From positions 2,464,856 through 2,504,855 of the forward strand of contig NZ_CP084222.1 of NCBI RefSeq assembly GCF_020268605.1: a DNA stretch of 40,000 nucleotides. Reading direction: 5' to 3'. A program made the position numbers and the translations under genes. Under the pieces are notes generated by a model that saw only the letters and a list, made by a program, of their open reading frames with translations, searched no databases and was not told the origin of the DNA. This stretch comes from Arsenophonus apicola. GTDB taxonomy: Bacteria > Pseudomonadota > Gammaproteobacteria > Enterobacterales > Enterobacteriaceae. Below, in pieces: positions 1 through 40,000 of the stretch. Each line of letters starts with the position of its first letter. Positions within the stretch are counted from its first letter, which is position 1.

Positions 1-389
1 CCTGCTACCGTATCTAACACAGCGACACTCCCTTTAATTTTTTCTTTATATCTTCTTATATGCCAATATTTTTTATCATTACTTATGTTTTGCAAAGAAC
101 CCTTAACATTTAGTGTTTTACTTTTTGTATGTACAATACATTTCCCATTCTCATCCCAAAAACTGACAGCCCATTGACCAATAGGCGGTTGTTGATGCTC
201 ATTCGTAAAAAGATAATATCTTGCCAACTTTTTTTGCTGGTCGTATTGAAAAAAACGCAAACTCAATATGCCATCTGGCAATCCTGGCAAATCTTTTACA
301 TCATTGACTATGGCTTTAAGACATAGCGGAGTACTTTGTGGGAGAATCCATGGGGTTCCATCTGGGGCGGTCAATAAAGCGCCAAACAT
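1..389 (-). CDS. Hypothetical protein; the N-terminal 129 codons are present and the ORF runs off the left edge
   Basis: ATG at 389..387 is preceded by AGGAGA and overlaps the stop of the upstream gene (TAATG). I translated the frame down to position 3 and found no stop (MFGALLTAPDGTPWILPQ...). It is absent from the ORF track because it is truncated. Confidence 0.45.
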   Translation of the reverse strand, partial: MFGALLTAPDGTPWILPQSTPLCLKAIVNDVKDLPGLPDGILSLRFFQYDQQKKLARYYLFTNEHQQPPIGQWAVSFWDENGKCIVHTKSKTLNVKGSLQNISNDKKYWHIRRYKEKIKGSVAVLDTVA

Positions 390-700
390 TAATTTCTCCT
401 ATAAAATACTAAGATCTGTTTTTCAGTCGAAGAAGGTATACCCCATGAAGAAGGATAACCTATCACTTCATTATTGTTGATTTTGATATCAAATGTATTT
501 TTTGTTTCCAGATTGGATATGATATCTCCTCCTCCGTCTATTATCGTATAATCCAGTTTATAGCCTGACGGCAAATCATACTGGTAGCTAAAATTGGTTT
601 GATTTTTCTTGACCGTTATTATTCCTGCCGTTAAAAACGGAATAACGCCGGAATTATTTATTCGGCCTGCTCCATCCCATGTTCGAAAACCCCACATCAA
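389..700 (-). CDS. Hypothetical small protein immediately downstream of the host-specificity gene
   Basis: 103-aa ORF. Its start overlaps the stop of the J-like gene (ATGA at 697..700), and its stop overlaps the next start. Function unknown. Confidence 0.5.
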   Translation of the reverse strand: MMWGFRTWDGAGRINNSGVIPFLTAGIITVKKNQTNFSYQYDLPSGYKLDYTIIDGGGDIISNLETKNTFDIKINNNEVIGYPSSWGIPSSTEKQILVFYRRN

Positions 701-3396
701 AAAACCCCCGTTATTTTACCAATTTGCACTCTTAAGCGTCCCTGATTATCAGCTATACTAATTGTGGTATTTGTTTGCTTCATCTTCCCTTGTTTATCAG
801 AGCCAATATTCTCCATTTGACCATTTTGCATATTCCAATAAAATCCAGATCGCCCTGGAATGTAATTTTTAGAACGAATCTCCATACCGACTACTACACT
901 TTCAATGGTTGCCTTACTTATTAACGCATCATTAATAAAAGTTTGCCCATTCTGAATACTAAACATAGGAACTTTTTTCCCATTAACCGGATTGTAAATA
1001 ATGAAAGTCTGCGCACTAAAGCCAATCTGTGTACTAACTTTACCGTTTTTAAGCTCAGCCCCAATCACCATGCCAGCGTCATAGTCAACGCCGTCATAGT
1101 GAATCTTGACTAACGATGTCCAAGTTGCAGAAGCTTCACCCTTTTTCATGTCATACTTAGCTTGTAGCGAATTCTGAGCGGCTGCCCATGACTTATCCGC
1201 TGTCGCTCTCACCTGATGGATAGACTCGGCTAAGGCTTTAGTCTCGGTTACCACATAATTGTCAACCCTGATGATTTCCGCCTTCATCTTGCCGTTTTGA
1301 CGCATGAAGTACTGCGTATTGCCGTTGAGTCCTTTTGCGTTTTCCAGTATGGCTTCCGTGCTGCTGTCTATCCCTTTCTTTAACTGCTTAATCGCTTCCG
1401 TGTCGTTAATTTTTTTGTCTATTTCATCAAGAATGTCACCCGGTAAACTATCGGGTTTGCCTGATGCTTCAACAAAAGGTGATTTTCCATAGCTATTTAT
1501 GGTGCGAATATAGAAAAAATACTCGTGACCAACCTTAAGGTTTTCCTGTGTCCAAAACTGCCCTTGTCCGACTTTAGTGGCATGATTATTGACTTCATGT
1601 TCTGATGCGTCTGGCAATTTTTTATCGCTAAACCAAAATTCAAAGGTACTGCCATAGGAGGCTGAATCGCCTAACCTAGGAGCAGCGGTTAATGAAAACA
1701 TGCCGACAGTGATATCAACACTTATGGGAGCTGGAGGAGCTTCAATAGAAAAATCACGAATGGTGGGTTGCGATATTGCCCCTACTGTGTTAACGGCTCT
1801 GACCTCAACGCGATAGGCTCCTCTTGGTAATCCAGCAATATCAACACGCTCGCCTGGCACCTGAATGGTTTGAATCACTTTACCTTGTTCAAGGATATTT
1901 ACTGTACTGTAACGTACATCCGCCGCGGCATTTTGCCAGCTTAAGTAACCTTGAACCACATCACCGATATTGACAGGCATAAAGGTAAGATTTATTGGGG
2001 GTGCAATGCCACCTGTTGGTAATTCAGTGAATGGAGGCCTTTCAAATGGCTTACCAATAATATCCTCGTAAATATACGCGCCGTCTTCTTCTAATAGGAT
2101 TTCCACGCCTTCCTGTGGATGAAATTTCCACTCAGCTACACGAAATTCAAGCGATTTAATGCCTAAATTCGGTAAATCGAGCAATACCACATCACCAGGA
2201 CGATAAGCGTAGCCATCCAAGTTTAATGTTAGTTGAACACGCCGTCCAGCCCGTTTCTTGCGTAAATAAAGATTGGCTAACCGCTGCGCCTGGTAAGGAC
2301 TGCTGACAAAGCGATAATCCATATTTTCTTTAATCTCAAGTCCATCTTCTTCTATCCATTTATCTACTACAATGGGGCTAAAGTCCGTTTTAGTGTATTT
2401 CTGCTCCGCATCAACAAAAGTACCATAAATAGCATTGGTAGCCTCACTTAACGGCAGTTCAGGCGTAATACTCACCGTGTCGATGATTTGATGTGGTTCA
2501 ATTTTGAGCACAGCAGGGCCATGATAAGCCCACATTAATATGCCGTGTTGTCCTGCAATGTATGTCGGCTCTGCACCAATACAACGGTGCATATGTTCAA
2601 GGATAGAGGCAGGGGATTCCGATAACTCATAAGCACCATTTATCGTATAACGCGGCTCAGACTTACCCTCTGGGGTCGTCACTGACTCATCACATAAATC
2701 CGCTGCAATCTTAAAAGCATTGAAATCGATATCACTATCGGGGACTTTTAGGTAACTACGATAATAGTCTAAAATCACCAGCGCGCCGTTATTGCTCCAA
2801 GTGGTTCTATTCGTTCTTGGGTCAAACAGTTCTTTCCCCCACACTTCGACTTTAACGTTAGGCACACCATAGGGAAATTTTTCAGCATCATAGTGCAGCG
2901 TTAATCTAAGCCAGGCTAAGCCTCTGCCTATCATGTCCTTTTTCCAGCTTGGAGCATTTTTAACGAGATAAGGGTCGGCGGTTGTTCTATCGTTATGTAA
3001 TTCGTAATCTGCTTTATCGCCAAAAGAGTCAATCGTATCGTCGTTGAGCCAAACCTGACCAATGCGATTGATTTTATGTCCGGCCAGTGTGATCGCCAAG
3101 AAAAGTTTTTCGTTTTTATCCTGTTCGCCTTTTTCTTCTTCTGCAAAAAAGAGTAACCCTGAGCAAACCGTTTTACCCACAATCACCGTTTCTGATGCCG
3201 TTGATGAGCGTAGAATCTGCTTACGCTCCGCCTGGTCACGATAGCCACCAGAAGGCATCTTATCCTGAAACAACAATGAGCCTGCGGTCTGCACGGCCAA
3301 ACCCGCTGCCATCAACGCCAATCCCAAACCGCCCGTTGCCAGTACGCCAGCGACCATCAACCCTGCGCCAATTATGCTTGTGACCGTTTTACCCAT
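697..3396 (-). CDS. Host specificity / central tail fibre protein (lambda J-like, with fibronectin-III-like repeats)
   Basis: 899 aa and the last large gene of the tail module. The Gly/Ala-rich hydrophobic N-terminus and the FN3-like segment (RVEVRAVNTVG..., FEFWFS...YFFYIRTINSYG) are typical of J-family proteins. Confidence 0.85.
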   Translation of the reverse strand: MGKTVTSIIGAGLMVAGVLATGGLGLALMAAGLAVQTAGSLLFQDKMPSGGYRDQAERKQILRSSTASETVIVGKTVCSGLLFFAEEEKGEQDKNEKLFLAITLAGHKINRIGQVWLNDDTIDSFGDKADYELHNDRTTADPYLVKNAPSWKKDMIGRGLAWLRLTLHYDAEKFPYGVPNVKVEVWGKELFDPRTNRTTWSNNGALVILDYYRSYLKVPDSDIDFNAFKIAADLCDESVTTPEGKSEPRYTINGAYELSESPASILEHMHRCIGAEPTYIAGQHGILMWAYHGPAVLKIEPHQIIDTVSITPELPLSEATNAIYGTFVDAEQKYTKTDFSPIVVDKWIEEDGLEIKENMDYRFVSSPYQAQRLANLYLRKKRAGRRVQLTLNLDGYAYRPGDVVLLDLPNLGIKSLEFRVAEWKFHPQEGVEILLEEDGAYIYEDIIGKPFERPPFTELPTGGIAPPINLTFMPVNIGDVVQGYLSWQNAAADVRYSTVNILEQGKVIQTIQVPGERVDIAGLPRGAYRVEVRAVNTVGAISQPTIRDFSIEAPPAPISVDITVGMFSLTAAPRLGDSASYGSTFEFWFSDKKLPDASEHEVNNHATKVGQGQFWTQENLKVGHEYFFYIRTINSYGKSPFVEASGKPDSLPGDILDEIDKKINDTEAIKQLKKGIDSSTEAILENAKGLNGNTQYFMRQNGKMKAEIIRVDNYVVTETKALAESIHQVRATADKSWAAAQNSLQAKYDMKKGEASATWTSLVKIHYDGVDYDAGMVIGAELKNGKVSTQIGFSAQTFIIYNPVNGKKVPMFSIQNGQTFINDALISKATIESVVVGMEIRSKNYIPGRSGFYWNMQNGQMENIGSDKQGKMKQTNTTISIADNQGRLRVQIGKITGVF

Positions 3397-3794
3397 TACT
3401 CAATTCTCCATGCCATTAAAGGAATTTTATCAACGGGTCTTGCGCCAATATCCGTCACCGCCCAAATCTTATTGGCCCACAAAACACCCAGTGTCAATCC
3501 TTCATCCCCATCAAACATCACAACATCGCCACGCCTCACCTGTTCAACGGGTATTGTGTTGAAAAAACGGCTTACCCCTTGCTGTAAATTGCCAAATTCA
3601 TTTTTTAGCACCCGTAATGCCTCTGCTTTTGAGCGATAACACCCACGAATTTCAGCGCACGGATCAAAATCACAAACGGCTATTACGCAATCCGCGGCAA
3701 ACAAACAACAGTCATGTTCGCCCCATGAAAAAGGGCGACTCATCGCCGCCCTTAGGGTATTTGGAAGTCTGGTTGCCCAGTCTGAATGTCGCAT
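3396..3794 (-). CDS. Tail-tip associated small protein, possible papain-fold/NlpC-P60-like (DUF6950-like)
   Basis: 132 aa, sitting just upstream of the J-like gene. Contains the motif PFSWGEHDCCLFAADCV. Assignment rests on position and motif only. Confidence 0.45.
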   Translation of the reverse strand: MRHSDWATRLPNTLRAAMSRPFSWGEHDCCLFAADCVIAVCDFDPCAEIRGCYRSKAEALRVLKNEFGNLQQGVSRFFNTIPVEQVRRGDVVMFDGDEGLTLGVLWANKIWAVTDIGARPVDKIPLMAWRIE

Positions 3795-4471
3795 TAGAAT
3801 TTATAGCCTAAACCAACCGTGAATGCGTCAGTTTTCCATTCACCACTGCCTGAACGTTCATAGCCAGCATCAAGGGTAATCCCCTCGTAAACATTCACTT
3901 GTAAACCAACACCATAGGCCAGTTCATTTTTACTGTCACTCTTTGATTGTTTTTCGTCTTTAATTAAAGTACCGTTTTTAAAAGCATTCCCACCAAATTC
4001 ATAAGACATTTTTTTGTTTGCCAATCCGACTAGCGCATAAGCGTTAACATATTCATTAAATCGATAAGTAGGTCCAACCATCAATGAGATATATTTCCCT
4101 TTCACGCGCCCATCAACTCTAGAACTGTCTTTCTCTTTATTTGTGGTTCCAAACGCTGAAGTACTGAAATCACTTTCAGAGTAAGATGCTGAACCAATAA
4201 CACCGAACCCATCATTTAACTCATACGTGTAGCGTATAAAGGCACCGCCTGGATTAGAATAATTATCAGAATCAATTCTAGCTGAAACACCTAAACTATT
4301 AGAAATTGCATCACCAGCAAGTTTGTTTGACTGATTTAATAAATCAACATCCTTTTTAAGTCCATCTGATCTAATCTGTATGTATCCCATCGAAAGCGTA
4401 CTCTCACCGGCTTTCGCCAATACCGCGCCAGAAAATAATGTCGGGATAACTAGTAACAATATTTTTTTCAT
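3794..4471 (-). CDS. Ail/Lom/OmpX-family outer-membrane beta-barrel protein (lysogenic-conversion moron)
   Basis: Start chosen at MKKILLLVIPTLFSGAVLA (signal peptide, RBS GGAAG upstream) rather than the longer track ORF. The sequence has alternating beta-strand character and the terminal GLGYKF motif. Its TAATG overlaps the next tail gene. Confidence 0.8.
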   Translation of the reverse strand: MKKILLLVIPTLFSGAVLAKAGESTLSMGYIQIRSDGLKKDVDLLNQSNKLAGDAISNSLGVSARIDSDNYSNPGGAFIRYTYELNDGFGVIGSASYSESDFSTSAFGTTNKEKDSSRVDGRVKGKYISLMVGPTYRFNEYVNAYALVGLANKKMSYEFGGNAFKNGTLIKDEKQSKSDSKNELAYGVGLQVNVYEGITLDAGYERSGSGEWKTDAFTVGLGYKF

Positions 4472-4505
4472 TATTCTTCCTTTTATTAGGTAAAAGCATT
4501 TCATG

Positions 4506-4533
4506 AGTATAGTGTGAATTAATCTTTGTTCAA
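4506..4533 (-). promoter_or_regulatory. Candidate sigma70 promoter for the Ail/Lom-like moron
   Basis: On the minus strand: TTGAAC (4533..4528), a 16-nt spacer, then TATACT (4511..4506), about 35 nt upstream of the ATG at 4471. Confidence 0.35.
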
Positions 4534-4536
4534 ATT

Positions 4537-5118
4537 TCACCTATACACAAAAGCGGGCGCATCTTTCTTACTGCCCCAGTAAATCGCTCGCTCAGCCATT
4601 TGCGCCACATACCGGAAAATCCGGTCATCACTTTTCCGTTTGCGCCATGACTCATCCGTAAATCTGTCCGGCAATCCCATGGACCAGCGCTCAAAGCGAT
4701 TCGATACCGTCACCGCCACCGCATTCTCTTCACCGGTTGTTACCCCAATCGTTGAGATTTGCCCTGCAAATATCACCTCGGCAATTTCGGGCTTCCCTTC
4801 CTGGTTGATAGCAACCAGCATTAACCGTACATTCCGGCCTCGACTGCGCTCATTCATCACATCACCAATCAGCAGAGAGTCAAATCCTGACAATGACAAG
4901 ATAAGTTGCTGTGGGCTGGTATTGTTCTGTTCCTTAACCTGTTCCACTTTACCAAATTGACCCACGCCTTGATAAAGCTCACCTGCAATAACCAAATCTC
5001 CCACACCGGTATGCGCGCGCGTCACGCCAGATTTTAAATCCAAACGGGCGGCGATAACAAGCTCATCGCTCTCATTTATCGCTTTTACCATTTTATTTGA
5101 AAAAGGATGATAGAACAT
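4537..5118 (-). CDS. Tail tip / baseplate-hub-like minor tail protein
   Basis: 193 aa, second gene after the tape measure, with overlapping start and stop codons on both sides. Assigned by position. Confidence 0.5.
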   Translation of the reverse strand: MFYHPFSNKMVKAINESDELVIAARLDLKSGVTRAHTGVGDLVIAGELYQGVGQFGKVEQVKEQNNTSPQQLILSLSGFDSLLIGDVMNERSRGRNVRLMLVAINQEGKPEIAEVIFAGQISTIGVTTGEENAVAVTVSNRFERWSMGLPDRFTDESWRKRKSDDRIFRYVAQMAERAIYWGSKKDAPAFVYR

Positions 5119-5714
5119 TAATAAAGGGCCTCCTCAAACGCCAAGGTGACAGTCGAAAATACACCAGGACGATACTGAAAATTCCCCTGGTCATTGGTTG
5201 TTAGCTTAAAAATCCCAAACGGGGAGCGGGTTTCTATTTTATCATTTATTTTAGGCGCGTATCGCAACATCGGTGAAATCGGTATGGCAGCATGACCATT
5301 AACATCACTTGTCACATTATCTGTCACCATTTTTAATTCATTGTTAATCGTCAGATAATCGCCTTTTCGCATCACAATTGAACTGACCTCCCAATCCTTG
5401 GTTTGCAGTATTCTACCTGTTTGATTCGCAACGCTCACTGCCGGCTTGCCCCTGCCCGTTAAACCTTTTCGTATCCAGTTGTAAATTTTTATTCGTCCGC
5501 TTTCGCCGTCAAGTTCAGCAGCCAATGCTTCAAGTTCACGCGAATGAGTCTCAGTCAGGTTATTAAAAGTTAAGCTACACCGCCAACGGCTTCCAGGGAA
5601 ACGCACTGTCTGTACACTTCCGGTAAACGTTGAGGTAAACGTTTTACTGTTACTCACTAGTTGCCAGTTCATAGTCGAAGGGACGATATTTTCCGGCCAT
5701 TCCTTTACCGCCAT
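5118..5714 (-). CDS. Distal tail protein (Dit-like) by position
   Basis: 198 aa, immediately downstream of the tape measure gene with a 1-nt intergenic gap. Confidence 0.5.
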   Translation of the reverse strand: MAVKEWPENIVPSTMNWQLVSNSKTFTSTFTGSVQTVRFPGSRWRCSLTFNNLTETHSRELEALAAELDGESGRIKIYNWIRKGLTGRGKPAVSVANQTGRILQTKDWEVSSIVMRKGDYLTINNELKMVTDNVTSDVNGHAAIPISPMLRYAPKINDKIETRSPFGIFKLTTNDQGNFQYRPGVFSTVTLAFEEALY

Positions 5715-5715
5715 C

Positions 5716-8613
5716 TTAACCTCCTAATAATCTTCTTGTTCGACCATTCGTGGCAAAATCCCGCTGAATGCGTGCAATGGCATCATCTGCACCTTTTTGT
5801 GCCCCCGCGTAGGTTGCCTGTTTCATCGCCTCAGTAAGTGCTTTATCGCCATTACCGGTCACATTGATAACCTGATGAATATGGATAGTGCTTACACCTT
5901 GGGTCTCTGATGAGCCACCGACGGCCCTGACACCCAGCGACCCATCACGACCACGGGTCAATGGCATAATGGCTTCAGGCCCCGCTTCACCCATTAACCC
6001 TATTCCTTTGGCAAATGGGAATAACGTCGGCGAATCCACAACGGTATTACTATAGGCACTTAAACCAGACGAACGATAAACACCGCCAAGTGCATTCGCT
6101 TTTATGCCAAGGAAATTACCCAACCCCGTTCCGCCTAAACTGGATTCCAGGGCTTTAAATATCATCATTTTAACAATCATGCGGGTAATATCATTAACGA
6201 CAGACTGAGCAAAATCAGAAAAGTTAAATTTACCCGTCGTCACAAAGTCAGCCAGCGTATTTGACATGCCATCGAAAGCGTTTTTAGTAATGTTTCGCAT
6301 ATTATCAAACACGTTTTCTGTTTCCGCACCAAAATCCTGCCAACCTTTGGCGACACCTTGGCTACCATCTTGCGCAACCTTCGCCTTACTTAATGCCGCA
6401 ACTCTCACTATCTCAATCTGTTTTTGTTCTTCTTGCGCTAAAAACTGCGTCTGTTCTGCATAAAGTTGTGAGGTCTTATCTGAAACTTCCTTATCAAGCT
6501 GATATCGCCGATTGCGAAAGTCATCCATGATGCGTTGTTCTTCAAGCATCAAATCATAATCCACTTTGGGCATAGTCATTTGCAGAATTTGATTCTGCGC
6601 TTCCTGCTGCATTTGAGCCGTACGTTTTGTGATTTCAAAATCCTGATCTGCAAATCGTTGCTTTAATGCTTTTAACTGTAATTCACGCTCTAGTCCGGTA
6701 TTGATTTGCAACTGCGTACGAATTTCATCCGCATGAACTAACACGCTCTTCTGCGAGGCATTCAGCGTTTGCCCTTTTAATCGATTGATTTCTTGCTCAA
6801 AGACTGCCAATTTCCGTTCTGAATCAAGGAGCTTTTCATTTTCCATTAACTGCGCTTGTAAAGTCGCCGTTTGTTGTTGCAGTTGCTCAATTCGCTGACG
6901 TCCGGTATCCAGGGTTACCTCTAAACTTTTTTGTGGGGAGGCGTACAGTTTATCGAGTCCTTTCAGCGCTTGGGTGTACTCATTTAATGTTAAACTGCCC
7001 TCTTTATAGCGTTGATTAATTTCCTGCTGAATTCTGGTTCTTTCTTTCAGCGGATCTTTACCCGCATTAATGGCCGCGTTAATTTGTGCAGCGGTTTCGA
7101 TGGTATGAATGGCGAGCTGCCTTTCCGTTTTTGTTTCTGCTTCACGCTCTTCGCGTTGTTTGGCGTAAATCGCTTCCTGCTTGTCCTTTTCTTTTTGCAA
7201 TACCTGATTATACAGTGTCAGACTTTGTGTTGATGCCGCCATCAACACCTTAAAACTGCCGGTTAGACTATCGAGTGATTTTTTATGCGCCTGGGTTAAA
7301 CGATCACTCTCTTTAATATTCTCCTGATACTGTTTTTCATAGGCGGTTCTTGCAAGCTCCTTCGCCTCTTCGGTTTGCCCGCGTCTTTCCAAGGCAGCAA
7401 TTTGCTCGTAAATCGATTGCGTTAATACCACCCCTTCTGCCGCGCAATTTCGCAAGGCTTTTAACGGTTGGTCACCGATTGCCGATAGCTTGCTGACCAA
7501 CATATCGACGCTACCGCCAGACTCCTCAAGTTGAGCGCCAAACTCCGCCACCTCTTCCAGTAGCTTGCCAGTAAACCCTGCACTGGCGGCAGAAGTCACC
7601 GCTTTATAGGCTTCGGCTGTCCCGCCTAGACGGTCGGCTAACAGACTCAACTCAACCGTTGTTGTCGATAAAAATAAACCGCCTTTTTGAAGGGCTGCAT
7701 AGAAAGACTTCTGCCTTTCTTCGGCTTCCTTAAACTGCGAATACAAATAAAACACTGTCCCTGCCGTTGCCATCAAGCCGACATTGACAGGGCCACCCAT
7801 AAGGGTAATCAGATTGCTGAAGCCACTTGCCACCCTACCCGTTATGCGCTGCAGAGCGGACAACTCCGTATTTGCAACGGCAAGTTGCTGCTTGGCTAAA
7901 GCTAATTGTCGCGTGCCCGCGGTTTCCGCTGCTTGCGCTGTCGTTAATTGCGCAGAAGCGGTGGCGGCTTTTTGACTTGCGCTGATTTCAGCCAGATTCG
8001 CTTCCGCTATTACTCTGGCATTAGTGGCATTTTGCGCCGCATATGCCTTTTCGATTTCAGCCGTATTCAGTCCATTTTGGGCGTTGGCCTCGCGCATCTT
8101 TTCAAGATATTCATCCGAAGCAAACGCCTGTTCACGTTGCGCGATAGCCTGTACTTTCATGGCTTGCGCGGTTTTTAATCCCTGCTGTGCTCTTCTGGCC
8201 TCTGCCTTCGCCACATCAATAGTAGACTGAGCATACTCTACCGCACTTTGTGCGGCTTCTTTCGCCATTTGCCGTTGAGTATCAAAAGGGGTGCCATGCG
8301 TAGCGCCAAACAATCTTTCAAAAGCCGGCACCAACGCATTTGAAATCGTACTGGCGGCAACATTGCTGCCAGAAACCAGCTCCGTTAACACATGGTGAAG
8401 TTGTCCAAAACCTTGTGCGGCTTGACCACTAGAACGCTTAGCTTGGGTCGCCATTTGGTTAATGGCGCGTGCGCTTGCATTGGAGCCAGTTTCAACCTGA
8501 CGGGTGAATTTGCGTGATTCATTCGCGGCGGTACTGTACGCATCCGTTAGCTGCGCTTTAAAGCTGGCGGCATTTAAATGCAATGCTACAGCCAGACTGG
8601 CGACATCAGCCAT
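5716..8613 (-). CDS. Tail tape measure protein
   Basis: 965 aa with a long Ala/Gln/Glu-rich coiled-coil. A hydrophobic Gly-rich segment (GGPVNVGLMATAGTVFYLY) is present. The gene follows the chaperone pair. Confidence 0.9.
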   Translation of the reverse strand: MADVASLAVALHLNAASFKAQLTDAYSTAANESRKFTRQVETGSNASARAINQMATQAKRSSGQAAQGFGQLHHVLTELVSGSNVAASTISNALVPAFERLFGATHGTPFDTQRQMAKEAAQSAVEYAQSTIDVAKAEARRAQQGLKTAQAMKVQAIAQREQAFASDEYLEKMREANAQNGLNTAEIEKAYAAQNATNARVIAEANLAEISASQKAATASAQLTTAQAAETAGTRQLALAKQQLAVANTELSALQRITGRVASGFSNLITLMGGPVNVGLMATAGTVFYLYSQFKEAEERQKSFYAALQKGGLFLSTTTVELSLLADRLGGTAEAYKAVTSAASAGFTGKLLEEVAEFGAQLEESGGSVDMLVSKLSAIGDQPLKALRNCAAEGVVLTQSIYEQIAALERRGQTEEAKELARTAYEKQYQENIKESDRLTQAHKKSLDSLTGSFKVLMAASTQSLTLYNQVLQKEKDKQEAIYAKQREEREAETKTERQLAIHTIETAAQINAAINAGKDPLKERTRIQQEINQRYKEGSLTLNEYTQALKGLDKLYASPQKSLEVTLDTGRQRIEQLQQQTATLQAQLMENEKLLDSERKLAVFEQEINRLKGQTLNASQKSVLVHADEIRTQLQINTGLERELQLKALKQRFADQDFEITKRTAQMQQEAQNQILQMTMPKVDYDLMLEEQRIMDDFRNRRYQLDKEVSDKTSQLYAEQTQFLAQEEQKQIEIVRVAALSKAKVAQDGSQGVAKGWQDFGAETENVFDNMRNITKNAFDGMSNTLADFVTTGKFNFSDFAQSVVNDITRMIVKMMIFKALESSLGGTGLGNFLGIKANALGGVYRSSGLSAYSNTVVDSPTLFPFAKGIGLMGEAGPEAIMPLTRGRDGSLGVRAVGGSSETQGVSTIHIHQVINVTGNGDKALTEAMKQATYAGAQKGADDAIARIQRDFATNGRTRRLLGG

Positions 8614-8842
8614 TTAATATCCTCATAACGTTATTACATTGTTGATTAACATCATTATGTGCAATGACTTTATTTTCCGTAATATCTGCGCCTTTGAGTT
8701 CACTTTCCAGCAGAAAAAACGCTTGCCAGTGCGTGAGTATTTCGTTCGGTAAAGCGGCGATTTTACGCGGGTCAGGTTGACCCCATCTATCAGCCAGTTG
8801 GAAAATAAAGCGTAAGCGAGCGGAGTCGGTTAGTTTTTTTTA
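8606..8842 (-). CDS. -1 frame extension producing a gpGT-like fusion chaperone (joined to 8830..9177 by a slip at A_AAA_AAC, 8839..8833)
   Basis: I translated the -1 frame after the slippery heptamer. It is open for about 75 codons (KLTDSARLRFIFQLADRWGQPDP...MRILNG*). It stops at 8606, overlapping the tape measure ATG at 8613. Confidence 0.6.
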
Positions 8843-9177
8843 GCGCCATCCAGACTGCCACAGCTAAATTGCTGAACAAACTTGAGCGCTTCAATCAATG
8901 ATTGCGTGGATTTGGTAGTAATTAATTCCTCTGCGGTGGGCAATTCTTCTGTGGGTAAGGGTTTCCCTGCTTTATCGCAAAGTGTTTTTAAAATCAGGTT
9001 TGCTCCCGCAATACTTGCCTGTGTGTTAGAGCCACTGTCTTGCGCCTGTTTTAATGCTTGCTCATAGGTATCTAGCTCTGCAATTGTTAAGCGGCGTAGA
9101 TAGACTTCAACATCAAAAATAGCATGTTTTTCAACATAGCTATCCGGTGCCAATAAGCGTGCTTTAAGTGATGTCAT
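8830..9177 (-). CDS. Tail assembly chaperone (gpG-like)
   Basis: 115-aa acidic protein between the major tail and tape measure genes. It ends ...GAKKN* on an A8 run. Confidence 0.75.
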   Translation of the reverse strand: MTSLKARLLAPDSYVEKHAIFDVEVYLRRLTIAELDTYEQALKQAQDSGSNTQASIAGANLILKTLCDKAGKPLPTEELPTAEELITTKSTQSLIEALKFVQQFSCGSLDGAKKN

Positions 9178-9228
9178 GTTATTTCCTACCCTTTATGTGT
9201 TCTTGTTCTTTGTGCTGTCAGTTGTTAA

Positions 9229-9279
9229 CTTTGTATTATCCGCCGTAAATTTCGTCGTATCGGCGGTTATGACTTTGGG
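9229..9279 (-). repeat. Copy A of a 51-bp element that covers the last codons and 3' flank of the major tail gene
   Basis: 46/51 identical to 13999..14049. Minus strand: CCCAAAGTCATAA CCGCCG-15nt-CGGCGG ATAATACAAAG. Confidence 0.7.
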
Positions 9280-9731
9280 GGTACCGTTCCCCAGGTGAGA
9301 TTATTCTGTTTGCCTTTCACCGTAATTTGAATGACTTCACTTGCAGGGGCATTGATGTCATTCATCTCCCAACCTGATAATGACAGAACCATTGTCGCTG
9401 TCCGCTTGTTTGGCAACTCAACATAAAGCTGAACCGTTTCTCTCTTTTGCGCCGCATTTAAAAATGCCGTAAAATTTTCATTTTCCGGATCATCAACAAA
9501 ACCTAGTGATTTTTCTGGGCCTTCTGGCAAGTCAGATATAAATTGTTTATTTTTATCGATTAGTACTGTACAGTCGATAAAACTGCCGCTTAATCCTGTC
9601 GCACCTAATGTTTTACAGTTTATTAGTGGCTTCATTTGCTCAACTGTCTCATCGGGTTTACCGAATTTTACTATTGTACCAGCGGGTAACTTTGCATATT
9701 CCGGTGAGGATTTTACATGTTCTTCAGCCAT
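9267..9731 (-). CDS. Major tail (tube) protein
   Basis: 154 aa, lying between the neck genes and the chaperone gene. Assigned by position. Confidence 0.7.
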   Translation of the reverse strand: MAEEHVKSSPEYAKLPAGTIVKFGKPDETVEQMKPLINCKTLGATGLSGSFIDCTVLIDKNKQFISDLPEGPEKSLGFVDDPENENFTAFLNAAQKRETVQLYVELPNKRTATMVLSLSGWEMNDINAPASEVIQITVKGKQNNLTWGTVPPKS

Positions 9732-9863
9732 TACTGACTCCTTAAATTAAAAAAATAGTGTTCGAAAGCCGCGTTGATTTACGCAGACATTTAATTAAGT
9801 GAAATTTTTAGGGATATTTAGTTGCGGATGGATAAGATGATTTTTGTTTTAATTAATGAATTG

Positions 9864-10277
9864 TTATCGATAATTTTCAATACTATTGCGGATTTCTTCT
9901 GTTAGTGTGTTAAGCACAAACTGGCGGTTATAATCGAGCGCTGGTCTGATAAATGGGCGTGCGATCTGTTTAACTGTGCCAAATTCTTGAAAACGCGCTT
10001 TCATTGCATGTTGTTTGGATGGACTAACTCGTATTGTTACTACTGTTTGCGTTTTATTATCATTTATCCTGCTATTTGTACGTATTTTAATGCTATCTCG
10101 CATATGTTCTTTGTTACTTAAAACGTTATAACCAGCATGTAATTTCATGTCTTCTAACACCGGTTTCATCGCTTCTCGTCCAGCATCACGCAGAACTTTA
10201 ACAGCAATCTCATCGCCTAGTTTTTTTAATGCGTATTCAAGCTCTCTTAAGCCTTTAATTTCTACTCGCGTTCTCAT
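9864..10277 (-). CDS. HK97 gp10-like neck / tail-completion protein
   Basis: 137 aa. Pattern VEIKGLRELEYALKKL...FQEFGT...ARPFIRPAL is typical of the HK97 gp10 family. Confidence 0.7.
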   Translation of the reverse strand: MRTRVEIKGLRELEYALKKLGDEIAVKVLRDAGREAMKPVLEDMKLHAGYNVLSNKEHMRDSIKIRTNSRINDNKTQTVVTIRVSPSKQHAMKARFQEFGTVKQIARPFIRPALDYNRQFVLNTLTEEIRNSIENYR

Positions 10278-10663
10278 TCTGCATCCTCAGCGTATGTCAG
10301 TATAAAATCACGACCAATACGATAAATCTTACGGTTATCTGTCTGCTCTTCCATATCTTGCCAAAAATTACCTCGTTCTACCGTTTGCACCGGATAATTT
10401 CCTAAATAACCATGTTCGATACTTTCCCATTCGTCACGGATTTTATCGCTTATAAGTAGTGCTTTTTCATAATCATCAGCTAACTGAACAACAACTTGAA
10501 ATCTGGCTTGTACCAGTTTAGTTTTTGCTAATCCGGTAAACATTTTGGGATCACTGACGCGAAGATAAACTATACCCTCTAAATGATTGGACGGTAATGC
10601 AACATAATAAGTGGATAATCCACTAATTCGTTCTAAATCGTTTTTTATATCAGTTTCTATCAT
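10274..10663 (-). CDS. Neck / tail-terminator-like protein (DUF3168-like)
   Basis: Start taken at MIETDIKNDL (ATG 10663), giving a 14-nt overlap with the upstream gene instead of the longer 149-aa track ORF. Confidence 0.55.
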   Translation of the reverse strand: MIETDIKNDLERISGLSTYYVALPSNHLEGIVYLRVSDPKMFTGLAKTKLVQARFQVVVQLADDYEKALLISDKIRDEWESIEHGYLGNYPVQTVERGNFWQDMEEQTDNRKIYRIGRDFILTYAEDAE

Positions 10664-10976
10664 GCCTAATATCCGCTTCAGTGATAACAATGAGTCGATC
10701 AGGTAAATTTCTATCAACCGCACGCACGGTAAAATTGCGATTTTGATAACCGACTAACCAGTTGATATCGACATCATTACGTGGCCTAATTGTAAATCGC
10801 ATTGTTTCAATCACTTGTTGTTGCTCAGCTGTTCGTATTTTACGATTAGATATTGCTTCAGCTTTAGCCCAGACTTCAGTAACCAGCTCTGTAACAACTT
10901 TCTCACCACCCAGATCATCACGAATAATCTTAAATTTTGATAATGTAATACGTTTAGTGAGTTGGCCAGCTAACAT
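10650..10976 (-). CDS. Head-tail adaptor / head closure protein (SPP1 gp16 / HK97 gp7-like)
   Basis: 108 aa. LTKRITLSKF...WAKAEAISNRKIRTAEQQQVIETMRFTIR matches the head-tail joining family pattern. Confidence 0.7.
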   Translation of the reverse strand: MLAGQLTKRITLSKFKIIRDDLGGEKVVTELVTEVWAKAEAISNRKIRTAEQQQVIETMRFTIRPRNDVDINWLVGYQNRNFTVRAVDRNLPDRLIVITEADIRHDRN

Positions 10977-10983
10977 AAAAACC

Positions 10984-11310
10984 TCAAATAATTACTGGTT
11001 TGTGTAGTGAATTAATGAGAGAAACCACTGGATATGGCAACTCTCCTTTCGGGTATAAACCTTTGTCTGCACCATCAGGATCACGATAAAGAATACCAAT
11101 CAAAATAAGGACAGCACTTTTCACACGATTAAAGTCCTGGGAATCCTTTATTTTTACTTCATCGTTATCATTTTTTTGTACCCAATAATCGATAAAATCC
11201 AAGATTGCCGCACTAGAACTGGCAATTTTATTTTGCAAATCAGCGTCTAAAACATCATGGTCAATCCTTAAGTGGGATTTAACTTCTGCTAATGTCACAA
11301 TCTCTATCAT
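10984..11310 (-). CDS. gp6-like head-tail connector protein
   Basis: 108 aa. The N-terminus (LAEVKSHLRIDHDVLDADLQNKIASSSAAI) is the classic gp6-like connector signature. Confidence 0.7.
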   Translation of the reverse strand: MIEIVTLAEVKSHLRIDHDVLDADLQNKIASSSAAILDFIDYWVQKNDNDEVKIKDSQDFNRVKSAVLILIGILYRDPDGADKGLYPKGELPYPVVSLINSLHKPVII

Positions 11311-12227
11311 GCTCTATCCTTTCCATCACGGCCACGTTTAACAATCAGCGTCCAACCTTTTGAATTATGTTCGCCAGGCTTATCTTTGGTCTGTTCATTG
11401 CAATGCCAGAGTGAACCACCCCAAGTAGTCACATCACCTTTTTGATATTCTTTTTCAGAAGAATAGACACCGCAATAAATCATTGTTGGAATAGTATATT
11501 CACTGGTATTAACCTGACCGTCAGCCATTTCAGATCGAATAACTAATGTCCTGGCATCTTTCATTTCCCTATTTTCTGCATAATGCCCATTAATTACGCA
11601 TTCCCAACCATGCATACCGGTTGTTTTCTGAAAAGCTCGCCAGATACCACCACGATGTGTTGCAAATGTCCCACGTGGATAATTTTTTGATTCATCAATA
11701 TCTGGTAAAATTTCAATATCTAATGCGTCTCTACCATCTTGCCCGTCTTTAGGCTTAGGCATTAATTCAAGTAGTTTTTTAGCGACAATATCCGGATCAG
11801 CATCTTCGCCATCTTTTGGTGTGGGTATATCCGCAACATGTTTTTTAACTTCCTCAGTTATCACACTTCTTACATCATCAAGACTGACACTTTTGCCATC
11901 TTTCGGTGGAGGTAGTTTACTGATAGCATCAGTAATTAAAGCATCGATATCCGGTATCTTTTGAGCAGGAAGTAATTTAGCTAAATCAGCGATTTTTGTA
12001 TTTATTAACTGTTCAATATCTCGCAAACTAATTTCTGGTTGCTGTTTTGCTTTTTCTTCTAATAACTGTTTATCGATAGTATTTTGTTTTTGTAGTTCTG
12101 AAATTTTTGTTTCAAAACTTTCTTTAATAGCATTTATTTTATTGACGAAATCATTTTCTTGTTTAATCAATTCTTGTTTGATCGTTGCTCCGATCAATTG
12201 TAATAACGACATATCTCGTTTATTCAT
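11307..12227 (-). CDS. Hypothetical head-module protein with an N-terminal coiled coil, three P-x-P-K-D-G repeats and a Trp/Gly-rich C-terminal domain
   Basis: 306 aa. Repeats are PPPKDGKS, PTPKDGED and PKPKDGQDG. The C-terminus YQKGDVTTWGGSLWHCNEQT resembles small carbohydrate-binding modules. Start and stop overlap the neighbouring genes. Confidence 0.6.
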   Translation of the reverse strand: MNKRDMSLLQLIGATIKQELIKQENDFVNKINAIKESFETKISELQKQNTIDKQLLEEKAKQQPEISLRDIEQLINTKIADLAKLLPAQKIPDIDALITDAISKLPPPKDGKSVSLDDVRSVITEEVKKHVADIPTPKDGEDADPDIVAKKLLELMPKPKDGQDGRDALDIEILPDIDESKNYPRGTFATHRGGIWRAFQKTTGMHGWECVINGHYAENREMKDARTLVIRSEMADGQVNTSEYTIPTMIYCGVYSSEKEYQKGDVTTWGGSLWHCNEQTKDKPGEHNSKGWTLIVKRGRDGKDRA

Positions 12228-13570
12228 CGTGTGATAATTCCTTTAAGGATTGATTGATATGCCCATTTTTCACTATCTGTTAAATCTTCATTATCATTAT
12301 TAACTGTTTCCTGAATTGGTGTAGTTTCAGTTGGTTCAATCGGCATATTATCTCGGCGGGAAAGAGCGGATAAACTGTAGTTTTGTTGCTGCAAATATGG
12401 CGTTTCTCCTCCTTCCACTGCTAGTAAGTTTTCTTTTTTACGGACTTCATTCGGTGACAACCAACCACCTTTTACACCTTCGTTGTAAGACTTAAATCTG
12501 GTTGATGTATCCATCCTCAATAGCGCATCTAGATCAAACTCAATTTTGTGTTTCTCTGGTAGCTCTAATCCTTCGGCTAACAATACTTCGATTGCCTCAA
12601 TATGTGATTGCAAACACTGTGAATAGTATTGTTGGTCTAATGCTTCAACATTGTTATAAGAAGGAACTTGGCCAAGGCCAATTTTGTACAAAGGTACATG
12701 AAATACTGAACAGCATATTTCTGCTGTTAATCCAAGTTGTTCAACTAATTGAGAATCTGCCGGGCTTGCCGATGCTGGATTATATTTTGCACTTTCTGTT
12801 AAAACTGCTGTTTTTCCTGCGTTTTCGCCTCCGTAACCACTTTCCCAGGCTTCTTTTATCTCGCGTACTGCATCTTCTGAAAGTTTTCCTGGTATCTCAA
12901 TAATTCCACCTGGTTTTCCACCGTTAACAAACAAACGGGTAGCATTTTTCATAATTGCCGTACCTTGTGAGGCTGCCATCGCACAAGCATAAATCGGTGG
13001 CAATCCGACCAAGGGATGATAAAGACAGTTAAAGCGATCATGAATAATTTCAGTGGCAGGTGCTGTTACTGATTCTTTAATACCAGATACATTATCAACA
13101 GATACTTGATAAAATATTTCTCCATCATCACTAACAAGAGGAGTTATTCTGTTTGGGTCAAGAATATGAAGTGAAGAAACTTTTCCTTTTGTATTTCTTC
13201 TTTTAAAAACGTAGGTGTTACCACTTGAAAGCTTTGAATTAAGCCAGTTTTCAAAAAATTGATTGCGTGTTTGTAGTGAGTTTGGTTTTTTGATGACAGC
13301 GATATTTTTATCATCTGTATCTATCCAAATACCGTTACTATCCCGTTTTTTCAACAGCAATGGCAATTTTGAAATATCAGAAGCAATAAGCGTGATACAC
13401 GCAAAAATAGGGTGATAAGCGAGTATATCTTCTCTGCTTAGCTCGACATTTTGTTGCCAGGCACCAGCATAAGGCTCTCTAATCGTTAACGGAAACCAGC
13501 CGCCCATTCCCAATCTGCTTCCTGAAAATGACCGACGCAAAAATCCGCCTAATTTTTTGAAAACGGGCAT
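12224..13570 (-). CDS. Portal protein (HK97 family)
   Basis: 448 aa with typical portal blocks (ASDISKLPL..., LFVNGGKPGGIIEIPGKLSEDA..., VFHVPLYKIGLG). Confidence 0.85.
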   Translation of the reverse strand: MPVFKKLGGFLRRSFSGSRLGMGGWFPLTIREPYAGAWQQNVELSREDILAYHPIFACITLIASDISKLPLLLKKRDSNGIWIDTDDKNIAVIKKPNSLQTRNQFFENWLNSKLSSGNTYVFKRRNTKGKVSSLHILDPNRITPLVSDDGEIFYQVSVDNVSGIKESVTAPATEIIHDRFNCLYHPLVGLPPIYACAMAASQGTAIMKNATRLFVNGGKPGGIIEIPGKLSEDAVREIKEAWESGYGGENAGKTAVLTESAKYNPASASPADSQLVEQLGLTAEICCSVFHVPLYKIGLGQVPSYNNVEALDQQYYSQCLQSHIEAIEVLLAEGLELPEKHKIEFDLDALLRMDTSTRFKSYNEGVKGGWLSPNEVRKKENLLAVEGGETPYLQQQNYSLSALSRRDNMPIEPTETTPIQETVNNDNEDLTDSEKWAYQSILKGIITR

Positions 13571-13584
13571 AAATTATCCATTTT

Positions 13585-13610
13585 TAATAAAAAGGCGCAT
13601 TTAGCGCCTT
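13585..13610 (-). terminator. Rho-independent terminator between the collagen-like gene and the portal gene
   Basis: Minus strand: AAGGCGC-TAAAT-GCGCCTT followed by TTTATTAAAAA. Confidence 0.5.
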
Positions 13611-13645
13611 GTCATTTAGCTTTATTTATTACCAGAAACGTTGAC

Positions 13646-13984
13646 TTATGGTTTAGCGTCTTCTAATGCTTTAACCCGTTCGGTCAATGCTGCAAGCTCA
13701 GTTGACAAATCCTTCCCGGGTGCAACGTCCTTACCAGGATCGCCTTTGTCTCCCTTTTCACCTTTTGCACCAGGAGCGCCATCTTTTCCTGCTGGGCCAG
13801 TATCACCTTTAGGTCCAGCTGGACCTTGTGGTCCTTGCTCACCAGGATCCCCTTTTTCACCTTTTCCAGTTTCCGCATTGAGTGTTTCAAAGTTATCATT
13901 TACTTTGCCAAAAGCATCACGGATTGGGTCTCCTGTGCCATCATCAGGTTTAGCTCCAATATTAATTTTTTTAATATCAGCCAT
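13646..13984 (-). CDS. Collagen-like (Gly-X-Y repeat) fibre/decoration protein
   Basis: 112 aa with about 16 uninterrupted G-X-Y triplets ([45 protein letters not shown]). The N-terminus [22 protein letters not shown] resembles that of many phage fibre proteins. Confidence 0.75.
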
Positions 13985-13998
13985 TAGTTAACTCTCCT

Positions 13999-14049
13999 CT
14001 TTGTACTATCCGCCCTAATTTTCGTACTATCGGCGGTTATGACTTTGGG
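13999..14049 (-). repeat. Copy B of the 51-bp element at the 3' end of the capsid gene
   Basis: Matches 9229..9279. Minus strand: CCCAAAGTCATAA CCGCC-17nt-GGCGG ATAGTACAAAG. It carries an internal direct repeat GATAGTAC x2. Confidence 0.7.
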
Positions 14050-15989
14050 TCAGGATCGGGTTTGCCATCTACTGGGGTTTTGTAATTGACGTCAGAAACG
14101 TAGGCAACTGCTTCAGCTCGACGCTTACGCCAGTTGATAAAGCGTTCTGCTCGGATTGCTACACTGTTTGTCTGAAACATTGAAACAAGGGAGGCACCCT
14201 TACCGGTTTTGCTATTGTTGGTAGGTTCGCTTTCCATCTCCAACGAGGCTTCACGGCTGGCTTCGATAACTACTTGACCATCGTCAGCCAGGTAAATATC
14301 TGAGGCGTTCACTAGAATCAGATTGGTGCCAACATATTGAGAGACAATAGCTGGTAATCCTTGGAAAGTGCCACCTAGCAATGTCAATTCAGGATACATT
14401 TTCTGACCAAGTGGATTTTTCATCTTAGATAGTGCTAGTGCTGTCATTGATGACATTAGCCATACACCATTGGTTGGTGAAAGATTTTTCTCAATAAATT
14501 TTTCAAAAAGCAATTCAACATCGGCTTCAGGATTACCCGTTGACTTAATTGCAGTGACATCATTTGTGATAGAGGCGGGTGATACACCTGCAACTTCTGC
14601 TTTTGTAGGATTAATAAAATCAATATCAATACGTTCAATAATGGCAGCAGCTAAAGCATTTCGTACTAACAGGTCAGCTGAAGGGGTGCTAAATCTAACA
14701 AGTTCATCTGTTAATACTGCAATATTAGCGACTTTAGCAAAACCTAACGTAATTGATTTAAAATCGACTTTAGTTAATGGCTTAGGCGATGCTTCACCAA
14801 CCCAATATCCGTCACCCCCGCTAATCTGGCCAGGAATACGAACATTGAAAGGAACATTAAATAAAGATGGGATAATTCCTGTGCCGAATTGTCCAATGAT
14901 GGTTTTGGGTCGTAAAAATTCGATGAAATCACCAGCAAAATTTTGATATTCAACTAGCGCACCAGCCCACTCAGGGTTAGTTGTTGTACCTGCACTAACA
15001 GCGGCTTTTAAAACATTTTGAATCCTTGGTTGCTCTGGATATTGCGATTTTGCAATTTCAAGCGCTTGAACTACGTTACCTTTAGCAGAAGCTAAACATT
15101 TCACATAGCGGGCAAATTCAATACCTGGCGCGAGTTTTTCATCGGCTTTAACAATGCCGGAACGACTACGCGCGGCGTCTAAGATTGATTTTTGAGTATT
15201 ATCAACTGGTTTTGCAGTTTTAATCTGCGTATCTTGCATTTCACGTAGTCTTGATAAATGTGCATCGACAGATTTAATTTCAGACGTTAAATTGTCGTAG
15301 TTTTCTGACTCTTCTTCGTCAAGTGTGCGGCCTTCTTCGGCTGCTTTATTCATAATATCTAAACGCGCTGCATCATTAGCTGCCCGTTTCGCTTCAAATG
15401 ATTTTATTTGTTCAGCGATAGTCATCTGATTATCCTTTTTAGTTATTGATGCTGAAACGCCAGCTGTAAATGTTTTTGATTTGATTAAAGTTGTTTGCCT
15501 TTTGCCGAACGCGGCAGGCGATTTGAATAGTGATTTTACGGTTTGAATGCTACAGTCTGAATTGGCCGGAATTGTCACAGCAGAGAGTTCAAACCACCGC
15601 CATTTCGTGAAATGAACTCCGCCGTCGTCGATAAAAGCATATTCAAGTGGTTTAAATCCAATCGAAAGTCCTTTTACCAGACCTGATTTTATCGACTCCC
15701 AGGCTTCTTCAAGTCTTGCTGCTAACCGTGATGGTGATGACACTTTGATCAATTTTGCTTTGACTTCAATGCCATTTTTCGTAACTTTTGCCTCTATTAC
15801 TTCGCCAATCGGTTCATCTTGATTGTGTTGCCACAGAAGAGGGATTGGCAGTGTAAATATTCCACCGTCTGGATTAACGATATCTCCATCAGAGTCAGTC
15901 GAGGGTGTAGTCGCTGTACCGTGAATTTCTCGCTTTTCTTCATTAACGGATTTGATCGTCAGCAAACTATAGGAACGTTTTTCTTGCAT
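14037..15989 (-). CDS. Fused prohead protease, scaffold-like delta domain and HK97-type major capsid protein
   Basis: 650 aa in one frame. The N-terminal ~170 aa look like an HK97-family prohead protease (TATTPSTDSDGDIV...LLWQHN). From M189 (MTIAEQIKSFEAKRAAN...) there is a coiled-coil delta domain and a capsid fold region. An internal ATG at 15425 has AAGGA 7 nt upstream. Confidence 0.85.
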   Translation of the reverse strand: MQEKRSYSLLTIKSVNEEKREIHGTATTPSTDSDGDIVNPDGGIFTLPIPLLWQHNQDEPIGEVIEAKVTKNGIEVKAKLIKVSSPSRLAARLEEAWESIKSGLVKGLSIGFKPLEYAFIDDGGVHFTKWRWFELSAVTIPANSDCSIQTVKSLFKSPAAFGKRQTTLIKSKTFTAGVSASITKKDNQMTIAEQIKSFEAKRAANDAARLDIMNKAAEEGRTLDEEESENYDNLTSEIKSVDAHLSRLREMQDTQIKTAKPVDNTQKSILDAARSRSGIVKADEKLAPGIEFARYVKCLASAKGNVVQALEIAKSQYPEQPRIQNVLKAAVSAGTTTNPEWAGALVEYQNFAGDFIEFLRPKTIIGQFGTGIIPSLFNVPFNVRIPGQISGGDGYWVGEASPKPLTKVDFKSITLGFAKVANIAVLTDELVRFSTPSADLLVRNALAAAIIERIDIDFINPTKAEVAGVSPASITNDVTAIKSTGNPEADVELLFEKFIEKNLSPTNGVWLMSSMTALALSKMKNPLGQKMYPELTLLGGTFQGLPAIVSQYVGTNLILVNASDIYLADDGQVVIEASREASLEMESEPTNNSKTGKGASLVSMFQTNSVAIRAERFINWRKRRAEAVAYVSDVNYKTPVDGKPDPDPKS

Positions 15990-16045
15990 AACGACTCCAT
16001 AAAAAAACCCGCTTATGCGGGGTTATTGATTGTGATAAGATGTAA

Positions 16046-17707
16046 TTAGATAAAGTAAACTTTGTATTCTTTTTTGGCAGGTTCTGGATTCAATGCCATC
16101 AGTGAAACAGCATTAAACAGCGCCATTAGTGGGTCAATCTTCGATCTGCCACTGGCCTGTTTTGTGATTAATATTGCATTTCCTTTTGGTTCAATGCGGG
16201 CATTACTTACACACCAGTTCATAAGGGGTTGTTCAGCGTGAATAAGCACATTTTCCGCTAATTTTCGTTCTGTCGTCTGAATTGCACCACCTAAACGCCA
16301 ACCTTGTGATATGCCGACAATACTTTCCTGATCAATTCCTCGCTGAACGATTTCATCAAGTAGTCCGCCAATTCCTGCTGGATCGACACCGATTTTATCT
16401 AGCAAGCCTAACTGATGAACATGTTCTACAATATTAGCTAGTGCGCGAGTATCATCACCAACGTGTTTTACTAACGTAAAATCACCATCTTTTTCGAAAT
16501 CAAGCAGTTTAGATGCTTCACTTTTACGTCGTTCAATAACGGAAGTATGTCCCCAGGCATATGACCATGCCATCCATTTGCGGGTTTCTTTGCAACGACC
16601 TACAACTGACAATCCCAGCAAGTCATCTAGACCACCACCATCAATCCCAATGGTTACTACCTCAGATCGTTCTAGTAAAGTATCTAGTGTTAATACCCCG
16701 TCAGCCTGTTGTGCCCAAAAATCCGCCCCAGCCCAACGATCTGAACGTAATGCCAATCCAATTTCTACATTAGCATGTTTAGCCAAAAACCCACGAAATG
16801 ATGCTTCGCCACTTTCTTTGGCTTTTCTAAATTCACGAAACAGAAACGATTCATCAACCGAATAACCCAGATTAGGATTAACCATTGCTAGATTTTCAGC
16901 TAGTAAATGTTCTCCACTTTTTACCATCTCAGGTGGATGTTCAAAGATGACAGGCAGAAAATGCGGATCGTCAATTTTTCCGTCTCTAACGTCACGCGCA
17001 TACTGTAATTTCTGTTTAAATACACCTGATGGAGGTTCATTCGATTGTGTTGTAGTGTAAATCACAAATCCTTCAGGACGTGAAGCCAGCCCGCCTATCG
17101 CTTCTCGCAACATGTCTTCTGCATTAACTTGTTTACCAAACAACCACAATTCATCAATCAATGTTCCAACAGATTTTATACCTGAAACAGTATTAGGATC
17201 TGCGGCAACTACTTTTAGCGTAGTATTAGAGTTACGATGCGTAATCGTTCGAATATGAGTTTGAACTTGAAGTAAATCGTCCAGTTCATCTTCATGCCTA
17301 ACCATATCTCTTGCAGGATTAAATGCATTATTAGCCACTTCAACTGTCGGCGCAATAATCGTATAACCAGCAGCCTGACGCCAGTTAAGAAGTAATGCTG
17401 TCATCATAATGCCAGCTGCTAGCGTTGATTTTGAATTTTTTTTCGGGATTAAAATGAATACTTCAGTTATATGACGACGACCTGTTTTAACATCGTAAGA
17501 GCCAAACAAAGCAGCAACCAGATCAAAAACCCACTGAGCGCAGGATTCACCAAATGTTGGACTACCGGGTGCATCAACAATCTTGAGTTGTTTAAAAATA
17601 TTTAATGCCTGTTCAGCCTGATCAGGATAAATCGGGGGTGGAATAATAGATTGCCCACTCTTTATTCTATCTGCCCAATCATGACAAGCTGTTGACCAAT
17701 TAACCAT
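16046..17707 (-). CDS. terL: Terminase large subunit
   Basis: 553 aa with a Walker-A-like LIPKKNSKST and a typical Terminase_1-type layout. Lies downstream of the small subunit. Confidence 0.9.
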   Translation of the reverse strand: MVNWSTACHDWADRIKSGQSIIPPPIYPDQAEQALNIFKQLKIVDAPGSPTFGESCAQWVFDLVAALFGSYDVKTGRRHITEVFILIPKKNSKSTLAAGIMMTALLLNWRQAAGYTIIAPTVEVANNAFNPARDMVRHEDELDDLLQVQTHIRTITHRNSNTTLKVVAADPNTVSGIKSVGTLIDELWLFGKQVNAEDMLREAIGGLASRPEGFVIYTTTQSNEPPSGVFKQKLQYARDVRDGKIDDPHFLPVIFEHPPEMVKSGEHLLAENLAMVNPNLGYSVDESFLFREFRKAKESGEASFRGFLAKHANVEIGLALRSDRWAGADFWAQQADGVLTLDTLLERSEVVTIGIDGGGLDDLLGLSVVGRCKETRKWMAWSYAWGHTSVIERRKSEASKLLDFEKDGDFTLVKHVGDDTRALANIVEHVHQLGLLDKIGVDPAGIGGLLDEIVQRGIDQESIVGISQGWRLGGAIQTTERKLAENVLIHAEQPLMNWCVSNARIEPKGNAILITKQASGRSKIDPLMALFNAVSLMALNPEPAKKEYKVYFI

Positions 17708-17709
17708 AA

Positions 17710-18135
17710 TTATTTCTTATTATTTACAACTAACTTTGGAGTGGGTAAAGGTGAAAATCTGTTTGTATTCTTTGCTTTTTCTGATTTTTCCTGTTTTTTC
17801 CCTGACTCTCCCAATTTTTTATATAAATAAGGAGCTAATTTAGCAGCTGCATCTAATGCCAACTTTGGATCACTATTTATATTTTTTAGCATGATGGTTT
17901 TCATTACATAAATAGGATCTTCAATATTTTTATCTGTAGAAGTAGTAGTATCAGTTGGATTGATTGCGTCATCTTCTAGCATTCTTAGATATTTAAGTAC
18001 GCATGGATCACTAGCTAATAAGCTACCTCTCGTTTTTGCAGCTTTTTCACTATAGCCAGCGCAAATTGCAGCTTCTTGCTGATTTTTGCCCGCATAGATT
18101 GCTTCAGCAAATTTCTTCTTTTTTGTTGTTAACAT
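17710..18135 (-). CDS. terS: Terminase small subunit
   Basis: 141 aa. N-terminal HTH pattern KKKKFAEAIYAGKNQQEAAICAGYSEKAAKTRGSLL is typical of Terminase_2-type small subunits. Confidence 0.75.
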   Translation of the reverse strand: MLTTKKKKFAEAIYAGKNQQEAAICAGYSEKAAKTRGSLLASDPCVLKYLRMLEDDAINPTDTTTSTDKNIEDPIYVMKTIMLKNINSDPKLALDAAAKLAPYLYKKLGESGKKQEKSEKAKNTNRFSPLPTPKLVVNNKK

Positions 18136-18260
18136 ATTAATTTCACATAGTTTACATTTTTAATTATGAAATTTTTTCTGTGAATGAGTGGACGTGAGGT
18201 TTCGAAAAGTGGGGCGCTTTTCCTTTCTGCCTCCCCCCCTGCTTTGCATAAGGAAAGACG

Positions 18261-18560
18261 TTACTTAATGTCTTCTTTTGTTTTGTTTTTGTGACATCCA
18301 TCCTCACCATTGCACAAAATTTGAACGTTATCTATTGTATCTGCGCCGCCTTTAAATAGCGGGATGACATGATCAAGTTCAAACCCTGATGGGTAATCTA
18401 CAAGACGACCACACACTGCACAGTGTGGGTTATCTTTCCACACTTCAAATCGGCGTTTTTGTAATTGATAACCTGTAATGCGGCGATTACTTATGTGATG
18501 AGGTTTGATTGCTGTGGTATTTAATGTCATCACTCTTGGTTTTAACATATTAAGTTTCAT
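18261..18560 (-). CDS. HNH endonuclease (terminase-associated)
   Basis: 99 aa. Motifs are CAVCGR...ELDHVIPLFKGGADTIDNVQILC...CHKNKT. Position next to terS is as in HK97-like cos phages. Confidence 0.85.
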   Translation of the reverse strand: MKLNMLKPRVMTLNTTAIKPHHISNRRITGYQLQKRRFEVWKDNPHCAVCGRLVDYPSGFELDHVIPLFKGGADTIDNVQILCNGEDGCHKNKTKEDIK

Positions 18561-18570
18561 ATCGGTTCAC

Positions 18571-19026
18571 TTAATCTGCTGACCGACAAATGTAATCTTT
18601 TAAATATATATCAGGAGCATCAATTATCATCTCATCGGTTACAATGAAAGATGCAGTAACGCGTGGAATTTGATGCGGTTTACTCTCTACAATCGTCGAT
18701 TCCAGATTAGCGAGTATCTTTCCCTTAACGGTAAGCGCATAGCCTTTAAACACACCCCTAATAAACAGTTTTGATAATTTTATCGATGTCTCTTTTTCAT
18801 CGTTTATTTGATTATCTCTCACTTTTTCAAGCGCTGCGCGAACGCCAATATTACTAGCCTCTTGTACTGCCATTTGCAAACTGGCTGGATATGTTTTCTC
18901 TTCGTTAATTGACCCCATTTGTTTCATCAAATTAGCAATACGTTCCAAGCGATCTGCTAATTTAATGAAATCACTCTCATCAGCCTTTATTCTTACTATA
19001 ATTTCTGGTGCATTCTTTTCAGACAT
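18571..19026 (-). CDS. Hypothetical protein
   Basis: 151-aa ORF in the late-operon orientation. No recognisable motif. Confidence 0.5.
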   Translation of the reverse strand: MSEKNAPEIIVRIKADESDFIKLADRLERIANLMKQMGSINEEKTYPASLQMAVQEASNIGVRAALEKVRDNQINDEKETSIKLSKLFIRGVFKGYALTVKGKILANLESTIVESKPHQIPRVTASFIVTDEMIIDAPDIYLKDYICRSAD

Positions 19027-19043
19027 AGCTCACCTATTTCAAA

Positions 19044-19247
19044 TTAATGTTTATGTTTAGCTGCACTCTTCGCCCATCGTTTAGCCTGATTGAGACAATC
19101 TTCTAGCATCTTGCCTCGTCTGCTTGCTGGCTGTTTGCGGTAGTACCGGATAGCTTCATTTGTTGCTGTTGCTGCTATCGATGAAGAAAAGCCGAGCTTC
19201 ATTAACTCGGCCTTGACATTGATTTCGATGAATTGTTCGGGGGTCAT
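19044..19247 (-). CDS. Hypothetical small basic protein
   Basis: 67-aa ORF. Its start overlaps the stop of the upstream Rha-like gene. Confidence 0.45.
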   Translation of the reverse strand: MTPEQFIEINVKAELMKLGFSSSIAATATNEAIRYYRKQPASRRGKMLEDCLNQAKRWAKSAAKHKH

Positions 19248-19807
19248 CCTTCTATCCTCCTGCTACCCCCACCAATTAAATCAAGGGGTATTTGAGATAA
19301 CTCCATTACTGTTTTTTCAGCTTTTTTAAGAATGGGTAAATCATCTTGACGCTTGCGTAATCTTCTCCCTGCATCAGACGAATCTTCATCAGACGCTTTT
19401 CGGGCGGTAGCCACAATGTTTTGTAATTGTTCAATAGTAAAAGCTAATCCTTTATTTTCTTCTAAATCGGTCATGTAGTCATAGACTTTGGCTTGTAACT
19501 CATAGCTATAGCTCATTGCCATCAGACAGGCTTCACGCTTAGGGAAGTGATAACAAGGAAGGTCACGACCCGTGCTGTCTTTGTACTGAGCAAAAAATTT
19601 TGCTGAGTACTCACCTAACACTTTCGGTACTTTTGTAAGAAAGCTTCGATGTTGTAATTGTCTGTATTTCTCACACGGAAAAGCCAAACCTTGACTTTTT
19701 GCTTTTGATTCACGTTCAGCATTAATGTAATCCACCATTTCCAGACTGGTCATTGTTGGCATTTCTGTTACTAAAAAATTGTCATTTTTAGTTGTTACTG
19801 CTTTCAT
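19244..19807 (-). CDS. Rha-family phage regulatory protein
   Basis: Start taken at MKAVTTKNDNFLVTEMPTMTSLEMVDYIN (ATG 19807, RBS AAGGAAAAG) rather than the 242-aa track ORF. The N-terminal region resembles Rha/pRha domain proteins. Confidence 0.6.
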   Translation of the reverse strand: MKAVTTKNDNFLVTEMPTMTSLEMVDYINAERESKAKSQGLAFPCEKYRQLQHRSFLTKVPKVLGEYSAKFFAQYKDSTGRDLPCYHFPKREACLMAMSYSYELQAKVYDYMTDLEENKGLAFTIEQLQNIVATARKASDEDSSDAGRRLRKRQDDLPILKKAEKTVMELSQIPLDLIGGGSRRIEG

Positions 19808-19945
19808 CGTACTTTTCCTTATAGAAAATCGAACCTGCTCACACAGAAAAGCCGCCCACAGAAAAAGCACCATTTTTAAACGGCAATTCTCAGGCTCGAC
19901 TTTCTGTAAGGTTCTGTGTTTGATTAATGCGCGGTGAGGGCGCGT

Positions 19946-19979
19946 TGAAATAAGAGGACTCCTTAGCGCCAAGGAGTCC
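19946..19979 (-). terminator. Candidate intrinsic terminator after the lysis cassette
   Basis: Minus strand: GGACTCCTT-GGCGCT-AAGGAGTCC (9-bp stem) followed by TCTTATTTCA. Confidence 0.45.
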
Positions 19980-20204
19980 CTAATGATTTAAAAAATTTGT
20001 TCAAGTATTAAGTTCGGGACAAAATTGTCCTGCGGTGGTTGTAAATAATGATGGATCTTCCCATGGTGTATCAGGGCCAGAACTTGTTGCTATTCATTAA
20101 GTCAGTTAACAGGCTATATAACAGAAATAAAAATGAGTTTAGTACTGAAATGACCCAGGTGGTCAACTTGACCTCTTGTAATAAAAACAATGAGTTAAAT
20201 GGTT

Positions 20205-20654
20205 TTATTGACACTGTGTTTTGATGTACTGCTGTAAATATTTCGTCTGCTTTTCGTTCTCGACTATCATCTCTCTGAGATGGAAATAATCTTGTCGAGC
20301 TGCTGTGCTAAGTTGTGGGGTGGTTTCATCATATCGGCTCTGGGCGGTAGTGGTTTTGGGTGCACGACACACGGCGTTGACGCGCAACCGCTTAGCACCA
20401 GCACGAACAGCATCATGCAGCTTAGCAATTTCAGCTTTGGCATTATTGAGTTCCTCGGTGTGTTCAATATCGAGTTGGTGCAAGGCATCTATCTTCTGCT
20501 GCTGCAATTTCACGGCTTCGAGTTGAGCCTGATATTGCTGTTTTAGCGTTTGGTAGTTTTGCTTGACGGCTCGGTAACGGCTGTTGAGAAAAACGAGTGA
20601 TAAAACCAATCCAACAATCATCACTACGATAAATGCGTAAGGTCGCCATAACAT
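20205..20654 (-). CDS. Rz: i-spanin (Rz-like)
   Basis: 149 aa with an N-terminal TM segment (YAFIVVMIVGLVLSLVFL) followed by coiled coil. Last gene of the lysis cassette. Confidence 0.8.
   Translation of the reverse strand: MLWRPYAFIVVMIVGLVLSLVFLNSRYRAVKQNYQTLKQQYQAQLEAVKLQQQKIDALHQLDIEHTEELNNAKAEIAKLHDAVRAGAKRLRVNAVCRAPKTTTAQSRYDETTPQLSTAARQDYFHLREMIVENEKQTKYLQQYIKTQCQ
20267..20443 (-). CDS. Rz1: o-spanin (Rz1-like lipoprotein) fully embedded in the +1 frame of Rz
   Basis: MPKLKLLSCMMLFVLVLSGC has a lipobox (LSGC) and is followed by a Pro-rich mature part (ASTPCVVHPKPLPPRADMMKPP). 58 aa. Confidence 0.75.
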   Translation of the reverse strand: MPKLKLLSCMMLFVLVLSGCASTPCVVHPKPLPPRADMMKPPHNLAQQLDKIISISER

Positions 20655-21124
20655 ATTACACTCTCTATTTCTCGACGGGTCATTAAGCCCCGTGATTGCA
20701 CTTTAATGTGTCGTTTTTCGCCTTTCACATAAACCCATCGCTTCATCTCATCACATGCGCCTTTTCGGTCATCGGCATTGAGCTTTTTGAGTAACGTCGA
20801 TTTAGTAAAATTCCCCACACCCACGTTGTAAGCGAATGAGTAAAGGGCTGCCTGAGTCAGTGTATTGATATTGACCTTAATCAACGGGTCAACATAACGC
20901 TTAACCGCTTTCAAATCGTCATCAAGCCATTTGTCACATTCGGCTTTGGTGTACGTCCTATTACGCTCAATATCGTTACCCGTGTGCCCGTAGCAAACAG
21001 AAAGAATACCGCCACCGTCAAAATAGGGCTTAAGTCTCAACCCTTCGAAATGGGTTATCATGCTTGAGGCCAAAAACAACGCGCTACCGCCTGTCGCCAT
21101 CAATATTTTTTTCGGTATCTTCAT
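20624..21124 (-). CDS. SAR endolysin (GH24 lysozyme)
   Basis: The catalytic pattern E-8-D-5-T lies in HFEGLRLKPYFDGGGILSVCYGHT. The N-terminal segment is weakly hydrophobic and Gly/Ala/Ser-rich (ILMATGGSALFLASSMI), as in phage 21 / P1-type signal-anchor-release lysins. Confidence 0.85.
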   Translation of the reverse strand: MKIPKKILMATGGSALFLASSMITHFEGLRLKPYFDGGGILSVCYGHTGNDIERNRTYTKAECDKWLDDDLKAVKRYVDPLIKVNINTLTQAALYSFAYNVGVGNFTKSTLLKKLNADDRKGACDEMKRWVYVKGEKRHIKVQSRGLMTRREIESVICYGDLTHLS

Positions 21125-21302
21125 AGTGACGCTCTTTTAACTTGAGCTCCTTCCATTTGTAGTACCAGTTGACTAAGCAGGTCGCAACCGTACAGGTTAT
21201 CCCTATCAGCGCCACCCATTGGTCAATACTAAAACCCATCAAAGTCGTTAGGATGCCGGACAAATAAGCATTGAGGGTTGAGTGTTTTTCAAACATACGC
21301 AT
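21084..21302 (-). CDS. Class II holin (pinholin-like) with a Met-Arg-Met dual-start motif
   Basis: Start chosen at MRMFEKH (ATG 21302, strong GGGAGGG RBS). Two predicted TMDs. The N-terminus resembles the lambda S MKMPEKH dual start. Confidence 0.7.
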   Translation of the reverse strand: MRMFEKHSTLNAYLSGILTTLMGFSIDQWVALIGITCTVATCLVNWYYKWKELKLKERHYEDTEKNIDGDRR

Positions 21303-21467
21303 ATACCCTCCCATTGAGGGTTCCATTGCTTTGAATAATGATGAGATGAAAGATTTCTTTGTGCCGAGACCTAATTTTGCTCAGCATTTAGATTTTCAAT
21401 TTGGTAAAATTTATCAGCTATTAATTTTGGTTAATGGCTTAGTCACTAAAACTATTGAGGAAACAGA

Positions 21468-21695
21468 ATGTCAAAAATATCAAAAAACTTGCTTGTTGAA
21501 ATGAACTATACAACTAACATCGCTTCTCCAGAAGCATTACTTAATGAGGTTAACGTGTTAAAGATGATTATTACTCATTTGTTTTATAAACTTCCAGAAA
21601 CTCAACGTAAAGAAATAGTTAATGAAATATCTGCACATGTTGAAAATAGCGTAGTCAAAAATATGCTCGACAATTTTAAACTCGTTGATAAGTAA
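21468..21695 (+). CDS. Hypothetical protein in the Q-to-holin spacer, opposite to late transcription
   Basis: 75-aa ORF with GAGGAAACAGAATG upstream. AT-rich. Confidence 0.35.
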   Translation: MSKISKNLLVEMNYTTNIASPEALLNEVNVLKMIITHLFYKLPETQRKEIVNEISAHVENSVVKNMLDNFKLVDK

Positions 21696-21876
21696 CTTTA
21701 CAATTTGTTTTAAAATTAGACGTTGCATTTTTTACATGCGTTAAATCTAAAGCATTTTGAAAAATAGCATCCACACTATCCTCTGATTTAGTACAGCAGT
21801 TCACATTATTCATCTTTGTGAACTGTTTTTCCAATTCACCAATTCTACTTTCTAATACTTCTATACGTTCGTTCAT
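21676..21876 (-). CDS. Hypothetical coiled-coil protein in the Q-to-holin spacer
   Basis: 66-aa ORF with GAGGTTAAAGTATG upstream. Its 3' end overlaps the convergent 21468..21695 ORF by 20 nt. Confidence 0.4.
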   Translation of the reverse strand: MNERIEVLESRIGELEKQFTKMNNVNCCTKSEDSVDAIFQNALDLTHVKNATSNFKTNCKVTYQRV

Positions 21877-22300
21877 ACTTTAACCTCATGTTTAACTATT
21901 GAACAGGAAACCAACCGCCTTACTCGTTTAGGCTATTGAACTGTCTTTTGCGGTGGCGGGAACGAAAAAACCCACCATCAACAAGGGGTGAAAATTCGTA
22001 AGTCGATCTTTTCGTTGATCTTTTTTTGCTCAAGAATATAATAACGACATATAGTATATATTTTGAATACTAAATACTATATATAGGAATCCCTGATAGC
22101 GACAACTATCAGGGATAGAAGATAAAACGACAAGGTTTTACATGTGATCACGTATTTAGTTTATTTCACTTTATGATCTGTGTAAAGCCCCACGCTTTCA
22201 CATGGGGCTATGCACTACTGGCTTATTTACCGTATGGATCGTGCGAACTTACAAAAAGTAATGCGTTGATAAGATATTATTATTTGGTTAATAAGGCAAC

Positions 22301-22322
22301 AAAAAACCCCGCAAATGCGAGG
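22301..22322 (-). terminator. Rho-independent terminator downstream of Q (tR'-like)
   Basis: Minus strand: CCTCGC-ATTT-GCGGGG followed by TTTTTTGTTG. The stem has a U.G wobble on the minus strand but a C.A mismatch on the plus strand, so it is strand specific. Confidence 0.6.
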
Positions 22323-22357
22323 TTCATAAGTTAGCTGACGTTGTTGTCACTCTTATC

Positions 22358-22385
22358 ACAATATCAGTATTTTTACGATCGTAAA
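22358..22385 (-). promoter_or_regulatory. Candidate late promoter (pR'-like) overlapping a 14-bp perfect palindrome
   Basis: Minus strand: TTTACG, 16-nt spacer, TG-n-TATTGT (extended -10). The palindrome TTTACGATCGTAAA lies at 22372..22385. The site is between the Q stop (22397) and the terminator. Confidence 0.3.
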
Positions 22386-22396
22386 GTATTTTTAGG

Positions 22397-22774
22397 CTAT
22401 TTTTGCACATCAGGATCCATTTCCAGTTTTATATTCAACATCATCAACATTCCCTCAATCACACCTTCTGCTTTTTGTAATTTTTTCCCTATATGTGTAT
22501 CTGAGCAATGGTGTTCATAAGCTAATTGGATAAATGTTTTTCCAAACACATAATATTCAAAGAGTAAATCGTGGATATCGCTATTTTTCTGGTTTAACTT
22601 AGCCATACAACTTGAAATAATCATGGCATCATCTTCGCAACATTGGGGTCTTGATTTTATTTTTAGCGGAATTAGTCCTTTAAATCCTGTTGCAACAGGT
22701 GACCAGTACACATCTTCTCTATTATCGGCGACCCATGCTCCCCAGCGAGCTAATACCTGCTGAATGTCCCGCAT
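22397..22774 (-). CDS. Q: Late-gene antiterminator Q
   Basis: Start taken at [18 protein letters not shown] (ATG 22774, RBS GGAGGGG). The RWGAW N-terminal motif and the position upstream of the lysis genes fit the Q family. The 182-aa track ORF is an upstream extension. Confidence 0.7.
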
Positions 22775-22847
22775 TAATTCCCCTCCGGCAGTAAAATATG
22801 AATAGAGGCATGGTCTCAATGCCCTGCGTTGAATGTTTAATGGTGGT

Positions 22848-23321
22848 TTAATGTGTGTGGGCTTTTTCTTCGCCCATCCGAAAGGTAATGCCTGCCTGAT
22901 ACCAATTCGGCAAGAAAAACTCAATGCGCCCTGTAAATCCATCAAGTCGCATCGTTTTCATTCTTTTTAGCTCACGTTTCATTTGACGGTAGATTTCATC
23001 CATTTCGCCCACCTTGAGCCTTACAGGGGTATTTGCTAGCATCGCTATTTTGGCAATGGTCATCTCACCATAAGTTATTTCTGCATGCGCGGTAAACTCG
23101 TAAGGGTCTTCGCCTAACTTACGATGACAGCCCAGGCAGTGCGAAAAACTATTACAGGGGTGATAACGGGTGGCTTTATGTCGCCTTGATTTGAAGTGTG
23201 AGCAGTGTAGTTTAGCGCGTTCATGCTGAAAATGTCGTCCGCAATAATCACATATCCAGTTTGTTCTTTCGCGGACTAATTCAGAGAACACGGCATCGTA
23301 TTTATCCCTTTTTAGTGCCAT
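22848..23321 (-). CDS. ninG: NinG/Rap-like zinc-binding protein (possible structure-specific nuclease)
   Basis: The Cys/His pattern CDYCGRHF...HCSHF...[19 protein letters not shown] parallels the lambda NinG core (C..CG...AGHY...N...C..CN), as I recall it. It sits between the NinB-like gene and Q. Confidence 0.45.
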
Positions 23322-23618
23322 TTAATTTTCTTGTTCCTGTTTTAATTTCATATACTCCGAGCTTTCCGGTACCGTCACAAAACAACCTATGCCAATCGCC
23401 CAGCATTCCACTTTTTGCATAAAGACATGCATCTCACCCGTATCAAGTTTTGATGTCCTCCTGAGCGCTCTGACACGCTCTGGCTGCTGTGTGGTTACAT
23501 CAATACGCTCTACCACTTCATAGCCTAAGAATGTATGTTTCAGCATTTCCTTCACCTGCTCTGGAGTGTAATTAGCGTCATTTGCACACAGATATTTACT
23601 TATCTCAGATGTCCACAA
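23322..23618 (-). CDS. ninB: NinB/Orf-like recombination mediator, as called from a TTG start; the reading frame is open upstream to 23789
   Basis: The frame upstream of 23618 reads ...QPHQLIIKPFKQTRSLSQNALFHLWTSEIS, which resembles lambda NinB (RNRSLDQNRKLWACL). There is no in-frame ATG, GTG or TTG upstream. An ATG at 23788 is 1 nt out of frame across an A5 run. Confidence 0.55.
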   Translation of the reverse strand: MWTSEISKYLCANDANYTPEQVKEMLKHTFLGYEVVERIDVTTQQPERVRALRRTSKLDTGEMHVFMQKVECWAIGIGCFVTVPESSEYMKLKQEQEN

Positions 23619-23784
23619 ATGAAAAAGTGCATTTTGCGATAGGCTTCGAGTCTGCTTGAAGGGCTTGATAATAAGTTGATGCGGTTGGTTTGTTGCAAGA
23701 ACAGCTTTTAAGGTTTGCCAGACGGATTGTTTCGTTGATTCGTGTAAGAGTAATTTGTCTTCCAGATATACCTCCTGTTCTTTT

Positions 23785-24000
23785 TCATTTCAAGAAAACA
23801 TGGTTAAACAAGAAAGAAAGGATATATACCATTGTGATAGCTAATGATGTGACTGCCACTATTGATAAGAGCCTCAAAGAAGCAATAAACCACGTACTGT
23901 TGTCAATTTTGATAGTCAACATTATCATTGATATCACAACACCTAAAAAACAAAAGATATTCATGCTAATTTTGTAAATAAAGTTAATTATTTCATGCAT
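23785..24000 (-). CDS. Hypothetical small membrane protein
   Basis: 71-aa, very AT-rich ORF with two hydrophobic segments. Confidence 0.4.
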   Translation of the reverse strand: MHEIINFIYKISMNIFCFLGVVISMIMLTIKIDNSTWFIASLRLLSIVAVTSLAITMVYILSFLFNHVFLK

Positions 24001-24212
24001 TACCAGTCTTCCTTAGGCGGCTCAGGTAATGGCATCCAATAATCCGGCTCGAAAGTTAATTTTTCATCTTTATTACAATGATAAATGAAAGTACTATTCT
24101 CATTCTCTCGCCAGCCAACTTCAATTTCAAAGTCATCATTACAACGCTTACAAATTAAAACCAGTTCGTCTACTAATGGCAATCGTTCTTCACATTTAAT
24201 CCACTCCATCAT
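24000..24212 (-). CDS. DUF551-like phage protein
   Basis: 70 aa. Pattern WIKCEERLP ... YWMPLPEPP is the DUF551 signature common in nin regions. Confidence 0.6.
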   Translation of the reverse strand: MMEWIKCEERLPLVDELVLICKRCNDDFEIEVGWRENENSTFIYHCNKDEKLTFEPDYWMPLPEPPKEDW

Positions 24213-24441
24213 TAATCTCCTTACAGATAAAATTTATCAACTTGATTTGAGCTTGCTTTCCAGCTTTTACATTGATAGCAGTCCAGTAGTAACCTATCTC
24301 GCTAAATTGCATTTTGAACATGGACGGCTGGGATAACATTTTCAGGCAATCTTTTTCTGATAGTGCTTTGTCGCTAAAGCGCTGCCAATGCACAGGTTCG
24401 CCGCCATCCTTAACAAGGGTTGCTTCAATTTGGTATTTCAT
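24196..24441 (-). CDS. Hypothetical protein
   Basis: 81-aa ORF overlapping the next gene by 17 nt. Confidence 0.45.
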   Translation of the reverse strand: MKYQIEATLVKDGGEPVHWQRFSDKALSEKDCLKMLSQPSMFKMQFSEIGYYWTAINVKAGKQAQIKLINFICKEINDGVD

Positions 24442-24480
24442 TGGGGGTGTCCTGATTATTTGAAGATGTTAAAGCTGAGT

Positions 24481-26370
24481 TTAATCTCTAGATACATTGT
24501 TATTCATCCAAACCTGGTCATAATCACTGTTTGGCATGTTGGCGATGTAATTATAAGGGCTTGTATTTTCTTCTGCTAAAAATTGATGCGCCTGTTTATC
24601 CAGATACAATGAGATTTTTCCTTCCCACCCCTCACCATTGCGCTGTTTTTCTAAACACAATATGGAAGCTGGCTCTTTTAGATATTCCTGCTCTTTTTCA
24701 GTTAATAGTTGACTGGCTTCTAGCTTCTGTAGCGCTCGCTCTCTGCGTTTATTTCGCCAAATAATGAAAAGGTTATCGGCAAGGTCGGTGATTGAACCTG
24801 AGCCTTTTACGTCCATTTTCCCTGTGGGTTTCTCCTCACTTTCCGATTTACGGCTGTGTGTCACTAGAATAACGTGGCATGAGGTTTTGTTTTTAAAATC
24901 ACATAGTGCATCCATGAAGGCTTTTTGCCCGTTGTAATCATCATCTGCAAGCCCACACTTCATCAGGCTGTCAATGATAAACAGGTTGATACCATATCGG
25001 CGGTTAGCATATTTAAATATTTCGAGTAATCGTGATGATTTCGCTGTCCCTGTTAAGCCAAATAACCAGAGCCTATCTTCATAAAACTTAAAAGCGGACT
25101 CAATTTCTAATTGTGAGGGTAATTTAGCACATGTCGCCTGACGGGTCAGACGCTTTAAAAACGTTGCGGGTTTTAACTCAAACGAAGCAACACAGGCTCT
25201 CATTCCCTGACGCATTGCTTCACACAGAACATGCCCCAAAATTTCACTCTTACCGTGCCCATTGACTCCATTAAGTAGCGTTAACTCAGATTCACGATAA
25301 CTGAAATGCCGATTTAATGACTCCCAAGGTGTTTTGAACAAATATTCCTCTTTGCCGTAAAATGCATCAAGCGTGCTTTGATAAAAATCTCGCGCTGTGC
25401 AGAGTTCTTCTGGGTCAAAATAAGCTGCTGTTTCAAGGCAATGTACAATTTCCTGCTGCGTCATACCAGCCTGTAAACATTCGTTGATGTCCTTGTGGGG
25501 CAGTTTAACTAAACGACACCGATATTCTCCTAATCGACGGGCGATTTCCAGGGCTGCCTGTTGTCCCACTTCGTCATTGTCCATCGACAACCAGATTTCA
25601 GTAAAGCGGTCAAGGTTGTGAAATTCATATTCAATCCACTGTTGTTTGGCTCCGCAGCCACCGCCAAAAGGAACCGACAATGCACTCAACCCATATTGGT
25701 GATAACTCATGCAGTCAATTTCACCCTCGCACAATATGACTGCACGGGTTGCTTTGGGTAGCGCTTGCCAGCCGAACAAACACGGTTCACAATCCGCTTC
25801 AACTGAAATAACTTTCTTCCCATCAGGTCTTGCTGTGCTAATACGTTTAACCTGTATCAGCTCGCCATCTCGCTTGTAAGGGAACGCGATAGCGGGTAAT
25901 TCCCTGTTATCTTCAGGTGACCAGACAATCCCATCACTGACCTGAAATTCTTTCGCCGTTTTTCGGCCTATGCCTCGTGATTGAAGATATTCGTAACAGT
26001 CTTGTGGTTTACGGACGGTTTTTTTTAGTGATGCGGGTTGTGGACGTTTAAACTGTTTTTTCCGTTTTGCTTCAAATGTACCCGATTCATCCGCTATCCC
26101 TAGAAACTGCTTTGCTTCCGCCATCGCCTGATGCAAACTACAGCCCCTGACCTGAACCCACAAATCGAGTAAATCGCCCCCTGTTCCCTCTGCAAAATCT
26201 GACCAGACCTTTTTGCCAGAGAGATTAACTTTTAAACTTTTTCCCTGCTCACCATGCACAGAGCCAGCCACCCACTCGTGCCCCTCTTTTTTGCCTTCAG
26301 GTAAAAGATATTTAGCCACTCTGACAACATCAAGCCACAACCTCTCAGATAATTCCGTAATGCTAATCAT
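24481..26370 (-). CDS. Bifunctional DNA primase (Toprim) / DnaB-like replicative helicase
   Basis: 629 aa. Toprim motifs are ILCEGEIDCMSY and LSMDNDEVGQQAA. Walker A is LLNGVNGHGKSE and Walker B is LFIIDSLMK. Confidence 0.85.
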   Translation of the reverse strand: MISITELSERLWLDVVRVAKYLLPEGKKEGHEWVAGSVHGEQGKSLKVNLSGKKVWSDFAEGTGGDLLDLWVQVRGCSLHQAMAEAKQFLGIADESGTFEAKRKKQFKRPQPASLKKTVRKPQDCYEYLQSRGIGRKTAKEFQVSDGIVWSPEDNRELPAIAFPYKRDGELIQVKRISTARPDGKKVISVEADCEPCLFGWQALPKATRAVILCEGEIDCMSYHQYGLSALSVPFGGGCGAKQQWIEYEFHNLDRFTEIWLSMDNDEVGQQAALEIARRLGEYRCRLVKLPHKDINECLQAGMTQQEIVHCLETAAYFDPEELCTARDFYQSTLDAFYGKEEYLFKTPWESLNRHFSYRESELTLLNGVNGHGKSEILGHVLCEAMRQGMRACVASFELKPATFLKRLTRQATCAKLPSQLEIESAFKFYEDRLWLFGLTGTAKSSRLLEIFKYANRRYGINLFIIDSLMKCGLADDDYNGQKAFMDALCDFKNKTSCHVILVTHSRKSESEEKPTGKMDVKGSGSITDLADNLFIIWRNKRRERALQKLEASQLLTEKEQEYLKEPASILCLEKQRNGEGWEGKISLYLDKQAHQFLAEENTSPYNYIANMPNSDYDQVWMNNNVSRD

Positions 26371-26474
26371 GCTTCCCTCAGATTAAATTTGTCAAACCCG
26401 TATTGTACAATGCCCGCGCTCAGCCAGCCGTGGTTGTACCCACGGATGAGTATTGATTTGATAATTGATTTCAT
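26367..26474 (-). CDS. Possible 35-aa ORF translationally coupled to the primase-helicase gene
   Basis: MKSIIKSILIRGYNHGWLSAGIVQYGFDKFNLREA*. Its stop overlaps the primase start (ATGA). No clear RBS. Confidence 0.25.
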   Translation of the reverse strand: MKSIIKSILIRGYNHGWLSAGIVQYGFDKFNLREA

Positions 26475-26484
26475 GATGATTTTG

Positions 26485-27231
26485 TTAGAAAAATACCAAG
26501 CCGTTTTTAGCGATGGTCATTGTTGATTGATTGGGTATAGGTTGTCTTTGCTGCTTGCGTTTGCGTGCCGTCTCGTTTTGATAATTCAATTTTGCACTCA
26601 GTGCTGAAAACCAGTTTTTAGGTTTTTCTTTGCTGAATTCAACATCGAACCGTTTCAATTCCTGCAATAAATCAATATCTGAAAATATCGACGCCCATTG
26701 TTCAAAATCTTTTTGGTTGAGTCGAATCACTTCACCTTCAAACGCATAACGAGATATTTTTTCAATCGATTTTTTTTGAACAGTTTTTTGGGTGTTAAGA
26801 TCTTTAGATTCTATGTTAGGTTCTACTGATAGATTCTGAGTACCGTTTTTGGGATCCTTCAAAGTACCGTTTTTGGTACTGTTCAAAGTACCGTTTTTGG
26901 GATCGTTACCAATTTCGGTACTGTTCCCATTTTGGTACTGTTTATCATCCCGTTTTTGGTACTCTTCTTCGGTTATATTTAACCGTAAAACTTTAACTTG
27001 TTTTGTTGCTCCTTTTCTCTCTCCAGTATCGATTATTAACCCTTCAGCTATCATTTGGTTAATTTGTCGGCAAATAGTTTTTCTATCTAACCCAGTATCA
27101 TTTGATAGCCTCTGAATACTGGGATAGCAACAATGATGTTCATCAGCTCTGTCAGCTAGAGCTAGTAATAACAACTTCTGAGAAGCTTTTAAATTAATTT
27201 TCCATACCCAATTTGTTGCTATTCTACTCAT
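26485..27231 (-). CDS. Replication initiator (lambda O-like role) with an N-terminal winged-helix/HTH
   Basis: 248 aa. N-terminus is WKINLKASQKLLLLALADRADEHHCCYPSIQRLSNDTGLDRKTICRQINQM. Contains internal DNA iterons. Lies between the cII-like gene and the primase-helicase. Confidence 0.7.
   Translation of the reverse strand: MSRIATNWVWKINLKASQKLLLLALADRADEHHCCYPSIQRLSNDTGLDRKTICRQINQMIAEGLIIDTGERKGATKQVKVLRLNITEEEYQKRDDKQYQNGNSTEIGNDPKNGTLNSTKNGTLKDPKNGTQNLSVEPNIESKDLNTQKTVQKKSIEKISRYAFEGEVIRLNQKDFEQWASIFSDIDLLQELKRFDVEFSKEKPKNWFSALSAKLNYQNETARKRKQQRQPIPNQSTMTIAKNGLVFF
26840..26964. repeat. Iteron array (candidate origin of replication) inside the initiator gene
   Basis: GTACCGTTTTTGG occurs at 26840, 26864 and 26888, an exact 24-bp phasing. 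Degenerate copies (TTTTGGTACT) lie at 26930 and 26955. An AT-rich tract follows at about 26750..26800. Confidence 0.65.
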
Positions 27232-27397
27232 ACTGATTACCTCTAATGGATTCTTCGCGATGTTTAAGCCTTAAATTTGCATTTTCTAATGCGGCTTTTA
27301 GCTTCTTGGCGGCTAACTCTGTGAAAGAGCGATTGACTCTCTCTCTAATAATGTTTTTATGAATATTTGACTGGTAAAATCGGCGTTTATTTGCCAT
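27224..27397 (-). CDS. Possible 57-aa basic protein between the cII-like gene and the initiator
   Basis: MANKRRFYQSNIHKNIIRERVNRSFTELAAKKLKAALENANLRLKHREESIRGNQYE*. GAGG lies 7 nt upstream. The stop overlaps the initiator start by 8 nt. Preferred over the track ORF 27313..27501. Confidence 0.35.
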   Translation of the reverse strand: MANKRRFYQSNIHKNIIRERVNRSFTELAAKKLKAALENANLRLKHREESIRGNQYE

Positions 27398-27469
27398 AAT
27401 GACCTCGCTGAAATTGAAAGAAAAAAGGGAAAACTGGCGTTTCCCTTCTCCTTGAAAGGTAACCCAAAC

Positions 27470-27826
27470 TTAAAGTTGGATATGATGTTTGCAGGCTCCA
27501 TTGTTTTTTAACTCTGGAGCTTCTTTTTTTGGCAATCTCAAATGTTCCAGCATATCTATCAGCTTGCGTATCTCTTCACCTGAGATATTTGTTATGACTA
27601 AATCCTGCTTCGGTGAATCGTACCCTATGCAATCAAGCAGTCTTGCCATCTTAGGAATTATTCCATCCTCTGACTGCCATCTCGTGATTTGAGAAGGATT
27701 TATGCCAATAGCGTGAGCAATTCTTATTGCTGAATGTGCCTGAATGCCATTGCGTATTTTGGCTTCAATATTTTTTGCATTTGATTTGCGTGTAATTGTG
27801 GTTTCCATGTCTATAATTAATTCCAT
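27470..27826 (-). CDS. cII: CII-like transcriptional activator
   Basis: The HTH and following helix (AIGINPSQITRWQSEDGIIPKMARLLDCIG) parallel lambda CII (AVGVDKSQISRWKRDWIPKFSMLLAVLEWG, as I recall it). It is directly downstream of cro and nutR. Confidence 0.65.
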   Translation of the reverse strand: MELIIDMETTITRKSNAKNIEAKIRNGIQAHSAIRIAHAIGINPSQITRWQSEDGIIPKMARLLDCIGYDSPKQDLVITNISGEEIRKLIDMLEHLRLPKKEAPELKNNGACKHHIQL

Positions 27827-27926
27827 AAGTTTCAGATAATAGTATTCCCTCCCGATGGGCTGGGAATTTATAAATCTCCCAATTTCAGGGAGGCCAAGTT
27901 GTTAAAGAGCGGTGTAAATTAGTTCG
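27823..27926 (-). repeat. Copy 1 of a ~100-bp repeat spanning the cro 3' end, nutR and the cII start
   Basis: Near-identical to 31291..31393, with only a handful of substitutions. Confidence 0.8.
27876..27911 (-). promoter_or_regulatory. nutR-like site 1 (boxA CGCTCTTTAAC plus boxB hairpin CTCCC-TGAAATT-GGGAG)
   Basis: Minus strand, directly after the cro stop. boxA matches the consensus. The boxB stem-loop carries a GAAA-containing loop 8 nt downstream. A second hairpin lies at 27844..27867. Confidence 0.6.
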
Positions 27927-28119
27927 ATTTTTGCTTGTTACTATTTGATGGAAAAGGTTTTATTTCTATTGCCTCAATTCCATTCTTAGTGAAATTTAAA
28001 AAAATTTTCCGATGTTGCTTCAATGCTCTGCTAACGGCTCCTTGGGTAATACCAAGTTCCTTAGCAGTTGTTTCTTGTCCATGTCGGTTTACATAATCCT
28101 CAATAGTAATTTTGTTCAT
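27919..28119 (-). CDS. cro: Cro repressor, module 1
   Basis: 66 aa, MNKITIEDYVNRHGQETTAKELGITQGAVSRALKQHRKIFL...IKPFPSN. It is collinear with lambda Cro ([38 protein letters not shown]...VKPFPSN). Confidence 0.85.
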   Translation of the reverse strand: MNKITIEDYVNRHGQETTAKELGITQGAVSRALKQHRKIFLNFTKNGIEAIEIKPFPSNSNKQKSN

Positions 28120-28142
28120 CCGAATCTCCTTTTAGATATATT

Positions 28143-28205
28143 ATTACATTCGGTAATAACGCATGTCAATACCGAATGTATTTCTATAATATGATCAACG
28201 GTAAT
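28143..28205. promoter_or_regulatory. OR1: three operators of type ATTAC-N5-GTAAT with divergent pR1 / pRM1 promoters
   Basis: ATTACATTCGGTAAT lies at 28143..28157, AATACCGAATGTATT at 28168..28182 and the half-conserved ATGATCAACGGTAAT at 28191..28205. Centres are 25 and 23 bp apart. pR1 on the minus strand is TTGACA-17-TAATAA. A plus-strand TATAAT lies at 28185..28190. Confidence 0.6.
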
Positions 28206-28216
28206 AAAATAAGAGC

Positions 28217-28696
28217 ATGAATAAGAAAAAACCTTTGACAAAAGAACAGCTAGATGATGCAAAAAGATTGAAATCAATCTACATGCTAAAAAAAAATGAA
28301 CTTTGCATCACTCAAGAAGATATAGCAGATCAATTAGGTATTGGTCAGGCTGCGGTTAGTCATTATCTAAATGGTGTAAATCCTTTAAATGCAAAAACTG
28401 TAGCTCTATTTGCAAAACTATTAAAAGTAAAACCAAATGAGATCAGCCCATCGATAGCTTTAGAGTTAGAAGAAATAGCAAAATTAATGCTACCAACAGA
28501 TCATAGTTATATGATACCTGATAATTCATATACCAAATTAACAAAAACAGAAGAAAAGCTTTTAGATATGTTCAATGCATTAACAGAAGATGAACAAAGA
28601 AATTATCTAGAAGAAATTGCTGAGACTCGGGCTAATCTTGAACGAATCTATAAAGAAATGAAAGAAAAAGAGAAAAAATCCAAAAGAGCATCGTGA
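28217..28696 (+). CDS. cI: CI-like repressor, module 1: lambda-CI-type N-terminal HTH domain and a short helical C-terminus, with no S24 peptidase domain
   Basis: 159 aa. KKKPLTKEQLDDAKRLKSIYMLKKNELCITQEDIADQLGIGQAAVSHYLNGVNPLNAKTVALFAKLLKVKPNEISPSIA is collinear with lambda CI residues about 4-85. The protein ends after about 70 more residues. Confidence 0.8.
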   Translation: MNKKKPLTKEQLDDAKRLKSIYMLKKNELCITQEDIADQLGIGQAAVSHYLNGVNPLNAKTVALFAKLLKVKPNEISPSIALELEEIAKLMLPTDHSYMIPDNSYTKLTKTEEKLLDMFNALTEDEQRNYLEEIAETRANLERIYKEMKEKEKKSKRAS

Positions 28697-28774
28697 TGCA
28701 TTTTTTAGAAATACAACCATTAAACTTATCTAAACAGGCATGACTATTTAGATTTTTATACAAAAGGACACTCT

Positions 28775-29614
28775 ATGAAGGTTAGTTTTTGGGCTTATTA
28801 TGCAAAAAATGATATCACTGATATAACAAGTAGAATTAATTTAACTCAGGCGATCAATGACAAAATAATAAATAAAAATTCTCATTCGCTTGAGTCTGGT
28901 AGTGACTATATATACTTACATCCTATAAATGCACAAACCTTTTTGTTTACTAAAACAAATGATTCTGAGCTAATAAAAAAAATTAACCAAACAAATAATT
29001 CAATTAACGATATCCGCGAAAGTTTAGCTGATGATGAAATACTAGGGTTTTCTTCTTTTGTTTTTATTGAAAATAGCATTTTAGGTTTTGTATCGACAAA
29101 TTGGAGCCCTAGAACGCGAGAATTTTGTGATTTTATAAAAAGTAAAGAATTGCTACAGCCTAACGAAAGCCTAATAGTTGAGCCTTTAATGCAAGGGATT
29201 ACTAAAGTTGATGCATTAAATATGAATTTTATCGGCAGAACGACTTTGAGGATTGAATCAGAAAACTCATTAACTAACAACATCCTCAGAAGTATTGGAG
29301 CTAAAAATGTAAGTGATGTGCTATTGAATGAAATTGAAATAATCATCAAACCTAAATATCGTAAAAATATTCAAAAATTAACAAAAGAAATTCTAGCAGC
29401 TAGCTATGATAAAATTGATGACATAAAAATTAAAGGCAAAGAATCAGCAGCTGATAAACTCACAGAATATTACTTAGATGGTAAAGGTCACATTGGCGCT
29501 AAAATAATAAAGAAAAGTTCTAACGCTGACATTGCTGAAGAAATTTTAGCTACGTACATTAGACTTAAACCATCTATACTTGAGTCTTTTAGAAAGATAG
29601 AATGTGAATTATAG
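28775..29614 (+). CDS. rexA: RexA homologue (abortive-infection/exclusion)
   Basis: 279 aa, the same length as lambda RexA. It shares blocks I recall from lambda RexA (TFLFTKTND, SLADDE-LGF, EPLM-G-TK, FIGRTT, IKPK, NA-IAEE). It sits directly after cI. Confidence 0.7.
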   Translation: MKVSFWAYYAKNDITDITSRINLTQAINDKIINKNSHSLESGSDYIYLHPINAQTFLFTKTNDSELIKKINQTNNSINDIRESLADDEILGFSSFVFIENSILGFVSTNWSPRTREFCDFIKSKELLQPNESLIVEPLMQGITKVDALNMNFIGRTTLRIESENSLTNNILRSIGAKNVSDVLLNEIEIIIKPKYRKNIQKLTKEILAASYDKIDDIKIKGKESAADKLTEYYLDGKGHIGAKIIKKSSNADIAEEILATYIRLKPSILESFRKIECEL

Positions 29615-29647
29615 CCGTATAAATTATATCATAGTGGGAAATATTTA

Positions 29648-30088
29648 ATGAACAAGTTGATAAAAATAGCATCAGCTATAATTCTATTTTCAATCCCATA
29701 CTTAATTACATTCCCAATTTTTTGTTGGTTTAAATATTCATTAACACCAAATCTATCTTTCTCCCTACACAGGGATGTTCTTGGTGCCACAGTTAGTTCT
29801 TATTCAAGCGCTCTTATTGCGGTACTTATAGTTGGACTCACATTTCTATTAGGGATAAAAAATAATAACTTCATTAAATTGCAGCAATACGGATACATGT
29901 TACCAATAATAACACTCTATGCTCTTACCTTTGTAGAGTTGGGAATATTGTTTTTTGCGGGTATAATTCTAATATCGAATTTTAAAGAATTACCATTACC
30001 ATCAATGGCTGCAATCATGGTTGTAACCTCATTTATGCACTTATGTTTATTGATACTTCAGCTGTATAATTTATCAAATAGAAAATAA
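29648..30088 (+). CDS. rexB: RexB homologue (polytopic membrane protein)
   Basis: 146 aa with four hydrophobic segments. It shares recalled lambda RexB blocks (HRD-LGAT-SSY, LTFL-G, YGYM, YAL-FVELG-LFF, QLYNL). Confidence 0.7.
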   Translation: MNKLIKIASAIILFSIPYLITFPIFCWFKYSLTPNLSFSLHRDVLGATVSSYSSALIAVLIVGLTFLLGIKNNNFIKLQQYGYMLPIITLYALTFVELGILFFAGIILISNFKELPLPSMAAIMVVTSFMHLCLLILQLYNLSNRK

Positions 30089-30108
30089 CCCTCCGCCCGA
30101 GGGTTTTT
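30087..30108 (+). terminator. Rho-independent terminator of the cI-rexA-rexB operon
   Basis: AACCCTC-CGCCC-GAGGGTT followed by a T5 run immediately after the rexB stop. Confidence 0.7.
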
Positions 30109-30281
30109 ATCGCCCTCTCACCACCCTCTACCTCACATACACTCTAATATCAACATAACTAACCCATACCCTAATATTCTCCATAGCTTTACTCTTCTTA
30201 TTTGTTTTAACCATCTCTTTATATCGCTGACAAAAATAATCCTTTTAAAATCATTCAATAAAAATGAAATAATGAATTTAT

Positions 30282-30323
30282 AATATTTTCGGTATTGACT
30301 TTATTTATTACCGAATGTAATAT
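30282..30323 (+). promoter_or_regulatory. OL1/pL1: two module-1 operators overlapping the promoter TTGACT-17-TAATAT
   Basis: AATATTTTCGGTATT lies at 30282..30296 and a perfect ATTACCGAATGTAAT at 30307..30321. The -35 is at 30295..30300 and the -10 at 30318..30323. The operator family is the same as in OR1. Confidence 0.6.
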
Positions 30324-30461
30324 CACCCCATCAACTCACTGCAACAGGCAAACGCCAGACAATACCACGAGTTATCTGAAACTTTGCCAAACGTTGCTAA
30401 GTAGCCAGCCCGAGGCATATGAACATGAAGGCAAGTGTAGTTCATCAGTACCTAAGTCATT

Positions 30462-30500
30462 CGCTCTTTAACATATTGGAATCACCGCTCTGAATAAGCG
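30462..30500 (+). promoter_or_regulatory. nutL-like site 1 (boxA CGCTCTTTAACA plus candidate boxB CGCT-CTGAATA-AGCG)
   Basis: boxA lies at 30462..30473. The weak hairpin at 30486..30500 has a GAA-containing loop. The site is in the pL1 leader upstream of the N-like gene. Confidence 0.45.
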
Positions 30501-30648
30501 TTAGAGCAACCCCACCAAGTGAGTTTTGGGGTGTGTGAATATAACAGAACAGTCAAATCTCGTTTTTACATCAGGGAATAAACAGACTGTGAGTAAAAAC
30601 CGTAAGCATCCCGGCACACACCACTAAAACTTATTTAGGAGAAACAAA

Positions 30649-30963
30649 ATGGCAACCATTATCTTTAAACCTAAAAAAGACAATGCTAAATCCCGTCGCC
30701 TGGCAAAACAAATGGCATTCTGGGATAGAAAACGCGCTGAATACGAAGCGAAACCTAAGCCACGTTCTACAGAGCAAATCCTTGATTCCATATTCAACAA
30801 GCAGGATGACACCGTTAATACCATTGCATCACTCACTCTCAATCTAAAAGACAGAAAGCCTCAGCCTTCATTTGATAACTGTTGTTTACCGAATACTTAT
30901 CTTTATCATACAAATAAGGCATCAAAAAACTTATTGAAAATACTCGCCGCACGTGCAAAATGA
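30649..30963 (+). CDS. N: N-like antiterminator, module 1
   Basis: 104 aa and the first gene after pL1/nutL1. Has a basic N-terminal arginine-rich stretch (KSRRLAKQMAFWDRKRAEYEAK). The C-terminal motif FDNCCLP is shared with the second N-like protein. Confidence 0.55.
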   Translation: MATIIFKPKKDNAKSRRLAKQMAFWDRKRAEYEAKPKPRSTEQILDSIFNKQDDTVNTIASLTLNLKDRKPQPSFDNCCLPNTYLYHTNKASKNLLKILAARAK

Positions 30964-30997
30964 AATTTAAGTCATCGGAAAGCGGACGATAAAATCA

Positions 30998-31252
30998 ATG
31001 AATTACATTGTAAAGTGTCCAATATGTGGAAAAAAGTTCAATGTTAAAAATCCATCAAAACATATCAATGCTTATCACCCTGATGCATCTGAGCAAGATT
31101 TAATAGCAATTAGAGATGCTCGTAGAAGTTTGCTAGGAAAACCGATTAAAACTCATCATAAGACTAAACATTATCTTTTAAAAAACATCACAAAGCATGA
31201 TGGTAAAAAGCCTTTTAGTGGTGGACTTCCATCACTTGGAAAAAAAAGATGA
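30998..31252 (+). CDS. Hypothetical small zinc-finger-like basic protein
   Basis: 84 aa. CPICGKKF...HINAYH is a C2H2-like arrangement. Confidence 0.45.
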   Translation: MNYIVKCPICGKKFNVKNPSKHINAYHPDASEQDLIAIRDARRSLLGKPIKTHHKTKHYLLKNITKHDGKKPFSGGLPSLGKKR

Positions 31253-31290
31253 TTTGATAGTCTTTGCAGCAATCTTATCCTACACTTAAT

Positions 31291-31393
31291 CCATAAGTTT
31301 TAGATAATAATATTCCCTCCCGATGGGCTGGGAATGTAAAATCTCCCAATTTCAGGGAGGCCAGGTTGTTAAAGAGCGGTGTAAATTAGTTCG
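31291..31393 (-). repeat. Copy 2 of the cro-3'end/nutR/cII-start repeat; the cII remnant is reduced to ATG GAT TAA
   Basis: Aligns with 27823..27926. Contains boxA (31368..31378) and boxB (31343..31359). Similarity fades about 10 nt beyond the vestigial cII ATG at 31294. Confidence 0.8.
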
Positions 31394-31589
31394 TTTTTTG
31401 CTTGATATTGCTTGACGGAAAAGGTTTTACTTCCTCAGCTTCAATTTTCCCGTCATCATGGATAAGAACAGTAATTCTTCTTCTCATACGGAGCGCTTTA
31501 CTTATACCACTTTGGTATAAACCTAGCGCTTTAGCTGTTTTTCCTTGTCCATGCAGTTTTACATATTCAAGTAAAGATAATCGTTTCAT
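31386..31589 (-). CDS. cro: Cro repressor, module 2
   Basis: 67 aa, MKRLSLLEYVKLHGQGKTAKALGLYQSGISKALRMRRRITVL...EEVKPFPSS. Its recognition helix (YQSGISKAL) is closer to lambda Cro than that of module 1. Confidence 0.85.
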   Translation of the reverse strand: MKRLSLLEYVKLHGQGKTAKALGLYQSGISKALRMRRRITVLIHDDGKIEAEEVKPFPSSNIKQKTN

Positions 31590-31615
31590 TAAAATCTCCC
31601 TTGGCTTGCTTTTAT

Positions 31616-31679
31616 TATCACTTGAAGAGATTTTATTGTCAACACCGCTAAAGGTTTGAAGTTATTCCTCTAGGTGATA
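31616..31679. promoter_or_regulatory. OR2: three lambda-like 17-bp operators with divergent pR2 / pRM2
   Basis: TATCACTTGAAGAGATT lies at 31616..31632, TCAACACCGCTAAAGGT at 31639..31655 and TATTCCTCTAGGTGATA at 31663..31679. Centres are 23 and 24 bp apart. pR2 on the minus strand is TTGACA-17-GATAAT. A plus-strand TTTGAA-17-TAAAAT ends 7 nt before the cI2 ATG, so the mRNA may be leaderless. Confidence 0.65.
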
Positions 31680-31690
31680 AAATTATTTAC

Positions 31691-32149
31691 ATGAAAAAGA
31701 AACCATTAAATCAAGAACAGCTAGCTGACGCTAAGCGATTAAAAGCGCTATTTAATGCGAAAAAGAAGGAATTAGGTTTATCTCAGGCCGTAGTTGCTGA
31801 TCACCTTGGAATTGTACAAAGTGCAGTAAATTCTTTGCTAAATGGTGTTAATGCACTTAATGCACGCAACGCTGTTGCTCTTGCAAAATTATTAAGGGTG
31901 TCTGTAAATGACTTTAGTCCATCTATTGCAAAAGAAATAGCGATGATGTATCAAACTGTGGATGTAAATGATCCAAACATGAATTTAGTCCATGATTTAT
32001 CGCAACAAGAAAAAAATTTATTGCAAATGTTTAATGAGTTACCACAAAAAGAAAAAGATAAATTTATAAGTCAAATTAATTCGAGAAAAAACGAACTTGA
32101 TCAGCTTTATGAAGAAATGAAAGCCGTTAAAGAAAAGAAAGCTTGTTAA
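31691..32149 (+). CDS. cI: CI-like repressor, module 2: same truncated architecture, different recognition helix
   Basis: 152 aa. [82 protein letters not shown] is very close to the lambda CI N-terminal domain. The C-terminus is homologous to that of module 1 ([16 protein letters not shown]...LYEEMK). Confidence 0.8.
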
Positions 32150-32219
32150 TTTTTTATCCCTCCAATTTATATATTTTATTATCTTAAAATCAATAAATTA
32201 GGTTTCTTCTGCATAAATA

Positions 32220-32262
32220 AATCTCTTGCGGTGTTGACTTTTAAATCTTAAAAAGTGATACT
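32220..32262 (+). promoter_or_regulatory. OL2/pL2: two lambda-like operators and the promoter TTGACT-17-GATACT
   Basis: AATCTCTTGCGGTGTTG lies at 32220..32236 and AATCTTAAAAAGTGATA at 32244..32260. The layout mirrors lambda pL (TATCTCTGGCGGTGTTGACA...GGTGATACT, as I recall it). Confidence 0.65.
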
Positions 32263-32395
32263 TATCTCCATCAACTCACTGCAACAGGCAAAAGCCAGAC
32301 AATACTCCGAGTTATCTGAAACTTTGCCAGACGTTGCTAAGTAGCCAGCCTGAGGCGTACGAACATGAAGGCAAGTGACGACAGTTAAGCAATAC

Positions 32396-32428
32396 CGCTC
32401 TTTAACATCCTTTCGCTGAAAAAGCGAA
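32396..32428 (+). promoter_or_regulatory. nutL-like site 2 (boxA CGCTCTTTAACA plus boxB TCGCT-GAAAA-AGCGA)
   Basis: boxB is a 5-bp stem with a GAAAA pentaloop, the same loop as lambda nutR boxB (GCCCT-GAAAA-AGGGC). Confidence 0.65.
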
Positions 32429-32582
32429 CCACAAAACACCCAAACAGTCGGTTTTGGGGTGTGTGAAATAACCAAAATAAAGTCATTCTTCTAATGCCAA
32501 TACCAGGGTAATACCTGCATGATTGTAAATTTGACTGGTTAGCCCTATCACACACCACCAAAACTTATTGTCAGGAGGTAAT

Positions 32583-32924
32583 ATGTGTAACTTTCATGGT
32601 TATGATAATGCTCGTCGTCGTAGAAATGAGCGTAGAAGATCCAGGCAAGCAGCTTATGAATATAACAGAGCACTTAATATGGCACTGAAAGCAGCCTTAA
32701 ATCGAAGCAAGCCCTCTCAGCAACAAACACCAACAAATACTAAACGCCCTATCCTTTCACTAAAAAGAAAAGTGATTAATCGTGTAGAAAAAGCAATATC
32801 AATTCGTCCTACTAAAGTTTATGACGCATTTAATAACTGCTGTTTGCCTATAGCAGCTTTGTATACTTCTAGACGTTTTCACAGTAAACCTAAATCCAAC
32901 TTTGGAGTCACTGCTAACTGTTAA
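32583..32924 (+). CDS. N: N antiterminator, module 2 (lambda N-like)
   Basis: Start at ATG 32583 with AGGAGG 5 nt upstream; the track used an upstream TTG. The arginine-rich motif is NARRRRNERRRSRQAAYEY. The block KRPILSLKRKVINRVEKA parallels lambda N NRPILSLNRKPKSRVESA. Confidence 0.7.
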   Translation: MCNFHGYDNARRRRNERRRSRQAAYEYNRALNMALKAALNRSKPSQQQTPTNTKRPILSLKRKVINRVEKAISIRPTKVYDAFNNCCLPIAALYTSRRFHSKPKSNFGVTANC

Positions 32925-32934
32925 AGGTATAAAA

Positions 32935-33459
32935 ATGATTTTGACGGTCGATAAAAAAGCACTTCTCAGTGCAATGATTTTTCAGGCTAAATGTGATATC
33001 AGATATTATCTAAACGGCATTTGTTTTGCCCCTGAAAAAAAGCTGTATGCTGCTGACGGTTATCGAGTTTTTATTGGTGAGCATGAGACTGAATCGCTAC
33101 ATGAAAGCGTGATAATTTCAATTAAAGGCGCAAAATTTACTCGCTTTGACAAGGCACAGATTGATACCCAATATGGAATTGTGACCTATCTTGATAAAGA
33201 CGGGTTACGCGTTGGTGCAGCAATCTGTGAGGTTATTGAAGGGAAATATCCTGACATTAACAGAGTAATTCCTAAAGAAAGCAAGCCCGTTTCAGAGATT
33301 GGCTTCAATGCCAGCTATCTTGCGGATATCGAGAAAGTAGCAAAAATTTATAACCCGAAATATAAATCAATAAAAATTAAACCTAACGGTAATGACAGTG
33401 CCGCAATTGTCGAGTTAAACAAAAACACATCCGTAATCATCATGCCGATGAAGATCTAA
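32935..33459 (+). CDS. Small protein with DNA polymerase III beta-clamp-like motifs
   Basis: 174 aa from ATG 32935. KYPDINRVIP resembles the DnaN FPDYRRVLP motif and the flanking beta-rich sequence is similar in character. The assignment is tentative. Confidence 0.4.
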   Translation: MILTVDKKALLSAMIFQAKCDIRYYLNGICFAPEKKLYAADGYRVFIGEHETESLHESVIISIKGAKFTRFDKAQIDTQYGIVTYLDKDGLRVGAAICEVIEGKYPDINRVIPKESKPVSEIGFNASYLADIEKVAKIYNPKYKSIKIKPNGNDSAAIVELNKNTSVIIMPMKI

Positions 33460-33545
33460 TTACCGTTTGACATCTTCCTCGCCCTGGACGACAGGATTTT
33501 ACGGCATATATGATAAACCTGAATCACATTTTGGAGTCACCGCTA

Positions 33546-33797
33546 ATGGATGAAAACAAAAAAATAATACAAGTTCAAATTGTTGCTGATGTTAGCGCAA
33601 AATGTAACTATATCGTAGATATGACCGAAGAAGATTATAGAAAATTTGAAAAAATTATTGATTCACAAATGACATCCAGAGAGATGAATAATGCAATTCT
33701 TGATATAGCCTGCAAATATGGAATTTATGACAATATCGACTTCAACGAACCTGAGGACACTGAATTCCATCGGATTGGCGCATCAACAATCTATTAA
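33546..33797 (+). CDS. Hypothetical acidic protein
   Basis: Start placed at ATG 33546 behind the conserved TTTTGGAGTCACCGCTAATG linker. The track ORF starts 12 codons earlier, inside the linker repeat. Confidence 0.45.
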   Translation: MDENKKIIQVQIVADVSAKCNYIVDMTEEDYRKFEKIIDSQMTSREMNNAILDIACKYGIYDNIDFNEPEDTEFHRIGASTIY

Positions 33798-33856
33798 TAT
33801 TTTGGAGTAACATCAAAATTATAAATTTGAGCCATTGTTATTTTAGCTCATTGGTA

Positions 33857-33885
33857 TTGATAAAAATTATTGCATGAGTGATTAT
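33857..33885 (+). promoter_or_regulatory. Candidate promoter of the DUF262/DUF1524 gene
   Basis: TTGATA (33857..33862), 17-nt spacer, GATTAT (33880..33885), about 20 nt upstream of the ATG at 33906. Confidence 0.3.
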
Positions 33886-33905
33886 TAATATTGTCAGGTG
33901 AAAAA

Positions 33906-35634
33906 ATGAGTAAAAATATGCCAACAATGAATTTTGATACTAAAAATCAATCTTTTAATGAATTATTAAGTCCTTCATATAACTACATTGTCCCTCCTTT
34001 TCAACGTGATTATTCTTGGGAAGAGTCTGACTGGAATGAACTTTGGCAAGACATAGTAAGTTTACTAAACGATGAGCCATATTCTTTTCATTATATGGGT
34101 TACCTGGTACTACAAAGCGAAGATACAAAAAATTTTAAGATTGTTGATGGGCAACAAAGGATTACAACCATTAGTATAATAATTCTAGCTGCATGTTCCA
34201 TATTTGATGATTTAATAAATAATAATATTGATACAGAACAAAACAAAACAAGGAAAGAAAAATTTATAAGTAGTTATATAGGTTATACAGATCCTGTTCT
34301 AATCTGTGAACATACTAAATTACAACTAAATAAAAATAATGATAATTACTATCAAACTTATTTAGCTACATTAGCAAAGTTACCACAAAGAAACTTAAAT
34401 AACTCAGAGCATAAATTAAGGAAATCATTCTTTTTCTTCAAAAAAGAAATGGAAAATTATTTGTCTGAAATTCATGATAAAGGAACAGGATTAGCAAAAT
34501 TAATTGTTTTATAACAGAAAAGCTTTGCTTTACAACAATTACGGTAAGTAATGAAATCAATGCATTTAAAGTTTTTGAAACTCTAAATGCCAGAGGAGTA
34601 AAATTATCATCTACTGATTTATTAAAAAATTATATATTTTCAATTATTACTAACGAAAGTACTCATAATAATGAACTACGCCACTTAGAAAATAGATGGG
34701 AAAGAATTGTATCTATATTAGGAAACGATGAACTTACAGAACTTGTTCGCATTTATTGGAATAGCAAAAATAAATTAGCAAGAAAAAAAGAATTATTTAA
34801 AACGATAAAATCAACAATCAAAACAAAAGAGGACGCCTTTAATTTATTAAAAGAAATAGATAATTGCGCAGAAGTATACTCTGCTTTAAAAGATACTAAA
34901 GACTCCAATTTTTGGGATGATGAAGAAAAACATTACCTTGAATTACTATTCAATATATTCAATGTCAAACAACCATTTTCAATGCTTATTGCCTGCTATA
35001 ATGCATTTTATAACAATGACAGGAAAGGATTTAAAAAAATATTAAAATATATAACAATAATAACATTTAGATATAATATAATTTGTGGAATGCTTCCTCA
35101 TGAACAAGAAAGATTATATAGTTCAATATCACAAGGAATTTCATTAGAAAGTTATGGTGTTTCAAAAGTATTGAAAAATTTAAAAATTAAATTATATCCA
35201 TCAGATGATACATTCAAAAATGATTTTTCAAATAAAATAATAAAGACTGGTAATAATAGAAATACAAAACTTATAAAATATATACTTACTGAAATAGAAA
35301 AAAGTATAACAAATAGTACATCATACTATGATTTAAATACGGTAACTGTAGAGCATATTTTACCAAAATCTCCATCTGATGAATGGAATATTGGAAACGA
35401 TTATCATTTTGATAACCTAGTACATAGGATAGGTAATATGTGTTTATTAGCTAGCAATGACAATAAAAAGATAGGAAATAAATCCTTTGAGTATAAAAAC
35501 CATCCTATATCAATAGTAAATTTGATATAACAAAATACATTGGGAGTAATTATGAAGAATGGAATGAAAATTCAATAATAGAACGCCAAAAATTCTTAGC
35601 AAAAAAAAGCATTAAATATCTGGTCACTGAATGA
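33906..35634 (+). pseudogene. DUF262 (ParB-like NTPase/nuclease) plus DUF1524 (His-Me/HNH-like) protein, GmrSD-type type IV restriction/defence enzyme, broken by at least two 1-nt frameshifts
   Basis: Frame 0 reads IVPPFQRDYSWEESDWNELWQDI ... VDGQQRITT and stops at 34514. Frame -1, open from 34481, reads FKVFETLNARGVKLSSTDLLKNY ... TVEHILPKSP...HRIGNMCLL...NKKIGNKSF and stops at 35530. The next -1 frame, from about 35497, reads INSKFDITKYIGSNYEEWNENSIIERQKFLAKK. The shifts sit at T/A runs near 34495..34510 and at A5 35495..35499. Confidence 0.65.
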
Positions 35635-35820
35635 CGAATAAAATAAATCATCCTTGTACTCAGTTAACACAAAACGCCGCCGCCCTATTCTGTTCTGGGG
35701 ACAGTCAAGACTATAAATTATCTTTCAAATAGCTAAATATAGTTTGATTGCGTTTACCCGTCCGTGATGACTGTAATCGGACACCAAGAGGCACTTGGGC
35801 ACACGTCCTAACTCATGCAT

Positions 35821-35844
35821 AAGACCTAATTAGGTCTTTTTTTT
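35821..35844 (+). terminator. Strong rho-independent terminator after the DUF262/DUF1524 gene
   Basis: AAGACCT-AATT-AGGTCTT (7-bp stem) followed by a T run, 17 nt before the next start codon. Confidence 0.7.
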
Positions 35845-35861
35845 CACCTGAAGGTAATTAA

Positions 35862-36308
35862 ATGAATAACGATGAATTAAGAAAAATTCTTGATGAGCAT
35901 AAATTTTGGGTAGATTCGATGGGCAAGAATGGTCGTAAAGCCAATCTAAGTGGTGCCAACTTAATTAGAGCAGACCTACAGGGAGCAGACCTATGGGGAG
36001 CCAATCTACGTGGAGCAGACCTATATGAAGCCAATCTACGTGGAGCAAACCTATGTGGAGCTGACTTACCCCATGATACATTCGTTATTATGGGTGAACC
36101 CTATCCAATAATGATTACAAATGGAGAAAATCTTCGTGCAGGATGTCAACATCATTCGGTAGAAAAGTGGCGACAATTTAGCAAAGAAGACATCGTGAAC
36201 ATGGATGGCAGAAAAGCGCTTGAGTTCTACCCTCGCTTACTGGATATGCTGGATTTTTACCTGGGAAAAGGTGAGCGCCCTGACTGGTTAAACCAAACGG
36301 CACAATAA
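35862..36308 (+). CDS. Pentapeptide-repeat protein
   Basis: 148 aa. Residues ~27-70 are consecutive A(N/D)LxG pentapeptides ([43 protein letters not shown]). The DNA carries a 30-bp tandem duplication at 36000..36059. Confidence 0.85.
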
Positions 36309-36323
36309 GAAGGATTAAACACG

Positions 36324-36581
36324 ATGAGATTGGACAATCCACGCATTGTAACAGCAAAACACCCTAATATGGGTAATCTGGTTGGGGTGACTAATGGCAG
36401 TCGCCATTTGAGCGATTCAATATACTTAAGCAGTATTGATATTAGTGATGATGATGACAGAGAAGTACGCTCTTTTAAGACAATCATACAGTGCTTAACA
36501 AATGAAAATGATCGTCTTAAGAAAGAGAACCGAAGACTCATGAAGATATACCGTGGAATTGGCGGGCTGTGCAGGATTTGA
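36324..36581 (+). CDS. Hypothetical protein with an acidic stretch and a C-terminal coiled coil
   Basis: 85-aa ORF with AAGAAGGA upstream. Its last 22 nt overlap the tRNA-like element on the other strand. Confidence 0.4.
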   Translation: MRLDNPRIVTAKHPNMGNLVGVTNGSRHLSDSIYLSSIDISDDDDREVRSFKTIIQCLTNENDRLKKENRRLMKIYRGIGGLCRI

Positions 36582-36632
36582 ACCTGCAATAAGTAAACTT
36601 CATTTACTGCTTTACCATTCAGCTAACAGTTC
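36560..36632 (-). tRNA. Degenerate tRNA-like element (anticodon-loop GAA, Phe-like), probably a pseudo-tRNA
   Basis: Minus strand: GAACTGT TA GCTG AATGGTA AAGC AGTAA ATGAAGT TTACT TATT GCAGG TTCAAAT CCTGC ACAGCCC G CCA. The T-arm, anticodon arm and encoded CCA are perfect. The acceptor stem has two A.C mismatches and position 26 is missing (73 nt). Confidence 0.4.
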
Positions 36633-36640
36633 ACTGACAA

Positions 36641-36973
36641 TCATAAGGCAGGCATCAAAAAGGCTTTTACCACAAGAGAAAGGATACCTAAAATACCCGC
36701 CCCCAACATCCAGCGTATTAATTTTTGTTCAGCACGAATTCCTGACATCTCTAGCTGTAGGTCTTTGCGGACTATTTCCATGTCTTTACGAACATCAGAT
36801 ATTTGCGCGCTTAAATCTTTGCGGACATCATCTAAATCTCTCTTTGTTGCTACATCAACCGCTTCGTGTGACTCACGCACAGCAATAGAAATCGCTTTCG
36901 CCTGTTCTGTTGGTAATCCAGCGCTTTCAAGCGTTTCAACAAATTTTAGTGTATCAAATGCAACCTGACCCAT
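36641..36973 (-). CDS. DUF1640-like coiled-coil protein with a C-terminal TM anchor
   Basis: Start taken at MGQVAFDTLKFVETLESAGL (ATG 36973, RBS GGAGGA). Has a repeated VRKDL motif and the terminal hydrophobic segment WMLGAGILGILSLVV. Confidence 0.6.
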   Translation of the reverse strand: MGQVAFDTLKFVETLESAGLPTEQAKAISIAVRESHEAVDVATKRDLDDVRKDLSAQISDVRKDMEIVRKDLQLEMSGIRAEQKLIRWMLGAGILGILSLVVKAFLMPAL

Positions 36974-37015
36974 AGGTAATCCTCCTTTTTGGTAAGTATA
37001 ACCTAACAATAACCA

Positions 37016-37045
37016 TTGACGAAAGAACAAATCATGCGCTATAGT
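37016..37045 (+). promoter_or_regulatory. Candidate promoter of the antirepressor-operon leader / small RNA
   Basis: TTGACG (37016..37021), 18-nt spacer, TATAGT (37040..37045). Confidence 0.4.
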
Positions 37046-37051
37046 TTATTT

Positions 37052-37129
37052 GCATCTGCAAAATCAGATGTCGGGATTCGAAACCCGTCAGTGTGTACCG
37101 GCCAATAACACGCCGAATGCGTGTTTTTT
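37052..37129 (+). ncRNA. Candidate ~78-nt small RNA or terminated leader with three hairpins
   Basis: Hairpin 1 is CATCTG-CAAAAT-CAGATG. Hairpin 2 is CGGG-ATTCGAAA-CCCG. Hairpin 3 is the terminator AACACGC-CGAAT-GCGTGTT plus T6 (37107..37129). The coordinates are predicted, not measured. Confidence 0.3.
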
Positions 37130-37287
37130 ATTGGTCATAACCTAGTCACATATCAATGGTGGCTCAGGTAGGGGAACCGTAAGGTTCGCCGGAGGTACAC
37201 CGGTATTTCGAACCCTGTCTGGGCTACCACCACGAGATTCGAAACTCCAGTGGTAGCATTTATCTAAATGTACCATTGGAGGTCAAT

Positions 37288-37821
37288 ATGACCACTCACT
37301 CATCCCTTGTTATTCCTAAAGTTAGTATTCACAAAGGTAAAGCGATTACCACCTCACAAGATGTAGCCGAATACTTCAACAAGCGCCATGACAACGTTCT
37401 ACGTGCTATCGGCAGTCTTGAGTGTTCATCTGAGTTTCGTCTCCTCAATTTTGAGGAGACGTTCTACATACGAGAAAATCCCAACGGTGGAGATGGGATC
37501 TCAACAAAGTGCTACGAAATGACTAAAGACGGCTTCGTATTCTTGGTGATGGGATTTACCGGAAAGAAAGCCGCTCAATTCAAGGAAGCCTACATTGCTG
37601 AATTTAATCGCATGGAAGCACAATTACACAATGCTGTTACCGTAACAGGTAATACAAACAAAATTCTTCTCACTTTACTTCCCAATGGCAAAGTAGATAG
37701 CGCAAGAGTAATTCATGATAATGAATATGTCGCTTCACTAGAGTCACTCTTCGAAATTGGTCGTCGTGCTGGTTACATGATCATTCACAAAGATGAATTA
37801 ATCAAAAAATTATCAGAATAG
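37288..37821 (+). CDS. Rha-family regulatory protein / putative antirepressor
   Basis: ATG 37288 follows GGAGG; the track used an upstream TTG. AITTSQDVAEYFNKRHDNVLRAI...YEMTKDGFVFLVMGFTGKKAAQFKEAYIAEFNRME is the Rha (pRha) domain pattern. Confidence 0.7.
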   Translation: MTTHSSLVIPKVSIHKGKAITTSQDVAEYFNKRHDNVLRAIGSLECSSEFRLLNFEETFYIRENPNGGDGISTKCYEMTKDGFVFLVMGFTGKKAAQFKEAYIAEFNRMEAQLHNAVTVTGNTNKILLTLLPNGKVDSARVIHDNEYVASLESLFEIGRRAGYMIIHKDELIKKLSE

Positions 37822-37918
37822 CTTACTTTTCCTTAGCACGTCTCCGTTTCAAACGGAAGCGTGCCGCAAATTAATAATACCAATATTCAATCATCAATTA
37901 ACTTTGAGGAATTTCTAT

Positions 37919-38743
37919 ATGCAAAATTTAATCAATATAGAAACAAAAAACATCAGTGGTGAATTAATCCAAACGGTTAATGCCCGTGATTTACATGCGT
38001 TTTTAGAAATTACTACGCGATTTAATGATTGGATAAATAGGCGTATAGCAGAATATAGTTTTGAAGAGAACATTGACTATATTATTGCTGAAAATTTGAG
38101 CTACTCAAATTTGAGTAGTGCAAAATCTCGCCAACGTATGATGAAAGACTACTATATCGCCATCGATATGGCGAAAGAGCTATCCATGGTTGAACGCAAT
38201 GAAAAAGGGAAACAGGCAAGGCAGTATTTTATTGAATGCGAAAGACGTGTTTTACAACCTCAACTTCACATTCAAACATTACTACCAACAAAAAAAGAAC
38301 TCGCTCTCATGGTTGTTCGTGCTGAAGAAGAGAAAGAACAGTTATTACTGGAAAATAAAAGTCTCTCAACCGAAAACGATTGTCTTAAAAATCTCTTTAA
38401 GGAAGGTATGACCCCTACCCAATTTAGCAAAATGCTTAATGGCGTAAACAGTCAGCAGATAAATCATTTTCTGGCAGAGAGGAAGTGGCTCTACAACGAA
38501 AGTAAATCCGGCATACGCTGGCGTGTTGCTTCTTATGCACGGGATAAATATTTAACCGAAAAACAAAGCGAAATAAGCCCACACGGTGCTGACAGATTCA
38601 TTAGTTATCAACCTGTATTACTCAAAAAAGGGGCGCGACGTCTCTATGATTTGTATCTGGATTACAAGCTGCCCATGAAACTGACGTGGAATGGTTCACA
38701 TACTCATGACAAGTCCATCCAGGGTATTCACCTGAAGCACTGA
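37919..38743 (+). CDS. AntA/KilAC-type antirepressor
   Basis: ATG 37919 follows GAGGA. The N-terminal AntA-like block is VNARDLHAFLEITTRFNDWINRRIAEYSFEENIDY. The C-terminal part is KilA-C/ANT-like. Confidence 0.7.
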   Translation: MQNLINIETKNISGELIQTVNARDLHAFLEITTRFNDWINRRIAEYSFEENIDYIIAENLSYSNLSSAKSRQRMMKDYYIAIDMAKELSMVERNEKGKQARQYFIECERRVLQPQLHIQTLLPTKKELALMVVRAEEEKEQLLLENKSLSTENDCLKNLFKEGMTPTQFSKMLNGVNSQQINHFLAERKWLYNESKSGIRWRVASYARDKYLTEKQSEISPHGADRFISYQPVLLKKGARRLYDLYLDYKLPMKLTWNGSHTHDKSIQGIHLKH

Positions 38744-38787
38744 TTACTTTTCTTTTTTAAATCTTCAATTAACCAGGAGCTAAAAAC

Positions 38788-38922
38788 ATGAACCAGCTTA
38801 AACAGCAGGAGCTGCGCTACGTCTTAAATAGTGACAGCTTCGCCCAAAAAGACAGCTTAAAAATTATCCCCACCGTGCTAATCATTGCGTTGGCAAGCCT
38901 CGTTTTATTGTTAGCAAGATAG
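38788..38922 (+). CDS. Possible 44-aa protein with a C-terminal TM segment
   Basis: MNQLKQQELRYVLNSDSFAQKDSLKIIPTVLIIALASLVLLLAR*. CAGGAG lies 8 nt upstream. Confidence 0.3.
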   Translation: MNQLKQQELRYVLNSDSFAQKDSLKIIPTVLIIALASLVLLLAR

Positions 38923-38931
38923 GAATAACTC

Positions 38932-39081
38932 ATGACTTTATTTGAATTAACTCAGTTGGTTAAGAAGCAAAGAAAAAGCAATGAGCTTAAGGAACATTAC
39001 AAATATGAACATCAACGTGAGGTACTGGGGCAACAAAATGTTCCTGTTAGCTGGCAGGATTTTCGAGGAGATTTTACATGA
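38932..39081 (+). CDS. Possible 49-aa protein
   Basis: MTLFELTQLVKKQRKSNELKEHYKYEHQREVLGQQNVPVSWQDFRGDFT*. Its stop overlaps the next start (ATGA). Confidence 0.3.
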   Translation: MTLFELTQLVKKQRKSNELKEHYKYEHQREVLGQQNVPVSWQDFRGDFT

Positions 39082-39377
39082 AAATGCCGAGGCTAACGGA
39101 TAAAAGGAGATGCCAATCAAAAGAAGACGCTATTGCCTATGCAATACAACAGATGGAGGCAACCAGGCAAGGAAAAGAACCATTGTCGCCATCGATGAAA
39201 GAAAAGCGTCAAGCAATGGAAATGTATGACAAAGAAGCAAAAGAGATTGAAAAACTAATAATTCAATCCTCGCCAAATACTTACAATCCTATATATGTTC
39301 AAAATAAAGAATACAATCCTTTCATTGATCAAGAACTAAGAGATGGACCGTTAGGTGGAAAAATAAGAGGTGATTAG
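39078..39377 (+). CDS. Hypothetical protein
   Basis: 99-aa ORF tightly packed between its neighbours. Confidence 0.45.
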   Translation: MKMPRLTDKRRCQSKEDAIAYAIQQMEATRQGKEPLSPSMKEKRQAMEMYDKEAKEIEKLIIQSSPNTYNPIYVQNKEYNPFIDQELRDGPLGGKIRGD

Positions 39378-39379
39378 AT

Positions 39380-40000
39380 ATGGCGACCGCAACACTAATA
39401 CTGGGTGAGTCAGGGACAGGAAAATCCGCTAGCCTTAGACATCTAAGCCCTGAAGAAACTTTATTAATCCAAACGTTAAAAAAACCTTTGCCGTTTAAAT
39501 CAACTCAATGGCGAAATTGGGATCAAAAAGATGCCACAACCTCAATATTTGTCAGTGACTGTTGGCAATACATCATGAAAGCTATCGAAAAAGCCTCAAG
39601 TTACGAAAAAAAGATAGTTGTTATTGATGATTTTCAATATCTGATGGCAAATGAATTCATGCGCAGATCAGATGAAAAATCTTTCGATAAATTTACAGAA
39701 ATAGGCGCTCACACATGGAATGTGATCAATGCGGCAGTAAAATCATCATCAGATGATCTAAGGATATATTTTCTCTCGCATACCGAAGAAACACCATTAG
39801 GTAAAGTCAAGATGAAAACAATTGGCAAAATGCTTGATGAAAAAATAACCGTTGAGGGCATGTTTACTATTGTACTGAAAACGGTAGTTAAGGATGGTCA
39901 ATACTTATTTTCAACACAAAACAGCGGTTATGATACCGTCAAATCCCCAATAGGAATGTTTGAAACACCCGAAATTGAAAACGACATAAACGCAGTTGAT
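39380..40000 (+). CDS. AAA/RecA-like ATPase (Sak4-like single-strand-annealing/recombination ATPase); the ORF runs off the right edge
   Basis: ATG 39380. Walker A is ILGESGTGKS and Walker B-like is IVVIDDFQYL. Such ATPases are typical in early-left operons of lambdoid phages. Confidence 0.65.
   Translation, partial: MATATLILGESGTGKSASLRHLSPEETLLIQTLKKPLPFKSTQWRNWDQKDATTSIFVSDCWQYIMKAIEKASSYEKKIVVIDDFQYLMANEFMRRSDEKSFDKFTEIGAHTWNVINAAVKSSSDDLRIYFLSHTEETPLGKVKMKTIGKMLDEKITVEGMFTIVLKTVVKDGQYLFSTQNSGYDTVKSPIGMFETPEIENDINAVD

Follow-up and report, generated by a model that had tools for sequence, protein, structure and literature searches.

Known phages provide several precedents against which an unusual immunity locus can be assessed. 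The lambda immunity region places rexAB after cI, combines boxA and boxB in its nut sites, and has a tripartite OR and an OL that overlaps PL. More than one immunity locus per phage is known from P22, which carries immC together with immI and its ant gene, and from P1 and P7, whose immI unit pairs the c4 antisense RNA with ant; in these phages the antirepressor unit follows a small RNA of the C4/isrK type and lies outside the main immunity region. Mosaic lambdoids such as lambda imm434 and imm21 have swapped immunity cores through conserved flanks, and their N specificity co-varies with boxB. Lambdoid repressors that lack a cleavage domain have been described for the Gifsy/Fels prophages (Lemire et al. 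2011, PMC3121763).

Between 27.8 and 32.9 kb of the window (the whole 40,000-nucleotide stretch of DNA analysed), we find two full lambda-type units, each in the order nutR-cro-OR (three sites)-cI-OL (two sites)/PL-leader-nutL-N (Table 1). These are two tandem, self-contained immunity cassettes in one lambdoid prophage of an Arsenophonus-clade insect symbiont. A preliminary description had proposed two complete modules of different specificity in a single prophage, and every element that it named is present, displaced by a few bases at most from the position it had been given. The likeness to lambda extends to gene order and orientation, rexAB after cI1, boxA/boxB nut sites, a tripartite OR with 23-25 bp spacing, an OL overlapping PL, an arginine-rich motif in N2, and the TATCAC half-site of the module 2 operators. 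Unlike lambda, the window has the whole unit twice in series with differing specificities, lacks a cII adjoining module 2, and carries a conserved 110-nt leader before nutL. Whereas the second locus of P22 and P1 is devoted to antirepressor control, here the cI/cro/N switch itself is iterated, besides an immI-like unit.

Table 1. Coordinates of features in the window; gene families were called with Pfam and PHROGs
Feature	Position	Strand	Details
cII-like activator gene, right-hand neighbour of module 1	27470-27826	-	PF05269 (Phage_CII) E 3e-7; phrog_191
tR1-like GC-rich hairpin, then U-rich tail, between nutR1 and cII	27845-27866	-	fold
nutR1, N2-associated 'b' type	27876-27911	-	boxA 27900-27911; boxB CTCCCTGAAATTGGGAG 27876-27892
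cro1	27919-28119	-	PF09048 E 8e-19; PDB lambda Cro E 1.5e-13; recognition helix begins Gln-Gly
OR1, three 17-bp operators	28140-28206		28142-28158, 28167-28183, 28190-28206; centres 25 and 23 bp apart
PR1	28169->28140	-	within OR1
PRM1-like promoter	28163-28190	+	within OR1
cI1, lambda-cI-type N-domain and short helical C-domain	28217-28696	+	PDB lambda repressor E 1e-26, residues 2-89
rexA, downstream of cI1	28775-29614	+	PF15969, E 2e-52
rexB, downstream of cI1	29648-30088	+	PF15968, E 1e-34
Hairpin terminator 3' of rexB	30087-30105		
OL1, two operators	30281-30297, 30306-30322	+	within 30281-30323
PL1	30295-30323	+	TTGACT-17-TAATAT
Conserved PL leader, copy 1	30328-30437	+	94% identical to copy 2
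nutL1, N1-associated 'a' type	30462-30507	+	boxA 30462-30473; boxB GCTCTGAATAAGCGTTAGAGC 30487-30507
N1 antiterminator-like gene	30649-30963	+	phrog_271 E 3e-10; Pfam N_peptide below cut-off
zf84, small zinc-finger ORF between modules	30998-31252	+	phrog_20899, E 2e-19
tR1-like hairpin, second copy	31313-31334	-	fold
nutR2	31343-31378	-	boxA 31367-31378; boxB 31343-31359
cro2	31386-31589	-	PF09048 E 3e-24; lambda Cro E 7e-15; recognition helix begins Gln-Ser, as in lambda
OR2, three operators	31614-31683		31616-31632, 31640-31656, 31663-31679; centres 24 and 23 bp apart
PR2	31642->31614	-	within OR2
PRM2-like promoter	31656-31683	+	ends 7 nt before cI2 ATG
cI2, lambda-cI-type N-domain and short helical C-domain	31691-32149	+	PDB lambda repressor E 7e-31
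OL2, two operators	32220-32236, 32244-32260	+	within 32220-32262
PL2	32234-32262	+	TTGACT-17-GATACT
Conserved PL leader, copy 2	32268-32377	+	repeat of copy 1
nutL2	32396-32428	+	boxA 32396-32407; boxB TTCGCT-GAAAA-AGCGAA 32412-32428; fold z-score -4.05
N2 antiterminator-like gene, lambda-like arginine-rich motif	32583-32924	+	phrog_271, E 1e-12
immI-like unit: isrK and C4 antisense RNA, then two antirepressor genes	37052-38743	+	Rfam, 67 bits each
Antirepressor genes	37276-37821, 37904-38743	+	PHROGs Ant/Rha, E 1e-51 and 6e-51

The two operator families that had been claimed are present and could be refined to 17-mers, TATTAC-N5-GTAATA in module 1 versus TATCAC-N5-GWGATW in module 2. OR1 and OL1 are related by an inverted match (41 nt, 85%), as are OR2 and OL2 (42 nt, 76%), and the OL1 operator at 30306-30322 repeats, in reverse complement, the OR1 operator at 28142-28158. 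PR1 and PR2 are the top two sigma-70 matches of the region (11/12 each). In lambda, a recognition-helix Ser contacts operator base pair 4. Module 2 agrees with lambda in combining Gln-Ser with C at operator position 4 (9 of 10 half-sites), and module 1 combines Gln-Ala (cI1) and Gln-Gly (cro1) with T at that position. The differences in recognition helices and operators noted in the preliminary description are real and coordinated, falling on helix residue 2 of both cI and Cro and on operator base pair 4. We infer from this correspondence that CI1 and Cro1 bind the TATTAC-type OR1/OL1, and that CI2 and Cro2 bind the lambda-like TATCAC-type OR2/OL2, which would therefore place four early promoters under two repressors. 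PL1 and PR2 converge, and collisions are expected if both fire.

Judged by their matches to lambda, both cI N-domains (E 1e-26 to 7e-31) and both Cro proteins (E 1e-13 to 7e-15) are true homologues of the lambda proteins. The designation of the repressors as lambda-type holds for the N-domain but not for the mode of induction, since the S24 (LexA-like) autocleavage domain of lambda repressor is absent from both cI1 and cI2 and is replaced by a short pair of helices. The only Pfam match of cI1 is HTH_3, and its AF2 model has a pLDDT of 85. C-domain clustering assigns cI1 and cI2 to different types. A close orthologue of cI2 was not found, the best match being 52% identical.

The boxA sequence CGCTCTTTAACA occurs exactly four times in the 40 kb, two per strand and oriented as expected for nutL1, nutL2, nutR1 and nutR2, against 0 occurrences in 100 shuffles. 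N1 and N2 have only a C-terminal motif in common; N1 has orthologues in relatives (86-94% identical), and N2 aligns weakly (E 0.5) with the arginine-rich motif and RPILSLxRK..RVE of lambda N. The 'a' boxB is present at nutL and nutR alike in N1 modules of relatives, and a third N type also has its own boxB at both sites. In the window, the N1-type boxB is found once, at nutL1 only. The 'b' nutR co-occurs with N2, and the nutR1 sequence is that of the sole nutR of L054, a single-module relative with N2 only. The shared nutR is provisionally assigned to N2 by this co-occurrence, although its boxB loop is UGAAAUU and that of nutL2 GAAAA. Because nutR1 is an N2-type site, N1 would be left with nutL1 alone. 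No terminator-like site was found on the + strand between N1 and N2, and three are present on the - strand from cro2 to cI1.

The preliminary description assigned the rightward arm to cI1 and the leftward arm to cI2. Promoter and operator placement agrees with this division, but it is too simple, given that nutR1 is of the N2 type and that read-through from PL1 is likely. In its strict form, with no read-through between modules and with inactivation of both repressors required for growth, such an AND gate could also draw on the fact that PR1 antitermination would need N2, whose promoter PL2 is under cI2. This scheme would, however, leave N1 no target past zf84, and the + strand has no terminator to isolate N1 from cI2 and N2. 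Moreover, canonical relatives have N1's own nutR adjoining cII, so that module A could suffice for the right arm. We therefore regard the strict gate as highly improbable. According to the read-through scheme that we prefer, N1, acting at nutL1 as its sole cognate site, would most likely carry PL1 transcripts through zf84, antisense to cro2 and in the sense direction through cI2, into N2 and the left arm, thereby offering a PRE-like path for cI2 expression. N2 would act at nutL2 and at both nutR copies, and hence the PR1 operon (cII, replication and Q) should depend on N2. Both repressors may be needed for silence and may confer dual immunity, a putative two-lock logic.

Given that neither repressor has a cleavage domain, induction may proceed through the antirepressors encoded downstream of N2. 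The immI-like unit lies downstream of both modules on the same strand, and 12 relatives have an ant homologue downstream of N2, at a distance of 0.5-5 kb. We consider the window antirepressors to be candidate inactivators of the non-cleavable repressors. A precedent exists in Fels-1 FsoA, an antirepressor under the control of a cleavable repressor, which removes the non-cleavable Gifsy-2 repressor GtgR (Lemire et al. 2011, PMC3121763). There the partners belong to different prophages and act in trans, mostly under LexA control, whereas the Arsenophonus lineage can have both repressor types in one phage, and a search of the ant promoter revealed neither an operator nor a LexA box. In relatives with a LexA-like repressor in slot B (next to the left arm; slot A is next to cII), SOS cleavage would open PL2-N2-ant, and the slot-A repressor would be removed as a result.

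A tandem of this kind might be suspected of arising during assembly, if two related prophages had been collapsed or joined through shared repeats. Arsenophonus genomes do hold numerous near-identical prophage scaffolds, the leader and nutR repeats are the exact break points of short-read contigs, and an exact look-up places cI2 on no other record. A repeat-mediated false join, however, swaps flanks and does not yield a tandem. Furthermore, at least 15 independent loci share the frame N-(moron)-nutR-cro-cI-leader-N2. They come from five named Arsenophonus/Phlomobacter taxa and further Arsenophonus strains and MAGs, and they include loci on Mb-scale contigs and on the complete A. nasoniae chromosome CP123504.1. 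The N1-zf84 pair is also present in L057 and L058, the N1-zf84-nutR junction recurs in two other assemblies, and the cI1-rexAB-leader-nutL1-N1 junction recurs in GCA_045399845.1 at 99.6% identity. Because the frame is found in so many independent assemblies, the chimera that the preliminary description wished to exclude is effectively eliminated, and we give this explanation almost no weight. The same recurrence qualifies the earlier suggestion of a layout without described precedent: no phage in INPHARED shows the tandem and the literature searches found no description of it for lambda-type phages, but it is not a one-off.

Rather, Arsenophonus/Phlomobacter lambdoid prophages are usually built in this way, with two slots that hold exchangeable cassettes, and the arrangement is inherited within this phage lineage. 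The cro-cI cores are highly diverse and lie between conserved non-coding scaffolds. Between the two modules the scaffolds are 88-94% identical (88-92% for the nutR regions at 27822-27979 and 31290-31446), in contrast to 46% for the cI pair and 46% for the Cro pair, and 37 distinct copies of the PL leader are present in relatives. The slots exchange about 21 repressor types. The single-module relatives whose existence had been raised earlier were found: the cro1-cI1 cassette (93-97% amino-acid identity) stands alone in L054 and L055 and occupies slot B in L056 and slot A in the window, which indicates that crossover within the conserved leader changes the number of cassettes. Both leaders of the window can be aligned with the leader region of L054. 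Scaffold recombination thus moves cores between slots A and B and also alters cassette number, and the window corresponds to an L054-like single-module phage that has gained segment 30474-32407 by a leader/boxA crossover. Classical exchange among mosaic lambdoids replaces the core, whereas this lineage also stacks cores, with stacking as its predominant state.

The layout could also be a neutral by-product of unequal crossover between prophages that share a decaying endosymbiont genome, with one module or the whole prophage non-functional and no integrated logic. Since single-module relatives carry the same cassette, the tandem is dispensable, and signs of decay are evident: some relatives have frameshifted cI or N genes, a fragmented slot-B cI (L009/L035) or a truncated slot-A cI (L004, L009), related loci contain IS elements, and the short left arm of the window lacks int/xis and includes a split gene, so this prophage copy may be defective. 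Nevertheless, every ORF, promoter and operator of the two modules is intact in the window, and tandem loci, which are present in several host species, far outnumber single-module loci. Purifying selection acts on both slots, with dN/dS of 0.09-0.26 for most cI and cro pairs (two close pairs, 0.4-0.5) and 0.2-0.55 for N1 and N2. N1 is kept intact despite having nutL1 as its sole cognate site, and in the three phages where both repressors are short and typeable the slots hold different C-domain types. On this evidence we consider a neutral by-product of this kind unlikely.

One module might instead decide between lysis and lysogeny while the other serves, like rexAB or sieB, as a defence moron with a repressor that stops heteroimmune relatives from superinfecting. 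Host genomes hold ten or more related prophages of many immunity types, implying strong pressure for cross-immunity; module 1 carries rexAB as well, and the position between modules accepts morons (zf84, a lipoprotein gene). Defence would need only cI and a promoter, however, and cro, the tripartite OR, OL/PL, nutR, nutL and a second N are conserved too, with nutR2 among the best-conserved sequences of the region (82-99% identity across loci). We judge a purely defensive role improbable.

The explanation that we favour as a whole, with reasonable though far from complete confidence, combines heritable tandem cassettes, scaffold recombination, two-repressor control, N1/N2 read-through and antirepressor induction. 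Outgroup phages have a single module, and each of the 201 phage records with a cro2 homologue has one copy of it. In this phage lineage the primary lambda-type switch itself is stacked in tandem, and recurrently so.

Gene order between 27.4 and 33.0 kb was established from the ORF listing and from Pfam and PHROGs matches, and the main features are collected in the table below. The preliminary description proposed two lambda-type immunity units in tandem, and this arrangement is borne out in that cro, cI, N, OR, OL and nut sites were each found in both modules. Also as described there, module 1 adjoins cII and the replication side, and module 2 adjoins the early-left arm. Replication genes, NinB/NinG, Q, lysis genes and a full late-gene set lie to the left of the immunity region, all on the minus strand, and a short early-left arm lies to the right. 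Given that the replication-to-late genes occupy one side and the early-left arm the other, this is one prophage with two immunity units rather than two adjacent prophages.

Features of the immunity region and its surroundings (window positions)
Feature	Position	Strand	Match or description
ant-like gene	19244-19972		Ant/Rha homologue
cII	27470-27826	-	PF05269
nutR region, module 1	27822-27979		
cro1	27919-28119	-	PF09048, E 8e-19
cI1	28217-28696	+	Pfam: HTH_3 only
rexA, rexB	28775-30088	+	E 2e-52 (rexA), 1e-34 (rexB)
PL leader, module 1	30328-30437		conserved 110-nt non-coding stretch
Complementary pair before N1	30523-30539 with 30615-30630		
N1	30649-30963	+	phrog_271
zf84	30998-31252	+	84-aa zinc-finger ORF, phrog_20899
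nutR region, module 2	31290-31446		
cro2	31386-31589	-	PF09048, E 3e-24
cI2	31691-32149	+	Pfam: HTH_3 only
PL leader, module 2	32268-32377		conserved 110-nt non-coding stretch
Complementary pair before N2	32451-32467 with 32549-32564		
N2	32583-32924	+	phrog_271
Direct repeat	32885-32939 and 33514-33568		55 nt, 75% identity
orf185	32902-33459		beta-clamp-like protein, phrog_3007
phrog_21165 matches	33891-34514 and 34982-35530		N- and C-terminal parts of a 567-position family
ATTAC-N5-GTAAT	34538-34552		perfect match
tRNA-Phe-like gene	36560-36632	-	45 bits (modest)
Coiled-coil/membrane ORF	36641-37030	-	129 aa
immI-like unit	37052-38743	+	
C4 and isrK RNAs	37052-37234	+	RF01695 (67 bits), RF01394 (67 bits)
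ant homologues	37276-37821, 37904-38743		Ant/Rha homologues

The proteins of the two modules have diverged considerably, with 46% identity between cI1 and cI2, 46% between cro1 and cro2, and a short C-terminal motif as the only part common to N1 and N2. The nutR regions are 88-92% identical, and the 110 nt downstream of PL are 94% identical. On these comparisons the two units are homologous but old, with non-coding flanks far more similar than the genes. The end of the second nutR copy coincides exactly with a remnant of the cII start (ATG-GAT-TAA, minus strand). Two positions accommodate variable cargo (moron) genes. The slot between cI and OL/PL, behind the same cI1-type repressor, holds rexAB in the window, higB with an HTH antitoxin and a 141-aa ORF in the related prophage locus L054 (7573-8839), and three small ORFs in locus L056 (8551-9546). 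The slot from N1 to nutR2 holds zf84 in the window and a 138-aa lipoprotein gene in three relatives (L004, L029 and L053).

Each OR consists of three 17-bp sites with centres 23-25 bp apart, overlapping PR and PRM-like promoters, and each OL has two sites overlapping PL. In a sigma-70 promoter scan PR2 and PR1 ranked first (11/12 each), and PL1, PL2 and the PRM-like promoters were also detected at the expected positions. OR and OL of the same module match in inverted orientation (41 nt at 85% for module 1, 42 nt at 76% for module 2), and one 17-mer is common to the strongest OR1 site and the PL1-proximal OL1 site. The cI N-domains match lambda repressor in the PDB (E 1e-26 for cI1, 7e-31 for cI2), as the Cro proteins match lambda Cro (E 1.5e-13 for cro1, 7e-15 for cro2). 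In lambda, the recognition helices of cI and Cro both start with Gln-Ser, the half-site is TATCAC, and the recognition-helix Ser contacts half-site base pair 4. The difference in helices and operators noted in the preliminary description falls at just these places: module 2 has Gln-Ser in both proteins and the half-site (T/A)ATC(A/T)C, with C at position 4 in 9 of 10 half-sites, and module 1 has Gln-Ala in cI, Gln-Gly in Cro and the half-site TATTAC, with T at position 4 in 9 of 10. Such a joint change in cI, Cro and operators is what true heteroimmunity would predict, and we infer that DNA binding by the two modules is probably orthogonal. Beyond the immunity region, the gap of a split left-arm gene contains a third perfect ATTAC-N5-GTAAT, which may be a chance match; with two mismatches allowed, 45 matches were found where 31 were expected, a count reached in 2 of 100 shuffles.

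The likeness to lambda holds for the repressor N-domains, Cro, the tripartite OR and OL/PL, but it does not extend to the repressor C-domains. Neither cI1 nor cI2 has a Pfam match to Peptidase_S24, the LexA-like autocleavage domain, which is present on N-domain homologues outside Arsenophonus. In the AlphaFold model of cI1 (mean pLDDT 85), a five-helix lambda-type N-domain is followed by a disordered linker (residues 92-105) and a C-domain formed by one helix (110-120) and a second, 35-residue helix (124-158). Both proteins are thus best read as non-cleavable repressors whose C-terminal half is unlike that of lambda. An alignment of cI1, cI2 and P0034-P0052 reveals that the short C-domain reassorts with unrelated N-domains. 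In several Arsenophonus genomes, almost the same cI1-type C-domain is joined to three different types of N-domain, and the cI2-type C-domain also occurs on a cI1-like N-domain. Reassortment of this kind could mean that the C-domains are a shared antirepressor target. If the C-domain helix dimerises, co-resident repressors would risk forming heterodimers. The C-domains of slot A (the cassette position next to cII) and slot B (next to the left arm) differ in all three phages in which both repressors are short and typeable.

The boxA sequence CGCTCTTTAACA occurs four times in 40 kb and never in 100 shuffles; a plus-strand copy precedes each N gene, and a minus-strand copy follows each cro gene. 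Matches of N1 and N2 to PHROG 271 are significant, and those to Pfam N_peptide fall below the cut-off. Across the lineage, three N types pair with three boxB types. N1 is associated with GCTCTGAATAAGCGTTAGAGC, the third N type (L003, L016 and L027) with a hairpin that has a GGCWYTCT loop and different stems at nutL and nutR, and N2, which has the lambda-like motif NARRRRNERRR...Y, with TTCGCT-GAAAA-AGCGAA at nutL. In canonical relatives, the boxB of slot-A nutR is the same as that of slot-A nutL. The slot-B nutR (CTCCC-UGAAAUU-GGGAG) is the sole nutR of L054, a phage with N2 only, and it should therefore be an N2 site. A nutR is present in each module, as had been reported, but nutR1 in the window is of the slot-B, N2-associated type like nutR2, and the N1 boxB occurs once, at nutL1. 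By association, the N2 sites would be nutL2 and both nutR copies, and PR1 is predicted to depend on N2. Because N1 has a boxB only at nutL1, it is predicted to act only on PL1 transcripts.

Downstream of nutL1 and N1 lie only zf84, module 2 and the left arm, and no terminator-like sites were found on the plus strand between N1 and N2. N1 has remained undamaged, which argues for PL1 transcripts that are destined to run on, and PL1 read-through is a candidate source of both cI2 and N2. The predicted transcript would be antisense to cro2 and sense for cI2, an arrangement like that of PRE in lambda. Module 2 itself lacks a cII-adjacent sequence. A GGTGA lies 13 nt upstream of the cI2 ATG, and the sequence there resembles the lambda OR3-cI junction. 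Just upstream of each N start codon, a conserved long-range complementarity (GTTTTGGGGTGTGTG with CACACACCACYAAAAC) encloses about 75-80 nt and is reminiscent of the stem that is processed in the lambda N leader.

Nowhere in the region is conservation higher than in the leader, which lies between the PL start and boxA. Its copies are 86-98% identical (37 distinct copies in loci L001-L043; L040, positions 4001-4080), and its 3' block is invariant (...GAACATGAAGGCAAGTG). A stretch with about 84% identity also follows the DicA-like repressor of Actinobacillus phage vB_Apl-pPE4 directly. The leader contains the conserved TTGCCARACGTTGC, a TTGC-N6-TTGC form of the lambda CII site; CII-type TTGC-N6/7-TTGC sites are overall within chance (11 found, 6.5 expected). 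Two candidate functions were considered, and neither is supported. Codon periodicity, which a coding sequence should have, is absent (14/10/8), and folding as a structured RNA gives z-scores of -0.2 and +0.6, with no covariation in the 37 distinct copies. Rfam returned no match on the leader or nut regions, either at the gathering threshold over the whole window or at permissive E-values over 30250-30660.

The origin of this particular tandem can be approached through the cro1-cI1 cassette, which moves between contexts and occurs, at 93-97% amino-acid identity, alone, in slot B and in slot A. It stands alone as the only module of L054, a prophage on Arsenophonus chromosome OZ026540.1 that is collinear with that of the window (primase-helicase 95%, N2 83% and orf185 82% identical) and has higBA replacing rexAB; such single-module relatives, which the preliminary description proposed to look for, thus exist (L054 and L055). 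The cassette occupies slot B in L056, a canonical double locus where the cassette's PL carries a TATTAC-type operator, and slot A in the window. The L054 leader region aligns to the window twice (8915-9217 to 30170-30473, and 9033-10298 to 32229-33481), and because it matches both leaders, the window can be described as an L054-like phage plus an inter-boxA segment, approximately 30474-32407. An unequal crossover with a double-module phage, located in the leader, would be expected to give this product.

A chimeric assembly, the artefact that the preliminary description sought to exclude, is very unlikely because both junctions recur elsewhere. The cI1-rexAB-leader-nutL1-N1 junction is present at 99.6% identity in another assembly, and the exact N1-zf84 pair is found in two more, followed there by a different S24-type cassette. 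Several further observations concern the left arm. The 55-nt direct repeat represents the N2 3' end and flanks orf185, which is also in L054 and looks like an insertion because N2 overlaps orf95 directly in relatives. A gene of family phrog_21165 is split and probably inactivated, its two parts being separated by a 470-nt AT-rich gap. The interval from N2 to the tRNA-Phe-like gene showed neither an integrase nor an excisionase. This tRNA-like gene is flanked by a pentapeptide-repeat gene and the ant unit, and a tRNA match occupies the corresponding position in L053.

The double arrangement is not restricted to this prophage. A leader motif scan of IMG/VR and one genome per species yielded matches only in Arsenophonus and Candidatus Phlomobacter, and marker mapping of all loci revealed a recurrent frame, cII-nutR-cro-cI-leader-nutL-N(1 or 3)-nutR-cro-cI-leader-nutL-N2, in at least 15 non-redundant loci. 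These come from A. nilaparvatae, A. triatominarum (several), the Arsenophonus endosymbiont of Aleurodicus (three), A. nasoniae (including complete chromosome CP123504.1), Phlomobacter (three), Arsenophonus sp. PmNCSU2021_1 and one MAG. Six further loci have two cro-cI pairs with N2 only, zf84 replacing leader-N1. The tandem is not universal in the lineage, given the single-module L054 and L055. In L016 (positions 1-3500, A. triatominarum contig 11) the order is zf84-nutR-cro-cI-leader-N(third type)-nutR-cro-cI(S24)-leader-N2, and because sibling loci have another cro-cI pair before the sequence upstream of zf84, this locus may carry three cro-cI pairs in a row.

Outgroups have a single module, as in Proteus phage Brookers, Providencia phage PSTNGR2lys, and the Morganella and Providencia prophages carrying N1 homologues, and a cro2 homologue is single-copy in all 201 phage records that have one. 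Megablast and blastn searches of the region against 50,697 phage records returned tiny fragments only, and exact-sequence look-ups of cI2 and of proteins P0019 and P0036 found nothing on record. Consistent with the earlier remark that no natural lambdoid of this layout was known, our literature search, part of which was too broad to be informative, revealed no account of tandem immunity regions in nature or of lambdoid switches in Arsenophonus.

At 70% identity the repressors fall into 21 clusters and the Cro proteins into 19. Slot A always holds a short repressor, and slot B holds either a short repressor or one of 192-247 aa; three of the long slot-B repressors tested carry S24. Orthologous cI and cro pairs in both slots have dN/dS values mostly of 0.09-0.26, with two closely related pairs at 0.4-0.5, and the values for N1 and N2 are 0.2-0.55. 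Both modules are therefore under purifying selection. This bears on the two main alternatives, that the tandem is a neutral by-product of recombination or that one module is an extra-immunity cassette. Both are weakened, and so made less likely, because selection acts on every part of both units. Decay is seen in some relatives and in the left arm of the window prophage.

A candidate route to induction lies downstream of N2 on the same strand, where C4 and isrK RNAs directly precede ant; a third ant-like gene lies among the late genes. The immI-like unit, in which the small RNAs come ahead of one or two antirepressor genes, is preceded by the divergent 129-aa ORF (orf129), and is also found in L003 (6148-6236), L004 (7388-7475) and L006 (9073-9161). 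The order N2, orf129 (minus strand), sRNA, ant is kept across the lineage, with an ant homologue 0.5-5 kb downstream of N2 in twelve relatives and an sRNA-Xcc1 match replacing isrK/C4 in several. A C4-type antisense RNA immediately upstream of ant is also characteristic of the P1/P7-type immI. The combination of a non-cleavable repressor with an antirepressor gene outside the immunity region resembles the Gifsy-type switch, which differs from the present case with respect to the LexA site at ant: a search around the ant promoter found no LexA box (CTGT-N8-ACAG), and over the whole window such sites are as frequent as expected by chance. The window antirepressors are of the Ant/KilA-N type and are not homologues of the small GfoA proteins. 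In Salmonella, antirepressors remove non-cleavable lambdoid repressors, and one antirepressor is controlled by the cleavable repressor of another prophage (PMC3121763). By analogy, Arsenophonus phages could combine the cleavable-repressor and antirepressor steps in cis, with Ant as the putative inducer.

Silence of the prophage would need two repressors. We tentatively suggest, as a reading that we judge possible but rather doubtful, that the tandem cassettes constitute a two-slot (perhaps occasionally three-slot) immunity array. In this array, read-through from PL1, licensed by N1 at nutL1, would both act as establishment promoter for cI2 and supply N2. The repressor in slot B, which many relatives have in an SOS-cleavable form, would gate the antirepressor and thereby the removal of the non-cleavable slot-A repressor. 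About 20 repressor/operator types, three N/boxB types and reassorting C-domains would give each phage a combinatorial immunity identity, and this identity would permit the coexistence of ten or more sibling prophages in one endosymbiont genome.

Textbooks present the lambda switch as a single bistable circuit. A natural lineage with two complete, orthogonal switches in series, which keeps both under selection and swaps their cores between slots, would show how circuits compose in nature. It would also provide natural orthogonal parts, comprising at least 21 repressor types and the operators that match them, three pairs of N and boxB, and C-domains that can be swapped. The two-switch layout gives specific predictions that are testable in E. 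coli reporters and in culturable Arsenophonus, species of which have been reported. Moreover, the tandem would show how immunity diversifies under heavy polylysogeny, and it may help to explain the maintenance and co-induction of very large prophage loads in insect symbionts.

Follow-up and report, generated by a model that had tools for sequence, protein, structure and literature searches.

Two prophage repressors of Arsenophonus apicola that combine lambda-type heads with DicA-type tails, and their candidate antirepressors

The repressors of the Gifsy-1, -2 and -3 prophages (GfoR, GtgR/GftR and GfhR; ~136 aa) are uncleaved during induction and are inactivated by the antirepressors GfoA, GftA and GfhA, which are LexA-controlled (PMC3121763). 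For DicA of Qin, a cryptic prophage of Escherichia coli K-12, Rem has been shown experimentally to be an antirepressor that lifts DicA repression of dicBp (PMC10448788). Antirepressor genes can also be placed under an RNA: the immI region of P1/P7 combines the c4 antisense RNA with icd and ant, and the isrK-orf45-anrP unit of Gifsy-1 is a precedent for such a gate (PMC4825925).

We analyzed a 40,000-nt stretch of the Arsenophonus apicola genome (GCF_020268605.1 NZ_CP084222.1:2464856-2504855; the window, with positions counted from its first letter) together with the 46-kb prophage found there. The prophage resembles lambda in gene order (cI-rexA-rexB, N, cro, cII), in the fold and sequence of the repressor N-terminal domain and in its 17-bp palindromic operators at OR and OL. 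Its two repressors, cI1 and cI2, differ from lambda CI in lacking the S24 domain and the Ala-Gly site, hence RecA-stimulated autocleavage, and in ending in a helical tail of ~50 residues. Like DicA, they are short HTH repressors with the same two-helix C-terminal domain, a divergent cro-like partner (DicC in Qin) and a coding sequence for a Rem-family domain within a few kb; unlike DicA, two such repressors lie in tandem.

cI1 and cI2 lack a self-cleavage domain

cI1 (159 aa; 28217–28696, + strand) comprises a lambda-CI-type DNA-binding head (residues 1–91), a disordered linker (92–109) and a DicA-type two-helix tail (110–158). cI2 (152 aa; 31691–32149, + strand) has the same architecture and is 46% identical to cI1 over the full length, tails included; its recognition helix and its operators differ from those of cI1. 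The lambda CI N-terminal domain (1rio/1lmb) aligns with cI1 residues 2–89, through ...SPSIA (E 1e-26), in agreement with the first-pass annotation, which had matched both proteins to this domain through ...FSPSIA; the head of these repressors is 59% identical to it. HTH_3 is the sole Pfam match in either protein (E 2–3e-9) and Peptidase_S24 (PF00717) matches neither. A six-frame search of the whole genome with PF00717 yielded six S24 regions, none of them in the 40-kb window or the 46-kb prophage, and the translations, read directly, contain no Ala-Gly or Cys-Gly dipeptide.

In the AlphaFold2 model (mean pLDDT 85), cI1 has five N-terminal helices, disorder at residues 92–109 and helices at 110–120 and 124–158, with no beta structure. 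Foldseek matched this model only to the lambda CI N-terminal domain (rmsd 0.7–1.2, TM 0.93–0.95) and other HTH proteins. The cI2 tail, compared by alignment with that of the modeled cI1, has 52 residues and is too short for an S24 fold. The start of rexA lies 78 nt 3' of cI1, and a promoter and leader lie 3' of cI2, leaving no space for an S24 ORF downstream. These data confirm that cI1 and cI2 are without a self-cleavage domain. The first-pass annotation had reported no S24/LexA-like domain, Ala-Gly site or Ser/Lys dyad region in either protein and no downstream ORF that could supply one; all of this holds, and the HMM search with Peptidase_S24 and HTH_3 that it had suggested gave the expected outcome. 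Because both the cleavage site and the catalytic domain are missing from these sequences, we infer that RecA cannot inactivate cI1 or cI2.

The phage lineage has a tandem layout, cro-repressor-N, twice. Divergent from cI1 is cro1 (27919–28119, − strand; lambda Cro family, PF09048, E 8e-19), after which come cII, an O-like gene and a primase/helicase gene; divergent from cI2 is cro2 (31386–31589, − strand; lambda Cro family, PF09048, E 3e-24), followed by just the first bases of a cII gene (repeats D3 and D4). Each repressor has its own predicted operator set at OR and OL. OR1 (28142–28206; repeat I1) contains predicted 17-bp palindromic operators, TATTAC-N5-GTAATA, with a perfect copy at 28142–28158, a variant at 28167–28183 and a two-mismatch copy at 28190–28206. 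Two operators of the same type and repeat form OL1/PL1 (30282–30322; perfect copy at 30306–30322) and overlap a TTGACT −35 hexamer. A second operator type, TCAACACCGC-N-A-N-AG-N-T, lies at OR2 between cro2 and cI2 (31639–31655) and, on the − strand, at OL2/PL2 (32221–32237), where it overlaps a TTGACT −35 hexamer 3' of cI2. In another Arsenophonus genome, a single-module prophage has a 94%-identical cI1 as its sole repressor. We consider it probable that cI1 and cI2 function as immunity repressors and fall into the DicA/Gifsy (GtgR, GfoR) class. The prophage also carries a GmrSD-like gene, which is split.

The tail and its repressor class

Positions 6–133 of the 135-position NCBIfam DicA profile (NF007257) align with cI1 residues 25–156 and cI2 residues 17–150; the scores, 36.3 and 39.9 bits, are below the cut-off of 101 because the heads are lambda-CI-type and not DicA/P22-C2-like. 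A profile of tail-type repressors matched K-12 DicA over the entire tail (hhalign probability 99.8%) and the Gifsy-2 repressor (98%), including the motif E-x-LL-x-x-F-N-x-LP-x-x-E; the tail motif is common to cI1, cI2 and the Gifsy repressors. The class signature, 130–160 aa with an HTH head and a two-helix C-terminal domain bearing E-x-x-LL-x-x-F-x-x-LP-x-x-E, is present in both proteins, with LT in cI1 where the class has LP. On sequence grounds, cI1 and cI2 belong to the wider DicA/Gifsy class, outside the DicA subfamily. Since the tail matches the DicA and Gifsy domain, both proteins are chimeras that join a lambda-type head to a tail of DicA type; as this tail is an already known domain, they fall into a known repressor class and pose no new puzzle.

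When a profile was run against 1.84 billion proteins, the tail was confined to the C-terminal end of HTH proteins of 113–218 aa. Within Arsenophonus, the same tail occurs on three unrelated HTH heads, the copy in P0010 being identical to the cI1 tail. The tail is a portable module. It most likely provides the dimerization required for 17-bp palindromic operators. Many members of the tail family end in KRAS, KKAS, NKAS or KAS; K-12 DicA, the G123 proteins and the L040 protein do not have a K-(R/K)-A-S end.

According to the first-pass annotation, induction could not follow the lambda route and probably depended on an antirepressor, a view strengthened by the match of both tails to a class that antirepressors inactivate (PMC3121763, PMC10448788). 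A DicA-like tail is no guarantee of antirepressor sensitivity; a Rem-family protein could contact the tail or the HTH head.

The Rha-Rem gene and its putative RNA gate

The best antirepressor candidate is a 177-aa Rha-Rem fusion (37288–37821, + strand) that combines Phage_pRha (PF09669) with a Rem-family domain (phrog_340), at residues 25–114 and ~128–176, numbered from the TTG start of the 181-aa frame (37276–37821). phrog_340 matches residues 136–176 of this ORF (E 1.5e-11) and includes Rem itself (E 4e-21); direct BLASTP similarity to Rem is modest (E 7e-6, 33% identity across 40 residues). Unlike the free-standing ~60–90-aa Rem and GfoA antirepressors, the Rem-like domain forms the C-terminal end of a Rha fusion and lies behind an isrK/C4 gate. 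Of 36 tail-type repressor genes in 28 other genomes, 18 have a Rem-family gene no more than 10 kb away, against a chance expectation of 0.23. Downstream, and predicted from the sequence to be co-transcribed with Rha-Rem, lies a gene for an AntA + KilAC antirepressor-family protein (37919–38743, + strand; PF08346 + PF03374, phrog_63), the second candidate. A second Ant gene is located directly upstream of xis. Both ORFs, at 37288 and 37919, had been named as candidates before, and the domains are where they were placed; the Rha-like protein now gains specific support from its Rem-family domain, and AntA/KilAC keeps only a generic family annotation.

The first-pass annotation missed an RNA module with its own promoter that may gate these genes. 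A sigma-70-like promoter (TTGACG-18-TATAGT, 10/12; 37016–37045, + strand) precedes an isrK-type RNA (37052–37129, + strand; 67 bits, gathering score 50) that has a1/b1 decoy sites and ends in an intrinsic terminator (37107–37125), and then a C4-type antisense RNA (37152–37234, + strand; 67 bits, gathering score 45). The C4 words GGUACA and UUUCGAA are complementary to 37093/37077 (a1/b1) and to 37269/37238 (a2/b2); the a2/b2 words lie just 5' of a GGAGG ribosome-binding site at 37279 (4 nt ahead). The complementarity consists of 6–7-nt words, with an overall duplex energy no better than that of shuffled controls, and the a1b1 Rfam model scores 39 bits, under its gathering score of 46.7. As in P1/P7 immI and the Gifsy-1 unit, isrK and C4 RNAs above Rfam gathering scores lie directly 5' of antirepressor-type genes, and the complementary words resemble a1/b1 and a2/b2 of immI. 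The first protein gene differs, being the Rha-Rem fusion and not icd or orf45, and the immunity repressors are DicA-tailed, unlike P1 C1.

By analogy with their class, we propose that cI1 and cI2 are DicA/Gifsy-class immunity repressors switched off by an antirepressor, for which Rha-Rem is the best candidate; we regard this account as reasonably likely. In each repressor, the lambda-CI-type head is joined by a flexible linker to a DicA-type two-helix tail that replaces the S24 cleavage/oligomerization domain. The Rha-like protein, whose C-terminal ~50 residues are of the Rem family, would bind the repressors and inactivate them, with AntA/KilAC as the second candidate. In the lysogen, the isrK/C4 gate would keep Rha-Rem and Ant untranslated; induction would begin when the gate opens or when a sibling prophage supplies an antirepressor in trans. 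Antirepressor-based induction with possible crosstalk among co-resident prophages would resemble Gifsy. In contrast to Gifsy, the candidate gene lies in the early-left region and under RNA control, and no dinI-gfoA-type unit was detected 3' of the replication genes; a search of the genome for a GftA homologue gave none.

It is unlikely, although both Ant proteins belong to antirepressor-annotated families (PF08346 + PF03374, phrog_63), that the antirepressor is instead AntA/KilAC or the second Ant and that Rha-Rem has another role, such as that of a transcription regulator. The first Ant shares the C4 gate and transcript with the Rha-like gene, as ant does in P1, and a 97%-identical copy is retained in a sibling prophage. 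However, its annotation is generic and our analysis found no link between AntA/KilAC and DicA-type repressors, whereas the Rem family is tied to them by experiment (PMC10448788) and by genomic linkage. Two relatives bear on the module as a whole. L037 has the same isrK/C4-Rha/Ant module, yet both its repressors carry S24, so the presence of the module alone is no proof of compensation for a missing S24 domain. In L036, where both repressors are tailed, the C-terminal end of the Rha ORF, compared by eye, is unlike the Rem-like domain. Together these patterns indicate that the Rha/Ant module is not specific to S24-less phages.

DNA damage, sibling prophages and other routes to induction

The LexA consensus CTGT-N8-ACAG is absent from the window, where one-mismatch matches occur at chance level. 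With a LexA PWM, the best site in the 46-kb prophage scores 9.2 bits, compared with 15–27 bits for host SOS boxes. LexA control of an antirepressor gene, as in Gifsy, was thus not found in the prophage, and SOS induction via antirepressors, which the first-pass annotation had implied, is left without sequence support. Without a LexA box, any link to DNA damage is either indirect or missing, and the trigger is something other than direct SOS control of the antirepressor.

Three sibling prophages in the genome have a short tail-type repressor and a 235–243-aa S24 repressor in the same tandem layout, with S24 in the distal immunity cassette. In at least one sibling (C1, about 1122–1131 kb), the early-left operon holds Rha-Rem/Ant. 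We tentatively suggest a two-tier switch, in which a distal S24 SOS sensor guards an early-left operon whose antirepressors remove the proximal DicA-tailed master repressor, the sensor having been swapped for a second DicA-tailed repressor in the prophage of the window. If so, the common DicA-type tail would let both tiers answer one signal, and this phage would be SOS-blind, needing its RNA gate or piggyback induction by antirepressors of S24-bearing siblings.

Induction could come from outside altogether: DNA damage would induce the S24-bearing siblings, and their antirepressors would then reach cI1 and cI2 in trans, or LexA-controlled Tum/DinI-like proteins of P2-like prophages would do so. 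The tandem siblings fit this scheme, as do sibling Rha-Rem C-terminal domains nearly identical to that in the window and the 97%-identical Ant. Two perfect LexA boxes lie upstream of DinI/Tum-like small ORFs in P2-like elements, and Gifsy and Fels-1 are known to have antirepressors that work in trans (PMC3121763). Nevertheless, the scheme is read from layout, the tails of the siblings' proximal repressors are rather different (E about 1e-4 against the profile), decay is seen in several sibling elements, and our analysis gives no support for action of Tum/DinI-like proteins on DicA/Gifsy-class repressors; we consider it improbable.

That there is no dedicated inducer, with either spontaneous CI/Cro bistability or a domesticated, decaying element kept for rexAB, the GmrSD-like gene or immunity, seems quite improbable. 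Arsenophonus is a heritable insect symbiont rich in decaying prophages; the lack of a LexA box, the split GmrSD-like gene and the heavily pseudogenized sibling on contig C4 are in keeping with this view, and antirepressor-independent spontaneous derepression is documented for DicA/DicC (PMC10448788). Against this, int, xis, cro, cII, N, the Q-like gene, the replication genes and large structural ORFs are all open, and an intact RNA-gated Rha-Rem/Ant unit is retained. Removal by a host protease of the ClpXP or Lon type via the conserved, basic K-(R/K)-A-S C terminus is very improbable: such ends are common in the family and recall C-terminal ClpX recognition signals, a lead, but the DicA, G123 and L040 proteins lack them and no known class member is regulated in this way. 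Finally, cI1 and cI2 share their head with 230–249-aa S24 repressors of Proteus and others, but the view that they are truncated or frameshifted remnants of such proteins is refuted by a conserved, confidently folded tail present in many genera and in DicA, by the lack of an S24 coding remnant in any frame of the prophage and by clean gene ends before the next functional element.

For annotation, a CI-like gene with a lambda head and no S24 domain is thus to be read as a domain-swapped member of the DicA/Gifsy class, recognizable by its ~50-residue tail motif, and not as a broken gene. The search for the off-switch should start with a Rem-family domain within 10 kb, and the head/tail chimera is a clean natural case in which to ask what region of a DicA-type repressor its Rem-type antirepressor recognizes. 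In Arsenophonus, the prophage is predicted to have no direct response to DNA damage, and co-resident prophages may be linked in their induction, a point relevant to how these symbionts lose or retain genes carried by phages.

Repressors with a lambda-type head and a DicA-type tail

The repressors cI1 (28217–28696, + strand) and cI2 (31691–32149, + strand) share 46% identity over their whole length. Both had been read at first pass as lambda CI N-terminal domains, aligned through SPSIA, that lack the Peptidase_S24 (S24) self-cleavage domain and its Ala-Gly site. Each part of this reading was borne out: cI1 residues 2–89 match lambda CI with an E-value of 1e-26, Pfam assigns HTH_3 only to both proteins, and neither translation contains Ala-Gly or Cys-Gly. 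A six-frame genome search for Peptidase_S24 recovered six regions (LexA, UmuD, three long prophage repressors and one fragment on contig C4), none of which lies inside the window's prophage. The AlphaFold2 model of cI1 (pLDDT 85) comprises five lambda-type helices, a disordered linker (residues 92–109) and a tail of two confident helices (110–120 and 124–158). Foldseek with the whole model returned the lambda N-domain at an rmsd of about 1 Å and no S24-like structure, with significant matches (E ≤ 0.001) confined to the head; a PDB sequence search gave no match for the tail.

An origin of the short repressors by truncation or frameshift is ruled out, as no S24 remnant is present in any frame and the tail forms a folded domain that is conserved. 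An alignment of Arsenophonus homologues revealed one tail on three unrelated HTH heads, the tail of the homologue P0010 being identical to that of cI1. Because it is joined to three such heads, the tail is a portable domain, not a frameshift product. A search of 1.84 billion representative proteins with a profile of the two window tails placed the tail only at the C-terminal end of short HTH proteins (113–218 aa), with Arsenophonus, Fukatsuia, Photorhabdus and Xenorhabdus as named sources; the remaining matches were long coiled-coil noise. Of 200 whole genomes sampled from the family, 28 yielded 130–180-aa frames with the tail profile.

Against NCBIfam NF007257 ('transcriptional repressor DicA'), the alignments of cI1 and cI2 start at the HTH and run on to the final helix, at only 36–40 bits because the heads are lambda-type; one of the relatives reaches 190 bits, well over the cut-off. 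A profile of tail-type repressors, those that end in this tail, matched E. coli K-12 DicA with 99.8% probability, covering the tail in full, and the Gifsy-2 repressor with 98%, including the hallmark E-x-LL-x-x-F-N-x-LP-x-x-E. Judged by these profiles, cI1 and cI2 are chimeras of the wider DicA/Gifsy class that lie outside the DicA subfamily. Whole DicA-type queries against a phage collection gave matches that included Gifsy-1/-2, phiES15, mEp460 and Tritos; the tail alone gave no tblastn match in the phage collection, probably owing to the shortness and low complexity of the query. In another Arsenophonus genome, a single-module prophage has a 94%-identical cI1 and no other repressor, which shows that a lambda-head/DicA-tail chimera can serve as sole master repressor.

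In many tail-type repressors the C-terminus is K/R-A-S preceded by a run of basic residues (KRAS, KKAS, NKAS, QKAS). The C-terminus of cI1 is coded at 28682–28693, cI2 ends in KKAC, and K-12 DicA has no K/R-A-S ending; such a C-terminus could be a recognition signal for a protease or a partner. Protein P0022 (71 aa) is a free-standing ORF consisting of the tail domain alone; it may be part of a broken gene, or else a natural form that acts as a dominant negative or a decoy.

Tandem immunity cassettes in a prophage within acnB

The window takes in most of a 46-kb lambdoid prophage and lies in an Arsenophonus-like genome, whose nearest protein relatives are all assigned to Arsenophonus. The prophage sits inside acnB, and the acnB halves flank the element (contig C1, about 2461950–2508200), with the C-terminal part of aconitase B to the left (locus L032, 13701–15053) and the N-terminal part to the right (locus L031, 2054–4351). 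Tail-fibre genes occupy the left end of the prophage. The integrase and excisionase genes lie at its opposite end, 2–3 kb past the right edge of the window, and xis is immediately preceded by a second AntA/KilAC gene (245 aa; L031 1152–1889). Host DNA to the left of acnB (L032 972–9317) contains two very large ORFs of 1042 and 1723 aa, one with RTX calcium-binding repeats and the other with a Peptidase_C80 domain.

The immunity region contains both repressor genes. Downstream of cI1 lie rexA, rexB, the OL/PL region, an N-like gene and a small zinc-finger ORF, while cro1, cII, an O-like initiator gene and a primase/helicase gene run away from cI1 on the − strand. cI2 is preceded by a second cro (− strand), and beyond it come a further PL region and a further N-like gene. 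A 110-nt block opens both PL transcripts (30328–30437 and 32268–32377) with 94% identity despite diverged surrounding genes. After each copy come a boxA-like CGCTCTTTAACA and a hairpin. The block also matches an Actinobacillus phage record and has no family match in Rfam. A GmrSD-type restriction gene at 33891–35530, in very AT-rich DNA (27–30% GC), is broken into at least two frames (GmrSD_N, 33891–34514; GmrSD_C, 34982–35530).

The tandem layout cII, cro, repressor, N, cro′, repressor′, N′ (27822–32924) is shared by three sibling prophages of the same genome, which combine a short tail-type proximal repressor with a 235–243-aa S24 distal repressor. Since the layout is found in other prophages of the genome (contig C1, about 1807.9–1812.0, 1353.1–1356.9 and 1126.7–1130.5 kb; a decaying element on contig C4, L035 4049–9640) and in another genus (L036 4742–8342; L037 4950–8532), tandem immunity cassettes are a conserved architecture and no one-off recombination scar. 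Pairings of tail-type with S24, tail-type with tail-type and S24 with S24 repressors all occur. This tandem-cassette architecture is the more unusual feature of the prophage.

The decaying sibling on contig C4 (52 kb; L035 5007–5608 and 8416–8856) carries a 96%-identical cI1 copy without the N-terminal arm and first helix. Its rexA and rexB are fragmented, and its distal S24 repressor is in pieces of 107 and 62 aa.

Candidate antirepressors and an upstream RNA module

Gifsy repressors (136 aa) stay uncleaved during induction; small antirepressors under LexA control inactivate them, in some cases across prophages (PMC3121763). DicA (135 aa) has no Ala-Gly bond, and its repression is relieved by the Qin-encoded Rem; spontaneous flipping of the DicA/DicC switch occurs as well (PMC10448788). 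The first-pass annotation had reasoned that induction does not follow the lambda route and probably depends on an antirepressor. This is what the DicA/Gifsy class predicts, given the uncleaved, antirepressor-inactivated Gifsy repressors and the relief of DicA by Rem (PMC3121763, PMC10448788).

Both antirepressor candidates put forward with that reasoning are real, with PF09669 in the Rha-like ORF (37288–37821) and PF08346 and PF03374 in the AntA/KilAC ORF (37919–38743). Residues 136–176 of the Rha-like ORF match phrog_340 (E 1.5e-11), the family to which Rem belongs, and BLASTP aligns the ORF to Rem with 33% identity over 40 residues (E 7e-6). The genome encodes ten Rem-like domains, all C-terminal, on Rha-like, Bro/Ant-like or truncated proteins; the window's domain and its counterparts in three sibling elements are nearly identical, although the N-terminal parts differ. 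In 28 other genomes, a phrog_340 match lies within 10 kb of 18 of 36 tail-type repressor loci versus 0.23 expected from hits per genome, in a sample that spans more than 20 genera and in which related genomes are not independent. The linkage between the Rem family and tail-type repressors is strong. Searches of the Gifsy-1, Gifsy-2 and Tritos records with the Rha-Rem protein gave no match.

Directly 5′ of the Rha-Rem gene, Rfam places an isrK RNA (37052–37129, + strand), ended by an intrinsic terminator, and a C4 antisense RNA (37152–37234, + strand), both over the gathering score. A sigma-70 promoter is predicted at 37016–37045 (+ strand; 10/12 match). Two words within C4, GGUACA and UUUCGAA, have complements in the isrK region and again at 37269 and 37238, immediately 5′ of the ribosome-binding site (GGAGG) that serves the ATG at 37288. 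In phage P1 immI, control follows an a1/b1 and a2/b2 pairing logic. The Rha-Rem unit resembles immI in the complementarity of its C4 words to the isrK region and to sites preceding the ribosome-binding site. C4 may pair with these targets, although the duplex energies are no better than those of shuffled controls. The unit is also arranged like the isrK-orf45-anrP unit of Gifsy-1, in which translation of an antirepressor-like protein is switched on by IsrK (PMC4825925).

C4 RNA occurs in ten copies in the genome. A second isrK and C4 pair (L032 15289–16294) lies past the tail-fibre genes at the prophage's left end and precedes a 272-aa Rha protein without a Rem-like end. Directly upstream of the isrK promoter, in the early-left region, 36560–37030 holds a tRNA-Phe gene and a 129-aa coiled-coil (CCDC90-like) ORF on the − strand. 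The same CCDC90-like ORF also precedes the isrK/C4 module in L036 and L037 and in L045, a locus of another Arsenophonus genome.

The view that the Rha/Ant module compensates for the missing S24 domain is weakened by L037, where two S24 repressors stand in tandem and the isrK/C4 module is still present. In L036, which carries two tail-type repressors, the C-terminal end of the Rha ORF is unlike the Rem-like domain when judged by eye. Given these two relatives, the isrK/C4-Rha/Ant module is a trait of the phage lineage and no specific substitute for S24.

SOS wiring and class membership

Canonical LexA boxes are present in the host at lexA, umuD, dinB, recN and sulA. The prophage has no strict LexA box match, its one-mismatch matches are at chance level, and its best score is 9.2 bits versus 15–27 for host sites with a matrix derived from the host's own sites. 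These strict, one-mismatch and matrix scans rule out a LexA-controlled antirepressor within the prophage. No homologue of the Gifsy protein GftA was found in the genome, an empty answer that proves little. The RNA gate may itself be the sensor, or the signal may arrive in trans. An inducing signal in trans is plausible because the siblings keep a distal S24 repressor and near-identical Rem-like domains.

Elsewhere on contig C1, perfect LexA boxes at 532564 and 940847 each precede a 67–96-aa ORF (L033 3755–4045; L034 3972–4241) with weak matches to DinI/Tum-like families (phrog_698, phrog_189). Both ORFs lie in P2-like prophage remnants and adjoin replication gene A, the position at which phage 186 carries its antirepressor gene tum.

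The initial observation on the repressors is correct, and its antirepressor interpretation is supported. cI1 and cI2 belong to a known class, and three features are local to this case: freedom from LexA control, a lambda-type head, and the fusion of a Rem domain to Rha downstream of an RNA gate.

Follow-up and report, generated by a model that had tools for sequence, protein, structure and literature searches.

The lysis/lysogeny switch of phage lambda is the textbook decision circuit, built on one repressor. In the Salmonella phage P22, two separately controlled immunity regions, immC and immI, are both needed to hold lysogeny. The term "dual immunity" has been used for P22 (PMC11016777). The second P22 region is an antirepressor system (ant, mnt, arc) distant from immC. 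In phages 186 (pR/pL) and P2 (Pe/Pc), the promoters of one switch stand face to face, tens of bases apart. Gifsy-type prophages carry one switch each; they have repressors without a cleavage domain, and antirepressors induce them (Lemire et al., 2011, PMC3121763). A literature search for tandem or double lambda-type immunity returned nothing relevant.

In a prophage of Arsenophonus apicola, two complete lambda-style lysis/lysogeny switches stand one after the other, their inward early promoters opposed. Positions are those of the window, a stretch of 40,000 nt (NZ_CP084222.1, 2,464,856-2,504,855, forward strand). Like P22, this phage has two separately controlled immunity regions, but here both are immC-type cI/cro/N cassettes, adjacent and in series. 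As in 186 and P2, the early promoters converge, so that transcripts must collide and transcriptional interference is expected, whereas here they belong to two switches, 1.28 kb apart, with different repressors and N/nut systems. Module 1 keeps the exact lambda gene order (cII-nutR-cro-OR-cI-rexA-rexB-OL/pL-nutL-N), with rexAB and a lambda-family Cro; the nut sites have boxA followed by boxB, and a predicted pRE lies within the start of cII. Unlike lambda, the phage has a second full cassette between N1 and the left arm, neither repressor with an S24 self-cleavage domain, three boxB classes with the nutL and nutR of one N unmatched, and the pL and pR of separate cassettes facing each other. The stack is the usual lambdoid prophage layout in Arsenophonus and, since the layout recurs with the same joint in many prophages of the genus, it is inherited, no local accident, and probably a working design.

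Anatomy of the two cassettes

Both cassettes comprise cro, an operator/promoter region, cI, pL, nutL and an N gene, and in both cI and cro diverge around operators that recur at pL (Pfam Cro and HTH_3 matches; inverted repeats). The first gene of the right arm past nutR1 is a Y-type cII (27470-27826, minus strand; Pfam Phage_CII, E 3e-7), which is 87-100% identical across the D-like relatives. A predicted pRE1 (27786-27817, plus strand; TTGC-GTGTAA-TTGT, 12 nt, TATAAT) lies within its first codons and points towards cI1. Beyond nutR1 (27844-27911, minus strand) come cro1 (27919-28119, minus strand; Pfam Cro PF09048, E 8e-19) and the OR1 region (28137-28190), which has the operator TATTAC-N5-GTAATA and the predicted promoters pR1 (28169-28140, minus strand, 11/12) and pRM1 (28163-28190, plus strand). 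The repressor gene cI1 (28217-28696, plus strand) is followed on the same strand by rexA (28775-29614; Pfam RexA, E 2e-52) and rexB (29648-30088; Pfam RexB, E 1e-34). Downstream of rexB, in the path of any read-through from pR2, lies a two-way terminator hairpin (30087-30105), predicted on the minus strand and followed on the plus strand by TTTTTATC. OL1 and pL1 (30282-30323, plus strand) precede a conserved pL leader of 110 nt (30328-30437, plus strand; 94% identical to the second copy at 32268-32377), nutL1 (30462-30507, plus strand) and the N1 antiterminator gene (30649-30963, plus strand). An 84-aa C2H2-type zinc-finger gene (30998-31252, plus strand; phrog_20899) and a junction linker (31254-31294) separate N1 from the second cassette.

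The second cassette consists of nutR2 (31312-31378, minus strand), cro2 (31386-31589, minus strand; Pfam Cro, E 3e-24), the OR2 region (31614-31683) with pR2 (31642-31614, minus strand) and a predicted pRM2 (31656-31683, plus strand), cI2 (31691-32149, plus strand), OL2 and pL2 (32219-32262, plus strand; TTGACT, 17 nt, GATACT), nutL2 (32396-32428, plus strand) and the N2 antiterminator gene (32583-32924, plus strand; ATG at 32583 behind AGGAGG). The predicted pRM2 would yield a leaderless cI2 mRNA. OR1 (28142-28182) matches OL1 (30282-30322) at 85%, and OR2 (31616-31657) matches OL2 (32219-32260) at 76%. Relatives with one cassette exist for each module. A prophage of Ca. Phlomobacter fragariae (L030) resembles the second cassette, with a repressor 93% identical to cI2, a Cro 82% identical to cro2, the Y-type nutR and cII, and an N2-type N, and the N of the Providencia phage PSTNGR2lys (MW145137) is 54% identical to N2. 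A Photorhabdus cinerea prophage (L057) has the order cro-cI-rexA-rexB-nutL-N1-like, that of module 1.

The Pfam matches of cI1 and cI2 are to the helix-turn-helix domain (HTH_3 for cI1), and both lack the LexA-like S24 domain. Such short helix-turn-helix-only repressors recall the Gifsy-type phages, and this prophage likewise has three Ant-like genes; in difference from the Gifsy case, a search for LexA boxes gave none close to these genes or elsewhere in the window. In the sister prophages A, B and C, the inner repressor carries Peptidase_S24. An SOS relay from an S24 inner repressor to a helix-turn-helix-only outer one was considered and rejected as a general rule, as the cassette types swap positions between loci; nor does it apply to this phage, where S24 is absent from both repressors. 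An Rfam search of 27000-33600 gave no match, and a distant DNA search of 27400-33500 against isolated phages found a clamp-like gene only.

N proteins, nut sites and boxB classes

Each N gene directly follows a pL, leader and nutL, and its product is small and basic, with an arginine-rich motif at the N-terminal end. The motifs are different, as the earlier note had stated: KKDNAKSRRLAKQMAFWDRKR in N1 and DNARRRRNERRRSRQAAYEY in N2. Pfam N_peptide matches are weak and below the curated cut-off for both (E 4e-4 for N1 and 9e-5 for N2). N2 aligns with the arginine-rich motif of lambda N and with its RPILSLxRK NusA-binding motif (RPILSLKRK in N2, RPILSLNRK in lambda). A comparison of N1 with solved structures gave no meaningful match; its identification draws on the weak Pfam match, orthologues and the arginine-rich motif. 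N1 is intact in most tandem loci, across species, and its median dN/dS is 0.15 over 52 pairs, which are not mutually independent; on this comparative evidence N1 is functional and under purifying selection.

All four nut sites begin with the boxA CGCTCTTTAAC (27901-27911 and 31368-31378 on the minus strand, 30462-30472 and 32396-32406 on the plus strand), followed 8-15 nt downstream by a hairpin early in the pL or pR transcript. Elsewhere this boxA occurs mainly in rRNA leaders. The hairpins fall into three boxB types in the window: an N1 type only at nutL1, a GAAAA pentaloop of the lambda type only at nutL2 (TTCGCT-GAAAA-AGCGAA, 32412-32428) and a third, the Y type, at both nutR copies. The two nutR boxB elements had been noted as the same, and CTCCCTGAAATTGGGAG is indeed identical at 27876-27892 and 31343-31359, with 0 expected by chance. 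Each nutR also has a G+C-rich hairpin downstream (27844-27867, a possible tR1, and 31312-31335). The two nutL boxB elements differ, as proposed, but the register of nutL1 had been misread: the string CGCT-CTGAATA-AGCG does exist there, and yet GCTCTGA-ATAAGCG-TTAGAGC (30487-30507) is the form favoured both by the fold of minimum energy and by comparison with relatives. Across 21 distinct sites, the CGCT/AGCG stem is fully paired in only 5 and the alternative register in 19, and GCTCTGA-N7-TTAGAGC shows compensatory changes, with covariation across genera. The nutL2 hairpin put forward earlier folds cleanly (z -3.3), whereas the lowest-energy fold of nutL1 is in the other register.

The cross-wiring suspected between the modules is present, in that neither N of this phage has a matching boxB at its nutL plus a nutR. 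In typical tandem relatives and in outgroups, nutL and nutR belong to the same boxB class, matched to the N. The typical tandem relatives carry the N1-type hairpin at nutL1 and the outer nutR alike, while this phage subtype has a Y-type nutR and cII block in place of the N1-type outer nutR. Matched boxB elements at nutL and nutR are likewise found in the N1-type prophages L059, L061 and L062 (Xenorhabdus, Providencia), and matched GAAAA-type pentaloops accompany the N2 relatives of PSTNGR2lys and locus L078. In L057 the nutR hairpin is unlike the nutL hairpin, and an AAGUGU run is common to both. In the N1' variant, the arginine-rich motif and its two hairpins are altered together. That nutL2 and the Y-type nutR do not match is no product of the tandem, since they are already unlike in the single-cassette prophages L030 and L029, where the Y-type nutR occurs with N2 as the sole N.

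Compared with the N2-type pentaloop, the Y-type boxB, CCCT-GAAAT-TGGG, is changed at loop position 5 and in the closing pair. According to lambda boxB genetics, changes at these places would weaken binding. By analogy, N2 may act poorly at the Y-type nutR because of these differences, or this nutR may rely on its rRNA-like boxA. N1 may also act at the Y-type nutR, since N1 is always accompanied by it in tandem phages.

Facing promoters and the proposed working of the stack

The promoter pL1 (TTGACT 30295-30300, 17-nt spacer, TAATAT 30318-30323, plus strand) and the promoter pR2 (TTGACA 31642-31637, 17-nt spacer, GATAAT 31619-31614, minus strand; 11/12 consensus positions) converge over about 1.28 kb. 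Both are near-consensus, and each lies within the operators of its own cassette, which places the two under different repressors, in agreement with the earlier note. The promoter scan as a whole found 26 sites against 25.1 expected, no excess over chance, and the promoter calls therefore rest on position, operator overlap and the fixed -35 spacing; in about 30 related loci the pL -35 hexamer and the conserved pL leader are a constant distance apart. No strong intrinsic terminator was predicted between pL1 and pR2, where the hairpin of nutR2 at 31312-31335 is G+C-rich and has no clear T tract.

Two further statements about these promoters need revision. A pL1 transcript was said to have to cross cro2 and cI2 to reach the left arm, and a pR2 transcript to read through module 1 before the right arm; neither crossing is needed, as pL2 serves the left arm directly, and pR1 the right arm. 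The junction linker (31254-31294, plus strand) had in turn been called vestigial, while its resemblance to a CII-dependent pRE, TTGA-TAGTCT-TTGC (31254-31267), 13 nt, TACACT (31281-31286), suggests a retained promoter, pRE2. A pRE of the CII-dependent type has a TTGC-N6-TTGC repeat on both sides of the -35 position and a weak -10; it lies in the cII 5' end, from where it reads antisense across cro to cI. The same geometry occurs in three contexts. The pRE1 motif, whose geometry agrees with that of lambda pRE, is identical in every copy of the Y-type cII, and across 19 inner junctions (9 distinct junction sequences) the pRE-like motif is conserved and its spacer variable. The -10 of pRE2 is weak (TACACT). 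The junction linker is most likely a CII-activated pRE that could establish the inner repressor.

In a lysogen, cI1 would close pR1 and pL1 and cI2 would close pR2 and pL2, so that the facing promoters would be silent. During lytic growth the right arm would be expressed from pR1 and the left arm from pL2, while pL1 would supply N1 and pR2 would supply Cro2, the latter two transcripts colliding. N1 is matched to nutL1 only, and both nutR copies are of the Y type, for which N2 is the one partner that stays constant among relatives. As the outer nutR is of the type found with N2 alone in single-cassette relatives, antitermination of the right arm (cro1-cII-O-P-Q) probably needs N2, which is itself under cI2 control; in that case both locks would have to be opened for full lytic expression. 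Transcription from pRE2 would read antisense through cro2 and then into cI2, and with pRE2 at the joint a single cII gene could establish both repressors. The joint reading of 27470-32924 as two stacked lambda-type immunity cassettes that arose by a one-time fusion, with an N2-dependent right arm, both-locks logic and pRE2, is in our judgement likely, though well short of secure. Its anatomy, common joint, mobile cassettes, constrained N1 and boxB classes are observed, whereas active promoters, the pairing of N2 with nutR, pRE2 and the need to open both locks are proposals.

The strongest rival is a read-through relay, or OR gate, in which each inward promoter, with its own N, would cross the neighbouring cassette, N1-aided pL1 transcripts reaching cI2, N2 and the left arm and N2-aided pR2 transcripts reaching cro1, cII, O and P, so that opening either lock would start both arms; read-through from pL1 would also work as a pRE for cI2. 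The geometry fits, with nutL1 just past pL1, nutR2 just past cro2 and no intrinsic terminator predicted on the plus strand from pL1 to N2, and such a relay would give a use to an N1 that is conserved though it apparently has little other role in this subtype. However, head-on collisions would restrict read-through, the two-way terminator at 30087-30105 and repressor-bound operators stand in the way, both arms are already served directly by pR1 and pL2, and the conserved pRE-like linker suggests that cI2 is established independently of pL1. We regard the relay as unlikely, and favour the reading in which both locks have to open.

The shared joint and cassette mobility

The left joint had been placed at the start of cII, and this is where it lies: the relic ATG GAT TAA (31294-31286), whose complement falls within the linker at 31286-31294, marks the point at which homology to the cII start stops, after ATGGA(A)TTAA. 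The alignment with relatives that had been suggested for locating it, comprising 28 copies of the Y-type nutR, puts the break directly after ATGGAATTAA. In 13 loci, 90-95 nt separate the N1 stop from the nutR boxB. A duplication within this phage, as the earlier note described it, does not account for the joint, as the same N1-to-nutR joint is present in three to four other prophages of the genome and in other species. Outside this genome it was found at 12 or more loci from at least five other Arsenophonus species, and the tandem layout with the joint occurs in four more prophages of the A. apicola genome and in A. nasoniae, Ca. A. triatominarum, Ca. Phlomobacter fragariae, A. nilaparvatae and whitefly and tick endosymbionts. 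Among 396 sampled genomes from 177 other genera, the block of Y-type nutR and junction was absent.

These comparisons indicate an old fusion with one shared joint, later diversified by cassette exchange. The end of an N1-type N gene of one phage (X) would have been fused once to the opening bases of the cII of a second phage (Y), and cassettes have since moved between prophages and positions by recombination at two conserved linkers, one being the nutR block and the other the pL leader of 110 nt. The leader follows every pL in the related loci, the genome holds at least five related prophages with common linkers of 88-99% identity, and cassettes change position between loci, one of which (L039) has three stacked cassettes.

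The same linkers could suggest that the stack is a tolerated by-product of recombination, of which one half (pL1-N1 or pR2-cro2-nutR2) is inert and the benefit is double superinfection immunity or nil, and which would persist only through repeated linker-mediated recombination among co-resident prophages. Module 1 lies between direct repeats, and the two products that its deletion is predicted to give are both found in nature, as single-cassette phages like L030 and L029; a near-identical copy on contig C4 has frameshifts. Many symbiont prophages are in decay. Against a by-product stand the purifying selection on N1 and its intactness across species, the joint change of arginine-rich motif and boxB in the N1' variant, the conservation of the outer pL promoters and linker motifs, and the survival of the stack through speciation in the genus despite flanking repeats expected to delete it, and we consider this explanation improbable. 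A one-off local duplication, or an assembly chimera of two prophages at common repeats, is very improbable: the linkers are repeated in the genome and homopolymer-type frame breaks occur elsewhere in the assembly, but the identical joint recurs in independent assemblies of at least six species, at several loci per genome, and protein identity between the two cassettes is only about 45%, so that they are no recent duplication.

A wider extension of the fusion reading, which we put forward tentatively and hold to be doubtful, is that Arsenophonus lambdoid phages carry an expandable array of one to three complete CI/Cro/N switches on fixed linkers, with one CII protein establishing all the repressors. 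Every inner cassette would retain its own nutR and CII-activated pRE, lytic growth would require all locks to be opened or an N-dependent read-through relay between them, and unequal crossing-over would gain, lose and swap immunity specificities. If so, the array would serve as a natural genetic switch with several inputs and, for superinfection immunity, as a system of cassettes.

A natural phage lineage that runs two or three lambda-type switches in series would show how such circuits are combined in nature. It unites facing early promoters, three N/boxB specificities and one common CII input, and offers a source of orthogonal repressor-operator and N-boxB pairs for work on transcriptional interference and antitermination specificity. 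The stack may be part of the reason why a single symbiont genome can house many closely related prophages. Even as a merely tolerated recombination product, it would be a clear example of linker-driven module shuffling. Between N1 and the linker the phage also departs from its sisters: the last 18 codons of N1 (from 30907) are replaced relative to relatives, with homology breaking at 30906, and the zinc-finger gene is an insertion peculiar to this phage, the sister prophages having 48 nt in place of 30907-31245.

Gene order and promoters of the two immunity cassettes

The late genes of a lambdoid prophage, including those for lysis, Q and NinG, occupy the left 23 kb of the window, in a host genome of 3.64 Mb and 37.6% G+C. 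Starting at 27.4 kb, these are followed by cII (27470–27826, minus strand; Pfam CII), nutR1 and an outer cassette, module 1, comprising cro1 (27919–28119, minus), OR1, cI1 (28217–28696, plus), rexA and rexB 3' of cI1 (Pfam RexA and RexB), a two-way terminator (30087–30105), OL1/pL1, a 110-nt leader, nutL1 and the antiterminator gene N1 (30649–30963). Beyond an 84-aa zinc-finger gene (30998–31252) and nutR2 lies the inner cassette, module 2, with cro2 (31386–31589, minus), OR2, cI2 (31691–32149, plus), OL2/pL2, a second leader copy, nutL2 and N2 (32583–32924), and then the remaining early-left genes. Both Cro proteins match Pfam Cro (lambda Cro family), both N proteins have weak Pfam support, and the two repressors match the Pfam helix-turn-helix only, with no S24 domain. 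Within the O-like replication gene, four repeats spaced 24 nt (GTACCGTTTTTGG...; 26840–26967) are probably origin iterons.

The promoter scan returned 26 promoter-like sites against 25.1 in shuffled sequence, no excess, and the calls of pL1 (TTGACT, 17 nt, TAATAT; 30295–30323) and pR2 (TTGACA, 17 nt, GATAAT; 31642–31614, minus strand; 11 of 12 positions matched) therefore rest on context. Each promoter lies among operators that the same cassette repeats at its opposite end (OR1 and OL1 are 85% complementary over 41 nt, OR2 and OL2 76% over 42 nt), which places pL1 and pR2 under different repressors. Across about 30 related loci, and regardless of immunity type, the spacing between a -35 hexamer and the conserved leader is constant. 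The convergence of pL1 and pR2 described in the earlier note is thus upheld, over about 1.28 kb. The leader (30328–30437 and 32268–32377) begins at the predicted +1 of every pL in all related loci, is 88–98% conserved across cassettes and species, has no match in Rfam, and is at least a recombination linker. A pRM2 predicted at 31656–31683 would give a leaderless cI2 mRNA. In module 1 a strong hairpin follows rexB, but no terminator was predicted from the cI2 stop to pL2 (32150–32233), so pRM2 transcripts might enter nutL2 and N2 unless Rho stops them.

The joint between the cassettes

Alignment with relatives placed the joint. The 28 copies of the nutR block split into two groups, the true nutR-cII copies reading ...ATGGAATTAA|TTATAGACATGG and all 19 of 19 inner junctions ...ATGGAATTAA|GTGTAGGATAAGATTGCTGCAAAGACTATCAAAT, which locates the break after ATGGAATTAA. 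A left joint at the cII start, as previously proposed, is thus confirmed, but as an old feature common to relatives rather than a duplication local to the window phage. The same succession (pL leader, N1 to the equivalent of 30906, 48 nt, the nutR block from 31246, second leader, N2) is found in other prophages of the A. apicola genome, where a genome search gave three with the tandem order, at 1.35 and 1.81 Mb of contig C1 and on contig C4; a variant at 1.13 Mb of C1 has a zinc-finger gene in N1's place. Beyond this genome, at least 12 loci share the order; they come from A. nasoniae, Ca. A. triatominarum, Ca. Phlomobacter fragariae, A. nilaparvatae and whitefly and tick endosymbionts, and some of the loci compared belong to draft or metagenome assemblies. 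In 13 loci, 90–95 nt separate the N1 stop from the nutR boxB. A sample of 396 genomes of 177 other genera yielded no copy of the junction block. In the prophage on contig C4 (C4:1500-12500 of a 52.5-kb contig), the outer cassette shares 99.5% identity with module 1, and cI1, rexA, rexB, the inner repressor and a clamp-like gene are split by frameshifts, reflecting either homopolymer sequencing error or decay.

Only the window phage has 339 nt (30907–31245) in place of the usual 48 nt, encoding a new N1 tail of 18 residues and the zinc-finger gene (C2H2-type, phrog_20899), and a 1-nt deletion that turns ATGGAATTAA into ATGGATTAA. A homologous zinc-finger gene lies directly after the outer repressor, replacing pL-nutL-N1, in sister prophage A and related loci L025, L026, L028 and L039.

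The ATG GAT TAA relic is present at 31294–31286, in a segment that is probably not vestigial. In lambda, pRE lies inside the start of cII, carries TTGC-N6-TTGC around its -35 and runs antisense to cro and on into cI. On its plus strand the linker has TTGA-TAGTCT-TTGC, 13 nt, TACACT (31254–31286), and the same geometry is seen at the cII starts of both types, named after X and Y, the two phages of the proposed fusion: TTGC-GTGTAA-TTGT, 12 nt, TATAAT within the initial codons of Y-type cII (27786–27817), and TTGA-TAGTAT-TTGA, 12 nt, TATAAT in the X-type cII of sister prophages. Among the 19 inner junctions (nine distinct sequences), the repeat and -10 are near-invariant and the 13-nt spacer varies at several positions. 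This conservation, together with the motif and position, suggests that the linker has been kept as a CII-dependent promoter from which the inner repressor could be expressed, in which case the single cII gene could establish both repressors.

Proposed pairing of N proteins and nut sites

The boxA CGCTCTTTAAC has four copies in the cII–N2 region and is found elsewhere mainly in the seven rRNA leaders. The identical boxB of the two nutR copies and the lambda-like boxB of nutL2, a clean lambda-type pentaloop, are as first described; the CGCT/AGCG register for nutL1 is wrong, being fully paired in 5 of 21 distinct N1-type sequences. By contrast, 19 of the 21 are fully paired as GCYCTGA-N7-TTAGRGC, a hairpin that shows two compensatory pair changes and one wobble change, and ViennaRNA also picks this 7-bp/7-nt hairpin. 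Prophages of Photorhabdus, Xenorhabdus, Providencia and Morganella carry the N1 motif, KKDNAKSRRLAKQMAFWDRKR, with hardly any change. Typical tandem prophages (C, L021-24, L032, L033, L035) carry the N1-type hairpin, adjoining a variant boxA, at both nutL1 and the outer nutR. N1', an N1 variant with a different arginine-rich motif (B, L027, L039), is accompanied in B and L027 by 8-bp tetraloop hairpins that differ from the N1 type and match each other at nutL and the outer nutR. N, nutL and nutR of the outer unit therefore normally form a self-consistent set.

N2 aligns to lambda N at the arginine-rich and NusA-binding motifs. In its relatives from other genera, both nut sites carry matched lambda-like pentaloop hairpins, with GAAAA as the loop; nutL2 belongs to this class. 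The Y-type nutR hairpin (CTCCC-TGAAATT-GGGAG) falls outside both classes; its core, CCCT-GAAAT-TGGG, is two substitutions from the lambda-type CCCT-GAAAA-AGGG at nutR of the N2-like prophage L078. It is near-invariant with variable flanks in the 28 copies, and occurs with N2 as the sole N in L030 and L029. In the window's subtype (window, prophage E, L034, L042, L050), the outer nutR-cII block is Y-type, so nutL1 is the only site matched to N1, and the right operon's site has N2 as its only constant partner. The proposed cross-wiring of the nut sites holds in this refined form. N2 may bind the altered hairpin well, or the rRNA-like boxA may carry the site. The 3' ends of cro1 and cro2 share 88% DNA identity (27872–27979 vs 31339–31446), the proteins being 46% identical overall; this tract marks the recombination that moved the Y-type block to the outer position.

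Proposed working and cassette exchange

In a lysogen, both repressors would be made and all four early promoters shut. Upon infection or induction, the right arm would be expressed from pR1 and the left arm from pL2, with pL1 supplying N1 and pR2 Cro2. Polymerases from pL1 and pR2 would collide head-on between about 30330 and 31607, and cro2, being promoter-proximal, should lose less to collisions than N1. Because nutR1 is Y-type, right-arm antitermination probably needs N2, and lytic growth would then depend on removal of both repressors. Three Ant-like genes (PHROG Ant/Rha families) lie at 19244–19972 (minus), 37276–37821 (plus) and 37904–38743 (plus), and no LexA box (CTGT-N8-ACAG) was found in the whole window; with the lack of S24 domains, this suggests that induction is probably by antirepression. 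A read-through relay is a rival to this scheme. The stack might also be merely a tolerated recombination product; evidence for the use of both halves comes from N1, intact in most tandem loci with a median pairwise dN/dS of 0.15 over codons 1–86 (52 non-independent pairs), from the joint change of motif and hairpin in N1', and from the outer pL promoters, whose position is kept across immunity types.

Taken singly, the cassettes are ordinary lambda-type immunity regions. The second immunity region of P22 is an antirepressor system, unlike the Arsenophonus stack, and the facing promoters of 186 and P2 belong to one switch, whereas those of the stack come from different switches. A literature search found no description of such a stack of immunity cassettes, which is distinguished by its facing pL/pR, a fixed joint keeping nutR and the pRE-like element, and cassettes that can be exchanged. 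The outer cassette of prophage C recurs as the inner one of L026 and as the sole one of L031, and the S24-bearing cassette that is inner in prophage A is outer in L034. L039 of Ca. A. triatominarum (NZ_LWMI01000011, G031:C11:125000-138000) has three cro/cI cassettes in series (~2300-7000), separated by two copies of the junction-plus-nutR block (3519, 5123), with a zinc-finger gene before the first and N1' before the second. Single cassettes are found in L030 of Ca. Phlomobacter fragariae, with cI2 (93%), cro2 (82%), the same nutR, cII and an N2-type N, and in L029, with the cII-nutR block, a cI1-like repressor, nutL2 and N2. Recombination between the window's direct repeats, the nutR copies 3.47 kb apart and the leader copies 1.94 kb apart, would be expected to give exactly these two arrangements. 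Among isolated phages, the relatives Providencia phage PSTNGR2lys and Proteus phage Brookers each carry a single cassette.

Follow-up and report, generated by a model that had tools for sequence, protein, structure and literature searches.

Genes and RNA elements at the locus

The window, by which we mean the whole 40-kb stretch of DNA that was analysed, is a lambdoid prophage whose minus strand carries genes for tail, capsid, portal, terminase, Q and replication. RexA and RexB come after an HTH repressor (28217-28696), for which Pfam gave no match to a self-cleaving peptidase domain; this would fit antirepressor-dependent induction, in which an antirepressor under RNA control would act on a repressor unable to cleave itself. 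A low-GC accessory island precedes the isrK-C4-rha-ant module that concerns us here. The protein-coding part of the module reads as follows:

37278-82, plus strand: Shine-Dalgarno (SD) sequence GGAGG (string check)
37288, plus strand: AUG start codon of the Rha-like gene
37288 to 37821, plus strand: Rha-family phage regulatory protein, candidate first regulated gene (Pfam Phage_pRha, 1.5e-29)
37904 to 38743, plus strand: antirepressor with AntA and KilAC domains, second gene and candidate target (Pfam AntA 2.3e-24, ANT 4.1e-06)

The Rha-like gene also has PHROG matches to Rha-like regulators and anti-repressors, and the AntA/KilAC gene matches the PHROG anti-repressor Ant (5.8e-51).

An Rfam scan of the window, which an earlier note on this DNA had proposed as a check, returned three matches at the gathering level, namely isrK, C4 and a minus-strand tRNA at 36563-36632. 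The sole ARAGORN tRNA/tmRNA call in the window lies at 36560-36632 on the minus strand. Within 37016-37287, neither ARAGORN nor the Rfam tRNA model found a tRNA or tmRNA, and we therefore reject either identity for the region; a permissive scan for other Rfam families in the region, up to an E-value of 10, gave, besides the c4-a1b1 motif described below, only noise such as mir-2253 and snoRNAs.

Judged by its sequence, the region is a known and well-conserved phage control unit, in which a predicted terminated leader of the IsrK family is followed by a tRNA-like C4 antisense RNA. Its elements run in the order promoter, leader with sites a1 and b1, C4, sites a2 and b2, ribosome site, and the Rha-like and AntA/KilAC genes, which is the layout of the immI region of phages P1 and P7. 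The genomic association of C4 with these two genes is what predicted C4 control of an antirepressor operon would entail, and we consider it very probable that the region is a secondary-immunity (immI-type) module of the lambdoid prophage, holding its antirepressor genes silent. The earlier note had likened the region to immunity-RNA control of antirepressor operons, of which the P1/P7 c4 type was one example, and the isrK and C4 matches upstream of the two genes bear that example out; the strings it had quoted were all recovered, by string check, where it had placed them. Site names used below follow phage P1, the records of APSE phages labelling a' and b' in the opposite sense.

The IsrK-family leader and the C4 RNA

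The leader and its promoter comprise the following elements:

37016 to 37045, plus strand: predicted sigma-70-type promoter of the isrK/c4 operon, TTGACG-18-TATAGT (consensus scan), with boxes TTGACG at 37016-21 and TATAGT at 37040-45 (string check)
37052 to 37129, plus strand: IsrK-family leader, a predicted sRNA of about 78 nt (Rfam RF01394, fold, terminator)
37052-71, plus strand: leader hairpin 1 (fold; covaries in relatives)
37072-87, plus strand: leader hairpin 2, CGGG-ATTCGAAA-CCCG (fold, string check)
37077 to 37083, plus strand: a1, UUCGAAA, in the loop of leader hairpin 2 and complementary to C4 a' (at -75 from C4; family layout)
37093 to 37099, plus strand: b1, GUGUACC, single-stranded between hairpin 2 and the terminator and complementary to b' (fold; unique in the window)
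37107-29, plus strand: intrinsic terminator, AACACGC-CGAAT-GCGTGTT followed by T6 (scan)

The isrK match (RF01394) is full length, covering model positions 1-77 of 77 at 67.4 bits against a gathering threshold of 50. Between 36600 and 37500, TTGACG-18-TATAGT is the best promoter-like site (10 of 12 consensus positions) and the terminator at 37107-29 is the sole terminator-like site. The predicted 78-nt RNA folds into two 5' hairpins and the terminator, with a z-score of only -1.45. Accordingly, the features by which IsrK is recognised, a promoter, two 5' hairpins, a Rho-independent terminator and an RNA of about 77 nt, can all be found in the sequence with predicted ends, and the terminated RNA of about 78 nt that had been expected from the promoter and terminator gains a family to which it can be assigned. 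A weaker match to the c4-a1b1 motif (RF03163) at 37039-37091 reaches 39.1 bits, under the gathering threshold of 46.7 (local-search E = 4.7e-8), over bases that overlap the stronger isrK match, while P1 (51 bits) and Gifsy-1 (48.1 bits) pass that threshold.

The leader architecture recurs in relatives. Among the matches listed, 85 distinct leaders show covariation in hairpin 1, retain CGGG-N8-CCCG in hairpin 2 and, in 84 of 85 cases, carry the T-run at the same place; upstream of 61 of the 85 there is a TTGnn-N16-19-TAnnnT promoter pattern, with the -10 box at a single fixed offset in 57 of these 61. This set also bears on a proposal of the earlier note, that the AUUCGAAA loops pair with each other through their UUCGAA core as the regulatory event. 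UUCGAA is indeed palindromic, and both a1 and a2 are able to occupy hairpin loops. However, among the 30 different a1 loops of these 85 listed leaders the palindrome is present in only two, the window's included, and common loops such as AUUGGCGU, CGUAGGAA and CGUGAGAA are unable to self-pair; what is conserved is complementarity to C4 a'. We regard loop-loop kissing as a highly improbable basis of regulation.

Downstream of the leader lies the C4 element:

37152 to 37234, plus strand: C4 antisense RNA, predicted mature form about 37158-37232 (Rfam RF01695, fold, covariation)
37157-73 with 37213-29, plus strand: C4 stem, 17 bp (fold)
37158-60, plus strand: GGU motif at the predicted 5' end of C4, compatible with RNase P excision
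37174-87, plus strand: C4 hairpin 1, with a GUAA loop (fold)
37188-204, plus strand: C4 hairpin 2 (fold)
37189-203, plus strand: CCGG-AGGTACA-CCGG (string check)
37194 to 37200, plus strand: b', GGUACAC, in the loop of C4 hairpin 2, partner of b1 and b2 (fold; P1 naming)
37204-13, plus strand: TATTTCGAAC, earlier called a variant of the loop sequence, the complementary strand within the junction (string check)
37206 to 37212, plus strand: a', UUUCGAA (within the quoted string UAUUUCGAAC), in the single-stranded C4 junction, partner of a1 and a2 (fold)
37230-32, plus strand: CCA tail of C4 (string check)

C4 (RF01695) scores 67.2 bits against a gathering threshold of 45, over the full model (1-87 of 87, E = 4e-11), and an independent model built in this analysis (R1) gives the window's C4 74 bits. 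The fold predicted for the 83-nt element is a three-way junction (-40.9 kcal/mol, z = -5.0), with identical MFE and centroid structures, and has the long closing stem, the tetraloop hairpin and the GCCGG/CCGGU variable-loop hairpin that characterise C4. Across 68 distinct C4 relatives among the matches listed, pairing is kept in 99.1% of cells and compensatory changes occur at 21 of 27 pairs, all three helices having covariation support; the covariation score is 0.575, a value that 0 of 500 shuffles reached, compared with 0.21 in shuffled alignments and at most 0.11 with slid partners. These figures lean towards structure, since fold shape governed the choice of seed sequences and the alignment was fitted to the model, but the compensatory changes are plain nonetheless. 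The covariation check on homologous leaders that had been suggested for the fold thus gives support for leader hairpin 1 and for the C4 helices. One pairing put forward in the earlier note, of GGUUCG (37183-88) with CGAACC (37209-14), does not survive in the alignment of relatives: the 3' arm of hairpin 1 varies (GGCUC, GUCGG, GAAGC) and the AACCC side is nearly constant, so the complementarity is not kept.

The outer 7 bp of the C4 stem (TGGTGGC/GCTACCA) are directly followed by CCA, which confirms the tRNA-like, CCA-tailed helix described previously. With its GGU, acceptor-like stem and CCA, the sequence is compatible with RNase P excision; in P1/P7, according to the passage of PMC5320573 that cites Hartmann 1995, RNase P cuts the C4 precursor before GGU to yield a product of about 77 nt, and the ends predicted here (37158 and 37232) are drawn by analogy with P1 processing.

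Target sites, specificity and alternative folds

Between C4 and the Rha-like gene lie the putative targets of C4 and two further hairpins:

37223 to 37257, plus strand: alternative hairpin GCTACCAC...GTGGTAGC, pairing the C4 3' arm (37223-30) with 37250-57 and holding a2 in its loop
37238 to 37244, plus strand: a2, UUCGAAA, about 5 nt past the predicted C4 3' end, as in P1
37245 to 37281, plus strand: hairpin burying b2 and the SD, with CUCC at 37245-48 paired to GGAG at 37278-81 (fold, -20.2 kcal/mol)
37257-70, plus strand: palindrome CATTTATCTAAATG, the tip of the b2/SD hairpin (string check, fold)
37269 to 37274, plus strand: b2, UGUACC, 3 nt upstream of the SD

As expected of a C4 RNA, a' (UUUCGAA) is complementary to a1 and a2 (UUCGAAA), and b' (GGUACAC) to b1 (GUGUACC) and b2 (UGUACC). 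The earlier note had seen both halves of this code, in the match of GUGUACC to the GGUACAC loop, which is the family's b1:b' pairing, and in the relation of AUUCGAAA to UAUUUCGAAC, which is the family's a1/a2:a' pairing. It had, however, counted three AUUCGAAA-loop hairpins where there are only two (37076-83 and 37237-44), the third copy being the complementary strand in the junction. TTCGAAA itself occurs 11 times in the window against 10.8 expected and is not enriched, but the composite TTCGAAA-N(8-38)-TGTACC occurs exactly twice in the 40 kb, flanking C4, with 0.05 expected and 0 of 100 shuffles reaching two, so that the pattern beyond chance rests on the arrangement. GTGTACC and GGTACAC occur once each in the window.

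To place this code among its relatives, we surveyed related loci, about 160 overall among the matches listed. The nearest phage DNA belongs to the APSE group (76-79% identity) and to Hafnia phage Meifeng; there was no near-identical DNA in complete E. coli genomes and no exact C4 49-mer in GTDB species representatives. The Rha-like protein is also encoded in a JGI metagenome contig (479 kb), an NCBI MAG and two SRA assemblies, and the promoter-to-Rha stretch is identical in three of these four contigs and differs by one base in the NCBI MAG. The leader pattern CYGCAAAATCRG-N4-CGGG was found in at least 120 viral contigs and a longer version of it in at least 120 bacterial genome contigs, the leader-bearing genomes among the matches listed coming from Enterobacterales, Pseudomonas, Xanthomonas, Halomonadaceae and others. 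Searched with a covariance model trained on 25 C4 sequences, 96 sources among the matches listed yielded 87 C4 copies; the model also recovered the C4 of P1 and of Gifsy-1, and in 76 of 80 listed bacterial genome loci the leader motif is accompanied by C4.

The sites keep their places in these relatives, with a1 at about -75, b1 at about -59, a2 at about +3 and b2 at about +30 to +38 relative to C4, and the window fits this scheme exactly (b2 at about +34). We compared the two single-stranded C4 segments of each locus with the flanks of the same locus and with those of other loci. The segments occur in 49 and 30 distinct sequences; over 56 specificity classes, the median complementarity is 7-9 nt within a locus compared with 4-5 nt between loci, and complementarity of at least 7 nt is seen in 75-95% of within-locus but only 3-5% of cross-locus comparisons. 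That complementarity is kept within loci while the a and b sequences vary is the signature of an antisense recognition code. Family membership, fold, layout and co-variation of the a and b specificities are what the present data establish, and they make it possible to annotate the region as isrK and C4, predicted to control Rha and Ant, with an a/b specificity of its own (UUCGAAA / GUACC), the window's pair being absent from the approximately 70 other loci sampled.

RNase P processing, translational repression and an activating role for IsrK would carry over from P1/P7 and Gifsy-1. On this model, a single transcript would start at the sigma-70 promoter (37016-45), and most transcripts would probably end at the terminator (37107-29), giving an IsrK-family RNA of about 78 nt with a1 and b1. 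Read-through RNA would contain C4 (about 37158-37232), the 5' end of which is presumably released by RNase P, with trimming at its CCA tail. C4 could then pair through a' (UUUCGAA) with a2 (37238-44) and through b' (GGUACAC) with b2 (37269-74), upstream of the Rha-like ribosome-binding site, and this pairing would stop translation of the Rha/antirepressor operon, maintaining lysogeny and conferring sequence-specific immunity. The short IsrK, with the identical a1 and b1, may bind and counteract C4 and so turn antirepressor synthesis on. Several observations sit less easily with this account. C4 would form only short duplexes with its targets (7 bp, -6.0 kcal/mol, and 6 bp, -8.6 kcal/mol; the b1 duplex has -11.4 kcal/mol). 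The site b2 falls 3 nt short of the SD, which it overlaps in P1 and APSE, and the c4-a1b1 match stays under its threshold. In Gifsy-1, a1 mutations in cis raise basal translation (PMC4825925), which a simple decoy role for IsrK leaves unexplained, and the coupling ORF of that phage (orf45) lacks an equivalent at our locus.

The same sites could in principle serve control of the P4 CI type, in which processed C4 would pair with a1 and b1 in the nascent leader as well as with a2 and b2, alter termination and thereby autoregulate read-through at 37107-29. The position of b1, which ends 7 nt short of the terminator stem, would suit such a role, and the target copies on both sides of the RNA gene mirror seqA and seqC of P4, an analogy drawn by the Gifsy-1 authors themselves. 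On the other hand, a constitutive C4-containing RNA did not weaken IsrK-dependent growth arrest in Gifsy-1, where the arrest was more pronounced; b2 adjoins the SD here and overlaps it in P1 and APSE, which points to translational control; and the region is without a match to another Rfam family at a meaningful E-value. We therefore judge termination control of this kind improbable.

The choice of GCTACCA between TGGTGGC and GTGGTAGC, to which the earlier note had drawn attention, is real and conserved in relatives. The resulting alternative hairpin folds with -15.5 kcal/mol and cannot form together with the C4 stem; over 60 relatives, P1 and Gifsy-1 among them, 87% of its cells are paired and six of nine outer pairs show compensatory changes, with a covariation of 0.37 against 0.19 in shuffles, which ignore relatedness, and at most 0.14 with slid partners. 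In RNA 3' of C4, the downstream arm (37250-57) pairs with the b2/SD region. The SD of the window has an unpaired probability of 0.02, and across 54 loci SD accessibility is 0.19 compared with 0.41 in controls with shuffled upstream sequence, being lower in 93% of them (p = 1e-8), to which the downstream arm adds modestly (occlusion of 0.63 versus 0.45 with the arm shuffled). These pairings would form a conserved chain of mutually exclusive helices, from the C4 5' arm with the 3' arm, to the 3' arm with the downstream arm (a2 in the loop), to the downstream arm with the region of b2, SD and start codon.

As b2 and the SD already lie in a hairpin of about -20 kcal/mol, C4 may be unneeded for occlusion or may reach b2 poorly. 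The shared-arm hairpin and the SD occlusion together suggest a cis switch coupled to C4 folding. If the chain is functional, the folding or excision of C4 would itself set the antirepressor ribosome site open or closed, layering a cis switch over the trans antisense control, and the alternative hairpin may thus link C4 folding to ribosome-site access and help to interpret antirepressor-dependent induction switches.

In a stronger form of this idea, control would be mainly a conformational switch in cis, with C4 not diffusible and the read-through leader toggling between inactive and active folds like structures A and B of Gifsy-1. The genetics and native gels of Gifsy-1 back two conformers and trans-activation by IsrK (PMC4825925), and at our locus the C4 3' arm has the choice of two partners, the alternative covaries, and b2 and the SD are themselves occluded by the downstream arm. 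Yet C4 of P1/P7 is described as a processed, trans-acting repressor that sets heteroimmunity (P1 annotation; PMC5320573 and PMC12197685, which summarise Citron & Schuster 1990), Salmonella has STnc1160, a stable processed RNA of about 80 nt, and the alternative hairpin (-15.5 kcal/mol) is far weaker than the C4 element with its 17-bp stem (-40.9 kcal/mol). A switch acting mainly in cis is consequently an unlikely, though less remote, alternative to translational repression by C4 in trans; the two models are compatible and not exclusive.

Comparison with known phage RNA systems

Among other small phage RNAs, P4 CI RNA and P22 sar resemble C4 in restraining lytic or antirepressor functions through base pairing, and in P4, as in the window, target copies (seqA and seqC) flank a processed RNA. 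However, P4 CI acts on transcription termination, and sar of P22 is a genuine cis-antisense RNA to ant; both are without the C4 fold, and such families gave no Rfam match in the region.

The APSE phages of Hamiltonella defensa (Sendosyvirus) are far closer, with 76-79% identity over about 37008-37192, that is, over the promoter, the leader and the 5' half of C4. In their records, as Rouïl et al. 2020 (PMC7313666) describe, BRO-N and Rha genes are preceded by an sRNA annotated to the isrK Hfq binding RNA family and by another annotated to the C4 antisense family, with a' and b' marked. The APSE specificities (UUGAGAC and GCUAACAAGG) differ from those of the window, their b2 overlaps the SD, which that of the window does not, and APSE phages are podovirus-like while the window is lambdoid.

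P1 and P7 immI share with the window the whole succession of promoter, a1/b1, C4, a2/b2, ribosome site and antirepressor operon; the annotated P1 record lists, in order, the operator Oc4, promoters, a1, b1, c4, a2, b2 (on the icd SD), icd and ant. P1 C4, at 68.8 bits compared with 67.2 for the window, has the common fold and belongs to the same Rfam family, with a' in the junction, b' in the loop of hairpin 2, and a2 directly after C4 in a hairpin that reuses the C4 3' arm. The differences are nevertheless several. P1 has no isrK match at the gathering level between b1 and c4, where the window has a strong intrinsic terminator; its b2 overlaps the icd SD, whereas b2 of the window ends 3 nt before the SD; its first gene is icd and not a Rha-like gene; its promoter is overlapped by a C1 operator (Oc4), whereas no operator was identified at our locus; its a and b sequences are unlike those of the window; and it is a P1-type plasmid prophage, not a lambdoid one.

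Gifsy-1 of Salmonella is a lambdoid prophage in which isrK (34240-34316, 79.3 bits) is directly followed by C4 (34131-34214, 69 bits) and then by the antirepressor gene anrP and isrJ, with the same promoter spacing, two leader hairpins, terminator and a2 hairpin as in the window. There, the isrK promoter drives a translationally silent isrK-orf45-anrP read-through mRNA (Hershko-Shalev et al. 2016, PMC4825925), from which STnc1160, a processed RNA of about 80 nt, is derived (PMC4825925), and IsrK in trans raises anrP translation 139-fold (PMC4825925); Hfq binding and trans-activation of an antirepressor by IsrK are reported for Gifsy-1 only (PMC4825925). The pairs G28-C162 and G31-C159 were proven by compensatory mutation (PMC4825925), and our sequence mapping puts G28 and G31 in a1 (UUGGCGU) and C159 and C162 in C4 a' (ACGCCAA). 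The a specificity is thus UUGGCGU in Gifsy-1 and UUCGAAA in the window. A further difference concerns orf45, a 45-codon frame that opens with the AUGG conserved in the C4 stem and overlaps the anrP start (translational coupling). An upstream ORF of this type is absent from our locus, where the AUGG frame has 8 codons and stops in the GUAA loop of C4 hairpin 1; among relatives, 10 loci have its stop codon within C4, 7 lack AUGG and 54 read on past C4, 34 of these being still open where the examined sequence ends. Given the 8-codon frame and this variability, we reject the orf45 coupling step for the window.

The Gifsy-1 paper likens its system to P4 CI and never names C4 (PMC4825925), and a 2025 review handles IsrK and c4 as separate systems; in the literature examined, which separates them, we found no statement that Gifsy-1 IsrK and P1 c4 form one module. 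Our survey, by contrast, suggests a single, very widespread module of which the IsrK leader makes up one half and C4 the other. The sole part of this picture that may be under-described is the outright identification of IsrK with the leader of c4, along with the conserved chain of exclusive helices. We put forward tentatively that IsrK, rather than being peculiar to Gifsy-1, is the terminated a1/b1 leader of c4 operons across Gammaproteobacteria, serving as a built-in anti-antisense RNA, and that orf45/STnc1160 of Gifsy-1 is C4. Linked to this, and equally tentative, is the reading of the chain of exclusive helices as a cis switch.

Surroundings of the isrK promoter

The ORF that directly adjoins the isrK promoter on its upstream side, in divergent orientation, encodes a CCDC90-like coiled-coil protein, and a promoter-like site on the minus strand (37022-36995) overlaps the -35 element of the plus-strand isrK promoter. 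Further upstream lie a tRNA-like gene and a GmrSD-type restriction gene (33891-35530), the latter present as two separate ORFs. Two pairs at the top of the acceptor stem are mismatched in the tRNA-like gene, which overlaps an APSE p49-like ORF (36324-36581) at the end of that ORF.

Features upstream of the isrK promoter (window positions)
33891-34514, GmrSD N-domain ORF
34982-35530, GmrSD C-domain ORF
36560-36632, minus strand, tRNA-like gene (ARAGORN Phe-GAA; Rfam tRNA, 45 bits)
36641-36973, minus strand, CCDC90-like coiled-coil ORF (PHROG 9415, unknown function)

For the tRNA-like gene, a degenerate phage tRNA and the remnant of an old attachment site are both possible readings. The split GmrSD-type gene, surrounded by a low-GC island (GC 0.28-0.36 at 28-36 kb of the window), is probably a disrupted defence gene.

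The immunity operon and a near-copy of the isrK/c4 -35 region

A lambda-like immunity operon occupies window positions 28217-30088.

Genes of the immunity operon (window positions)
28217-28696, HTH_3 repressor, 159 aa
28775-29614, RexA homologue
29648-30088, RexB homologue

In Pfam, the repressor matched no peptidase (S24) domain. As in the Gifsy phages, its induction may require an antirepressor. The first codons of the repressor ORF also contain AACCTTTGACAAAAGAACA (28230-28248), a near-copy, with two differences, of AACCATTGACGAAAGAACA (37011-37029), the isrK/c4 -35 region. At up to three mismatches these are the only two sites of the pattern in the window, against 0.12 in shuffles, a circular test given that the pattern was taken from the same two sites. 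The repeat may be fortuitous, or it may mark an operator or an internal promoter.

C4 genes in related loci

More than one C4 gene is present in some relatives.

Loci with several C4 copies
L070:1324-1745, viral contig, three copies within ~420 nt, two directly adjacent
L185:4203-4624, Buttiauxella MAG, three copies within ~420 nt, two directly adjacent
L107:2269-3501, two full isrK-C4 modules separated by 1 kb

The two modules of L107 share the b site but differ in the a site (UUGGAAC versus UUUGCAC).

In Salmonella Gifsy-1 (L127:34131-34329), an Rfam C4 match coincides with the published "orf45/STnc1160", an equation not found in the literature surveyed on IsrK and c4. Judged by sequence, the IsrK-orf45 base pairs published for Gifsy-1 correspond to a1:a' in the c4 system, joining the target copy in the leader to its complementary C4 segment.
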